Source: Octopus sinensis
Lineage: Eukaryota
Assembly (NCBI RefSeq): GCF_006345805.1
Contig: NW_021833041.1
Span: forward strand, 62,001 to 126,000
Direction of reading: 5' to 3'
DNA: 64,000 bases
Positions 1 through 64,000 of this stretch are shown piece by piece; position 1 is the first letter of the stretch, and every line of letters begins with the position of its first letter. The translations under genes were made by a program, and so were the position numbers. The notes beneath the pieces were generated by a model. The model did no database searches. It saw nothing but the letters and a program-made list of their open reading frames with translations, and was not told the origin of the DNA.

Positions 1-568
1 ACATATTTGCTGAACATTTGGATTGTTTGTTGAAGCATTTTGCTCACTATTTTAAAGATCTCGACTGTAAATGTTCGAATGGATACAGAATCCATTTATT
101 GATGAGAAGATAATCAATTTGCATTGACAAACTTTTGAAAAAGAAAATTGATAGAATTGTCATGCGATACATTATTGAAACAAAAATTTGAGAGAGACCG
201 CTAATTTCTTTTTGGTTGAATGTAAGAACGGAATATGAAATTTGTCGAATAAAGCAATGAAAGTTTTGTTGCCATTTGCTACTTCATATTTATGCGAAAC
301 TGGATTTTCTGCACTAGCTGCAATTAAATCTAAATATCGAACTCGTTTAGTAGTGACTAATGAGCTAAGAGTAGCACTCTCTGCGATGACACCAAGATTT
401 GAAAAACTTTGCGCCAAGATGGAAAAAAAATTATCTCATTAACTTTTTGTTTTAAAAAATTGTTTTTGATAAAATAATAATTGTATTATATTATGGAAAT
501 ATAAGGGAGGCGCAAGATTGTACTTTTTCTCTAAGGGAGGCGCGTAAAAAAAAGCTTGGAAACCTCTG
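1..568 (+). mobile_element. 3' part of a hAT/Buster (ZBED5/SCAND3-like) DNA transposon; the window starts inside it
   Basis: C-terminal transposase motif LLPFATSYLCETGFSALAAIKSKYRTRL...ELRVALS (ORF 242-442). Right TIR ...TTGGAAACCTCTG ends at 568, followed by aattaaat (nnnTAnnn Buster target). Near-identical to 31255-31817. Confidence 0.92.
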
Positions 569-576
569 AATTAAAT

Positions 577-735
577 AATAATAGCAAGGCATTGTTTCTC
601 ACTATAGCAATAGAAATTTGTTCAGTAAGATTTCATATCTCCGACGACCTTCTCAAATAGGTCCCCAAGTTATTTTTGTCAGATTCAACGCAGTAGGACC
701 ATAACCTCGGACGTCTCAAACTTTTTCTAAACACA
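577..735 (-). mobile_element. Degraded 3' end of a CRE-like non-LTR retrotransposon, interrupted by the Tc1 element at 738
   Basis: Minus-strand fragments YGPTALNL..LGDLF..ISIAIVRNNAL resemble the GP..FL..LG...ISIAI.RGNA terminus of the other CRE copies in the window; frameshifted. Confidence 0.4.
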
Positions 736-737
736 TA

Positions 738-2195
738 CACTAGGTGCAAAAAAAAACCGTTTTTTCGAAATATCAAAAATTTACTATGCAACTATATTGT
801 TTTTATTAAAGAATTGAATAATTTATCATTTTTTAACACTAGTTTTATTTTTATATTTGAACTTGTAATCATTTTTACTTAACAAATTATAACTAACAAA
901 AAATCAAACGCAATAAAAAACCGTTTTATTTTGATTATTTAAAGTTAGTATTCAATATGGTCCCCTTTTGCCTTAAAAAGCTTTTGTGCTCTATTCGGCA
1001 TGCTTTCGATTAATTTTTTTATAAAACTAATCGGTATTTCGTTCCAAATATTTTCGATTTTTTCTTTCAATTCCGAAACATTCTTTGGATGAAAGGTGTT
1101 TAATTCCCTCTTCATATGAGCCCATATATGTTCGATCGGATTTAAATCCGGTGATGAGGTGCCCATGGTAAAAGGTTTACTTTTTTTGAAAAAATCGCAT
1201 AGTCATCTTGGAATATGACATGGTGCCATGTCTTGTTGGAAAATAAAGTCACTAAGCTCCATTTTTTTGCAGATTCCCATAAATGGTTACATAGTGTGTT
1301 GATATAAAGTGCGGAATTCATATTCCCGTATATAAAAGCAACGAGCCCATTCCGTAATAGGAAAAACAAGCCCCAGACCATAACTTTCCCCCCACCAAAT
1401 TTTACAGTAGGCGAAAGGTTGCTTTTTTGAAGGCCTGTATTGTTTTTCCGATAACAATATTGCCGTTTTTTAATATTAAAACTTCGAAACTGCATTCGTC
1501 ACTGAAAATTGTCCTCATCCATTCAGTGTTTGGCACAGTAATGAAATGCTTTGCCATGTTATAGCGTTTTTTCACTATTTATTTTGTTCAATAATGGTTT
1601 TTTTCTACATACACGAGCATATATTTGCTCCCTTCTTAAATAATTTGCGATGGATCTTTTATCGACTGTTCTCTTCCGGTTATTTTACGGAGATCATTCC
1701 TTAAGCAATCAGCTTTTTTTGGGGGGTCCTCTTTAACCAGGTTGAGTAAAATAAGGATATCGTCCTTATTAAGAATTTTTGGTCTCCCCGACCTTTCATT
1801 CTTCAGTCGTACCATATTTAATGAATTTTCGGATGAAGTCAGCGATAGTTGATCGCGGGATATTAAGCTCGTCAGATATTTTTTTAGTGGTCCAATTTAA
1901 CGCATTCAAGCTTAGAATATTTCCTTTTGTTATTACATCAAGCATTCGTAATTTTATCGAGGGTTAAAATTCTAAAAAAAGTAAAAAATGTCACACTCAC
2001 CAGAATAAACGGTTTTTTATTGCGCTCGTGTAATTAAAATTTTTAATTTAGACATATAACACAATACAAAAAAAATATAACAAAATTGATTTAGGGTTAA
2101 TTTAATGATCCCTTTTGATATCGACAAAGAAAAATCACGGTTATCTTTGCAAAATATGCCGTATTTAAAAAAACGGTTTTTTTTTGCACCTAGTG
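738..2195 (-). mobile_element. Tc1-family DNA transposon of IR/DR type, frameshifted transposase
   Basis: TIR CACTAGGTGCAAAAAAAAACCGTTTTTT at 738 and its inverse ending at 2195. TA TSDs at 736-737 and 2196-2197. Inner repeats near 911 and 2005. Transposase motifs VKFGGGKVMVWG and SPDLNPIEHIW (ORFs 945-1166, 1142-1495). Confidence 0.92.
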
Positions 2196-2593
2196 TATTT
2201 GTTCGCAAGTAATTTTTATAAAAATACATCAAACTATTAATTTTAAGAACTAAAATTTTAAAAAAGAAATTTTTAAATTATATAATGGATTTCTTTTTGT
2301 ATTTTAAATAAACAATAATGGAACAACAAAACAATAAAAATGATCTCGTATTTATCGACTGTACTTTATATTATAAATTAAATACAAAAGATTTATGGAT
2401 GTACCTTTATCGAAACATTTTTATGATATTTATAAGTATATAATAAATAATAAACTACGGAATAATAAAACTATGTTATCGTCTAACAAAGATTCACATC
2501 TAAAAAGAGTTTCAAAAAAATGTTGATGATATAAATAGTTATCTACTAATATATTCAATTATAATTAAATGTGATATAAAAATATATTTATAG

Positions 2594-3012
2594 CTATCTC
2601 ATGGACAAGTCTAACAAAAAGGTTAAAAGACGTGCATGAAAAATCTCACTTAAAATTTGGTAACACGTACAAATTAGGACCTGATAAAGATGAAGAATTT
2701 AATCGTGAATTAGCTTTAACAAAAATCAACACAATATTAAATAAATTTTGTCCTAATCATACATATGATTCTGAACAAAGTCCAATTGATGCCTCAAATT
2801 TAAATACAAGAATCATTGAAGCAATGAAAACATGTAGAACATGCAGATATAAATTAATTGTCAATATTACAATTGGTCAGAATTTCGGAGATGACATTTT
2901 AATAACTTCATCAGCTTTAGCTGACTATCAGTTTGATCATTGCATAAATGAAATTTATCGTAATGAAAATATGTTTATTCATGTTTTTGTTTTCGCTTCG
3001 TACACATATTAA
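2594..3012 (+). CDS. Tctex1-domain dynein light chain (TCTEX1D-like); upstream exon(s) not resolved
   Basis: NTYKLGP motif, RYKLIVNITIGQNFG, D...YRNENMFIHVFVFASY. Acceptor tttatag precedes 2594; stop TAA at 3010-3012. Confidence 0.8.
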
Positions 3013-3074
3013 TTTAATTTAAAAATAAAGTATTAATTCTTATTATATTTAAAACAAATAGTTTTTTATGACAA

Positions 3075-3265
3075 TTATTTAAAAAGAAGTGAATAAAAGA
3101 CGAGCTCGATCTGCGAGTATTGCGCGTAGCCGTGCAAGATTGTAACCGAGATCCTCTGTCTCAGCAAAGAGGATTCGCGTGTATCCATATTTCTTTGAGC
3201 GATAAGAAGGCCGACGTCCTTCAAGAATTTGGGATATTTTTCCGGAGGTCCAAAGGTTCCGGAGG
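3075..3265 (-). mobile_element. 3' end of a CRE-like RLE retrotransposon, inverted relative to the adjacent copy
   Basis: PSGTFGPPEKYPKFLKDVGLLIAQRNMDTRESSLLRQRISVTIL matches the CRE-type C-terminus. Confidence 0.65.
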
Positions 3266-4870
3266 GCTTAAAAACCAAAGGGACAAAGGAATGTTGGGCG
3301 GCAAGTACGACCTCTTACTCGCCCATCTGTGCCTCCACCCTCAACCCCTCAGAAGAAAAAATCCGAATAATAAAATTATTTTGAAGAGCAGCTGCGGCGG
3401 ACTCAATGGATTACGCCCGGGCCATATCAAAATACCCTGATATCCGCCATAACCGCTCTAGTCGGTAGAATATTGAGCGGTGAGATCCTCCACTTTCCGA
3501 GGAACATGCTCTTCTCGGCGCATCTACTTGCATTCCTGGAAAAAGGACGGCGGAATCCGTCCCATAGCAGTTAGAAACTACTTCCGTTGCCTGACTGCTA
3601 AATTGGTAGCAAGGAGCGTCTGCCTCCGCCTCAGCTCCGAACTTGCTCCTTTCCAAATCGGGGTGGGGATCGCCAACGGTTGCGAAGCCACAGTTCACGC
3701 TGCCAGAAGCCTTTTCTTTTCTAACAGAGCACTCATCTCCCTCCACGCAGCCGTGAAGCTCGATTTATGCAACGCTTTCAACAGTGTAAGGAGAGATTGC
3801 ATCCTCGAGGCTTGCCTTAAAAGGGCTCCGGAGATCGCCCATTTGATCTTCCTTTCCTACGGCGAAAAAAGCACGCTTATCTCTGGGAACCAAGTCGTCC
3901 GCTCATGGACAGGAGTTCAGCAAGGTGACCCACTCGGGCCGCTCCTCTTCGCCATCGCAATCGATGATGCCGTAGACTTTCTAAACTCTCCCTTCAATTT
4001 GTGGTACTTGGATGATGCATCGGTTTGCGGATCCATTGAGTCCATTTCCCGGGACCTCTCACGTCTCATCCCTCTCTTGGACACCTCAGGCTAGAATTAA
4101 ACGAAAGAAAATGCAGCTTTTGAATATCAACTATCCTGAGGAAAATTTTCATGATTTGAGAAAATCAATAACCGATCTCATCTCCGGAGTTCAGATCACC
4201 AACATGTCCGAAGCCACATTCTCGGATGCCATCTCAGCTCATCTGGCCTAAGAGCCCACCTGGCGAAAAGGACCTGGAATTCCGTGACCTCATAAACTGA
4301 CACTAGACTCCACATCGCCTTCTTCCTCATGAAAAGCAGTATGTACATGCTGAAACTGCTATACACGCTCCGCTGCCTGCCATGCTACTCCCATCTTGAC
4401 TTGCTATTTTTATGGAAACCTCCCTGAAATCGTCCATGGAAGCAGTTCTGAACATCGCCTTTGACGAAATCGTTTGGAACCAAGGAAAACTTCCCGTCAG
4501 GTTCGGAGAGATCGGCTTCCAGTCGCCCAAAAACATGGGGCTTGCTTTCCGCAGCACACAAACACAGCAGCTCCTGGTTCGACCCCTTCCTGTCGGCATC
4601 AACGGGCTCGTTGTTGGATGACGAGACCCTCCGGATCGGAGTTGCTCTCCGGTTGGGTCTTGACATTTCCACCCCCACCGGTGTCGATGCGGAGGTATGG
4701 TAAATGTGAAAGGTCTGCACCCCCTCTCGTGCCGCCGGAGCGCAGGCCGCTCACCCCGTCACTGGGCACTCAACGACGTCATCTTGAGAGCACTCAATGC
4801 TGCGGTTACCCGAATGTATTCAAACCAGTCGGTCTGGACAGGGGGAATGGCAAGCGCTCAGACAAATAGT
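3266..4870 (+). mobile_element. CRE-clade non-LTR retrotransposon (RT plus start of the RLE endonuclease), degraded
   Basis: RT motifs KKDGGIRPIAV, QIGVGIANGCEATVH, KLDLCNAFNSV, GVQQGDPLGPLLF, WYLDD. C-terminal LRIGVALRLGL and [11 protein letters not shown]. Visibly GC-richer than the flanks. Confidence 0.87.
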
Positions 4871-5648
4871 TAACATTTAAATTAATTTCCCTTTTTTTAT
4901 TTGTAACAAATCACACCACCGCCAAAACTTTTTTCCTAGAAAGTTATCTTTACTCTCAAGTTTTTGTCCTTTTTTATACAGATTGATAAAAACAGAAATG
5001 TTTTCTCTTAATTGATTTTATAAAATTCTATGGATATGCTTTGCAATTTTCAAAATTTCCCATAGTTTGTTTTACCGATTTTAAATAATTTTTAATTTAA
5101 ATACGTTTTGGTTATTTTTAAGCTCTCTGATCTTTATTTATTTATCGCCTTGTTATAGATACCAAAACTTTTTTTAGTCACAAGATATAATGCTTGTTGT
5201 TTTCCACAGCAGTATCATTTTTTATTGTTTTACAACTTTTATTTTAACAAACTCATTCGCTAAAACAAATTAAACTGAGTAGGTTTTGAGCTTTTTGGTC
5301 TTCCTAATTATGAATTTTCTGCACAAATCCAAATGCAACTATTTAGCAACGCAGTTGTGTGTTTTAAAACAAGAACTATTGACAATTTCCCAAAATTTCG
5401 TAGCAATATTTATATTAATGTCTTGACATGTGAAATTTATTATACTATTGAAATGATCTTAAAAAATCATGTTTTCAAACAAGGAGCACATTTTATAGTA
5501 ATTTAGTATCCCATCACGGAAACCATGCCAATAATTATAAGGGATTCGAATTTAGTAATTCACTAACAAACAACACAGTTTCAAAAATGAATTACTTAAA
5601 TTAGTAAGACAAAAAAGAAAAGTAATCAGAAAATTAACACATTAATTT

Positions 5649-6436
5649 TTATGATTCAGCAGTAACTTCAGGAAATGAAACTTTTTCGACGATTATATGA
5701 GCAAGACAGTCCCCCCGGTAAACTGGACAAATTTTTAAAGGTTCATACCAATGAAGTCGGTTTTTCCATGATTATCAACAATAAGCCCAATTCCATCGCG
5801 ATAATCAGGATCAATTACTCCCCCTAAACATATTTATTGGAAATTTATAAAATAGATATAAAAATCATAAATATTTTTAAGATTTGAAAACCATTTAGTG
5901 AAATACGCCTTTTTGCCAAATTTTTTACAGGAACTAAAATAAGTTTAAAAATAAAGAACCAATTCTTCCATAACAACCGTGAGGAAACATCATACTGACG
6001 TCAGTTTTTACTATTTCCACAGATTCGGCTGCGACAGTTAGGTCGTATGCACTACATTTATGCTGATTTTAATATAATACCTAAATAAGTTTATTGCCAC
6101 AGATGAATTAGACATTCGCATAGGAGGGAAGGCATAGCGAGTTATAAGTTTATAAAAGAGAGTGTTTTCAGTTTCAGAAGTCAGAGACGCATCAGAAATT
6201 AGCGACTCATTCCTCGAGATTAATTTTGAATCTGAAAACCGGTTCGATGGAGGTCCCGGTCCAATTTTTGGCATTGCGGTGCCGTCTTTGGAAAAATTTT
6301 TTGTTACAAAACCCACAGTCGACGTGGGAATTTCCAGCATTTTAGATATTTCTTTGATTGTTTTTCCAGAGGAATAATATCCAATTATTACCCCTTTTGT
6401 AAAATCAGATAAATGAATTTTGGAATTAGCCTCCAT
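5649..6436 (-). CDS. Chimeric 212-aa protein: Tc1-transposase paired-like HTH fused to a dUTPase-like (probably inactive) domain
   Basis: Exons 6436-6081, 6051-5960, 5933-5892, 5823-5749 and 5722-5649 (356+92+42+75+74=639 nt) are joined by GT-AG introns of 29, 26, 68 and 26 nt into one open frame: MEANSKIHLSDFTKGVIIGYYSSGKTIKEISKMLEIPTSTVGFVTKNFSKDGT...SAYDLTVAAESVEIVKTDVSMMFPHGCYGRIVPVKNLAKRRISLNGGVIDPDYRDGIGLIVDNHGKTDFIVYRGDCLAHIIVEKVSFPEVTAES*. Confidence 0.87.
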
Positions 6437-7379
6437 CAGCAACAACGAAAAAAAATTTTGTACGGCAAAATTAAATTTATTTAAATTTAATTTAAAAAAC
6501 AAGAATAATGCTTCATATTAAAAAAATAATTCTAATCTTGGAAAGAATTCTTCAATTTTATTAAAAAACGTTATTGGAAACAAATAAAGAAAGGGAGGAC
6601 CTTTAATTGCAACGAATTGTCAAGCAATTTGCGCGAACAATGGCTAAGACAACACGTTAGAACAGTCAGATACTCTTTCTAGGATCACACGTTATATTAG
6701 AGATGAGAGAAACCACTATTATAGGCAATTTCACGATGCCACGGATCATGACAAAGCCATCAAGTAAATAAATTCACGGGCTTTCACCCGAAAATATCGC
6801 TGGTCTTAACACCAATGAGAGTCAGCAAAAAGACTTGTTGATGACCAAATATTTAGTGATTTTCAGTTTTTCATAGAGAGGTAATCAAATAAAAGTCCAC
6901 ACAAGTGACATCCCAGACAAAACATTTTCCATCCAAAAAAAGAAAAAGTGTCACGTCATTACGATCAAGGTCAGGAAGAAAGCATGACAATTTAGCATGA
7001 GTTTCTTTTAATGATTTTTTTGGGTAGATTGGGTAACCAAGAATAGTAAGATCTTTGATTTTTGTAACTGAAAGGTCTTTGATGCTCCCAGAAAGAACAG
7101 AAAAGATTTTTTGAGATTAATAATGTCTTCGGCAATCCTGGTTACTTTGGAATTAACTTGTTCGACTTATCTCCACAAAACAGGAAATGATTTTGGAAAC
7201 GTCCTACAGGATTATTCCTAAAAGCCACCAAGAGGCAAGCCTGACAAATTTATAATACAAAATATTGTAGAGTTCAACATAATAAAATCCATCCTCGAAG
7301 GAAAAGAACTGAATATACCGACTTTTCGGAAGTTTAAACTAATAAGAAGGCTAAAAAATTGTTTTAATGGACGGAGAGT

Positions 7380-8300
7380 TTATCTTCAAAATTCTTTATC
7401 TAATCACAGGCTTGCTATTGTCTCAACAAATACACGGAAGATGTGGACAATTGCAAAAAAGATCCATGACGTTAACCACTGTGGACACAATGAATTAGAA
7501 GAATTGTGTGAAAAACAATTTTGTTTTGTTAAAGGAGATGTTATTCGTCAGGTAGTAAAAGACTGCAATATATGCCAGTCTACAGTCCTACTGAAACAAT
7601 ATGACGACATAGGTCATATTTTTGCGGATGTAACGAATGAGAAATTTCAGATTGATATGATCGACCTAAAAAGGTATAAAATTGTGGTATTTCCAAGGTT
7701 TGTACATGAAAATCATCCATTTTTTGGTTGTTAACTGTTATTGACGTCTATTAAAGATATGCCATCACAAGGAATCTTGAAAATAAAAGTGGAATTTAAG
7801 TCGCTGAAAAATTAAACGACATTTTCATGGATGATGGCCTTTGCTGATATTTACAGTCTGATAACAGGACAGAATTTAAAAATTTTCGCATTTCTAATTT
7901 ATATTAAGGATTCAAAATTACTTAAATTCAAGAAAGTCCGAACAATCCTTAGAGTCGGGGATACTTGAACAATCTAATCAGACAATCAAATAGGAGTTTA
8001 TTCATATTGATAGCTTCGGATGAAAAAAAGAGTGGATAAAAAACATTTGAAAACCCGTATTTATTTACAACCACATGTAAATTGAATTTTTTTTAATTTT
8101 TTAGAAGTGAGTTCATTTCAAAAATATCGTGGTATTCCTGGATTTAACATTGTTTTTTAATTAGATGTTGAGAAAAATTCAAAAAGTTGATATGGGAGAA
8201 TTGGAAGTTGTAGAAAATCCCGACATTTATTATAAAGTTTTTTTATTGTTATTTATTAGTAAAGATGATGAGTGCCCGTTTAACTGTGAGAAAGTGACTT
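7380..8300 (+). mobile_element. Ginger2/TDD (KRBA2-like) integrase remnant
   Basis: HHCC region (IHDVNHCGH...CNIC), NEKFQIDMIDLK, LTVIDVY, LQSDNRTEFKN; stops and frameshifts present; termini not found. Confidence 0.7.
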
Positions 8301-8589
8301 TGCAGTCTTTATATTATAGAAAAATGAATTGAAGATGAGAGACCAGCGATCAAAATATGAGTTAGATGTTAGAGATATTGTATTCTATTTTTAATTACTT
8401 AAAGGTTTGTATACAAAAAGATTATGGGACGAAACATTCTCTTTGATTAAAATAATTTGAACATCCGTATGGAAATCCAGTAACTATTGTCGAGAAATTG
8501 TCTAACAATGTTCTTACAGATGAAGATAGTGCTGGGACTATTAAGAAAATTTATTCAAGACGACTTTAAATAATTGTTAATTATTATTT

Positions 8590-9460
8590 GTAATTGTCAA
8601 GTTAACTCTGATATAATAGATGTATTTACCCATAGAATCACAAAATCAATTGACATTAAACGATGGGAGGGCCAGCGGCCTGACGGATCGTCAAACTTGC
8701 GGAGAAAATTTTCCGTCTTCGGACCAAGAGCACTCAACGTCTCCACCGCAATCGACAGTACGAAGAACTTATCCGAAAGGCCGGAGTATTTTTGCAGTTT
8801 TGTATCTTCAGCTTTCTTAGCGGCGGATTTAGCCTCCAGAGCACACAAAGTTACGTGTGAGGCAGAAAATGTATCCCAGCAGGTTACGTCCCATACGAGA
8901 ACTTTTTCCCCTCAAAAGGGAAAAGAGTCATTCTGTCAGGACGTTTCCCGTCACCGCGCTCGAAACCTGGTGGTTCGAGAATCGAAGGAAATCCCGGCGA
9001 GTCAAAAGCCCTCCAAATAACGTAATTCATAGCCGAGTGCCTCGGAAATCGTACGCCACTCCTGTACGATAAAGGATGCAGATCAAAAAAGTCAACAGAG
9101 CAGCCACAATGACACGCGTGCGGGACACATTGGTTTAACCCGAGGAGCAGGGAGATTCCAATTATTACAGATTCGTCATCAAGAAGGATGCCAGATGAGG
9201 CGTTCGGAAATCTGCAATGCCAAGCTCCACTAGCTGGGGATGCTGCCGAAAGTAGGAAAGGGTAGCGATGTTGATTAGACGACAGATTGAAGGTTTGCTA
9301 GCATTTTATTAGATCTCAGGTTCGTTGAGAAATTCGATCCTCTGGTAGGTCAAGACTTTGTTTCCTCCAGACTGAAGTAAGCCACATTTGTGTCCAAAGA
9401 AAATTCAGTCGAATATTATCACGTCGGCTTTGTTTCCTAGGCACGCAGCGAACAAAGTGG
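8590..9460 (-). mobile_element. CRE-like retrotransposon 3' remnant (RLE domain)
   Basis: AAKKAEDTKLQKYSGLSDKFFVLSIAVETLSALGPKTENFL; GC-rich relative to the flanks; frameshifted. Confidence 0.75.
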
Positions 9461-9897
9461 AGTGTGGGGAAATCAATAAATACAAAATTCTCTTAAAATA
9501 TAACTTTTTTTCCTTATCACATTCGAATCTGGAGTTTTAAAAAATCACAAGACGGACTTCATTTATGATATCAAAAGTAAATCAACCAGAATCATAATGC
9601 TTCTGTGAAGAATTTCGATTTCAATTTTTGTAAGAACAGTCAAAAAATTCTCTTCCCACATAAATGGTTTTCTCTATTCTTTTGTAATTGACAAAATTTA
9701 ATTTTAAAAAATCAAAGTAATACTTTACTATTTTCATTAGCTTTTTCTATTCTTTTAATGGAATTGTTTGTAAGAATTGAAAATAACGCAATTAAAAATT
9801 CAAATGTATATTTAATTTGTAAAATAAAATTAATAATTAATTATCTCTTTAAACAGCTTGTGGCGACCTGTCATTTGTTGCATATTTGAATTCTTAA

Positions 9898-10649
9898 ATG
9901 TCAGTCAGCGATGGAAATGTGAAAACTATGCAATTAAAGATGGTACTTCTGGGAGAACAAGGAACCGGAAAATCATGCCTCGTTTCTAGATTTATAAAGG
10001 GACACTTTTTAACCAATTCCGAGAGCACTATTGGAGGTAATAATCACAAATTTTAAAATTTACACGCTTAACCATCGTTTAAAACTAATCGATCTAGCTG
10101 CGTTTTTTACTCAAAGAATTTTTATGGACGACACATCGGTTAAATTCGAAATCTGGGACACCGCAGGACAGGAACGCTTTCGTACGCTTGCTCCAATGTA
10201 TTACCGAGGTGCACATGCTGCACTTATCCTTTATGACATTACCAATTCGGTAAATTATTTACTTTTTTACATTTTTTAGAAATCCTTTGAAAGGGCTGAA
10301 GATTGGCTGTATGAGTTAAGAAGACACGGCCCTCCGAATATTTGCATTGCTTTGGCTGGTAATAAAACTGATTTGGAGTCTACGAGAGTAGTTTCTTTTG
10401 AAGTTTTTACTTTTCAAATGATTTTTAAAGGATGGCCAAAATTTGGCGACACGAAATGGGTTGACGTTTCTTGAGACATCAGCAAAGACTTCTTCTAACG
10501 TTAATACGCTATTTGTTTCCATGGGTTCCACTTTATAATTTTTTTATATTTCAGCCCGAAGCGTACTGGTGTCTACTTCTGATTCTGAGTTCAATCCTCC
10601 CGATATCACTCTTCTTAACAATTCCGATCAGAAAAAGAAATGTTGCTGA
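9898..10649 (+). CDS. Rab5-subfamily small GTPase, closest to Rab22/Rab31; 5 exons
   Basis: GEQGTGKS P-loop, STIG|AAF effector, [40 protein letters not shown] (Rab22-like), ETSAK, C-terminal KKKCC*. Four GT-AG introns of about 27-61 nt. Confidence 0.92.
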
Positions 10650-11744
10650 CCAACTTAATTATATAAATAATATTCATTTTATATTATTTTTAGTCTTTTA
10701 ACTTTAGTTTGATTTTTTCGAAACGAATAATATTCTATCAATTAAAAATTATTCAAAAAATCGATTTATATCCACAAAACTGTTTTGAAAATCAAAATTG
10801 TTCTGTGAAAATATGGGAAGTCGTTCTCATTAAATAACCATGAAAATGTGACACCTTTTCGAATCATTATTTTTTCGATCTATTCTTACAAATGCTTGGT
10901 AATTTTTAACATGTGAAGCTGTAAATTAGCTTTATTTAAAGTTAACAATCGCAAATGCTCTGCTGATTTAAAAAATAGTGAATTTTTATTGATTCAAAAT
11001 TTAAAAGTATCTATGGTGATATTAAACATTTTAACATAAAAGTAGATAGTGAGCCTGTTTTAAAAACACAACCTGTAAAAAATGGAAAATGTGTAAGAGC
11101 AATATTCAATTTGTTTCTTTTAGAAAAACTTCATAAAACATTCTCTCCTCCGTTCTTCGTGTTGGATATAAAAGTGATGCTTTCATGAGACACCATTGTC
11201 GCGAAGCATAGTTTACATTTTATAGAAATATGGGCCACATTCTTTTTTCTAAAGCGAAATTGAACGAGAATCCTACTTTTTGTTTGTTCTCAAAACAGCT
11301 TTCGGGTGCATTGAAATACTGAATCTGAAAAAGAATTTCGCGATCATGGAATTAATTTTTTTAATTAACAATATATTTTCTGTTAATTAAAATAAGGACC
11401 TTCCTAAAATAATGATTTATAAACTCATAGAAATTTTGACCCGAGAGAATGATTAAATAACAAAGCCAATTCCCACTTGCTTTCGTTATTTACGAGATTA
11501 CCCGATCGGCTTTGCAAATGAGCGATTCAGTAACTTTCTCAGAAATATCGATTCATACTGTCATCATTTTGAAATCAATAATATTTTTTTGCTCCAACAA
11601 ATGAATTAGGTAACGTTTAATAGTGGAAAAATAACATCATGTGTTAATTGTGAACTCTATTAGGGTCCCAAACTTATATGAGTAAAGACTTAAAACTTGA
11701 AAGACCTCCGTTATTTTCACATCCAAGGACTGTTACAGTTTATA

Positions 11745-12580
11745 CTAGCTTATAAAAAAGATATTCACAAGAATTAGCGCACCTATGTGGTTTTCAGAAT
11801 ATGAACTTAATTGAACCAAAATATCCTTTTTATTCTTCTCTCGCTCTGTAGACCTTCGAAAAGGTTCACTCCAGTGCCTCTCACTGACTAAATGTCGGGA
11901 AGGACTGGCTCGTCGAACATCAAACAAGATAATCTCCACAGTCATCTTAAAAACAGTTGACTGGACATAGCCCTGGAGAGTCTTATTTAAACCTAACTGC
12001 CTTAAGTAACCTTTGTAATATTTGGTGACTACTCCATCCCATTTCATCAAACATTAAATAACATGGATTTTAGACTACTGCATCACCTCTAGCTTGTTTT
12101 CGAGGAGATCAGAATTCCTAAACTTCCACTGTCTGCAAACAATCTATGCATGTGATGTTTACTTTCAGGATAATGATCTCTCCGGCGATTTTACCGCGGA
12201 TTGCAATATCAGGTTCTAGACAACAATCGATGTGTGTATAGCAATATCCATATTAATGCACACCTTTGTGTTCTCATACACCGATTAAACTCGGTGGGCT
12301 AGCAACTTTCTGGACTGTCTTGAGTCATACTTGTTGCATAGCAAAAAAGTAGCGACCTTAACACCTCGTTATGCCTCCATGTGTAATCATGGTAAAGCAT
12401 ACTCTCGCATTTCGGGGCTAAATGATCAACAGCAATCGCTTTATTTTTACAATGGTTACTTCGTGCATTGAGGCAAATATTGCACAGTATTGCCACCCTA
12501 TTACGGAACCTTCTATTACACACTGCGTCGTCTATATCGCTTTTTTTGTCATGTAAATAAACATTCCACCTGTCTATCAC
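11745..12580 (-). mobile_element. R4/Dong-like RLE non-LTR retrotransposon, 3' remnant
   Basis: VDHLAPKCESMLYHDYTWRHNEV (Zn-knuckle/RH.. region) and WDGVVTKYYKGYLRQLG...YVQSTVFKMTVEII. Confidence 0.7.
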
Positions 12581-12589
12581 AGATTAAAC

Positions 12590-12950
12590 AAATTTAATAA
12601 TCCACGAGTGTCTACTTAATAGCTTCTTTACTTGCAAGAGTAGCGATCTATAAGTATGTGATCGAACCAGGATTTTTATATGGATGCAAAAGTTGGATGT
12701 TCTTCGAAAAAAACCGCATTGTTGATATTTTCCATAAAACGAGAAGATATGCAATGAAGTTAGCTTTCATGCTTAGAGTGGAAACTCCGGTTAACGACTT
12801 AAAGACAGACTCGACTGAGACAATTGCCGCTCTGATCAAACAAAGAATAAGGATTCTCAATAGTAATAGATAATTCTGAGTTTCCGGTCAACATTGCGAA
12901 GAGGCCGTGTTAAGTTTCATAGCAACACCTTTTCCTTAACCACATAACTT
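12590..12950 (+). mobile_element. LINE (RTE-like) post-RT fragment
   Basis: IEPGFLYGCKSW resembles the I.P.LLYGCE.W motif that follows LINE RT domains. Confidence 0.45.
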
Positions 12951-13333
12951 TTTTTTGTTCTCTCGGTTTCGCGTTAAATAAAAAATTCAATTCAAATAAA
13001 CTATTAACAAACTGTCAAATATTCTAAAACAACAAGGTTCAATACTGTGACGTATGATTTTCTAATCTAAAGTGAAATTTGTATAAAATAAACGATCTTC
13101 GCCATCGATCGGTGACCAATACTTTGAAAACTTTGCATGAGTTTTCATTTGATACTTCTGGTATGTCTGAGTAAACATTCAACGGTGATATTTATGTTCA
13201 TCATTAAAACTAATCTATAGAAACAAATCTTATAATTTTAATAATTATACTTAAAGTTTATCAATAGAATTTGTTCTATTAAATATATATTATTTCAAAT
13301 AGTAAAATAAAAATTCAAAAATATTGAGGTCAT

Positions 13334-15829
13334 ATGCTTGCTGATCAGGATAAAATCGAGCGACAACGAAAGGGTGCTGTCAAACTTAAAGACGAAATTC
13401 TTGTGAATGATCACCAAATGGTTCGACATTACTTCAAGTCGCCTACATACTGTGGTCACTGTTGTCAGTTTATTTGGTTAGTACAGATTTAAATGTTAAT
13501 ATTTTTAGGGGCATTACCAAACGCCAAGGCTTTAAATGCAAAGGTATAAGCATCAAGCTTCCAAAATCTAATTTATAGTTTGTCAGTTTTCCTGTCATGT
13601 AAGATGCAGCGAATATGTGACATTCCAATGCACCGGCAGTGACGTTAATATTGCATCGAATGTAAATAATTTTTGTCACTTTAAATTTCTTAGAATAACA
13701 ATCAGCACGATTTTGTCTTAAATTCTTTCACGACTCCTCGATTTTGTGATCATTGTGGATCTATATGCTTTGGAATCAAGTATCAAGGATTAAAATGCAA
13801 TAGTTAGATCTTAGAATTATATTAAATACTTAACCTAGAAAATTTAGTATTTCGAATTATTTCAATAAGTTAGCGGATTTCACGCTTTATTAGTACCTTT
13901 TCATAAAATAATTTTCATATTGATTTTTTAATTAATTAATTACCAATTCTGATGTTTATAAATTTAAGAGTGCTTAATGGTTATTCACACAAAATGTAAA
14001 AATTTTGTTCCACATTTATGCGGGATTTCCTGTACAGAGAGACGTGGAAGAATTCTTTTAAGTATAAAGGCTACAGAAACAAACTTAGAAGCTAAAAGTA
14101 CATTACGATAAATTTTTTTTTACAGTATATGAAGCCAGGAATCTTCCAGCAATGGATCCTAATGGACTGGCTGATCCATATGTAAAAATAAAAATAGAGA
14201 ATTCTGACAGAAAATCAAAGACTAAAACAATTAAAAACACCAGAGATCCATTCTGGAATGGAGAAATTTTATCTTTGTAAAAAAGTTAAATTTTTAATTT
14301 TAGGAAACTTACTCCAAAAGATCACGATAAACGAATTATTGTTGAAGTTTGGGATTATGACATGACTTCTGAAAATGATTTTATCGGATCACTTTCCTTT
14401 TCCATAAAGGATTTATTGTCGTCTCCAAATGGATCACAGACTGGAAAGAATTGGTACAAATTGCTGAAAACGGACGAAGGACGTCTTATGCATATTTTGA
14501 TAGATGAAACAGTATCTTCAACTGAACAAGTCGCTGATGAAGAAATTCTTATTAACAAAATTACAACGAAAGATTCTTTCTCACTTACTAAGTTCAAAAT
14601 TTTTACTGTCATTGGGCGTGGAAGTTTTGGGAAGGTTAATTGTATATGGTAATAATATGTTAGGTTGTTTTGGGTGAGCTCATATCGAGCAAAGAAGTTT
14701 TTGCTATCAAAATGCTTAGAAAAGACGTACTTATTTTGGACGACGACGTTGAGTGCTGTATGGTCGAACGAGAAGTTATGTCCCTTCAGAATCCGCCACA
14801 TTTTGTCGTCAAATTATTTTGCAGTTTTCAATCATTCGTATAAATTTAAAAATTGATTCATAAAATTTTAGGATAGACTATTTTTTGTGTTGGAGTATTC
14901 TCCTGGAGGAGATCTGATGCATAGACTGCAATGCATTTACAGATTTCCAGAAAAGGATGTACGGTAAATTATATAAAATCCATTTTTTAGTTTCTACTTG
15001 GCTGAAGTTGTAGAAGCACTGAGTTATTTACATTCGCATAATGTTATAAATCGGTAAATATCTGATATAATTTACATAAACGTAGAGATGTTAAATTAGA
15101 GAATTTGCTTTTAGATAGGAATGGACACGTTAAAATGGCAGATTTTGGCATGGCCAGAATGAACATTGCCGATGATAATTTAGCGAAAACATTTTGCGGC
15201 ACTCCCGAATACATCGCTCCCGAGGTTTTGATAAGCATCATTTATTTCTATAATAGATTGTTAGACGAGAAAAATACGGTAAATCTGTTGATTGGTGGTC
15301 TTTTGGGATAATGGGCTACCAAATGATAAAAGGAACTGTAATAACATTTATAATTTTTGAATAGCCTCCATTTATGGCAGATGAAGATTCGGAATTGTTT
15401 TTTATGATTGTAAACCGTGAAATTAAATACTCCAAATTATTCTCCCAGGAACTAGCATCGTTTCTTAAAAAGGCAACATGGAACAATAAAATATATTTTT
15501 AGTTATTGGTAAAATCTCCAGACAAACGTATTGGATCGGGACCGAGAGGAAGTGATATGATTAGAGAAGATCCTTTTTTTAGTCAAATAAACTGGCAAGA
15601 TTTAAGAGATTTAAAAATTCCAACTCCATTTGTCCCAAAAATTGTTTTAAAATGATATATTTTATAACATCTATAGAAAAGCAAGTTTGATTTTAATAAT
15701 TTTGATACTGATTTTACTCGAGAATCAACTCAGCAGAGCAAAGTCGATAAAGTAATTTTAATGAATTTCGACCACAATGAATTCGGGAAATTTTCATTTA
15801 TTAACAGAGAATATCCAATTGATATTTAA
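13334..15829 (+). CDS. Conventional (Ca2+/DAG-dependent) protein kinase C, multi-exon
   Basis: Pseudosubstrate RKGAVK, two C1 domains (H...CGHC; H...CDHC), C2 with [10 protein letters not shown] and [13 protein letters not shown], kinase GRGSFGK / RDVKLEN / DFG / [12 protein letters not shown], hydrophobic motif FGKFSF, stop at 15827-15829. Introns are mostly ~30 nt, including a GC-AG intron at 15473-15502. Confidence 0.95.
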
Positions 15830-16061
15830 TACAGAATTTTATTTATTCTTTTACTAATTTTTATTAATAAAATATTTTCCAACAAATTCTATCAAGACAA
15901 TAGATATCAAAAATAAATTTTTAATGTATCCAATTGAAAACTTTCTTTCAAATACAAATTCGTTTATTCGTGATGGGAATACATTTAATAAAAAAAGTAC
16001 AGGTTAAAAGAGGAGTCCCCCAAGTCTGGTTTACATCGCTCTGTTATTCAACTGCATAATA

Positions 16062-17886
16062 TGTCGCGTCCCACACGAGCTACCCATCCCAGGTGGTTAC
16101 ATGTCACCTGTCAATAAATAATAATGCCTGTCATGGTGACTGTCAAATTTAATAATTAATTTAATTGCATTGATTTTTAATCAATAATCGTTTCAACAAT
16201 AAAAATTTATTAAAATAAAGCGTCTACGTTTTTTTAACTTGATTCATATTAACTATTTTAGACTTCCCTGAACTTGTTTTAATCTGTTAAATAAAATAAT
16301 AATAAAATAGACCTCTAGTCGATTGTTTGACAAAATTTGAACAACTTCAGCAGGTTCTCCATATGGGGATTCAAATCGGTTTAGCCTTAGGGAAGGATTT
16401 GTCCCAAAATCCTTTAGAACTCTAACCTAACAATTATTCACTAAAAATACTCCGCTCCCAATTGAAAAATCGTATTTCGATTGATGAACATTCATTTTTT
16501 ATTCATGCGTTTAAAATATGGTGAATTTAAATTAGGTGGAGAGAAAAATTCAATATAAAATCACTAGCATCCAAGTTGTCTAGCATATGTTATTCAAAAT
16601 TTACCTGAAACATCTAAAATATTTTCTACATCCATATCTTCTGATGATACATGATAAAAATCATCCAAACACTCACTTTCTTTGAAATTAAAAAATTAAA
16701 AAAACTTTTATCATCATGAATGACGGTGTTTATACCAGAAACTCCTCTTAGTTTTTTAAATGGTGTTTCATTTATAGAAGAATGAATAGTCGTGTTATAT
16801 GTAAAAGTGCTTCGTTTAATAAATTGGATCCAGTTTTTAGTTGATTCTTCACTCATCAGCTTTGAAAGATTTCGTGTTAAAGTTTGATTAAATCTTTCCA
16901 CGATACCCTGAAACAGATAAATATTGTGTCATTACTTGTGATTGAGGATGATTTGGTCTTCCGTAAATATGTTGGATTTTGTTTTTCGTGCAAAAAGAAT
17001 CGAGATATTTATTCCTAAACTCAGTTCCATTATCTGTTTGTAGAATCTCGCAAAAGCCGATTTCTGAACAAATTTCTTCGAAAGCCTCACAAATATCTAA
17101 ATTCCAATATAAAACATAAATATACTTATTGCAGATTTATTTTTAACTCCTTTACAAATGGCATACTTACTGTAAACATCAATGAAAGTAAATATCCATT
17201 TGTAGCCATCGTTCGAATCGTTAAATTTTTTAACGTCTATAAGGTCTGCTTGGAATCGTTCATTTGGTCTTTTGGCAATCACATGGTACTTAGAATCTGA
17301 AACCTGCTATATAAGTTTTTTATTTTATACTTTAAGTGGAATGGAAAACTTGCATATTGAGCACTCTTTGACGACTCGTTCGATAATTTTACGCTTTATT
17401 GTAAAATAGGAGTGTAAACATTCCTGTTGCAGTTTACGAATTCCAGAATGGCTATTCCGGTGAATAGAATCTGCAATAGTTTGCATCTCACTCTCATTAT
17501 CCATGCAAATTTGTGCTTTTGAAATCTTTCGTCTTTGAGGTATAAGCAGTCATCAATGACAATAAATTTAGTGGATTTTTTAGTTAATTTATATTTTATT
17601 TGTCTTGAAGATGTCTGTACAGGTTGGCCATTTAAAATATTGACTATAGTATGATATTCTGAGATATTTTTTACAAAACCTATTATTACATATACAGGGG
17701 AATACATTTTAAAGAGGACATGTTGAAAATTGAATAATAACGCTAAAAAATTAAATATGCCCACACGAGTAACGAATGATTAAACCACATTAATTATGAC
17801 ATCTGACAGCCAATGACTCGTAAAAAATTTGATTGACAGGTGACATGTAGCCAGCATGGGATGCGTAACCACCATGGGACGCGACA
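16062..17886 (-). mobile_element. Ginger2/TDD-like DNA transposon with both ends present (1825 bp)
   Basis: TGT...ACA termini. Imperfect ~55-bp TIRs (TGTCGCGTCCCA...TACATGTCACCTGTCAAT). 5-bp TSD TAATA at 16057-16061 and 17887-17891. Gypsy-type integrase ERFQADLID, FIDVYSKY, LQTDNGTEF, HPQSQG.VERFNQTL. Confidence 0.87.
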
Positions 17887-17930
17887 TAATAAGTCAAGGT
17901 GCGCATTAACACTTAAATGATAATCTATGC

Positions 17931-18729
17931 CAGTGGTTCTTAACTTTTTTTAAGTCAGCGCCCCCTTTTGACACAATTTTGATGCTTCAAAATTTCAGCG
18001 CTCCCTTATTATCTAATTTATTTTTTTCAATTATAAATTTATTTGGCAATTTTTTTAAGTCCCAAATTTCTTCTATTCACAATTTGTAATTTATTTCTTT
18101 TTTGGTCAAAAAGTTGGAGACTGCATTAAATCCTCTTTCAACTAAATATGTTGAAGGAAATCGTATTATAAGCGTTTCAACTTCATTCCACAATTGAGGA
18201 TTTTTTTTATATGTAATCCAGAAGTGTTGATATCCATGTTTGTTAAAAATGACATCAGCTTCAAAATCATATTTCAGATTAAATAAATTTTCTGTTATTT
18301 CTTAAGATAAATTTAAGTTTTCAGTTTCAAATGGATTTATATACGAATCAAAAAATTTTTAATTTGCCAAATCTTCAAAGCGAATTTTCATTTCGTCGTA
18401 CTTAACGAAATTGGAGAGGTGATCGTATTTAAGGATTTTGAGATCTTCAGCGCGATTGGAAGCAAAGCCTGGGTCGACGGCCGACATGGCTGGGTTCCCG
18501 CTGGAAAATGTGTCACAGCAGGTAGAATCCCATATAAGGGATTTTCCCGTATAAGGCATTTTCCTTTTGAAAGCCATCTAGCACGGCTATGTAAAGAAGT
18601 TGTTCATAATGCTCATCGTTTTGTTCACAAATAAGTCGAAATATTCTCGAATTCAACGGGTGCATTATTAAAAAAATAAAATTCCAGCATCCCCCTAATA
18701 TGTTCCAGCGCCCTCATTAAGAATCACTG
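17931..18729 (-). mobile_element. Internally deleted hAT/Buster (SPIN/Charlie-like) element
   Basis: TIR CAGTGGTTCTTAA / CAGTGATTCTTAA. Degenerate TSD atctatgc / atctaaac (nnnTAnnn). Transposase remnants RWLSKGKCLIR, RFEDL, FPSTYLVERGF. Confidence 0.8.
18404..18547 (-). mobile_element. Internal CRE retrotransposon fragment embedded in the hAT element
   Basis: GKSLIWDSTCCDTFSSGNPAMSAVDPGFASNRAEDLKILKYDHLSNFV, very similar to the CRE copy at 33180-33325. Confidence 0.8.
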
Positions 18730-19537
18730 ATCTAAACGGACGACATTTTGATTTTAAAGTCCAGCATCAAAAAGTCAATGTCATGGAAAAGAGTAGTTCA
18801 TATTTTGAAAATTGAATGGTGGTGTTGAAATAACGCCCTGACTCTATCAAGCGAAAATGCTATGTAAGTTAAATAGCAAAAAACAAGAAGAAGCTGAGTA
18901 AATATGTGGATACATGTGAAATCATGTTTTCGGAGACTTTGAAATATCATGACATGTCTATTAATCAGATAGCTCATTCAAAGATCACATCTAAACGTGA
19001 AGAAAGAAAACTCATCAATGTTAAAATCAATAGGCAATCAAACTACATATGGATTAGATCTGGCATGGTATAATAAATCAAATTAATGTTATTTAATGTT
19101 CTAACATTTTCGAATCAGTTTTATGGCGGATAGCTAAACAGTTTCATCTCAAGATCGCTACGGATATCCTTGGGAACAGCCATAAAATCGCTTTCCAAAT
19201 TGCGTTTCGAAATCATTTCCCGATGTTCCTCAAAAGTGTCTTTACCTTCTCACAAATGATACCTCTCTTCTCGAACACTAGTGTGACGAATTCCAGACTG
19301 TTCAAAAAACAGGCAGACCCGTCCCCGACGAGAGCAGGAGGTATTTTGAAAAGGTGCCGGAGTAAATAAACGAGAGAATTGCCTCCACAGATCGGAAATG
19401 TAATCATCGCATCTGAGCGTCAATTCGATCGTTAATTAGACTAAGCGTTCACTATATTTCTTGAATATGTCTAGTTGTATATCTAAGAAGAACCCGATTT
19501 ACTTTATCATAAAATCCAAAATAACAAATTTGTTATT

Positions 19538-21007
19538 TTAATTTTCACAAATCATGTCAATATTGCAATTGAATGATTTGGAAATAATACAATTACGATA
19601 TTTGAGGAATTCTTCCCATTGACAAATTGTGTGCGTGCAGAAAGGAACTTGAACAACCAATTCATTTTGTAAAATCGCGACACCAAAGACAGATTTATCA
19701 ATCCCATTAACAATCGCATTGTTTTCTAAACTTTAGAAAAAATGGATAATTTAGTTATATAAAAATGTAAAACTTTTTTTCAATAAGATAAATACGATAT
19801 TTCCACTAAACGGTATGGCAATCCTTGACAAAAAATGATTATTTGAAATTATTTCAAAAATATCTGAATTTTCATAAAAAACAGAAAGGTCATCATATAG
19901 TCCAAGAAGAGATCCCAATGGAAGAAGACCCTCAGCATGTCCAAAAATAAAATTAGCTTTATTATGATTATCACTACCACAATTATAAAATAAGAACATA
20001 AAACTTATAACTAGAGTTGTCCCCTTTTCCTTGTGAATCGATTATTACTTTGAAGAATTTAAACATTTTATTGAATAAACCACACGCAGATATATAATTA
20101 ACTTCTGATCCTTTTCCATTTATCCAATATTTCTAAAAATTAAAATTATTATTTATTCTAGCTTTAATGTCATGAATAGCCTCTAATATTTTAATTTCAT
20201 CTGGAATTTTAAAAAGATTGCAAAAATCGGAATTTTTGAAATTGGTTCTTTCTAAAAAGCAATGATCGTATAAAAGTATTGTTTTTCCTTTATAATTATA
20301 AATTAAAAAACTTCACTTAAAGAGACAGAACAATTCAATAGTTTTTTCAATCTTCTGAGAATAGGCATAACCAAATTATTTTTTGATAAGTCGTCAAAGA
20401 TTTTCTTATATTCTTTAGACTTTTTCTGCGTATGGTGTTTCTTGCACTTGTCGTAAAATCTAACAAGATCATCATCGTGTATAATTTTTTTATTTATTTT
20501 AGAATTCAGTCCAGAAAGAAAAGCTTTGTAACTCTCAATTACGCGGATTTTTCGAGTACCTATAACAAGTATCGATTCGTCATTGTACTCCAAATTATTA
20601 AAGAAATGAATAAAATTAGATGAAAACCATTTTCCACGAATAAATTCAGTTTCATGACCAAACAATGTTAGATTTCCATCAAATGAGTTATTCCATTTAC
20701 TCTTACAATAATTTCCCGAAGATGAAAGATTAATTTTATTTTCCATGCAAAATGCATTTATTTCATCAATTTTGAATTTAGTGTGGGTTCTAGAACCGTG
20801 ACGAGAAAATGAGGTTAATGAAATTACATCAAAGTGGGAAAATAAATCATTTCGATAGTAACGAACCCTTGGATTTTTAAAGCTTTTCTGTGTGTACATA
20901 AATTCTTTTGATTTGTTATATTCAGTTCTAGAACCGAAGTAAGTGTTCAAGACAGTGCAGATAATTTGCAGCAATAAAATTCTGAATATAAGACTGGAAC
21001 AAGGCAT
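19538..21007 (-). CDS. MINPP1: MINPP1-like histidine acid phosphatase (multiple inositol polyphosphate phosphatase/phytase family)
   Basis: Hydrophobic N-terminal signal-like segment, RHGSR catalytic motif, DDLVRFYDKC, HDIK|KYWING (GC-AG intron 20162-20133), GHAEGLLPL, stop after DMICEN. Confidence 0.83.
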
Positions 21008-21140
21008 GCTATCCAATGTTTTAAATATTTATAAAAATATCTAATTAATTATATTATTTTTATATTAAAAATATTTTAAAAAAATAAATATGATTTTCTA
21101 ATTTATTTATTTTCTTCTCTATAAGAAGCGATAGCATGTA

Positions 21141-22582
21141 CAGTGCTCGTCAAAAAAAATTGCTCAGTTATTTTTTCATGCTTTTATTGACAAATTAATA
21201 AAAAATTTAATCTTACGCTTCATTTTTTATTCTAATTCTTAAGTATATTAATTTATTTATGCGATTTTATTTCAATATAAGGAATTTAAAGCATAAAAAT
21301 TTAAATCTCGTGACAAAAAACATTGCTCACTTTTCTTGTTATTGCATATTCCACGTTCTCCCAAGAAACAGTTAACTGAATTTAAAAAAGGCATGATTAT
21401 TGCGTACTTTAAAGAGGGTAAATCAATCAGAGAAATCTCAAAAATACTTAATTTGCCGTATTCCACAATTATATTTAATATTCGAAAATTTCGAGAATTT
21501 GGAACACTGCATCGGAGACCGGGCTCAGGACGTCTTCCGAAACTAAGTTCCCCCCAAATACAATTTTTATGTAATGAAACCGAATCACATCCTACATTGT
21601 TGGCAGTGGATTTGTCCAACAAAACTAAAGAAACTTTCAATATTGATGTTTCCCCTAGGACAATTCTGAGAACTTTGAATAAAAATGGGGTATATTGTCA
21701 TGTAGCAAAAAGAAAGCCATTGCTTTCTAAAAAATATTATTTCGAGATGGTCTGCGTCACTACGATTTTTATCGATATCTGATAGTACATGGAAATCGGT
21801 GATATTCTCAGATGAGTCAATGTTCGATGTTTTTAACAACAGAAAACATCAGCTTGTTTACAGAAAAAATAAAACGGAGTTAAAAAATGCACATTTGCTT
21901 CCGACTGTTAAGTTCGGAGTAGGGAGAGTTATGATTTGGGGCTGTATATAGTATAGTGGTGTAGGCAATTTGGTTTTTATCGAAGAAACTATGAACTCTA
22001 GATATTATATAAATTTACTGTCTAATAATCTGGACCAATCAGCTGAAAAAATGGGCTTATCCTCGTTTATTTTTCAACAGGATAATACTCCATGCCATAC
22101 ATCTCGTATGGTTAAGGCATATTTCGAAACCAAAAAATATATTATTCTTGATTGGCCATCGCAATCACCGGATCTTAACCCAATAGAGCATGTATGGTAC
22201 TTTATGAAAAGAGAATTAGCTAAAAATTCCCCGAAAAGTAAAGAGGATCTAAAGACAAATATTATGAAAATTTGGCAGTCAATTCCTAAAAGTTTTTTAC
22301 AAAACTTAGTAAATTCAATGAGAAAAAGGAGTTATTCTTTATATTTAGCAAGGGGAGGACATATTAATTACTGATAATGAGATTTCCAAATTTGTGCTAA
22401 TGTTTTTTGTCTTGCAATTTTTTGTTTTTGTTTAAGTTTGTAAATAAAAAAGAAAAATTTTATTATAAAAATTAAGGTATAATAATAAAATACTACTTAA
22501 AGATGTTTACAAAAAAAATAAATCAGAATAATGCTATATAAAGACATAAACATTGGTGAGCAATTTTTTTTGACGACCACTG
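21141..22582 (+). mobile_element. Tc1 DD34E transposon of IR/DR type, frameshifted transposase
   Basis: TIR CAGTG(C/G)TCGTCAAAAAAAATTGCTCA. TA TSDs at 21139-21140 and 22583-22584. Inner repeats near 21310 and 22392. N-terminal HTH, VKFGVGRVMIWG, QDN...SPDLNPIE with 34 residues between D and E (counted). Confidence 0.94.
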
Positions 22583-22739
22583 TATGCTCATATTATAAAA
22601 ATTGCAGAAGTGTTAATTTTAACGTACTGATTATCTGGAGCGAAGAGAAAGTGTCAAGGTGCAAAAGAGCAACCCTCATTAATCAGTGTATAAATAGCAA
22701 GTATAAAAACAGCTACTTGGGTTAACTTTAAGAAAGAAT

Positions 22740-23350
22740 ATGATTCAATTGATTATCATTTCCTGTGTCATGCGTTCAGGCCTTCCAACTTGGATAACCA
22801 ACTATGTACAGAATTTAACTGGCAGACTGAGAGTTGTATTGAATTTTAACATGGAAAGGATTTGAAAGATTAATTTTCTCCACTTCTTTTTGTTTAGTTA
22901 TGGATCCTGTGAGTAAAATCCAGAACAAATTTCAAAATATCTTGGAATTTAGAAAACATATGGAGTAATGTAGTGAGGCATAAAGTTTTGAAGAGTATTG
23001 CGGAAAATGTAAGGAAAAGGATTGTATGTTTGGTGAATAAAAACTCAATTTTGTTAATATTTTCAATGTCGTAAACGAATATGCATATCTCTTTACAATT
23101 AATTAAAGTGGAAAAATATTGGATTGGTTAATATTAAACCATAGGAGTTTAAAATATTGATTTGGAAATTATGAGTATACAATTCATTTGAAACTGGCTA
23201 GCAAGAAGAGATTGTATATTAGTCGAACTATGTCTGAAAGGGGTTTTACTTCAATTGCCATGAAAAGCGAAACTATGGTGTTTTAATTTATCAATTATTC
23301 GAATGAAACAAGACTAACTCTGCAAACTTGTTTCATGTCATAGGCGAATA
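22740..23350 (+). mobile_element. Degraded R4-like retrotransposon RT/thumb remnant
   Basis: KYLGI and ASKKRLYISRTMSERG (cf. A..ERLY..R..GGRG) fragments with many stops. Confidence 0.45.
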
Positions 23351-24199
23351 CGCACTATCATTATAAAATTACAGTGAATATTCTGTTATTTACCAATGTT
23401 GGGGATTTTAAAAAATTTGCAAATAATAGAATTTGTCAATAATAGAATAAAACATTTGTTCAAGATTTTCATAAAGTAATTAAAAATATTTTTAGCTGGT
23501 TTTTTGAATCCGAATCTAAATTTTTCTAACTCTTTGGCAAATATGAAATCATTGACATTTCTTTAGTTTTCGGGTAGGATTTTAAAGAAATAATTGCATC
23601 GAGCACATCCACCGTATCATTAGAATGAGTTTTCATTAACAAAAAAAAATTCAATTTAAAGCTTAAACAACTATTTCATGTTGCAGTTTCAGAAGAACGT
23701 GAGTCTTCATTAACCGTGAAACAACTTCATTGATTTTTTATTGTTAACTTGTAGCCAAAATATTTTGTCAAAATGGATTTTTCGCTGTTAAAAAACATAT
23801 AATTGGACAAATTATATTAAATTTAGGACCTGTAAGTTTTTGAAATTTTTGAAGATATAATGTACAATTTTTCCAAATTGAAGTTTTTTTAGTGAGATTT
23901 AAAAAAAATTGAAAGTGGCCCAAAGCTGAGGGTGCCCTAAGACCTATTGTGGCCCAAATAGAGGTTGGAGCAAATTACTTAGATTAAGAATTTGATTCGA
24001 GGATGATCTAACAGGCTTAAATAAGTACCAGATCAAAGATTAATTTATTTAAGGTTTATAATGCAAGATGAATCCTTTGTTTGGCTATTGAAAATCATAT
24101 GGTTTGTATCAGTTTTTTACAAGTGTTAGCTTTTTTAGGATTTTAAAAATTACGAATGCTTATGTCATAAAACAAAAGATTTTAAGCCTGATTTGTTAA

Positions 24200-24660
24200 A
24201 ATGGACAAATAAAAAATATCTGACGAGTTTAATATCTCGCAATCAACTATCGCGGCTGCACGGAGAGACGAAGGAGGGTACCCAGCAAAAGGCCGAAATG
24301 CTTGACACATGGGGGAGTATGTGGAAAGCATCCTTTCGCAAGGGTGTGTTGTTTCCGTTTTGTGTATCTATGCTCTCTTGATGACCGAGTCTTGTGGTGT
24401 TTCTAACATCTGCAAGAAGTTCGATAAGGCAGTAACCCGTATCTCTGACTGGAAAACAACTGGGATCGATAATGTGTATAATTTCTTGATAAAAAGTTGC
24501 AAACCAATCCATGATTGCATGTGTCGAGCAATCAAACAGTCTACACTTGACCTTGGCTCAATTCCAGAGTGGTTATTTACTGGGGTCACTTATTTAATTT
24601 TCAAAGTAGATAACCCTTCCACTCGACAGATTATCGCCTGATAACTTGTATGTTCAGGAC
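24200..24660 (+). mobile_element. R4-like retrotransposon RT N-terminal remnant
   Basis: GIDNVYNFLIK, IPEWLFTGVTYLIFK...(D)YR(P)IT pattern of RLE retrotransposons. Confidence 0.6.
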
Positions 24661-26909
24661 TCTGGAGAGTGTCTCGTTTGATGCTCGCTGATCCAGCCCT
24701 TTCCTGACCTTTAGTCAGCGAGAGGCGCTGGATTGCACCTTCTCTGGGGTCTACAGTGCAAGAGAAGAGGAGGAAGAAGGGGAGGAGGTGCGTGGAGTGC
24801 CATCCTCTGCTCACTTCGAAGGTTCTGGACTTAGTTAGAAAAAAAATTAGTTTCTTTTTATTAATAAAACTTTTAGTCGTTGCGATAATTTTTATCGTAT
24901 GGTATATTAAATTTTCTATTGCTAACAAATTTTAATTTGGTACTTGGATCTAGATTTTTCTTTACTAATTTTTTTAGGCTGATCTGATATTTGAGAATAT
25001 TCATGACGTTCCATGAACTGTAAAATAAATAAAATAAATACAAACACTTTGAAAATATTTTGTATTTTTTATCAAATTTATTTCTTTATTGAATTCTAGT
25101 CTTGAAATGAAATTCCCCTGTCCTGATTCTAATTTTTCAGTAATAGCAAAATCTTCCAAGTATTTTCCTATAATAATTTTCAATAAAATAAAATACCTAA
25201 TAACTTTACAATTGATGCAGAAAATATTTTTAAAAAATTCATTTCATCAAAATTTGTCCAGTCAATATTGAAGTTAAAAAATAATTTTAAATTATTTTTT
25301 AAATCATTTTTCTAAATTTAAATTATTCTTCCTAACAATTTTTGTTGGAAGTAGATTTTTACACAACAACATGTTAATGCAAAAGGATCTGTCGAGATCA
25401 ATAGTGAGTGCTTCTGTATATTCAGAAGGTGCCATTTTCTAAAATTAGTTAATTTTTGTACATTTTAAAAATATCTAGAAAATAACATATTATGAATTAA
25501 TTATATTACCATAAAAGATTTGAATGGAATACCAACAATAAAAGGATTGAGAAAACTATATGTGATTAAGACTAAAAACCTTAATGCTGAATATGAATCC
25601 TCTTGCAATAAAGGTACAAATCTGCATTGCCTATCAAAATAAAAAATTTGCGAATTATTCATTAAACCATTCAAATGGTCGAATAAGGTCCAGGATACCA
25701 TATATACAGCAGGTTAACTTATGAATAAATTTTGAAGTTAAAATTATATTCTTTTCAAAAAGCATACTATCATATAACTAAATTTAAATAAATTACGCTT
25801 CAAAAATAAGAACAAAAGCGTCGACATTGATTGTTTGGCACATCATCTTAACGAATCCCTAAAAAGTAATTTAGAGCCATTTTAATAATTTGTAAAAATA
25901 TATAACTATACTTTTTTATCTAAAAACATTTTCGAAGTTTCTGTAGTTATTACAGAAGAATTTTTCAACGAAAGCTATAAATGAAAATATAGATAAAGAA
26001 AAGTTATCAACCATGCCTCGGGGTGAAAATTTTTTTGTTTGAAAAAGATCTTCATATTTTGTAGCTTTTAATGCGGCGCAAATTATATTGTTAAGATTAT
26101 CAAATTGGTTATCAACGAACAAGTAGTTCAACACAGTTAAAAAATCAAAAAACTGAGTATGCCGTGAAAATGCACTAATGTGAATTTAATTAAAATAACC
26201 TTAAAATGCATATCACAATGTTAGAAGTTCGGCATGGTAAACAATGACAAAAAGTGAATAAACCATTTCTACTAGTTAAGGTCGTGGTAAATGGAAAACA
26301 ATCCGAATATATTCTAAGATATATAATAAATGTATCAAACGTTTTGCGAAATTGATATAAAAATTCAATAATTTTTTGTACGAGTGTCTATTTTATTGAC
26401 ATTAGCTGTTTATGTAATACCTTATCAAATTCTAGCGGCCAGATATGTTTTATTTCAACTCGATCTAGATTTATTAACAAATTTTAACTGTCAGAAGAAA
26501 CTGATACAATAGAAACTAATTCAATTAATTTGTCTGTATTTTTTCTATTAAAAATATAAAAAACTTCTAAGTAGAAAAATTACCTTAATCGTAAGTCCAT
26601 TATTTATCTCTTAGTGTTCAGGACAAAATAGGTTAATTAATTTTTTTCAAGTTGATACAATTCTAAATAATAATTTAAAAAATTAATAAATAGAAATAAA
26701 TTTTAATTGTCAATTCCAAGGAAATTTCAATTTCCTTTACTCATAAGAACCAATGAGCCGAAATCCACAATAATTTTGATAATATCACTCATATCATTCT
26801 GAACGTGATAACGTGGTGGCATTTAGAAAAAGAGCTTCATTTTCCCTATCCGTAAAAAATGGACCAACAAAGAAGGCCTTCGCCGATGTGGAGACATCGA
26901 GTCAAACCC

Positions 26910-27270
26910 TGGCCCAGTTATGATAGTTTAGCTCAATGTAAACGGTATCAAGAACAAACCTCTTGAACTTCGAACATTTCTGGATAAACACCACGTCGAC
27001 GTACTACTTTAAGAGTCTAAAGTTTAGAGTCTAAACTCTCGCCCAGCAGTCCAACTCCAAAGTTTCCTGGATTTTCTGTTGTTTGTCGAGTCAGAAATGG
27101 GAAAGTTGGTGGAGGTATCCTGACTATCATTCGGAAAGGGATTCCCTATGTGGATGTTATTGACAATGTATGCACTTTGCTCTAGGATTGCGAAAACCTT
27201 GAACTTGTGACAATAAAAATTCGTCTCCCGAGAAGTTCGATGACATAAATTAACGTATATTTTCCTCCTC
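26910..27270 (+). mobile_element. LINE apurinic-endonuclease (APE) domain fragment
   Basis: LNVNGIKNKPLELRTFLDKHHVDVLL..ESK, GKVGGGILTIIRKGIPY, INVYFPP. Confidence 0.72.
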
Positions 27271-28187
27271 TGAGTTCATGTTGTTCTCGTACTCACAAAT
27301 TATTCTCTTACGGAAGGCCCGGTTTGACTCGAGGCGGCCTAAGTCCGAAGATTACCAGCGCCAGTGGGACGAGATTGTATGTCGTTCTTTGTACGAAGAA
27401 CTCACCCCGAAACTTAACCAACACAGGCTCGCCTGCCCTTGTGCAGGCTGTCATCCAGGCAGCGGTGCTTGGATTGATGCTTTCCCCCTCCCTTCAATTT
27501 GGAACCTCCTGGACTCCGAGTGCCTAATACAGTCGGACCTCGGTTTGAGCCACTTGGTGGCTCATAAACCGAGGTTGTATCATAAACCGAGGTTCGCTAA
27601 TAATCCTAATTAACAGTACTTTAAGTAAAAAATAGTTCACAAGAAACAGATAGAAACTGTTCATAAGTTATACTTTTTTGAAATAATGCGTAATCTTTTC
27701 TCCAAAACGATTTTTATCCCGTAAATTAATCATTATTTTTTTCCTTAGGGCGTAGAAATCATTTAATAATTCTGGAGAAAGTTTGCATATATTTTCCTCC
27801 ATATTATTAATAAGAGTCAGTGGATCTATGATGTCTGTTGATTCAGGCCCATTATAAAAATTTATTTCGCTTTCAAGCAATTCTTCGACAAAGACTTCGT
27901 TCACCATTTCTGTCAAGTCCGTATGAATCTTCGAATTGATATTTATTGTTTCCTCCCATCTACACTCAAAAATTTTTTTCCAACAATTTTGAATTTGATT
28001 TGAAGTTACATTGGCCCAGGCTTCAGAAATTAGTTGCATCACATTCCGTAAATTGAAACTTTTGATTGCTTCCAAAAAATTGCTTCTATTTTCACAAATG
28101 CATACGAATTCGATAAGTAAATTACTGTAATTTGTCTTCAGTGCTTTAATTATGCCCATATCCAATGGCTGAACTAACTATGTAGTG

Positions 28188-29580
28188 CAGGCCTGGCCAA
28201 CCAAAATCGCATCGCGGGCCACTTTGTCCAAATGAATCCTTTCCGCGGGCCGCATATACATGTACATACTAAGGATAGATATCAAAACAACACAGATAAG
28301 ATTTTATTTAGTAAAATAGCATTCAGTCCAATTATACGTATCAATGAGAAATCTGTTTTTCTTTATCTTCACTTAATTTTTTCAAATCAACTTCACAATT
28401 ACTAGTTGCACATCTTAATTGGTTTTCTAAGTTTTTATCTGTTAAAGAAGATCTATATCTACTTTTACTAAACTTTAATTTCGAAAAGAATGATTCACAT
28501 ACGTAAGTAGATCCAAAGGAGCTTACACTCTTTGTGCAAAAATTCTTAAGTTGGGATATTTTTCTGCAGTCACATATTTGTTATAAAAGTCAATTTTGGA
28601 TATAGTAGGATAAACAAGTCTTAGTTCACTGTTGCACTGTAGGTCAATTATTTCCGTCTGCAAAGTATTTGAAACAATAGAAACGTCAACATGAAATGGA
28701 GAAGAAAATGTTTCAAACATTTTCTCATATTTTTTAGTTCCGAGAATCGACTGTCAAATGCTGCAGCAAGATTTTTTATTTCATCAGCGTACTTGAAGAA
28801 ATTTTTTACAATGGCTGATTTTAAATTGATTTAGCGTTGGAAAATGTTGATCATTTCCATTTCTTATTGACATTCAAACAATGACAATTTCATTCGAAAT
28901 GCTTTGACTTGATGGCATGCATTAGTAATCAAATTATCCTGTCCTTGTAACTCCTTGTTTAATTGATTAATTTTTTCGGTTATATCTACCAAAAGCACAG
29001 ATCTAGCATCCATTCTTCATCATTTAATTCAGTTAATGTCATTTTCTTATGCATCATAAAACTTTTGATTTCTTCTCTCAAGTCGAAAAAACGTTTTAAA
29101 CATTTTCCGCGACTCAGCCATCTGACATTGAAAAATACACAAGATCACCATAGTGAGAATATAACTCGTTCAATAATTCTTTAAACTGGCGATGTTGAAG
29201 TGCATGAGAACGAATGAAGTTTATAGTTCTTACAACCACACTCATAACATGGTTCATAGACAACACTTGCGCGCACAAATTGTGTTGATGTATCAAGCAG
29301 TGTATTACAAATAAATCATTTTTTATGCTTCTTGACTCCATCTCATCCATTATTAGCTTTACAATCCTTTATTCTTTTATTTCTTCATATTGATAACAGC
29401 TACAAAAATAGATAAACTTTAAAATTTATTAACTTATAAAATTTATCTTTATTTATAAACTTAAGAAAAATTTCTTGAATGTATTTATAGGTTAACTACA
29501 TACAAAATTTCTCTCGCGGGCCGCACCAAACTCCATCGCGGGCCGCATGCGGCCCGCGGGCCTTGGGTTGGCCAGCCCTG
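28188..29580 (-). mobile_element. Internally deleted hAT (GTF2IRD2/SPIN-like) nested in the pogo element
   Basis: TIR CAGG(C/G)CTGGCCAACC. Perfect 8-bp TSD ATGTAGTG (28180-28187, 29581-29588). GCGGGCCG subterminal repeats. Transposase HCLIHQHNLCAQ...VVRTINFIRSHALQHRQF. Confidence 0.92.
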
Positions 29581-29636
29581 ATGTAGTGTTTTTAGAAATA
29601 AAAAATTCAATGTTTGAATAATCGGATAGTCTATGA

Positions 29637-31817
29637 CAGAGGTTTCCAAATGGGGAGGCGCGCCTCCCTAGGGAGGCGTTGACTCGTGTCAAGGGAGGCG
29701 CGAAAAGTATTTCAGAAACATTTTTTAGAAAATTATATCTATGTAAAAAACGTGACTATATTCGATAATAAGAGTTATTAATTTAAAAATTATATTTTTT
29801 CAAAATTTATTAATTTATTAGACAATTAAATAATTTTAACACATGAATAAATTCTTGAGTGGTTGCAAAAGAAAATTCCGAATAATAAGATTTTGACGAT
29901 GGTTCAAAAAATCAAAATGATTGGAATATAATCAATACCACTCCAAAGACAAGAAAATACTTTCCATCTTACTTATTGTTAGGATTCACACGTATCTTTG
30001 TTGATTCTATGGAAAAACCCCTCTGTTTGCTTTGCCTCAAAACACTTGCAGCAGATAGTATGAGGCCATGCAAATTAAGACATTTTGAAACGATTCATTC
30101 TGAACATGTCCATAAGTCTGAAGAATTTTTTAAAAGAAAATTAGAAGAGTTTGATAACCAAACGAAATCGTTAAAAAAACTTGTTTCTGTCTCTTCAAAT
30201 GCTTTACTAGCATCGTACAAAGTTTCTTACAGGATTGCAAAATGCAAGAAACCGCACAATATCGGAGAAACTCTAGTTTTGCCAGCAGCTATCGATATGG
30301 TTGAAGCAATGTTTGGCGAATCCTATGCAAAACAATTACAGCAAATACCGCTTGCTGATAACACAGTCGCTAGAAGAATTGATGACATATCTGAAGATCT
30401 TTGTGATCAGTTGGTTTCTCGACTACGTAACTGTAAATTTGCTATACAAGTTGATGAGGGAGCTGACATAAATAAAAATGCACATTTAATTGCATATGTC
30501 AGATTGCTGAAGAAAGTACATAATAGAAGATCTATTATTTGCAAACCATTTCCTGGAAGGAGCACGGCCAATGAAATTTTTAATATATTGATACTTTTTT
30601 TGAAGAAAATAACATAGAATGGATCAATTGTGTTGGACTTTGTACAGACGAGCAGAAGAGCAGCACAGTCAATGTCAGAAATAATCGGTCTTCAAGCTCT
30701 TGTAAAAAACAGAGCACCAGAAATTATCTGGACGCACTGCATGCTGCACAGATCAGCACTTGTCTCAAAGAATATGAGTCCAGAACTGAACGATATTTTT
30801 GCGCAAATTACAAAAGTTATAAACTACATAAAACACAGTCCTTTAAGAGCTAAGCTTTTTGCAAAGCTGTGTGAAGATATGGATTCAAAAGATACATCGC
30901 TTTTATACTATTGTGAGGTACGCTGGCTATCTCGTGCAAAAGTGATTAGAAGGGTGTTTGAACTCAAAGATCAAGTTGCAGATTTTCTTGATGAAAATGA
31001 TATTGAAGATGCAAAGTTGTTCGGGATGATGACTTTATTGTCAAATTTGCCTATTTAGTTGACATTTTTGGGAAATTGAGTATATTGAATAAATCAATGC
31101 AGGGACCACAACCATTTATTCTCTCAAAGGACAAAATAAAAGCATTTATGAAAAAATTGGTATTATGGAAATCAAATATACAAAAAAATATCTATGACAT
31201 GTTTCCACTTTTAAACACCTTTTGCGCCATAGTGAACATTGAAGCAAACAAAGACATATTTGCTGAACATTGGATTGTTTGTTGAAGCATTTTGCTCACT
31301 ATTTTAAAGATCTCGACTGTAAAATGTTCGAATGGATACAAAATCCATTTATTGATGAAGAAGATAATCAATTTGCATTGACAACTTTTGAAAAAGAAAA
31401 TTGATAGAATTGTCATGCGATACATTATTGAAACAAAAATTTGAGAGAGAACCGCAATTTCTTTTTGGTTGAATGTAGAACGGAATATGAAATTTGTCGA
31501 ATAAGCAATGAAAGTTTTGTTTGCCATTTGCTACTTCATATTTATGCGAAACTGGATTTTCTGCACTAGCTGCAATTAAATCTAAATATCAAACTCGTTT
31601 AGTAGTGACTAATGAGCTAAGAGTAGCACTCTCTGCGATGACACCAAGATTTGAAAAACTTTGCGCCAAGATGGAAAAAAAATTATCTCATTAACTTTTT
31701 GTTTTTTAAAAAAATTGTTTTTGATAAAATAATAATTGTATTATATTATGGAATAAAGGGAGGCGCAAGATTGTACTTTTTCTAAGGGAGGCGCGTAAAA
31801 AAAGCTTGGAACCTCTG
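29637..31817 (+). mobile_element. Full-length hAT/Buster element (2181 bp) nested in the pogo element; transposase frameshifted in this assembly
   Basis: TIR CAGAGGTTTCCAA / TTGGAACCTCTG. Perfect 8-bp TSD GTCTATGA (29629-29636, 31818-31825). BED-like zinc finger (CLLC...RHFETIH), KKPHNIGETLVLPA, IQVDE, THCMLHR, EVRWLSR, SYLCETGFS. Confidence 0.95.
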
Positions 31818-33623
31818 GTCTATGAGAACTAGCATTATCCAACAACATTAATATTTTTCGGTTTTCAGTAAGCATTCTGGTATTTAATTTAAAAACCCAG
31901 CTTTTAAAAATTTCAGTTGTCATCCACGAATTTTTAGAGAAAGTACATGACGTTAAAAACATCAGGAATTGTTTTAAGCACCGAGGGTTTCCATATTTGC
32001 CGATAATTAAAGGCTCCAGTTTCTCTCCAAGATAACTGCAGCATAGAGGCTAACCCTTTCCTTGTGCTGCTTAAAACCAAACAAATTTTCACCACATTGT
32101 ACAAATGACTTAGTTGGTGTATTTTTGAAATAAAGTGCAGTTTCGTTGCAATTAAATACATTTTCTTTACCATAATAAACAACTTTTGTATCTAATTCTT
32201 GGAAAAAATGTGGGAGCATGGATGTATCTGCGGAACCCTTTTCACCACACAATGTAAATTATGTGTCGTTTCTTGAATCTTTGAAGCCAACCATTAGACG
32301 ATTTGAAATTATTCAATGATAATTTTGAAGCGACCATCGACCCAATTTTCTTAATGGTCGGTCCAGATAAGGAAACTTTTTCAAGTCGCAATTTGTGAAA
32401 AATTTCGAAAACTTTAAGATCGAGATTTTTAAGCTTTTCAGAATCACTAGTTTGCTCGGATAAATCAGAATAAATAGTTCCATTATCAAGAAAAGGGAAA
32501 TCTTTTTTTATACGTGAAAATGTAGCCCTGCTAACTTTGAAAATTTCCGCAATTCTGCGCTCTAAAAGCTGGTTCCGTTTAATATATTGGGCTATTTCGA
32601 GTTTTTTTTCGTGATCAATTTTCATTTTAGGCATCTAGAAAACATAGAACAGTGGAAAATACTTTAACATAGATAACAACATGACAAGGAAAAAATTCTT
32701 TAAAATAAACGATAAAATATATAAAATAAAAATAATTATATTACAAAATATTTAGTTTATAGCAATTTTTAGATGGCTCATAACGAGGTCTATTTTTAAT
32801 TGATTTTTACAAACCCCTTAGGAAAAAAGCAGTTTCAAAAAACGTGGCTCAAAAATAGAGTTTGTATTATAAAGCGAGTATAGATCATACCCGAGGTCTG
32901 GCTCATAACGAGGTCCGACTGTAATCACTATCTCCTTACTTGTCGGGCTTAAAATCTGTCAGGCCCATAAATGTCGCTATGGCGGAACTGTGGACGAATT
33001 CGAGTTACATCTCCTCTTCTGCCCCTGCAGTGCAGGCCTGCGCATCGCCACAGCGAACTGAACGACATCGTGAAGTGTTACCTCGAAGCCGCCGGGTGCC
33101 GTCCGTCCTCAAACCTGTCGGTTTGGACAGAGGTGACGGCAAACGCCCTGACGTCTTAACTACATTCCCTTTTGAGCAGGGAAAATCTTTTATATGGATA
33201 TTCTACCTGCTGTGACACATTCTCCAACGTGAGTCTTGCCGTGTCGGCCGTCGACTCAGGCTTTGCTTCCAATCGTGCCGAAGATCTCAAAATCCTTAAG
33301 TATGCTCACCTCTCCAATTTCGTTTTCACAGTTATCGCCATTGAAACTTCTGAGGTCTTTGGCCGTAAGTCACTTTGTTTCCTACGCTGGTTAGGGAGAA
33401 AGATCGCCTAAAGAAGGGACGACCCAGGAGAGTCTTTTTGGCTTCTTCAACGCCTCTCCATTGCCGTAATCCGCGGCAACTGCCTCGCAATCCGCGAGGC
33501 TGGGAAGGCGCCCTAAATTGTGTAGTCTTCAACAATCTTTCTCCCTTTTCTAAATCTCCATAAATTAACTTCTTACTTTTTAAAAAAAAGTATTAATTTA
33601 TTAATGTTGTTACTTTGACTGGT

Positions 33624-36600
33624 ATGAAAGTAGACTACGGAAAATTGGACTCTCTCTCGGATTTCCTTAGGAAAACAGTCCTAAATAACCAAGTTTTTTT
33701 AAAATTGTACAAAAAAGAACCCTATCACCGGTCTTGTCTGCAGTGACGTCCGATTCCGCCATGCCTGGGTGCGGGACAACACGTACGTGGGGGTCAGTCT
33801 CTGGGCACTGTCCATCGCCTACAAAAAATCAGACCACAACGAGCACAAATACTTGGCCACGGAATTCGAAAAGGTCACATGTTGAAAAAAATAGAAAGCT
33901 GGCAGTCAAATTAATGCGAGGACTCCTCCGTTGTATGAGTGGCCAGAAGGCAAAGGTCACCGCCTTCATTGGCTCGCAGAGTCTGGGGGATGCCCTCCAC
34001 GCCAAATACTCCGCGGACTCGTGTCTCCCAGTGGTGGGGGATTGGGACTACGGACACTTGCAGGTGGACGCCACTTCTCTCTTCCTACTCTGCCTTGCCC
34101 AAATGATTGCAGGGGGTTGGATTCACTCACTCTTTTAGGCCTCCCTTTGATTTTCAATGCCGATGAGGCTTGCTTTGTCCAGAATTTGATTTTTTATATC
34201 GAAACAGCTTTCCGTCTGCCAGTTAGTGCATTCGGTCAGTTTAGGACTACGGAATATGGGAACGCGGTGATAAGACCAACCACGGAATGCCAGAACTCAA
34301 CTGCAGTTCAGTCGGAATGGCAAAAGTAGTGAATATGACTATATTTTAGGCCGCATTGGAAGCATTGCACCATTTGAATTTATTTCCTGCCAGTTCAAGC
34401 GGGGGAAGTGTGGTGTTTTCTATTTTGGATGGGGCATGTCGTTGTGAGGCAGTGCTCAATTCGATGCTCCCCCGTGAGTCCATATCGAAGGTGTGTTGAG
34501 TGAGGTGAGTCCCCAGGAAGTGGACGCAGGGTTACTGTCGGTGATCTCCTACCCAGCATTCGCAGTGAGTGACCCAGAACTGATCCAAGTGACACGGAAG
34601 GAGATCAGATGTAAGCTGGAGGGGCACTACGGGTGTTGTCGGTTCATTAGAGATGGGTACAACACAGCAGTGGAGGTGTAGTGTGGTGAATATAGGCAGG
34701 ACAGTGGTAGACTGCACTACGAACACTCCGAGTTGAGAGCATTCGAGAATATCGAATGTGAATGGCCACTTTTCTTCATTTATTATGTCATTGATTGTGT
34801 GTTTAATAACCAATTGGAGAAGGTGGCATTCACTGGTTGCACTCACAGGCTGCCCACTACTACGATCGAGTCACGTCTCTGATGACTAACACCCTCGTTA
34901 TCCCGGAGATGTACATGGTCCCTCTACAAAATGTATTCACACTCAGTCAACAGATTTCCAACGAGTATCGCAAGCCGGGGAGTCAGACTCGATATCCGGT
35001 CGGCCAGATTCCTCATGTTTGGTCACATGCCCTCTACGTCGTCGCCTCACTCCTTCTTTTTGTTGGTTTTGTGGCATTTATAAGAATCTGGTCGACCCGG
35101 GGGAGATTGACCCACTCAACCGACGCATTCTCACTGCCAAGAAGACTGACTTGGTCGTCCAGGGTGGCTGCCTTCCTAACTGATGAATAGTCTCCATTAT
35201 AGCGGAATGTGAGAATATTAAGGACATGTTGAGTTCCTGTGGTGTCTCCGCCTACATGGTCGAGGATCTGCTCCCCCTCGAGGTGTTCAGAGCCCGGGCT
35301 TTGAACAGTTTTTTCAATTTAATTGGTCGGTTGAAAGTTCTAGAACATTCAGGAAACAACGAGAGACTTGGACTGTATGGGAGGAGGTCGGACGATATTG
35401 GACTGATGGGGACCAGTCACATCTACAAAATATGTTCCACGACAATGTTCTTCCTTCCCCGGGTCCCCTCTGATGTGCTATGCCCAGATTGCTGATGTGG
35501 AGTCCTTCTACTTGGGATCTGACCCCAACTACATGATCGATGCCATCAAACACGAGATTGGGTACCTCGTCACCTCCTGGAAGGGGGATGGGAGGCCTGT
35601 CTACCTCGTCTATGTCGGCAAGACTTACCTGAGTCCCCACGTCCTTATATTTGCCAGCCAAGAACAGCACTCTCCACCCAGCACTGATTGGGCTTGTTCA
35701 GAAGATCAAAGATGGCTTTATCTCAGGATATCGGTAGATTCCTTTGATCATGGCTGGCAGAGTGGACTTGGGGTCACCTTTGGACTTTATCGACACCTCA
35801 TCGACCATAAACCTCGAGAACACTCTTGCCAATGTCGATGAGAGTAGTCCACTTTATATTCCCCAGATAGCTCAATTCACTTCGATCGAATCAGAAAAAG
35901 CTCGAATTTAAGTTGGGATGACAGTGAGCTTCAAAAAACAGAGAACGACTCCAAAATATGCTCACTCCCCCGAAATGGGTCTATCCGGAAGTCAATGTCC
36001 AGCCAGGCTCCTGATTGGTGGTCCCCTCCACAGATGAGTAGTTTTGAAAGCAATGGTGAAAAAGTGTATTATTGCAGAGAATAAGGCATCCCTCAAGTCG
36101 TTCTACACGTCGGACTGCAGGCTGAGTTCATCAGTGGAGGATTTGTTGAGTGCATTAAATGAGACCACTTCATTGACAGAACAGGCAGAAGTGGCGAACT
36201 GTCTCTATTTGAAGACGTTGGTTAATTGATTATATAAAGTGGGTCACTGGACACTCAATTGGGGGAGGGAGTCAGTTTGGGTGACCTCTTTCGGGATTTG
36301 TACTACAAATGTTGTAATTGTAAACATTGGTGTCTTGTCCGATACACTGCAGGGGTGTTGTCCAAGAGGGTGGATGGCCTGGATGAGGTGCCTGTCCAAA
36401 ACATCCTTTTAGGCCTTGACTGACCTGATTATCCACCACAAACAGGTCTCCTTTGGAATCCCTGAACGAATCAGGTTCTTTTTAATGTTTTACTCTCAAT
36501 TAGGAAGTATGGAGAGAACGTGGAGGAGAGAGTTATTGAAAAGTGACATTTGCAGTATCATGTCCATAGACTGCTCTCCCCAGACGAGATCATGGGAGTG

Positions 36601-37683
36601 TTGAGAGAGATCTATTCCACTGATTTGTGCAGTCAGTGTCTCTCCCAGGTACGACTGGATGTCACTTTGTGTAGGAACTGATCATTTATTTGGCTTCTTT
36701 TATTAGAGCAGATCCCAATATATTTAAGCGGATGTTGAGGATCCGGATTGGTCTGATCCTCAAACTACTGCACAGTGAAGTGATGAGAATATACAAGTTA
36801 AACGGTGATGTGATATTATTATTCTATTTAGATGAAATAGATGCAATGATTCAGTTGAGTTCACTCAGTCCATTTGAATTGAAAAGACTACTGTATGATA
36901 CACTCATTGGGAATGAAACACATTCATTGTTTGGTTATTTGTATTCAATTCATTCAAGTATGTGATGAGAGGGTATGTCAGCGAAGACAGTCCATTATTC
37001 TTCCACCAATGGTAGTGTGAGGGGATTGTAGATGATAAGGAAAGTGTCCACAAGAAGGGGAGGTGGATAAGACGTCGGGAGGTTGATGGATGTCTCGACA
37101 GTGTGCCTGAGGACTTTTATTCTCGGATATGGAAGTTATTAATGCATGTACTACCCAGTCAAATGATGCCCAATTAGTGTTCGGGGGGACTTATTGTGGC
37201 CAATCAGAGGTTTCACTCCATGCTGACTGACGAGGTATGTCCTCCCTATGAGTTAAGATGACTGCTGGGGAGATGAAGTTTGCCTTGGCATTCGAGAAAG
37301 TAATTGGGTCGATTCGTTACCCTGAGTTGAGGCAGCTGTACATAGAATGTGCTGTGGTACTCCAACTGGTGGCGAGTCGGAGTCAGCCCAGTCTGAGTTT
37401 TAATTGGCTTAATTTCGATCGAATATTGAATGAGGCGAATGAGATATTCCTTGCTGACCAGAGTCGGTTGGAGGGTCGTTCTGTGGAGTGTTGTGTTGAG
37501 TATATTGGGAGACAAAAGCCTGGTATTCTGAAATGTGGTGGTGTGGGGGGGATTTGTTATTATTTGTATGATACTCCCCCCTCTGGTCAGTATGGGACAA
37601 TCACCTACATTAGTCGTGCCATTGCCACTCTTGTTCAACTTCCTCGCAGTGATGGTGATATTGTTGATTGTCGTATTTCCTAA
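33624..37683 (+). CDS. PHKA: Phosphorylase b kinase regulatory subunit alpha, many mini-introns
   Basis: NQ|[62 protein letters not shown]|[27 protein letters not shown] (alpha-type), [22 protein letters not shown]-terminal CaaX CRIS*. Confidence 0.93.
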
Positions 37684-37989
37684 TTGTTTACTCAGACTTT
37701 CATTTTCGATATGTTCACTGTTACAGTCGTAGGAAAATATCAAACTTTATTATGACTCGATATTGAAAACTTTTGCAACAATAGTGACAACATCTATGTA
37801 GGGATTCTTAACCTTTGCAGAGGTAGTGAATGATTTTTCCATAGTTTTTTTGATTGCGAAACTTTTAAGTAATTTTAAATTAAATACATTATCCCCAATG
37901 TTAAATTTATATTTCTATCGATGCACCTCCATCTTTTTATTCATTCTTTTATAATAAACAGGAGTTAGGTCTACTCGTGGAAAATCAAA

Positions 37990-38747
37990 TTTGTACTCAC
38001 CTTTTAAAAATTATAAAGCTTTATTACATGGCTCTGTTGATTCAGCAATATTATGCACACTTTCCAGGTTTTCTTCACCGTCTGTCTCCGTTACAGTATT
38101 TTTCTCAATTGTGTTGTAGCCAGGGATTCCTCGATATCTCTGAAACGGACTAACACCTACGGAAAAATAAAAACAAATTCACCTGTGTATGAGTGAGGCG
38201 TTTGATTGTATAAAAACAAATCCTTTAAGATCAATCAAATCGACTTTAAACCTTTCATTGGGTAAATCAGCGACAATGTGGCTCGAATCGTCATACTGTT
38301 TCGGAGGTACAGCAAACATGCATATATTGCACTCACTTACAACTTAACGAATGATGTTTCGCTTGGTTACAAAAAATCTCCTTCTGCAAAGTGCATCCAG
38401 AGCATTATTCCCACAATGGTTTGTTTTGTGGATTTCTTGAGAAATGATTTTCATTTCTTCTGTGCTTGTTAAAGCTATAACAAGCTTGTGAAGTCAATTA
38501 ATATTTCGCAGATATAGTTTTAAGTCAATGAGAATGAAATTTTCAGCTTTCTTTTTTAGTCAGAATTTTTTTAACTTTAGAAATATCCAAGTCTTGACCT
38601 GCGGAATCTGTACCAAGCACCTCATTAAGGCCATTAGGCTAACATTATTATTGAAACGTAAATTATTATTTTATAGCGGGCTGTCAGTGTTATGACAGGT
38701 GTCACACGGTCTCAGTCTCGGCTCGGTTTCACTCTCCGCTCGCGACA
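37990..38747 (-). mobile_element. Ginger2/TDD remnant with one terminus
   Basis: Terminal ...CGCGACA at 38747 matches the end of the 16062-17886 element; the minus strand encodes CNIC...HIVADLPNERFKVDLIDLK. Confidence 0.65.
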
Positions 38748-39039
38748 TATTGAATCTTGAGTAAGAAAAGTATAAAACGATTTTATTGGGTTTACTCGTT
38801 TAAATATAATTCTCGATGTAGTTAACTGAAATATAAAACTCTGCTTTTTTGATAATCTTCTCATTTCATCATCTTTGATAGGTTTTTTGGAGTAACTAGT
38901 TTCATTAAAGAAAAATATTAAATCTTAGTTAAAAAAGGCCATGAAGACTATGCCTAAGAAAAATTCCCCAATAAAATACTCATTATAGAAAGTAAGAACT
39001 ACTAGAGATAAACAATCATCGAAAATTAGAAACAAAAGT

Positions 39040-39504
39040 TTACTGAGTATTTAAAAGAGCGTAAGCCCTTCGTGGAAAATTTCGCCTTTTGAATTTGTAT
39101 TTAGTATCACGGGCATTTAATTGCTTATCTGTAAGAGCCCTGCGCATTTTACGAGTGAGCTTGGGTCTTAGATCAGTAGGAATTCGTCCCTTCTTAAATT
39201 TTGTATTTTTTAATGCTTCTGTTCTCTTTTGATTCAATACGGTCAAAATACGGGCAATAGACTTTCGGACAACACGTCTAGAATTAGTAACATGCAGATA
39301 TTTACATTCGACTCAGCTTGATATCACTTCCTTCGGTTTCTTTCGAAACTCTGAGGAGACGAAGTTCCTATTAATGATAAAAATGCTTATAACATTCTGA
39401 AAATCCTTTAGGCGCTTCTCTGCGTCAGATTTACTCAAATTTGTAATTTCGTTAGTTCTGATAATTCCCTATAACATAAAAAGTTGTCACACTACACATA
39501 CCAT
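39040..39504 (-). CDS. RPL35: 60S ribosomal protein L35 (uL29), 4 exons, with the ATG alone in exon 1
   Basis: Introns of 33, 26 and 28 nt give MGIIRTNE...ELRLLRVSK...KLSRIRVVRKSIARILTVLNQ...PTDLRPKLTRKMRRAL...FPRRAYALLNTQ*. Confidence 0.94.
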
Positions 39505-39699
39505 CTAGCACGCTTAAATAATTGAATTAATTTTTTAAAAGTTATTTTCAATTATTTATAAATAATTTCAATATAACTTAAGTAAGATTCAATTAATATC
39601 TGTTGTTTATTCTATTAACTAAATTTTTGATTCATTTTTGTCAATAAAAGTGCGTTGTTTATTAGTTTATTGTGTTCGAGTTATCTAATGATTTGAGTG

Positions 39700-39970
39700 G
39701 GAAAGTAATTGTGTATCTGTCTGAACATAGTTGATATGTTTTTACAGGCAGGTATTTTTGCGAGTAATCTCGAGTAGTCCGTAAGAGAGCGATGATTAGC
39801 CTTTTATTACTTAACAGGAGAAAACGATATTAACGTTGTGGGCTGTTCAGAATCTCATTGAGAAATTGTTATTCTTACATTTCTAAATGATGGCTGACGA
39901 GGAAGTGATTGATAAGCGTTGGCGGACTTTGCCGCGTTTACCACGAGCCGGTTGTCCGTCACCCATAGGT
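39700..39970 (-). mobile_element. LINE RT fragment
   Basis: WVTDNRLVVNAAKS resembles the W...N.L.LN..KT motif at the end of LINE RT domains. Confidence 0.35.
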
Positions 39971-41900
39971 CAGGGGTGGCCAACCTTTTTCACCGGCGAG
40001 CTACTTTTCATTTTGCGATTTTTTGGAGATCGACTTATATATTTTAATATCAAAAATTTTATTTTACAATTAAAAATTAATGCGATTTTTGGCATTGTAA
40101 TTCACTTGCGATTATTTCAAATTCTGGCTCGTATAAGCTTATTGCTATTCTCATGCAATCCCCAGATGGTCATCCGTTAAACGTGTCCTGTATTGAGATT
40201 TTATCATTTTCATACTTGAAAATGATGTTTCGGATAATTGTGCTTCCAAAGCATGAAAGAATCGTTGATACGAATCAATCAAAATTGGATTTTTCCTAGA
40301 CATAATTTTCCACATGTTGACATTTGAATGTAATTTTAAAGTGATGTCATTTTTTAGATTTATAATTTCTATTTGACTTTTTCTTCGATCAACGTCAAAA
40401 ATCTTGCTAATTCTTCTGAAATATTTTCGATGTCTACATCCATGAACGGAGAAACAAAGAAACTGCATAATATGTAATTTTTCTTGAAATCGCTAAATCT
40501 GTTATTATTAACTCGTCATTATTTTTTCTAGTACCATAGCAATTCGTTGACATAATGATTTTTATTCACAAGTTGTTTTGTGAATTCATCTTCAATGTTA
40601 GGAAAATGGTAAAATTTTCTTTTCTGATTTGAGATATCCATAATTCCAACTCATTATGAAAGCATTTATTGAACTGATCATATCGTAATATATCTATTCT
40701 TTCCCTGTAATTCTAAATTGAGTTCATTCATTTTGCTGGTAATATCGGTTAAAAATGCCAAGTTTTATTAGCCAATCAGGATTTTCAAGAAAATGCCACT
40801 TGTTGTTTTCTTTAGAAATTCTTTAATGTATGATAATATTCTCTAAACGACTGAGAATAATCCCTTGCTTAACCATCTTATGTCACAATGAAAGGTAGAT
40901 CGCCATAGATTGCATCGACTTGTTCTAGAAAGTCGAAATAATCTTCTTTGTAGGGGCTTGGCTCGGATGGAATTATAATTTTAACTGTTGTCTCCATAAC
41001 ATAGTTGAAATTTAACATTTTCCCACATAATGCATGTTGGTGAATGATGCAATGATATGATAAAAATTTCGGAAAATGTTCATCTTTCCGACAAAATGCA
41101 ATAAATCCATTTTGATTCCCATCATTGCAGGGGCTCCATCTGTTGTTATGGATACAAGTTTCTTCATTAACGGTAATAATTGAATGATAACAAAAACGTT
41201 TTGAAAGAATTTAAATATTTTCACCAGTTGTTCTTTCTTTCATAGGTATAATAGCAAATAACTCTTCCTTGACAGTTAGATCATGGAAGATTAAACGGGA
41301 AAATACACATAGTTGGGCGATATCAATAGCATCGTTTGATTCGTCAAACTGTAGAGAAAAACACGAACATCGTAAAGATCCTTTTTACTGCGAAAGAAGA
41401 TTTTCAGAATGCTTTCAGCCCTTCTGACATTGACTGTTTTGAGAGCTGAAGCTCTTTGATGCAATTTGAAATTTCCTGTTTATTTTTCATACCATCAAAT
41501 AGTGAATCGGCAGCTTCCAAAAACAAGATTTTAAAATTTCCCATCGTGAAAGGTTTTTGTGTTTTACGAGGAGACGAGTCACTCGCAATGATGCAATTGT
41601 GCAGATCTGGACGAATTAATACTTTTTCAAAATTGTATGTTGTGAAAAAAAGATTTTTTTAATTGTTCAACTTTCTCTTCCCGTAATAATTAATAAAGGA
41701 AAGTGTTTGTTGAACTCGGTGTAAAGAATTAAAATGCCGACAAAGATTTCCCCTTTTTGGTAATGAAATGATTTTATTGCATAGCAGTACATGTGCATTT
41801 TTCCATGTGCATCGAAAATATAGTCTTTTTCCCATTTGGCATTAAATTTATATGATTTGGACTTTTTGTTACACCTCATAACAAGACACGTGAAAAATAC
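39971..41900 (-). mobile_element. hAT (GTF2IRD2/SPIN-like) transposon with one TIR missing, degraded
   Basis: TIR CAGGGGTGGCCAACC at 39971 after ccataggt (nnnTAnnn). Transposase FNAKWEKDY, LVSITTDGAPAMMG, YHCIIHQ-like region, SFSSMKMIKSQYRTRLTDDHL. Opposite TIR not found. Confidence 0.85.
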
Positions 41901-42759
41901 TTACTTTAATATTGATAAATATTTTTTTTATAATAATTTAAATACAAAAAAAATAGGTCTTTAATAGTTCGCGAATTCTGAGATTTGCTTCTTGAAAAAA
42001 TTCTAGTTTCAATGAAAATTAGCCAATTTTGAAATTCGCCACAATTTTTCAAAATTTTCAAGAAGCATAACGCAACGTAAGTTTAATTATACGCGACTTA
42101 CAATTCAACAAAAAATCGAAATTTTGCGATTATAAGGTTGAAAATAAACTGTCATCCTATAAAAGAATTGCTTATAGATTTTCTCATTTTTTAAATTAAA
42201 GATGTCGAAAAGGACAATTAACGATATTTTAAAGATGCGCGCACAATATAAAAGTGTCACTTCCTCTATAAAAACCTTAAAACAGCTGAAATATTAGGAA
42301 CTGTAACATTGCAATTTAACCAATGGATTATTAAAACATTTAAATTGCACTTTAATTGCCACAAATTATTTCATCTCAATAAAAATTTCAAAACAAACAA
42401 CGTGTCGGTTAATAAATTCTATAAAAATTTAAATCCTAAGGACACTGTTTTTTATAAAAAATGGCGTAATAAGACATATTTTTGATAACAATTGAAAATT
42501 GCTATAAAAACTGAAAAAAAGATTTTGAAGAACAGTTTATAGATAAAAATTTAATTGTAGAGTTTATAATTAAAACAAAAATTCCTAATACTATTCAAAT
42601 TAAAGAATTTATTTCTAGAAATTATTTAGAAGAAAATGGAATTAGTGAAAGATGTAATTTCGATAATGAAGATCCTGAATTACTTTCAAATAAACAATTC
42701 ATTTTAATTTTGTCTATTTTCAACATATTAAACAGTTCTACTCACACTCAAAAATTATT

Positions 42760-43440
42760 GAATATATTTTTTAAATTAGCCGCAAAAATGACAGAACCAA
42801 ATATGGTTTCACCAGTGAATTGTATAAGCGTATCCGTGTTTGTGTACAGAGTCCTTTGCGCTTTAGCCTTTTTTTCTTTAGGCCACGTAGTGCGCTGTTT
42901 GCATTTGTTTTACGGATTATTACGTCTTGTTTGTCTCCCAACAGAGATCAAAGTTTCTTAACTTTTCTCAAGTGTTCGTCCAGCATAGACTTATGTCAGA
43001 CAAGTTCGGTAAATTCTGTTTTCTCCACATTTACATTGAGAAATTGCTCAGCAAGTCTATTTGGCATCACCTCAAATATGCTTTCCAAAACATTCCTGTC
43101 CAGGAAATGAAATCCACATCGTCTGCGTATGCCCCACATTGATCTTTCCTTTATGGTATGGCTTTAATTCTCTCAATGCTGCATTTAGATGTATGACAAA
43201 CGGCATAGGAGATAACGGATTTCGTTGAAGTGTTCCCGATGTTGTTTCAAATGTCTCAAAGTACTTGTCTTGTACCCTGACCGATAGATAGGTTTCTGAT
43301 AAGAGTGCCCTGATCATCCGGGTAGAGGATTCGTTCAGAAATTCTATAAGGACATCTATCAATTTCCGACGATTGATCGAGTCAAGAGCTCTTGACATAT
43401 CGATTCCGAGAAAGTTTGTAGCATTTTTAAACTTTTGAAT
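42760..43440 (-). mobile_element. RTE-like LINE reverse transcriptase remnant
   Basis: DMSRALDSINRRKL, TTSGTLQRNPLSP, YADDVDF, NVNVEKTE, TRIRLYNSLVKP. Confidence 0.72.
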
Positions 43441-44100
43441 AGTGGAAAATCGTTATCTAGGCAGAAGTCTATCTTCCTTCACAAAAATCGCTATGGAAAG
43501 AGATATACTTCCACACGAGACTTTATTCCTTGCTGCCGAGCTAGTCGTATGCAAACAATTTGTTTGAACATCTTTGAATTATGCTTCTGTCCCTCTTCAC
43601 TTCCGACAATATGTCCGTACCCTTTTACAGGAGTCAGACACTCCTAGAGATAACCCTCGACATGCATCTCTGTTTCTCCCCGCACGCAGACAACCTCCTT
43701 CGCAAATGCGAAAAAGAATTGAACATCCTCCGAACTTTATTCGGTATATGGAAAAAAGAGTCGTACCCGGTGCTGGCAAATATCTACCACCAGTACTTCA
43801 AACCTTCTATTCCCTACGCCTGCGGATCATGGGGCCCGCGGTTATTGTGGTCCAACAGGAGGCAAATCGAGGAGGCCTAACAAAAGGCCATCAGATTAAC
43901 CGATCTAAGGTCTCATAATAGCGAACGCCCCGGTCTAGCTTCTTTGGAAGACCTTATCAAGCTGAATCTAGATCCGTCAGGAAATGCCCCGTCAAAAACG
44001 GCCTGCCGCCTGGTGCGATCTTGTGTGTGCTCGTGGAAAGATTAACGAGCAAAGATGAGGTCGCTGGTCGAGTGCATCGGGATCACGTGACTTTTGTTTG
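43440..44100 (+). mobile_element. LINE post-RT/C-terminal fragment
   Basis: LANIYHQYFKPSIPYACGSWGP (cf. IY..Y.RP...YA...W); GC-richer than the flanks. Confidence 0.5.
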
Positions 44101-44880
44101 ACTCTTATCGTGGTCTTGGCGGTTAATTGCGCACTCTGTTTATGGTCGTTTTTTATTTACCCGAGAATCACCAACAGTTAATTAAATAAATTATGTGATT
44201 CCGACACACAAAGGAAAATCCTCAGCTTTTTTATTTGTTGGAATTTTGAGCCAACACACTTTCTGACGGGGCGCGAAACCGATTTTTTTAGGTTAAGTTC
44301 CTGGAGAACCTCACTATTTCGGACTTATTTCCCATTATTGGCTAATTATAGAAAGAAAGGATTTTCACAATTTATTTGTATTTTGCTAATTTCAAGTTGG
44401 TGTGTACATACGCCACACCATTTTATTATAAAGATTAGTGGGTTTTCTTTGAATTGATTTGTTGCTAAGCAGGAAAATCCTTGTTCAATGATCAAGGATC
44501 CGCTCAGGCCACCATTCTCTCTTCCACAGGCCAAATTACTGCGTGCAATCAGATGATCTCTTCTCATGCCCTGGACCTCCTCAATTGTCTCCATGTTCAG
44601 GCCCTCGACCTGTGAGAGCGGCAAACCTTCTCTGCTCGCATTTTACTTGCTCCTGGTTTTCTACAAAATGGTAAAACCGAAAATCAACTGAATAATTTTT
44701 TTTCCTATAATAAGTTTATTACGAAAAAGAATTCGGTCAAGTGTTGAAAGCTTCATGGACGGGAAAGAAAGACTAAATAATTAGAATTTTTAACAAATTA
44801 AATATATTTTGATATATATTTTTTAATTATTTATATTATTTTATTTTTCAATTTTTAGAGGGAATTTATTTTAAACTTAT

Positions 44881-46988
44881 ATGGAAGAAGTGAGCGATAT
44901 TGAAAAGTCCTTCATCAATATCGGTAAGCTTTTTCATTCAATATTTATTTTTACACAGAATATTCAATCAACGAATTAAATAATAAAATTGATTTTGCAC
45001 ACTTTCAAATTGCTGGTTGCCTTTATTTAAATTTATTTTCAGGTTATAAACAAAAAATTGAGATAACAAAATTAAAATTGTTTCAAATGGATAAAGAACT
45101 GTCTCAATGTAACGAATACATTATTCACTGCAAAAATCAACAGTTTATATTTAGTGAACTTCTAAAAAAGTAGGAAATTTCCTTAATTAAAAAATTAATT
45201 AGTTTCGAACACTGTCAAGAATTCCAAGTTTTTTATACAGACCACTTGAAGAAATTTATATGTGGACGAAATCAAAATACAGATAAAATCATGTAATTTT
45301 TTTGATTTATTATACTACTTTCAATAAAATTATTCATTTAAGAAACGACTCATCAAACTCGATTCAATACTACGAATCATTATGGGAAGAATATAAATCT
45401 GTTTATCAGACGCTACCAGATTCAAAAAGACTTGAAAGCATTCAAACAAGTATAGAGAATATAGACAAACAAATTTCCCTTTTAAACGAAGAAAAGCAAA
45501 GATCAAGGCAACAAATCGATAATTTAAAAAAGAATGATGACACCTCTCAAGAAGATATAAACCCTAATTTCGAGGAAAATATTCTTTTGATGTTTTATGC
45601 TGCTAAAATACTATGTTTAGTGCAGAAATATACACACAATGCGAAGATTATAATAATGAAATAACACTTCTTAAATATCTATACTCTCAAAACAAACCAC
45701 TGCTTTCAAATTACGAAAATGCCGAATTTATCAACAGAAACTACATAACTAATGAAAATCTAACCAAAAAATGTCAAGAAAATTCTCTAGCAACATTAAA
45801 TAAAAATAAAGTACTATTTGAAATTCATACTTTTAAGGATGTATTTTTGCCTCAAAAAGAACAGGCTGTGAATATTTCAAGTAGCTCATACGCAGACACG
45901 AATTTATCTAATTTTTCCGGTGTGAAATATAATTCGAACCAATCTTCTGTAACTTTTGTTCCTAAAAAATCTGATTTAACAATCAAAGAACCGCAATTCC
46001 AGGTAAAATTTTAGTAAAATACTCAAGTTTCTGACTTCCAAGGGGATGAAAAACAATAGACATATTCCCAAATTTTCATTTTCGAGTTTTATAATCATTA
46101 TTAAAATTATCTAGAAACAAACGAAAAATCTGATGAAAGTAACGATATTAGAATACAGAGTAATCTGAAAGACAAATTAAAATCCACCGAAAGCTCAAAC
46201 AAGTTTCAAAATATAAAGACAGATAAATTTATAAATCAAGAACTTAAATTTCCAGAACAACTTTCTGACAAAACAAAAATCAGTTTACAGCATTCTATCG
46301 AACACACGAATAAAATATCAATAAATAAAAATCTTACAATCAATATGATAAAACAACCTAAAAGAAACGAAATTCCCATTTCGTTATCTAAAGCTCAGAA
46401 CACTTCATCCGTTTTACCTCCTAAAAAATTTAATTATTCCCCTATAAAAATTTTAAAAACAAATAAAGATATCCGGGATGTTATAAATTCATCCCCTAAA
46501 AGACAGCCTGCTACAATTCCGATAGTAAACGATCTCTCCAAATCCACTGGAATATTAAAAAATAATGTTTCAAAACATAAAAACAGGCTTAATCTTTCTC
46601 CAAGATATGAGTTTGATGTTATAGAAAAAACGGAAAATACATCTTACAACGCTCCAAAAAGAAAATCAATTATAACAAATAGTCCTAAAAATATGAAAGA
46701 ACCTTACCAACAAAATGCATCGACTGATGTTCATATTGATAATGATGAAAAAATATTTGAAAGTCAAATTATTGAAGACTCTCAAAACTTTATAAATAAT
46801 TTCAAGAATGATAATTCTTTTATGTTATTTGATTTCAACGCTGAAAAAAAATCAGAACCTGAAGAAGATTTATTCGTATTTTCAAATTCGGATGAGGATC
46901 GTGATGAACAGAAATTAAATTCTCGAAATAGACCAAAAAGTTTCAATTTGTTTTGGTGCGTTGCCATTAATAAAATAAATTACTTAGA
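44881..46988 (+). CDS. Multi-exon coiled-coil protein with low-complexity C-terminus; candidate SIX6OS1/C14orf39-like synaptonemal-complex protein
   Basis: GT-AG introns join MEEVSDIEKSFINI|EYSINEL...|GYKQKIE...|FEHCQEF...|INDSSNSIQYYESLWEEYKSVYQTLPDSKRL. Probable end RPKSFNLF*, with TGA split by intron 46956-46987. The gene is well supported; the family identity is tentative. Confidence 0.55.
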
Positions 46989-47989
46989 TAACACAGATTG
47001 TCGATTCGTTTTTAAATACAATCACTTGTTTTTGAAATAAAAATTCTTATTTTCTGTGTGAATTTAAAATTATTAATTTTTTTCAATTGTTCTGACTATA
47101 TTCGACAAAAATGTATGAGTTATCTAGCTTGAATTTACCCGTGCTTATATTAGTAATTTTTTGCATCTCCGCCTCTAGTTCCGTACAATATATTCCACCA
47201 GATTTAAATAATCCTTGAAAGTCCGCTTTTGTAGCGAGGCTTCATTAAGTTTCAATAAGTTGCAATGCCCATAGTAAAAAATGACCACTTTCCCTGCTTA
47301 CCTATAAAAAAATATTTTTGTTTTTTTGTACCAGATTTCTGACATCTCAATGTTAACATTGAATATCAAACGAATAAGTTTCCTTCTACTCTTTGTGTTA
47401 AAGCAGGACAGCAAATTGTAACTGTATTAATCTGTCAAGGATTCGAAGTGACATTCGTGACGGTCAATACAAAAGGCACATTATAATCCTTTGGAAAGTT
47501 ACCTGGCAACCCATAAACGATGATAGAATAAAATTTTTAGGATAGATTTGGAGAAAGATTTCATGAAAAAATAGCTTTGTGGCAAAACATATTTTTTGGC
47601 ACCTAGGAGTCTTCCGTAAGTGAGTTGAAAAAAGTTCTTTAATATGAAGAGTTCAATTTGATATTCCACATAATGTAATTTTTCTGTTTAGATTTTTTGA
47701 CAGCCGTAGCTAAAAACTTTAACTGGCAAAAGATCTGGAACAACACAAAGTTTCCATCTGTTGCTTGAAAATAACATAAAATGGACTCCAGTTAGAGATT
47801 GAAATAATGTGACTCTTATTCATTTAAAAAATGTAGGATTAAAACATTTAATTAAATTTTATTAAAAAATATAATTTTAAATTAAAACATTGTAAGTTTT
47901 TTTTGTATTTTGTCGTGGTATTTATTATTTCCTAAATCGAACAAATTGTTTATTTAATGACTTTTTTAACATAAAAATTAATTATTTTA

Positions 47990-50900
47990 ATGATATTTAT
48001 CACATTTATTTAAAAGTTATGTAATTATTATATAAATATAATGTTTTTAGATTTTTTCTAAATGATTGATCTTTATTCCAAAAAATTTTGGTTTATACGA
48101 GATCTAACACCTTGGATCATTCAAAATTTTGGTAAGAATGTGTCGGAAATGGTATTAAAACTATTCATCACTTGTTAGAACATACCAGCTCACTACACTT
48201 TAATTTCTAATGAAAAAAATGACCAAGAACTAAACATGTCAACCGCTGTTTCACTTGTCCAAAAAAAGAATAGCATAATATTTATTTATAAATCTGATTT
48301 ATTCATTAATTTATTGGTAAATTAAACAACTCGATTATTCTTAGAATAACTCTACAAATGAGCTGATTCACGATATATTATTTAAATTACTGGAAAGAGT
48401 TGTTGAATCGATTGTCCATCCAGTTTATTATATAATAAAAACCCATTTCAGATAAAATCAGATATTCCAATAATTGACTGTTCGCTCATTCTTCACAATT
48501 CGTCATTTTGCACATGTCTTGTTTTCCATAAGTTTATTAATCGTTAGATTCATCGATTTTGTTTGACTATTAATAATTTCCGCGACTTTATTAAACTATC
48601 GTTCAAAGCGATTTTTGATTTTAAACTCATTGTCTCAAAATCTACAATAAAAAAGAATTATTTATATTTTGAGGATCTTATCAACGAGGCGTTAAGAAAT
48701 CACAAATTTCTTCCACAAATTTCAAAGAGCAGTTAAACTATTTATATAATAATTATTTTAGCATTTATTTTCATCACCGACGGCGTTCTTGAATCTACCA
48801 TGTGTTGTCGGCTTGACGAACTTCTTTTGATTATGAATAAGCTAGAAATTTCCTGCTCATTTGTGACAATTGATAATACTAATTATACCGGAGTAAAAAA
48901 CAATTCCTTTTTTGAGTTCATTGCAAGAAGAACGTTTGGATCTGTTTTATATCATTCCGAATTTTTTAAGAAACCGCTAAATAATATTCAAAAAAATCTT
49001 GTCGGGTATATTTATGATCCAATAACTGTTTTTGTGGATGCTGAATATGAGTTATAAATTTATGTTTTAAATTTAGATCAAGTAATTCTCTTAAAATTAA
49101 TGTATCAAATTTAAATTTATTTGAATTTATTCTTATCCGATGTCGACGGGGCTTTCGATTGGGAAGAATGTATAAAATGAGTAACCTTATAATTATATTG
49201 TTTCAGGAGGAATTGATAAAGTAGTAATCATTTTATATTGTTGTTATTCCGAGATTGTGACTGTTATTTTGACAATATGTGTACACAGTATCGAGAAATT
49301 GTCTTGTTTTTTAGAATAATATTTAGAACATTTGAAGTAGAATATAGTGTCTGGGGTTCTCGGGACTTTATTAATTTTTATCAAAATGAAACACTGTTAA
49401 TTAATCCTCCAATTTTTTTCAGTCGTGTGAGGAGTGTGATTCATTCAGAATTATGCTTGTATTACTTATTTTAATTTTTTTAGAATGAATAACGTAAATA
49501 AATTGTATCCGCTTTTTAAGAAATTTTTTTCTAAAAATTTTTCATATTCCAATAAAAAACGTTTCGAAAAAAAGTTTTTATATATTCTAAATTTAGGAAT
49601 CTTTCGTTGAATTATATTTTGAACAATTTGGAATTATTTTCGTTTTTTACTTGCTGATTTAAATTTAGAAAAAACATCAATTTTTTTCTTATTGGTGAGA
49701 ATAAACAACGAAATTATGAACAGATTTGTACTTTGTTTAACAAAATTTTCAATCCAATTAAAATTAAAAATAACATATTTGTGAAACCTTTTTCTAAATT
49801 TTCGTGAGAATTAACATAATTTAATTATATAGAAATAGTGGATGTCTTGCTGATATTACATCACATGAATTTTTGTTTGTAATCAAACTATACTTTCCAA
49901 TTGAACTAAATTTTGATGAAGTCTATGAGGTTTTAAACGGCAACGCATTCTTAGATCACAAGTGAATTAATCTGTACTCTTGAAATCAAACAAAATGATT
50001 TTATTTCAACTTCGAGACCTCTTGATATTCTGATCATTAAGTAATAAAAGTTTAGAAAATATTAGATTACATGATGATTCGAGGATAATAAATGATTTTG
50101 CGCAAAACTCGGCCTTAATGGAATTTTCAGACAAATGCATTAAAAAATATACCTGGAAATGGAGACTCGATATGAACGAAGATTCTTTTTCTAAACATAA
50201 TTTCTTTTTAAAAATGAGAGATCTAATTATTAGGTAAATTTTTTCTTAATCGTAATTCTAAGAGAAAGAGTAACTAGTGACAGGTTTTTTCTTTGTTCAA
50301 GTAAAGAAAACCACATCCATATGTGTCTTCTTAAACATGTATGCTATAAAAATGACAAAACTAAAGATATCCACCGACGATCAACAATTTCTATCTATTA
50401 ATGACGAATTTATAGTAGTTCAATATTTTTTACATCGTCATATTGATGGAATAAACTCAATATTTATTTCGGAACTTTGGTTAGAATTTAAGCATGATTT
50501 TAATCGATATTTTAAAGATCATTCTTATAATAGTTATGCAAATTATGTAAATTTTGATTTTTATATTTTTTAGATTTACAATACTGACCGTGAATGCTTC
50601 ATTTCTTTATTTTCTGCATATTATTTGTTGACAACTAATCAAAAGAAAATGTGACCTATTTGTATTATGTTTGTAGCGAGGAATTTTCGTGTCATACTGA
50701 AAACAAATGTGAACCACTGATAACTCTTTTTTCTCGCGAATTCAACATTATGAGTGTTTTGTATAGATCTGATTTTATTGAATTATCTTTTCATTCTTAC
50801 ACTGGTTGAAATAATACGTTTAAATTTATAGTTTTCGAAAAGAACAACGATAATTTATTCCTATTGTTAATAGAATCACTTAGAGAACTGATTCCAATTG

Positions 50901-53900
50901 AAATTAAAATTCATGAAGAAAATTACACAGAAATAACAAACTTCATTAAAAGACTTGTTTCGTTATCTAATAATGTATGAATTGTATTGAATTTTGTCTA
51001 GATTACTTATAGCGAATCACAAAATTTAGCTTGGAGATGTTTTTCATATACGCTTGAAAATGACGATTTATGCATTTGTCTTTTTCCGCTTTCTAACAAA
51101 GATTGGATAATATTTAAGTCGGGGCATCAAATGAATAGTTTTTTGTGATTTTATTCTTTCTAGAAAATTATTCATCAAAAATTTCAATCTTTGTATTTTA
51201 TTTTCAAATGAACAACTTTAATTTGAATTCTCCTGAAAGGTTTGGTCACTAATTTATCACCCTTTTAGAACTTTCTTACGAAAGAACGCTCGTAATCAAG
51301 GTAACGCCCAGTTTTCTGTTACTCTGACAGGGCTATTTCTTTACAAAATAATTCCGGAATACTTTAAAAACAGACATAATGAATCATTAATTATTTTAAG
51401 AAATGTTCTAAAAAACATCATAGAAGAATACATTAAGGTCTACATTCATGGTGAATCGTCATAAATTTATTCTTAGGAATTTATTTTTCTCTCCACATGA
51501 ATATTGGTGTTGACTCTGTTGATTTGAATCTTGCATTACTGGAATGCCCTCATAAAAAAATTGGGATCGATTTAGAGCCATTCATTTTGACCAGTTGCCA
51601 ACATTTTTCTTTCTTAATGTCTTCATATAGTACCGAGATGATTTCCATGCTATTTCAGTATTTACTTGATTCCGACTTATTGAAATCCAACAAACAGTGA
51701 TTATTATAACTAATTAAACGTAGATTATTAAAAAAGAATAAAAATTTTCACATTCCTTTTTCGATTTTCGAAACTCACTGTCATCGTAAACCAGAAATGG
51801 CATATTTAAACGAACATATAAAAACTATAATTTCTAGGTTTTTTAAACAGGTAGATATGCCTGATTTTAATCATCTTTTCTATCTTGTATTTATATTGCT
51901 GATTAATACTGAATAGAACAATGAGTCGCTTAGCGGCAGTGAACATATTTATACGACAAAATATCAATTTCCATTGTTCATCCAACTTAAATATTTTTCT
52001 TCCGTTTCTCAGGAAGCTGAGAGTATTCAATATGATTGTTTACATACTTGTCTATGTTGATTTATTTAATCTTATTTTAGCACCATTTTTCAGTAAACAG
52101 AAAAATAATATATCGCTTGACGACGTTAAAATTAGTCTTCAAATTCATATCTACAGCTGTGGAGGAAACATAAATGAATTTCAGGACGATGATAGTCATG
52201 GGTTGATTTATTTCATTCTAATATAGAAAAATACCGCAATCTGAAGATTTTTTTATAGGATTTCCAAAAAGTGTTTGCAATAAATTAATGTATCTTGACA
52301 ATGAAGTAATTAAATTTATACTTATTAGTTTCAGATAAATTTACTGCTTGCAGATGCTACCATCTGTAATCTTTTATCTTTATCTTTTACATCCCGTGCT
52401 TTACTCAACTATATCATTTCATTCATTACATCGAAGAGCAACAAAACCAACTGTCAGTTCAAAAGCATACCATTGCAATTTGCATGCGAACATGACTCTG
52501 GGATTTCATATCTTTTGAACGTTTCTTGAATTTAGAATATTCTAGAAATTACGGGAAATTCGGGTGAACAAAACTCTTACATGCGATTTTATCAATTTCA
52601 CCGGAAACCAGTTTTTTATTCATATTATTTTATAGATTTAAAGGGGATCAATTTTTACTTTCGGATTGCTGTTATTTTTCTTTATCGCAATCAAAAAGGC
52701 TGATATATTTTGGTAAAATTTTTAGGCACAAAAGTGTTTCATTATGCGATCCGCCTTCAAAATTCAATATTTCGGATGTATTGCGATGCAAAAGTTATTC
52801 TAATTTAACAAGTTTAAATTATATTAATCATAAATTTCAGCCGACAATTGTGGAGATAAACTCAATTCGTGGATATTTTTTGCATTATATAAGCAGAATA
52901 TAGTAATCTATTTTTATTACCAGTAATTGTATTTACAATAACCATTTAGAGAATATGGACCTAATATTCCGAATATGTTATCCCATCAATTCGAACTTTA
53001 TAAGGAATTGATAAAATGTATATATTTGGCAGTTCACGAAACCAATCAAGTATTGTATGGTTAGTTATCTCATAAGCATTGCTTATTGGAGAATTTGTCC
53101 ACCAGCGGGTGGTGCAGTGACCTCCTTTATATGAGCTCTTCAAACAAGGCAATTTCATAAATTTCTTTTTATTGTTTAGTATAATGACGGATTTTCCGAA
53201 AACATTGCATTCTTCAGATGTAAAAAGCAATTTTCCATAAAATTACGTTTTCCCCTATGCTTTCCAGAAATGATTACTTCTGATATTTTTTGCGAATTTT
53301 CTGTTAAGAATAGACCTTCAATGTATGTTATCGAGGATACTTCTGAATTGCATAAAAATGTTTTCTATCTAACGCTTTCTTTTAAAAAAAGTTATTTTGA
53401 TAAATAATTGCAGAGAAATCATTTGAGACTACCTCCAAAAATGTACGTAAAAATTATGTTGTGAATTTTTCTGACCAAGGAGATAATCTTTATGAAAAGT
53501 TTTTGGTAATGAGCTTTTTTGGAATTAATAAGCCTGGTTGAAATTATTGAAAAAGTTTAAGGATTAAATTTCCGAAAATCTTTTGCTCAATTTGTCAAAG
53601 ACCGAATCAATTCAATGTATACCAAAATGATATTAAAAGAATATCGAGCAGGAATTGTATCTACTGTTATAAAAGATCATCTATATGTTTATTATGTGTT
53701 GATAAAATTAGTTTCTTCGGCATTCTGGATCAAGGCCTTTAGTGAGTTTTTCCATTGTTCTTTCTACGGAAATTCACTATCTTTACGATTATATTCTTAA
53801 TTACTTTATCAGAATATGTATGGACAAGTCTTTTAGAGTGAGCAAAGTATGGCATTTTTTTATTTCTACAGGGAGAGTCAAATAATCTGTCCACGTCTTC

Positions 53901-56900
53901 TTCGAGCATAATTGATTATATTCACGTTAATGTAGACGATTTGAACAATTTTTGTGGTTAATTGTGATATTTAATTCAGGCATTTCCACACTAACAATTC
54001 AATGGAATCAAGATAAGTTTAGACCCTTCAGGATGCTTTTTGCAGATAACATTGAAAAACTCAAAATATCGACTAAATTTAATATTTCAAAAATCAGCGT
54101 ATCTCAATGTCCCAATAAAGGTTTTAATTTCAATTAATATTTTACAGATCTTATTTTTTCAGCTCTTTTGGATAGAATTGAATCATTCGTATCTGATGAT
54201 GGTATTAAATTGATGCTAATGTTAAGGATTTTCTATAAATATAAGTGTTTGGGAGTTCGAAGATGGAAATACGATTCATATCATACAAAAGATCAAATAT
54301 CTGATGACCAAATCGATTGTAGAATCAATTTTTGAAGTATTGCTACTTCCCGCCCTCGAAAACAGGAGATTTGAGTTTCTAAGTAATGAAGGAATTGGTT
54401 TTTCATTTTTATTTACCATAAAGAAATACAGCAAAAGTTAAACAAATCTGCACCTCGTCATTTTCAGGATAGATTTTTGGTTAACCTAGTTGTAACTACC
54501 GCAGAATACATTTGTTAGCAAAACCAATGCTCATTTGTATTTTACGGAATCGAATTTATCTAGCTCTTCGATTTCGCCGAATTTTGGATGTGATAAATTT
54601 AGAGATGATACTATTTTATCTACGTCTGTCAGTAATGTTGTCGATTGGCTTCGATTTTCGTCATTTCTCGGTTATTACATTTGTGTATAGATTTTAGATA
54701 TTCCACGTATAAAATCTTTTCGCGTCCAAGTACCTAATTCACTTTTTTCTTTTGAAATGTTTCGTGATTGTATCAAATTTCTCGATACTTTACTTGAATC
54801 GTTTCTAACTATTGACTGTTACCAAAAATTTTACCACGACTACGAGAAAATCTCGGATTTAGTATTTTCACGCTTATTAAATTATAGGAAAATTATTATG
54901 CCTGTGATGTTTCGACTACTTTTTTTGCACTCTTCAAGCCGCGTGAAAATTTAACACCTTTTGAGCAATTTCCCGATCCTGCTAATTTGAATAGAAAGTT
55001 TGTTTTCAATGAATATCTTGAATATCGTTTTGGTGATAAAAATGAATCTTTTAGTACATATAAAATAATTGTTCACACGTGTTCTAAGGAGGTTCCTAAA
55101 TTTTGTTAAAATATTTAGCTTAATTTATATGTTTTATCAAATGTTTCGAATATAATTGGGCGTATAAGAGAATCCATTGAAAAGTTGAATTCTTTTTTCT
55201 TCGCTAAAAGTTGTTTTTTGGAACTTATGACAAAATGTAAATTGGGGTCACATTTGAATCAAGAAGAGGTGGGTTTATTTGGTTCACGTATATTTAGTCC
55301 GTTTACAGTAAGGCACTCGAATCACTTTCACTACCTTTTGATCGTACCATATATGAGTCGATAAAAACTTTTGATTATCATTCAGAGGATATAAATATTT
55401 CCAGTTTGTACGAACGAACATCATTAATCCACATTAATAACACCAAAAGTTTATATTTTATATTTATATTAGAAACGACAAAGAATTGTATAATCAATCA
55501 ATGCTATACCTCTGTGGCGATGCAAAGTGAAAATGACTTCTATAGATTCGATAAAGTAGTGCTATGCCACATATAATATAGATAGAATTCGATAAATTAA
55601 TGATGTCGTCACATTTGTATGCCAATTCTGGAGTTCCAATGCTTATTTCTAAAAATAACAATTATTCTCGCCTGTCATCTGATGATTCTCAATCTTGTGC
55701 TAGTCCAAGGAAGGACGTTTATTATATAATTAAATTTTTAGTTTCGTTTTGGAAGTTTTAGTAGAAAAAGTATAAATTGCAATTTAAACTTTCATCGCGA
55801 TTTACCATCATTAATATGTTTTGTTCGTCACCTGAAAATTGAAATTTTTAGATATTTGTTTCAATTTGATTTTAGACCAATTGAATTCAAAAAGTGTATT
55901 ATTTTTAACACGTTTTAGTGATGAGAATTCAGACAGTTTATATTCATCTACTTTTATATGCTATTTTAAAGCACTTGGACTTGTTATATTCAAATATATT
56001 ATCCAGAATAATTTTTTGAGCTGTTTTTTATATTTTTATATCCCATCAATTTCTGGGTCTATTCTCCCTATTTATGGTACTAAATTATTCAAATCCATTT
56101 TTAGGCCAGTGTGTTAAGATTTGGAAAATGCTTAACATTGATAAATTTATTATAGATTTTACTTGTCATTGCGTTAAACAGTCAATATATATAAATTTGT
56201 CTGGATGTCGTGGATTTCTATGTAGACTCTGTTCTTTAGACCCATTTTTGTTAATTTCTGAACTATCTGTTCTCTTTGGCAAAAATAAACCTAAAAAAAT
56301 TGGATTTCGCTCAAGTTTTGATTGTTTAATTATAATCCTAGGAGAATTTACAATTTCTGATATTCCAATCCCCTCTCTTTTTTTAGAACAATTTCTTGTT
56401 TCTGAATGTATTAACTTCGAAATTCATCTTCTCAACTCTGGCGAAGATTTTACCAATTTTGTTTATAATCCATCACATAAAGAAGAAAATTTGGAAATTT
56501 TTTGTATTATTCGGCTGAAGATAACTGATCCACATTTTTTTAAATATGAAACTTTTGTATTTACGACTAATACTAAACTCTTCTCCGATGTTTCATGTTT
56601 TGGGTCTGATTTAAAATCTACTAAAATTCCGGAAGTTCTTGAAAGACCTGAAATTTTAAATATTCGAAGTTTTAATCATTCTATTTTCTCATCAGATTCT
56701 CAAAGTACGGAAGACAAAACTTTGTTTGCGAACTCTTTTCATAACATTTTTAGAAACTTTGTTCAGAACCTTATTTATGATATATCCCTAATGTGCTACA
56801 ATAAATATATGTGGAAATCAGTTTTTTACAGCAATGACATTATGTGTCTCGGAATGAATCAGAGAATAAAAATGATTTTGAACGATTGTGTAAGTTTCTT

Positions 56901-57386
56901 ATATTTATCTGAAAATTAGAAATTATCCAAATCTGGATATGATTTATTTTCATTTTTTCTAACTAACCTCACCCAAATACATTCATGTGGGTCTGTGGGT
57001 CTACTATCACCCGCAACTTTTAGATCATCTCATGTTGAAAAATTATTCAAAATTTTAACTAGAAAATTTGGACATAGATTTTGTCTTTCGTTTAATTTTG
57101 ATGGGCCAAAAAAATTCAAAGTATTTTAAAGGAATTCTAAAAAATGTTTTAGATCATTTTAAGTCCATATTCCCCTACTCATTTTGCTTTGATTATCGAA
57201 TATCACACTAATCCTGTTTCAAAAGCTGTAAATAATATTTATTTGTATTTTTAGCAAATTTATGGCGCAACGTTTGATGATGTGGGCCGAACGTCTGCCG
57301 ATACTGTGTTAAGTAATAAGGAGTTTATCCTCACTTTTGTTCATCAGTTCGCATTTTCCTGTTATTATTTAATGACTATCAGTTAA
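47990..57386 (+). CDS. SZT2: Large, highly divergent SZT2-like protein (KICSTOR scaffold) with many mini-introns; exact start uncertain
   Basis: NNSTNELIHDILFKLLERVVESIVHP (cf. recalled [26 protein letters not shown]); FIFITDGV...CSFVTID...FFEFIARRTFGS (cf. IIVITDGV...CSFVQVG...MKFIAMATFGS); IRCRRGF...FEVEY. Continuous exon/mini-intron pattern to stop at 57384-57386. Confidence 0.65.
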
Positions 57387-57491
57387 ATTTTATTATGAAT
57401 AAAAAACAGTTAATTATTTATTTAAGATAATATTAAAAATATAAATAACATGTTATTTGATAATACTTTTTAATTTGTTGTGACGGCTATT

Positions 57492-60400
57492 ATGGATTCT
57501 TCAGGTAAATACTTACTATTTGTTATACTAATGCAGATTTTGACGAAGAATTTAATTTTTTACCTAGAAATAAAAATCAGACAAAGGAACAGGCAATATA
57601 TGGTTTTTAATACAGGCTTATTGACTAATAGGAATATGGGCCGATGACGAGGTCGAAAGGCCTCAGAGAAAGTCACATGTAAAGTATTCTGGATTTGTCA
57701 AGGGTGGCGTTACGGAAAAGGTTGAATTTACTTAATTAAATGTTTAAAGATATCTTTTAATAGGAATGTTTTCAATAATGATAAAAAAACATCAAAAGTT
57801 ATCCAAGCAGACAAGTTTGAAGTTTTTCGAACTTTTAATTAAAATAGTCAATTTGGGAAATGGGAGCGTCACACTAAAGGAATTGGAATGAAACTCCTTT
57901 TAAAAGTTTTATAAATATTAGCAATTCATCAGCAAGGTTTTAAACTTGGGGAAGGATTGGGACAGTCTAGAAAAGGAATCGCTACCCCAATTATTGCTGT
58001 TAAAAAAGATGGAAAAGACAGTGTGGGGTTTAGGCAGACCGTACATACGGATACTGTTACAATTAGGCACATTTTTTGCCTAAATGCCTTTTTGCACAAA
58101 AGGTCTATTATTAAATAATTAATTTAAGCTATAATTTAATTAAAATAGATTTATCTACAACGAGTTATAATGCCTTAAATGCTTAAAAAATTGTTAAGGT
58201 CCTAAAAAATTTTTTAAGGTCCTAAAAATTTTTTTAAGGTCTTAAAAATTTTTAAAATAAATTATTTTTAAATGTTACAAAAAATATTTTAAAATAACAA
58301 ATTAGGCACGCTATAAATTACTTTTTGTGTTCAAATGCCACGTGTACGTTCTACATAAAGTCTAAAGCTCTAAAAGCCTATGAAACTTACGTAAAAGAAT
58401 TCACAGTGATTAAAGGCAGTCTATATTGTAAAATATGTATGATCTACGTCAATGCATCAAAAAAATATTATATTGATCAGCATAGACAATCTACAAAACA
58501 TCTAAAGCTTTGAGTAATTTAAAATTATTTTTTTAGATAACAATGAAGGATTCCAACAATCCTTAGATTCCCTATTCAACGGTCAAACCGAAACGGAAGA
58601 CTTTCAGAGTATGCCGATGGAAGTTGCCAAAGCCTTTTCTGAAGCAAACATTCCTCTTCATAAGCTCAATAATCCAAGCTTAAAGGGATTGTTTAAAATT
58701 GAAATTTCGCTTCCTTCCCAGTCAGCCTGTCGCAATTGTATTCCTGCAATCAGTGAACAAAATTATCCAAGTATAAAAGTGATCTAAGGTTAACAAATGA
58801 TTAATTTTTAGATCTCAAAGATTTTTATGGTTGTTGACGAGGGTGACGTAAATGGACAGAAGTTTGTAGTTGTTCTCATTGGGAATATCGCTTATCCAGA
58901 GAAGACCTATTTAATTCGTGTGAACCTTATATGAATCTGTAACTGCTAACACAATTCTTCAGATTATCGATGAAGAGATTAAAAAATTCGAGATTATACG
59001 CAATAATTTTCTTCTTTTTCTTTCTGATGCAGCCCGTATATGATTTGGGGGTTTGTTGAATTATTTTTAGCCGGAAAAAAATTGAAAATGCTTTATCCTA
59101 GGATGTTCCATGAACATGTGTGCACATTTGTTACATAATTTGCTGTCTCAGAGTAAAGGCGTATTATTCGGACGTTGATAATCTTATTGCGACTATAAAG
59201 ACATCAATAGTGAAAAACAAAACTAGAAAAAAAATGTTTTCTACAATTGGTTATCCGCCCGACGTCATCATAACTAGATGGGGGTAGTTGGCTGCAAGCA
59301 GCATACTATTATGCAAATAATTTTGTATCAATTGCTGAAATTGTGGAGAATTTCAAAGACGACGGAATATTAGTTAAAAAAGTAAAACAAGCAATTGAAT
59401 CGCCAACCTTAAGAAAAAGTCTAATGGAAATAAATGAAAATTATCAGATACTTAATCAAATATTGAAAAAAATGGAATCCACAAGTTATACAATAAATGA
59501 TGCACATTCAGATCTTTGTTTGTTAAAATTTCCGTCTGATAATGCAGAAATAAATGAATACATACAAAAAAGATTACACAAAAATGACATAGAATCAATT
59601 ATAGAAATGGAGAAAGTAATATCTCCCCTGAAGAATATGGACTAATAAGAAAATGTCAGTGTACATCATCAACCGTTGAAAGAGCATTTTCTATGCTTAA
59701 AAAATTAATTACTAAAGATAGAGGTTTCAATGCGGAAAATGTCAAAAATTATTTAATACCTTACTATAACAAATAATTTTTTACGACTTTTTGATTTAAT
59801 ACCTTATTAAAATGTGCCTAAAAATGTAGAATAAAGTCCTAAAAATTAAAAATAAAGTCCTAAAATGCCTATTTTTAAGGTCCTAAAAATAAATTTTAAG
59901 TGCCTGAAAAAAATTGCCCTAGTTACAATAAATCAACAGGATCATTCTGTTGATAAAAAACCAATAATTAAGAAGAAGTGGAAAAAAAATTCATCCACAG
60001 TTCAAAATTTGATATCTACGGAAGAACTAATAAAGAAAACACTCAAAAATGAAGATTCGAATAAACATTATTTAGCACAATATGACAGCAAGGTGATCGA
60101 TTTGACTGGAGCTGAAGCAAAGATATATTCGGGTAATTTGTGTACTTTCCAGTTCAGATTATCGTTTTTTTAGCAGGAAGTCTGAGGTTACTGAAACTCC
60201 GTCTTTTTCCGTAAACGAATTAGCCCATAATTTGAATTTGTTGGTCGAAATTTCTGAAAATGAGATTCTGGAAAACGAAAAAGCGTAATTCAAACAGCAA
60301 GCTTAAATTGTTAGAATACAAAAAGAGACTGAAACTATATTTGATTTGAAATTTCAAGTTGAGCAGATAAATAACCAGGAAGATAAAGACAGAGTAGAGA

Positions 60401-61931
60401 TCAGTTCATTGGACAGTGTGCTTCTTTTGATTGATGAATGCATTATCCGACAGGAGAATGGTACAATGTCGGCAGCATTTCTCCATGAAATATTTAAATC
60501 GATTATTATTGTCCAACCAACTCTCTTTATTGAACTTGGATTGTCTAATCTGGCAACATCGTTTCTACGGCCTCTTGTATTTTTTAAACACAATTTTTGT
60601 CAGTTCGAGGAGGAATTTCAAGATGAACCGTTTCTTGAGAATCCCTCTATGGGAATAGGTTTTATGCGTTATTGGAGAAGAGTTTTGTTGAGTGAGGAGA
60701 TGCGCAAAGCATTGGAAACACTTCCAGGATTTTTATCCCCAGAAAATCGTCTATGGAGTCCATATGATAGACTTATGTGGGATTTGTGGATGCAACGAGT
60801 TCAGATTGTTGTAAGGGATGAGTGGAATCCTCGAGAACCAGACAAACTAATGCTTTTCTTAGATATTTGGCGACCTGTTACTTCTGTTTGGATGTTTAGG
60901 CATCTTATAGAAAAAATAGTGTTCCCAAAAGTCAAGGAAGAAGTGAAAAACTGGTCTCCTTTAGCTGATTCTAAATTCCACTTTACGCTCATTCCCTGGT
61001 TCACATTATTTGGTACTTTAATTCATCCCTTATTTGTAGAATCGGAACTTTTATTGCTTTATGAATTGATCATTGAAAAAATTGAGGATTCCCTTTCTAC
61101 TTGGTATCCAACTGATACCTCTGCGCATTGTGTGCTACTTCCGTGGGTTTCGATTATTCCCAACGCAATTTTGGAAACTTTTCTTATTAGAAAAATACTT
61201 CCCAAACTGTCTGTGTATATGAAAAACTCGTTTATTATCGATCCACGTGATCAGAAACTTGGTTTTTTATTGTTGGTTATTTTTCTAGATGTTTGGTCTG
61301 CATTTATAATTTGGCATGATATTGTGCCACAACATCACATGGTTCAGTTAATTGATGAACTTTTTTTTCCTGTATTTATGTATGTTTTGGAAGATTGGCT
61401 GCGAGGTGCCCCTGATTATTCCGAGATTAATAAATGGTATTTTGGCTGGAAATCAATGTTTCCTCCAAAATATCTTCACGACGACGTTTTAAAAGGTTTT
61501 AATTTTTTATTATATAAGATAAATTTCGCGAATCTTTGTCAATGATGGAATGTGCATTTACGGCGACACAAGATGGTTCATTTAATAGTAATTCTTTTAA
61601 ACGCACTTCCCAGAATTTGGTTTGGTACCTGTTTTATAATATTAGGATTCGATGATGTCTTTTAATGCGAGTCCAGCACTATCTCCTATAGCTCCTAATA
61701 CATTCAAAGATTTGGTCGCTCAGAAAGTAAATGTTTCTAATTGTTTTGTAGGCTGCAGATAATGGAATTGAGTTTTATCCAATTGCATCAAAATTTATTT
61801 CTGGAAAGCAAGTTTATCGATTTGGAAGCGGACAAATATATGTGGATAAAAATATAGTTTATATTTTTATCAATGGAAGCTGGTTGCCTGAATCACTTCA
61901 CAACATTATATCTCGTCGCTTATATGTGTGA
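57492..61931 (+). CDS. TFIP11: Tuftelin-interacting protein 11 (Ntr1/Spp382 spliceosome disassembly factor), interrupted by a hAT insertion at 58064-59921
   Basis: QTKEQAIYGIWADD; G-patch WERHTKGIGMKLLLK|QGFKLGEGLG; KVIDLTGAEAKIYS; ELAHNLNLLVE; GCFC/NTR domain (ORF 60346-61545); C-terminal FKDLVAQK...GKQVYRFG...YVDK...WLPESL. Confidence 0.92.
58064..59921 (+). mobile_element. hAT transposon with CGGBP1-like transposase (1858 bp)
   Basis: TAGG..-type imperfect TIRs. Perfect 8-bp TSD GTTACAAT (58056-58063, 59922-59929). GTCCTAAAA subterminal repeats at both ends. BED finger LYCKIC...QHRQSTKH, LSDAA, ITRWG, C-terminal CTSSTVERAFS. Confidence 0.9.
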
Positions 61932-62419
61932 CATTTATAAATTTAAGTATTTTATTATTTTAAACTAGCTCGGCAGCTCGCTTCGCTCACCGCGACCTAG
62001 CTCCTGCGGAGGGCCTGTTTCATCAAACAACTATAAGTTTATGTAGATGTATAAAACTACCTGGTTTAATGTAACCTATTCTATCGCCTGTTGATAAACG
62101 ATGTTTGTCGTCCGTCCTTCCTTGGCATATATGAATAAATTTTCTCTTCTGCCTACCCTCGAGCATCCCCATACAGCTGTCCATGTGAAAAGCACTCACT
62201 CTCTAAAAATAACCCAACTACCTTTAATGACTGTCCCTGGCCTTGTTTATTGTCATTGCAAAACTCATCCTCAAAGGAAATTGCAGCCTTTTAATCTAAA
62301 TGGTAATTCATCAGAAATTATCGGAATTCGTGGATATAAACATCCTCACCTCAATACTTACCTGTTAATATCGTCGCCTCTATTACGTTAGCCATCTTTC
62401 TTCAGCTTCATTTTTCTCC

Positions 62420-62630
62420 TTCGGTTATCTATTTAAAAATTATTTTTGAATAATAAAAAATATTAGGAAAAGAGGCATACAGAAAATAAATTCTATCTTT
62501 ACGAAAACTCTTTTCTTCTCTTAAGGTCGTCTTCCCTCTTTCGGTTATCTATTGAAAAAATTATTTTTGAATAATAAAAAAATTTAGGAAAAGAGGCATA
62601 CCGAAAATAAATTCTATCTTCACGAAAAAC
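62420..62630. repeat. Direct duplication of a ~90-bp unit, 120-bp period
   Basis: TTCGGTTATCTATT...AGGAAAAGAGGCATAC...ACGAAAA at 62420 and 62540. Confidence 0.9.
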
Positions 62631-62676
62631 TTAACTAAATAGCTAATATTTTTACGCAAATTCTTCTGATTGCGCT

Positions 62677-62880
62677 GTCAATTGGTGGTAAATTGTGTTA
62701 ATGATTGTGCTAATGTGGTTTCAACTATCAAAGTGTTTTTCAAATCAGTTAATTGCACACTCTATTCAAGGTCGTGCGTCAATTGGTGGTAAATTGTGTT
62801 AATGATTGTGCTAATGTGGTTTTAACTATCAAAGTGGTTTTTCAAAATCTGTTAATTGCACACTCTATTCAAAGTCGTGC
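62677..62880. repeat. Tandem duplication of a 101-bp unit
   Basis: GTCAATTGGTGGTAAATTGTG...CTCTATTCAA(G/A)GTCGTGC at 62677 and 62778. Confidence 0.92.
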
Positions 62881-63100
62881 AATCTGTGATTGCACATTCT
62901 GTCAAAGTCAATATGATAATAGCTTTAATATTGATTCATGGTCGATAATGATATATGCATTTAATTTTAAAGAGAAAACATAGGATGAATTGAATTTCTT
63001 TATCGCGAATAATTGGGAGTTCATCATTGTTAATATTCTCGCTGTCGTTTTCATCAAGGATATTCTTAATACGTGAGATTTTTGCCTTGAAGGTTTTAAT

Positions 63101-64000
63101 GGACCTCATCATGAATGTCGAGGACATTCGCGTTGTTCATTTTAATCAAAATGCAGAAAATAATTTTTTGATTTTTTGGGGGGAAGGTTTTAAGGACTTC
63201 ATCATGTAAGTCGAGGACATTGTAGTTGTTCATTTTAACCAAAATGCAGAAAATTTTTTTTTAATTTTTTTTGGGGGGAAGGTTTTAAGGACTTCATCAT
63301 GTAAGTTGAGGACATTGTAGTTGTTCATTTTAACCAAAATGCAGAAAATTTTTTTTTAATTTTTTTGGGGGGAAGGTTTTAAGGACTTCATCATGTAAGT
63401 CGAGGACATTGTAGTTGTTCATTTTAACCAAAATGCAGAAAATTTTTTTTAATTTTTTTTGGGGGGGAAGGTTTTAAGGACTTCATCATGTAAGTCGAGA
63501 CATTGTAGTTGTTCATTTTAACCAAAATGCAGAAAATTTTTTTTTAATTTTTTTTGGGGGGAAGGTTTTAAGGACCTCATCATGTAAGTCGAGGACATCG
63601 TAGTTGTTCATTTTAACCAAAATGCAGAAAATTTTTTTTTAATTTTTTTTGGGGGGGAAGGTTTTAAGGACCTCATCATGTAAGTCGAGGACATCGTAGT
63701 TGTTCATTTTAACCAAAATGCAGAAAATTTTTTTTTAATTTTTTTGGGGGGAAGGTTTTAAGGACCTCATCATGTAAGTCGAGGACATCGAAGTTATTCA
63801 TTTTAACCAAAATGCAGAAAATTTTTTTTTAATTTTTTTGGGGGGGGAAGTTTTAAGGACCTTCATCATGTAAGTCGAGACATCGTAGTTGTTCATTTTA
63901 ACCAAAATGCAGAAAATTTTTTTTTAATTTTTTTTGGGGGGGGAAGTTTTAAGGACCTCATCATGTAAGTCGAGGACATCGTAGTTGTTCATTTTGAACC
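63101..64000. repeat. Minisatellite/satellite array, ~93-96-bp unit, at least 9.5 copies, running off the window end
   Basis: Unit starts at 63101, 63194, 63289, 63383, 63478, 63572, 63668, 63762, 63857 and 63953 (GGAC(C/T)TCATCATGTAAGTCGAGGACAT...AAAATGCAGAAAA...GGGGGAAGGTTTTAA). Copies differ mostly in homopolymer length. Confidence 0.97.

What the first reader, a model, noticed from the sequence alone, without database searches (positions are those of the whole stretch)
58041..59940. A 1.86-kb hAT inserted in a coding exon of TFIP11, with in-frame cryptic splice sites that could excise it
Seen: the TSD GTTACAAT lies inside the codons ...GAT ACT GTT ACA ATA AAT CAA CAG GAT... (DTVTINQQD), so the element splits an exon between the G-patch and the KVIDLTG motif. 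The rest of the gene splices cleanly with no other lesion that I could find. The GT opening the left TSD (58056), or GTACAT at 58041 (a donor also used in the PKC gene), pairs with CAG|G at 59937-59940. These would remove 1884 or 1899 nt (both multiples of 3) at a cost of 6 or 11 residues in a poorly conserved linker. Established knowledge: TFIP11/Ntr1 recruits Prp43/DHX15 for spliceosome disassembly and is normally essential. Inference: this is either a very recent heterozygous null, a redundant copy, or a TE being tolerated as a new giant intron in a genome whose introns are ~30 nt, and in a gene that itself controls splicing.
Basis: partly seen in the sequence, partly recalled or inferred. 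Interest (0 to 1): 0.72.

Follow-up and report, generated by a model that had tools for sequence, protein, structure and literature searches.

The report
Decayed hAT transposon splitting the TFIP11 gene
A broken 1.86-kb hAT transposon sits inside a protein-coding exon of an otherwise intact splicing-factor gene (TFIP11) in an animal whose introns are about 27 bases long; the sequence alone cannot show whether this is a damaged allele or a transposon spliced out as a giant intron.

Summary
An 1858-bp element (58064-59921) is flanked by a perfect 8-bp duplication, GTTACAAT. It interrupts the linker between the G-patch and KVIDLTG of a TFIP11 gene that otherwise gives a clean 767-aa protein.

The element belongs to a compact hAT family. 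Five relatives in other organisms have 8-bp duplications and TAGGGC ends, and a family profile matches Hermes transposase. This copy is dead: at least six frameshifts lie inside conserved blocks.

They are weak, though, and 16% of random exon positions offer such a pair by chance. The GT that opens the duplication follows from the family's target preference.

I tested whether the element landed in an existing 33-nt intron. That stretch scores like exon, so this is unlikely.

Key logic: if the transposon decayed where it sits, the intact gene must still be under selection, so the element must be removed from the message. If it arrived already dead, the allele may be a recent null sheltered by an intact allele. 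A census of other copies, or RNA and DNA reads, would decide. I lean slightly to the sheltered null (0.45 against 0.33). No public data from this organism, probably a dicyemid, were reachable.

The parts
57492..58063 (+). TFIP11 5' part: ATG, five mini-introns (57505-57536, 57603-57631, 57721-57749, 57815-57847, 57906-57932), TIP_N and G-patch, then the start of the linker exon up to the insertion
   Evidence: Gene model and translation; Pfam TIP_N, G-patch, GCFC; 99% coverage of metazoan TFIP11
58041..58046 (+). Candidate donor GTACAT, codon-aligned, 15 nt upstream of the duplication
   Evidence: PWM score 2.86 bits: 16th percentile of true donors, 54th of exonic GTs
58056..58063 (+). Left target-site duplication GTTACAAT; its GT is the second candidate donor
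   Evidence: Donor score 3.76 bits, 28th percentile of true donors. Five of the six target duplications seen in this family start with GT
58064..59921 (+). hAT element, 1858 bp, in the same orientation as TFIP11
58064..58078 (+). Left terminal inverted repeat TAGGCACATTTTTTG
   Evidence: A perfect 12-nt inverted copy lies at 59809-59820
58191..58254 (+). Left subterminal repeats, three copies of TAAGGTCCTAAAAA at 20-nt spacing
   Evidence: the repeat finder families D1-D3
58335..59776 (+). Transposase pseudogene. It covers residues 9-458 of 461-aa relatives but switches frame about eight times (near 58355, 58505, 58927, 59037, 59120, 59140, 59283, 59620)
   Evidence: tblastn against P0079; family profile against the three frames; junction contexts
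58514..58536 (+). Host-type mini-intron (23 nt) inside the transposase gene
   Evidence: Intron score 14.3 bits, against a mean of 11.1 for true introns. It lies where the family alignment breaks
58779..58811 (+). Host-type mini-intron (33 nt, in frame, three stops) inside the transposase gene
   Evidence: Intron score 10.8 bits. It appears as an insertion relative to the family profile
59832..59901 (+). Right subterminal repeats (TAAAGTCCTAAAA twice, TAAGGTCCTAAAAA once)
   Evidence: the repeat finder families D1, D4
59865..59867 (+). ATG inside the element that is in frame with the downstream TFIP11 exon
   Evidence: ORF 59865-60173
59907..59921 (+). Right terminal inverted repeat AAAAAAATTGCCCTA
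   Evidence: Its reverse complement TAGGGCAATTTT matches the TAGGGC(G/A)ATTTT ends of relatives
59922..59929 (+). Right target-site duplication GTTACAAT
59937..59939 (+). Candidate acceptor CAG; the next base, 59940, is codon position 1
   Evidence: PWM score 4.93 bits: 36th percentile of true acceptors, 83rd of exonic AGs
59930..61931 (+). TFIP11 3' part: rest of the linker, KVIDLTG, GCFC domain, five mini-introns (60152-60173, 60285-60314, 61496-61518, 61620-61645, 61733-61751), stop codon at 61929-61931
   Evidence: Pfam GCFC 7e-42

Best explanation
A dead copy of a compact Ac/Hermes-type hAT transposon inserted by cut-and-paste into the exon that encodes the poorly conserved linker of TFIP11. 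It duplicated its 8-bp target, GTTACAAT.

Read as assembled, the message meets a stop 17 codons into the element. The product would be a 158-aa fragment carrying only TIP_N and the G-patch.

The most likely status is a disrupted allele that arose recently. A transposase from elsewhere in the genome would have mobilised a copy that was already defective. The allele would survive because an intact TFIP11 allele is present in the same, probably clonal and highly heterozygous, parasite population. The assembler happened to keep the insertion haplotype.

Shown: the element, its family, its decay, the exon position and the intact rest of the gene. Inferred: that the lesions pre-date the insertion, and that an intact allele exists.
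For: - Perfect 8/8 duplication, and a host gene with no lesion in 2304 nt of CDS or at any of its 10 ordinary mini-introns. This is what a young insertion looks like.
- The unspliced reading truncates after the G-patch.
- The flanking splice candidates are no better than ordinary exonic GT and AG, and occur by chance at 16% of exon sites.
- No window gene has an intron longer than about 40 nt. The PKC gene (13328-15829) and a roughly 2600-aa gene with about 50 introns are all compact.
- The window's features point to a dicyemid: introns of about 27 nt, and PKC and TFIP11 closest to spiralian or other protostome proteins at only 32-49% identity (PMC13644364; PMC6543705).
- For Dicyema japonicum, 1.24% heterozygosity, DNA decontaminated of host reads, RNA pooled from the dicyemids of seven octopuses, a haplotype-merged assembly and 49% repeats are reported (PMC6736024). 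An insertion polymorphism could easily be captured there.
Against: - The copy carries at least six frameshifts inside blocks that are contiguous in all 26 relatives. The other transposons I checked in the window look just as old. This pattern suggests an old fossil rather than a recently mobile element.
- If the lesions arose in place, a dead TFIP11 allele should have picked up about 8-11 frameshifts over the same time. It has none.
- No second copy of the family is in the window, so nothing shows that the family is active.
Confidence: 0.45

Rival explanations
1. The insertion is old and tolerated. The whole element is removed from the pre-mRNA as a 1884- or 1899-nt intron. The donor is the GT that opens the left duplication (58056) or GTACAT at 58041. 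The acceptor is the CAG ending at 59939. The resulting TFIP11 lacks 6 or 11 linker residues.
For: - Both pairs keep the frame.
- The linker varies in length among orthologues.
- The element looks old, with at least six frameshifts, while TFIP11 shows no lesion. If the decay happened in place, this implies continued selection on a gene that carries the insertion.
- The family's target preference puts a GT[T/A]A at the left junction of most insertions. That matches this genome's minimal donor, GT[A/T] (PMC13644364).
- The mean intron length in D. japonicum (38 bp) exceeds the dicyemid median of 27 bp reported for Dicyema sp. So a tail of longer introns probably exists (PMC6736024, PMC6543705).
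- Introns derived from transposons, including full-length elements with inverted termini, are known (PMC12130899, PMC9860276).
Against: - The sites are weak: 16th, 28th and 36th percentiles of true sites.
- At 16% the chance expectation is not negligible.
- The intron would be about 70 times the normal length, and no long intron is seen in any window gene.
- Pairing of the element's ends does not bring the sites close together. The predicted duplex joins 58063-58075 to 59809-59821, and its energy is not beyond shuffled controls, at -35.4 against -28.0 +/- 5.1.
- The element contains seven AATAAA motifs on the sense strand.
Confidence: 0.33
2. The element landed in a pre-existing 33-nt intron (58041-58063 plus 59930-59939, GTACAT...AACAG), not in an exon. 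That intron happens to be a multiple of three and free of stops. The insertion would then be an ordinary intronic transposon.
For: - The stretch starts GTA and ends CAG. A length of 33 nt is within the observed range.
- A PKC intron starts with the same GTACAT.
- Priapulus TFIP11 has an intron right after the G-patch, about 4-5 codons upstream of this position.
Against: - Its combined intron score is 5.1 bits. True introns score 11.1 +/- 2.9, and only 1 of 61 scores lower. Exonic decoys score 3.3 +/- 5.0, and 34% of them score as high or higher.
- A real intron would be both a multiple of three and stop-free only about one time in eight.
- Orthologues have residues aligned to this stretch (TERSERSLI against TVHTDTVTI). 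Without them the linker would be much shorter than in any orthologue.
- The Priapulus intron is not at the same codon.
Confidence: 0.05
3. This locus is a redundant TFIP11 copy, a recent duplicate that has just been inactivated. An intact paralogue elsewhere does the work.
For: It would explain how a null in an essential gene is tolerated. Only this 64-kb window could be searched for a second copy.
Against: - The copy keeps all its introns and an intact 767-aa frame, so any release from selection must be very recent.
- No second copy is in the window.
- D. japonicum is reported to have a strongly reduced gene set of 5,012 genes (PMC6736024), which makes spare paralogues unlikely.
Confidence: 0.07
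4. The element is removed at the DNA level in expressing cells, by somatic excision or programmed elimination. The assembled copy would be a germline-like state.
For: Somatic genome rearrangement, chromatin elimination and extrachromosomal circles have been reported in dicyemids (PMC6543705, citing Noto 2003 and Awata 2006). The element keeps both termini and its subterminal repeats.
Against: - hAT excision normally leaves footprints, and in an exon these would usually shift the frame (established hAT biology).
- The left terminus TAGGCAC departs from the family's TAGGGC.
- This copy's own transposase is dead.
- Nothing links the reported circles to transposons. PMC6543705 found only mitochondrial domains in them.
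Confidence: 0.04
5. Assembly artefact or split gene. Either a transposon copy was wrongly joined into the gene by the assembler, or the two halves are expressed as separate proteins: a 158-aa G-patch fragment, and a GCFC part starting at the element's in-frame ATG at 59865.
For: The in-frame ATG at 59865 exists. Repeats make up about half of dicyemid assemblies (PMC6736024).
Against: A perfect 8-bp duplication of hAT type exactly at both ends is the signature of real transposition, not of a misjoin. No promoter evidence exists. An in-frame ATG in an AT-rich 60-nt stretch is not surprising.
Confidence: 0.06

Closest known systems
Ac/Hermes-type hAT transposons (Hermes, hobo, Ac/Ds)
   Same: 8-bp duplication fitting nTnnnnAn, with GT at the start in 5 of the 6 insertions seen (the window copy and four of five relatives), as in the Hermes GTNNNNAC preference. 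Short TAG... inverted termini and subterminal repeats. The transposase has the C..H..N block, the RW motif and the C-terminal S..VER.FS motif. The family profile hits Hermes 2BW3/4D1Q at E=0.002.
   Different: The transposase is compact, about 460 aa against about 600. Relatives hit DUF659 far more often than the hAT dimerisation model (26 against 6 of 27). The N-terminal zinc finger resembles the U1-C/matrin type rather than BED. This copy is dead and carries host-type mini-introns.
Maize Ds/dSpm and C. elegans Tc1 insertions in exons that are partly spliced out through cryptic sites (Wessler and colleagues; Rushforth & Anderson 1996; cited from my own knowledge)
   Same: A DNA transposon in a coding exon. 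Potential removal uses GT and AG at or near the element's ends, which restores most of the frame with a few residues changed. Ds is itself a hAT element.
   Different: Those are laboratory or mutant alleles with shown RNA products and usually reduced function. Here no RNA evidence exists, and the normal introns are about 27 nt.
Introners and other transposon-derived introns (PMC9860276, PMC12130899, PMC11282704)
   Same: An element with inverted termini and a target duplication inside coding sequence. The duplication could supply a splice site.
   Different: Introners are multi-copy, mostly short and non-autonomous, and are shown to splice at defined boundaries. Here there is one copy. The GT of the left duplication paired with the AG made at the right junction removes element+9 nt and shifts the frame. 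The in-frame sites lie outside the element.
TFIP11 / STIP / yeast Ntr1 (Spp382)
   Same: TIP_N + G-patch + GCFC architecture, with full-length alignment to metazoan TFIP11.
   Different: Only about 32% identical to the best hit. Shorter (767 aa). Interrupted by the element.

Membership tests
hAT superfamily (Ac/Hermes group) | 8-bp target-site duplication | tested here: met
   GTTACAAT at 58056-58063 and 59922-59929, 8/8. Five relatives also have 8-bp duplications.
hAT superfamily (Ac/Hermes group) | Target consensus nTnnnnAn (Ac-type) rather than nnnTAnnn (Buster-type) | tested here: met
   T at position 2 in 6 of 6 duplications and A at position 7 in 5 of 6. Positions 4-5 are never TA.
hAT superfamily (Ac/Hermes group) | Short terminal inverted repeats beginning (T/C)AG | tested here: met
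   TAGGCACATTTTTTG and TAGGGCAATTTTTTT. They are imperfect: the first 4 nt are identical, then two indels. Relatives have TAGGGC(G/A/C)... at both ends.
hAT superfamily (Ac/Hermes group) | Transposase with the hAT catalytic core and C-terminal dimerisation domain | tested here: met
   The window copy alone hits no Pfam family. Its relatives (38-46% identical, full length) hit DUF659 in 26 of 27 and Dimer_Tnp_hAT in 6 of 27. The family profile hits Hermes at E=0.002, covering the C..H and RW blocks and the S..ER.FS tail.
hAT superfamily (Ac/Hermes group) | Intact transposase reading frame (autonomous element) | tested here: not met
   About eight frame switches, at least six of them inside conserved blocks.
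TFIP11 / STIP / Ntr1 | TIP_N + G-patch + GCFC domain order over the full length | tested here: met
   Pfam E-values 5e-8, 1e-11 and 7e-42. 99% query coverage of metazoan TFIP11. Invariant G-patch residues are kept.
TFIP11 / STIP / Ntr1 | Recruits and activates Prp43/DHX15 for spliceosome disassembly; essential | not testable with these tools
   Established knowledge for yeast and human. Not examined here.
Introner / transposon-derived intron | Splice sites at or made by the element's boundaries, so that removal restores the frame | tested here: not met
   GT at 58056 paired with the AG at 59921-59922 removes 1867 nt and shifts the frame. That acceptor scores 1.7 bits, the 2nd percentile. In-frame pairs need a CAG 10 nt beyond the duplication.
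Introner / transposon-derived intron | Many similar copies acting as introns in different genes | not testable with these tools
   One copy in the window.
Introner / transposon-derived intron | Removal from mature mRNA is shown | not testable with these tools
   No transcript data for this organism in any collection searched.
Ordinary mini-intron of this genome (for the 33 nt around the site) | Donor, acceptor, composition and length like the window's 61 introns | tested here: not met
   5.1 bits against 11.1 +/- 2.9. It falls within the exonic decoy range.

The most novel reading that the evidence does not exclude
An old, decayed hAT has been kept for a long time inside a coding exon of the only TFIP11 gene and is removed from every message as a 1.9-kb intron. 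The donor would be the GT that this family's GTnnnnAn target preference places at the left junction, or GTACAT 15 nt upstream. The acceptor would be a CAG 10 nt downstream. This would happen in an animal whose spliceosome normally handles 27-nt introns with minimal signals, and in a gene that itself takes spliceosomes apart. It would be a caught-in-the-act case of intron birth from an exon insertion in an ultra-short-intron genome.
Probability: 0.3. Interest if true: 0.65.

Novelty: new member of a known kind. Interest (0 to 1): 0.36.

Why it matters
If the element is spliced out, it would show that a spliceosome tuned to 27-nt introns with GTa/AG signals can accept a 70-fold longer, transposon-made intron. 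It would also give a concrete example of an exon insertion turning into an intron in an animal, which bears on how introns are gained.

If it is a sheltered null allele, it is an ordinary polymorphism. It is then mainly a warning that gene sets from haplotype-merged assemblies of clonal parasites can lose essential genes to insertion alleles.

Either way, the compact DUF659-type hAT family is a usable marker for transposon activity in this genome. Its features are TAGGGC ends, a GT-first target and host-type mini-introns in this copy.

Tried and rejected
1. Pre-existing 33-nt intron at the site. I scored it with donor and acceptor PWMs, interior composition and length, all trained on 61 window introns. 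It looks exonic. The orthologue alignment and the Priapulus intron map do not rescue it.
2. RNA 'zipper'. I asked whether pairing of the element's ends could bring GT and AG within about 27 nt. Cofolding pairs the left end with an inner repeat at 59809-59821 instead, and the energy is not beyond shuffles.
3. Exact introner-style excision, from the GT of the left duplication to the AG at the right junction. It removes 1867 nt and shifts the frame.
4. Finding this organism's own TFIP11 protein, transcripts or an empty site. The best protein hit is 32% identical. Two exact-match scans of metagenome contigs, one with the left junction and one with the right end, found nothing.
5. Other copies of the element, or a second TFIP11, in the window. 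None were found.
6. Long transposon-bearing introns in neighbouring genes, as precedent. None exist: the PKC gene is compact at 13328-15829.
7. Rfam and tRNA scans to identify the organism found nothing.
8. Pfam on raw frame translations of the element, and on my frame-corrected 456-aa reading, found nothing significant. Family membership had to come from relatives.
9. Sequencing error as the source of the frameshifts. They sit in short runs and dinucleotide repeats. But about 15 kb of host coding sequence in the same window has no frameshift, so I treat them as real.
Full report
**What is there**

Reading 56500-61500 and a script check confirm the anatomy. GTTACAAT occurs at 58056-58063 and at 59922-59929, and these are its only two + strand copies in the window. 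Between them lies an 1858-bp element (58064-59921). It begins TAGGCACATTTTTTG and ends AAAAAAATTGCCCTA.

Both ends carry subterminal repeats of TAAGGTCCTAAAAA-like units. A perfect 12-nt inverted copy of the left terminus sits at 59809-59820. The window holds no other copy of the element.

**The host gene**

I built the gene model by dynamic programming over short GT..AG introns and then curated it by hand.

- With the element and one duplication copy removed, the CDS runs from the ATG at 57492 to the TGA at 61929-61931. It has 12 exons, 2304 nt and 767 aa.
- Its 10 ordinary introns are 19-33 nt long.
- Pfam finds TIP_N, G-patch and GCFC in that order.
- It aligns over 99% of its length to metazoan TFIP11. 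The best match is only 32% identical, to a nemertean, followed by rotifers and a priapulid.
- The insertion lies between the G-patch and KVIDLTG, in a stretch that varies in length among orthologues.
- Read as assembled, translation stops 17 codons into the element and gives a 158-aa fragment.

**The organism**

- I collected 61 window introns. Their length mode is 25-29 nt. The donor consensus is GT[T/A][T/A][T/A] and the acceptor consensus is TTTTAG.
- Among 51 animal genomes compared, only myxobolid myxozoans and Dicyema japonicum have such introns (PMC13644364). A median intron of 27 bp was reported for Dicyema sp. (PMC6543705).
- The window's PKC is closest to mollusc, flatworm and arthropod PKCs, at 45-49% identity. 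No cnidarian is among the 120 listed hits.
- I therefore infer a dicyemid. This is an inference, not an identification.
- For D. japonicum, 49% repeats, 1.24% heterozygosity, RNA pooled from seven hosts and a haplotype-merged assembly are reported (PMC6736024).

**The element is a hAT, and a dead one**

A frame-corrected reading of the element finds about 100 proteins of some 460 aa at 38-46% identity over their full length. Most carry DUF659.

I fetched five relatives with their flanking DNA. All are 2.0-2.5-kb elements with 8-bp duplications and TAGGGC... termini:

| Locus | Target duplication |
|---|---|
| L001 | ATGATAAT |
| L002 | GTAATGAC |
| L003 | GTAATGAG |
| L004 | GTTATTTA / GTTATTAA |
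| L005 | GTTATCAA / GCTATCAA |

Together with the window's GTTACAAT, the duplications fit the Ac-type consensus nTnnnnAn. Five of the six start with GT, as in the Hermes preference GTNNNNAC.

A profile built from 27 family members hits Hermes transposase at E=0.002. The match includes the C..H..N and RW blocks and the S..ER.FS tail. Six of the 27 members reach the hAT dimerisation model.

The window copy spans residues 9-458 of a 461-aa relative. Against a profile built without it, the reading path runs f1, f2, f3, f2, f3, f1, f2, f1. At least six of these switches fall inside blocks that are contiguous in every relative:

- ...NL|YESV
- DAAR|YM
- HVC|AHLLHN
- HN|..RVK
- TRWG|SWL
- EK.|ISP

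They sit in short runs or dinucleotide repeats. About 15 kb of host coding sequence in the same window shows no frameshift, so I take these lesions as real.

Two interruptions of the family alignment look like genuine host-type mini-introns. They lie at 58514-58536 (14.3 bits) and 58779-58811 (10.8 bits).

**Exon or intron?**

In the empty site, 58041-58063 plus 59930-59939 is a 33-nt stretch that starts GTACAT and ends CAG. It could be an ordinary mini-intron that happens to be in frame.

A combined score of donor, acceptor, interior composition and length gives 5.1 bits. True introns, scored leave-one-out, give 11.1 +/- 2.9, and only 1 of 61 scores lower. Exonic GT..AG decoys give 3.3 +/- 5.0, and 34% of them score as high or higher.

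Orthologues have residues aligned to this stretch. Priapulus TFIP11 has an intron right after the G-patch, but it lies 4-5 codons away. The exon reading stands, and I leave about 5% for the intron.

**The proposed splice sites**

The arithmetic is right. The two options remove 1899 and 1884 nt, both keep the frame, and they give proteins of 756 and 761 aa.

| Site | Score (bits) | Percentile among true sites | Percentile among exonic GT/AG |
|---|---|---|---|
| Donor 58041 | 2.86 | 16th | 54th |
| Donor 58056 | 3.76 | 28th | 68th |
| Acceptor ending 59939 | 4.93 | 36th | 83rd |

At random exon positions, an in-frame pair within the same distances exists 16% of the time.

The GT that opens the duplication is a by-product of the family's target preference. 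Paired with the AG formed at the right junction (CCCTA|G), it removes 1867 nt and shifts the frame. The element is therefore not built like an introner.

Pairing of the element's ends does not shorten the effective intron. No window gene has a long intron.

**How to read it**

Two facts pull in opposite directions. The host gene is flawless and the duplication is perfect, which suggests a young insertion. The element is as decayed as the other transposons I checked in the window, which suggests an old one.

If the frameshifts arose in place, a dead TFIP11 allele would be expected to carry about 8-11 of its own. It has none. The gene would then have stayed under selection with the element inside it, and the element would have to be removed from the message.

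If the copy was already dead when another copy's transposase moved it, the insertion can be recent. The allele can then be a null sheltered by an intact allele. That is plausible in a clonal, highly heterozygous parasite whose assembly merges haplotypes (PMC6736024).

The window cannot tell these apart. I give 0.45 to the sheltered null and 0.33 to the tolerated giant intron. The rest is shared among the pre-existing intron, a spare paralogue, removal at the DNA level, and an artefact or split gene.

Removal at the DNA level is worth listing because somatic genome rearrangement has been reported in dicyemids (PMC6543705).

**Comparison with what is known**

Splicing of exon-inserted DNA transposons through nearby cryptic sites is known for maize Ds, which is a hAT, and for C. 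elegans Tc1. I cite these from my own knowledge. Transposon-derived introns are well documented, including some full-length elements with inverted termini (PMC9860276, PMC12130899, PMC11282704).

Even the most interesting reading would therefore be a new member of a known kind. It would stand out mainly for the ultra-short-intron background and for the identity of the gene.

**Limits**

No reads, transcripts, proteins or other genomic sequence of this organism could be reached. Every statement about heterozygosity, splicing, paralogues or family activity is inference.

Noticed in passing
window 33526-37662 (+): A phosphorylase b kinase regulatory-subunit gene (Pfam KPBB_C 4e-24 plus GH15) is 42-49% G+C inside a window of about 30% G+C. 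It still appears to be interrupted by 20-30-nt mini-introns. The contrast in composition is unexplained.
   Followed up: partly
window 58514-58536 and 58779-58811: The hAT transposase gene carries two host-type mini-introns (intron scores 14.3 and 10.8 bits) exactly where the family alignment is interrupted. The relatives fetched from other organisms are uninterrupted ORFs. This suggests intron gain in a transposon gene, or long residence of the family in this lineage.
   Followed up: partly
window 58056-58063; L001-L005: Five of six target duplications in this hAT family start with GT, and the element's ...CCCTA end followed by that G always makes TAG. Every insertion of the family therefore creates a donor-like and an acceptor-like dinucleotide at its borders, but one base out of register for exact removal.
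   Followed up: yes
L003 562-2727: A relative of the element sits inside an intron of a calreticulin gene, between ...YNIMFG and PDICGPG, on the opposite strand. It is in another organism's assembly (ENA ERZ21736675) and has a perfect duplication, GTAATGAG.
   Followed up: yes
transposase family, profile positions 30-95 (window about 58400-58510): The N-terminal C2H2 zinc finger of this hAT family resembles the U1-C/matrin-type finger of U1 snRNP protein C (PDB 3CW1_L, E=0.006) rather than a BED finger. The match is borderline.
   Followed up: no
window 59865-60173 (+): An ATG inside the right end of the element is in frame with the downstream TFIP11 exon. A transcript starting in the element could therefore encode a TFIP11 that lacks TIP_N and the G-patch.
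   Followed up: no
window 3480-4094, 21970-22374, 27668-28165 (-), 29976-31058: The window is rich in transposons. It holds a G+C-rich LINE reverse transcriptase, a Tc1/mariner DDE_3, a pogo-like DDE_1 and what looks by eye like a second hAT. That last element's two ORFs hit no Pfam family. The reading frames I looked at appear fragmented. All lie between genes rather than within them.
   Followed up: partly
window 54121-54147 and other exonic GT..AG stretches: Several in-frame, stop-free stretches of 24-27 nt inside apparent exons of the large gene at 48062-57300 score as high as true introns (up to 17 bits). ORF-based models may therefore miss some mini-introns in this genome.
   Followed up: no
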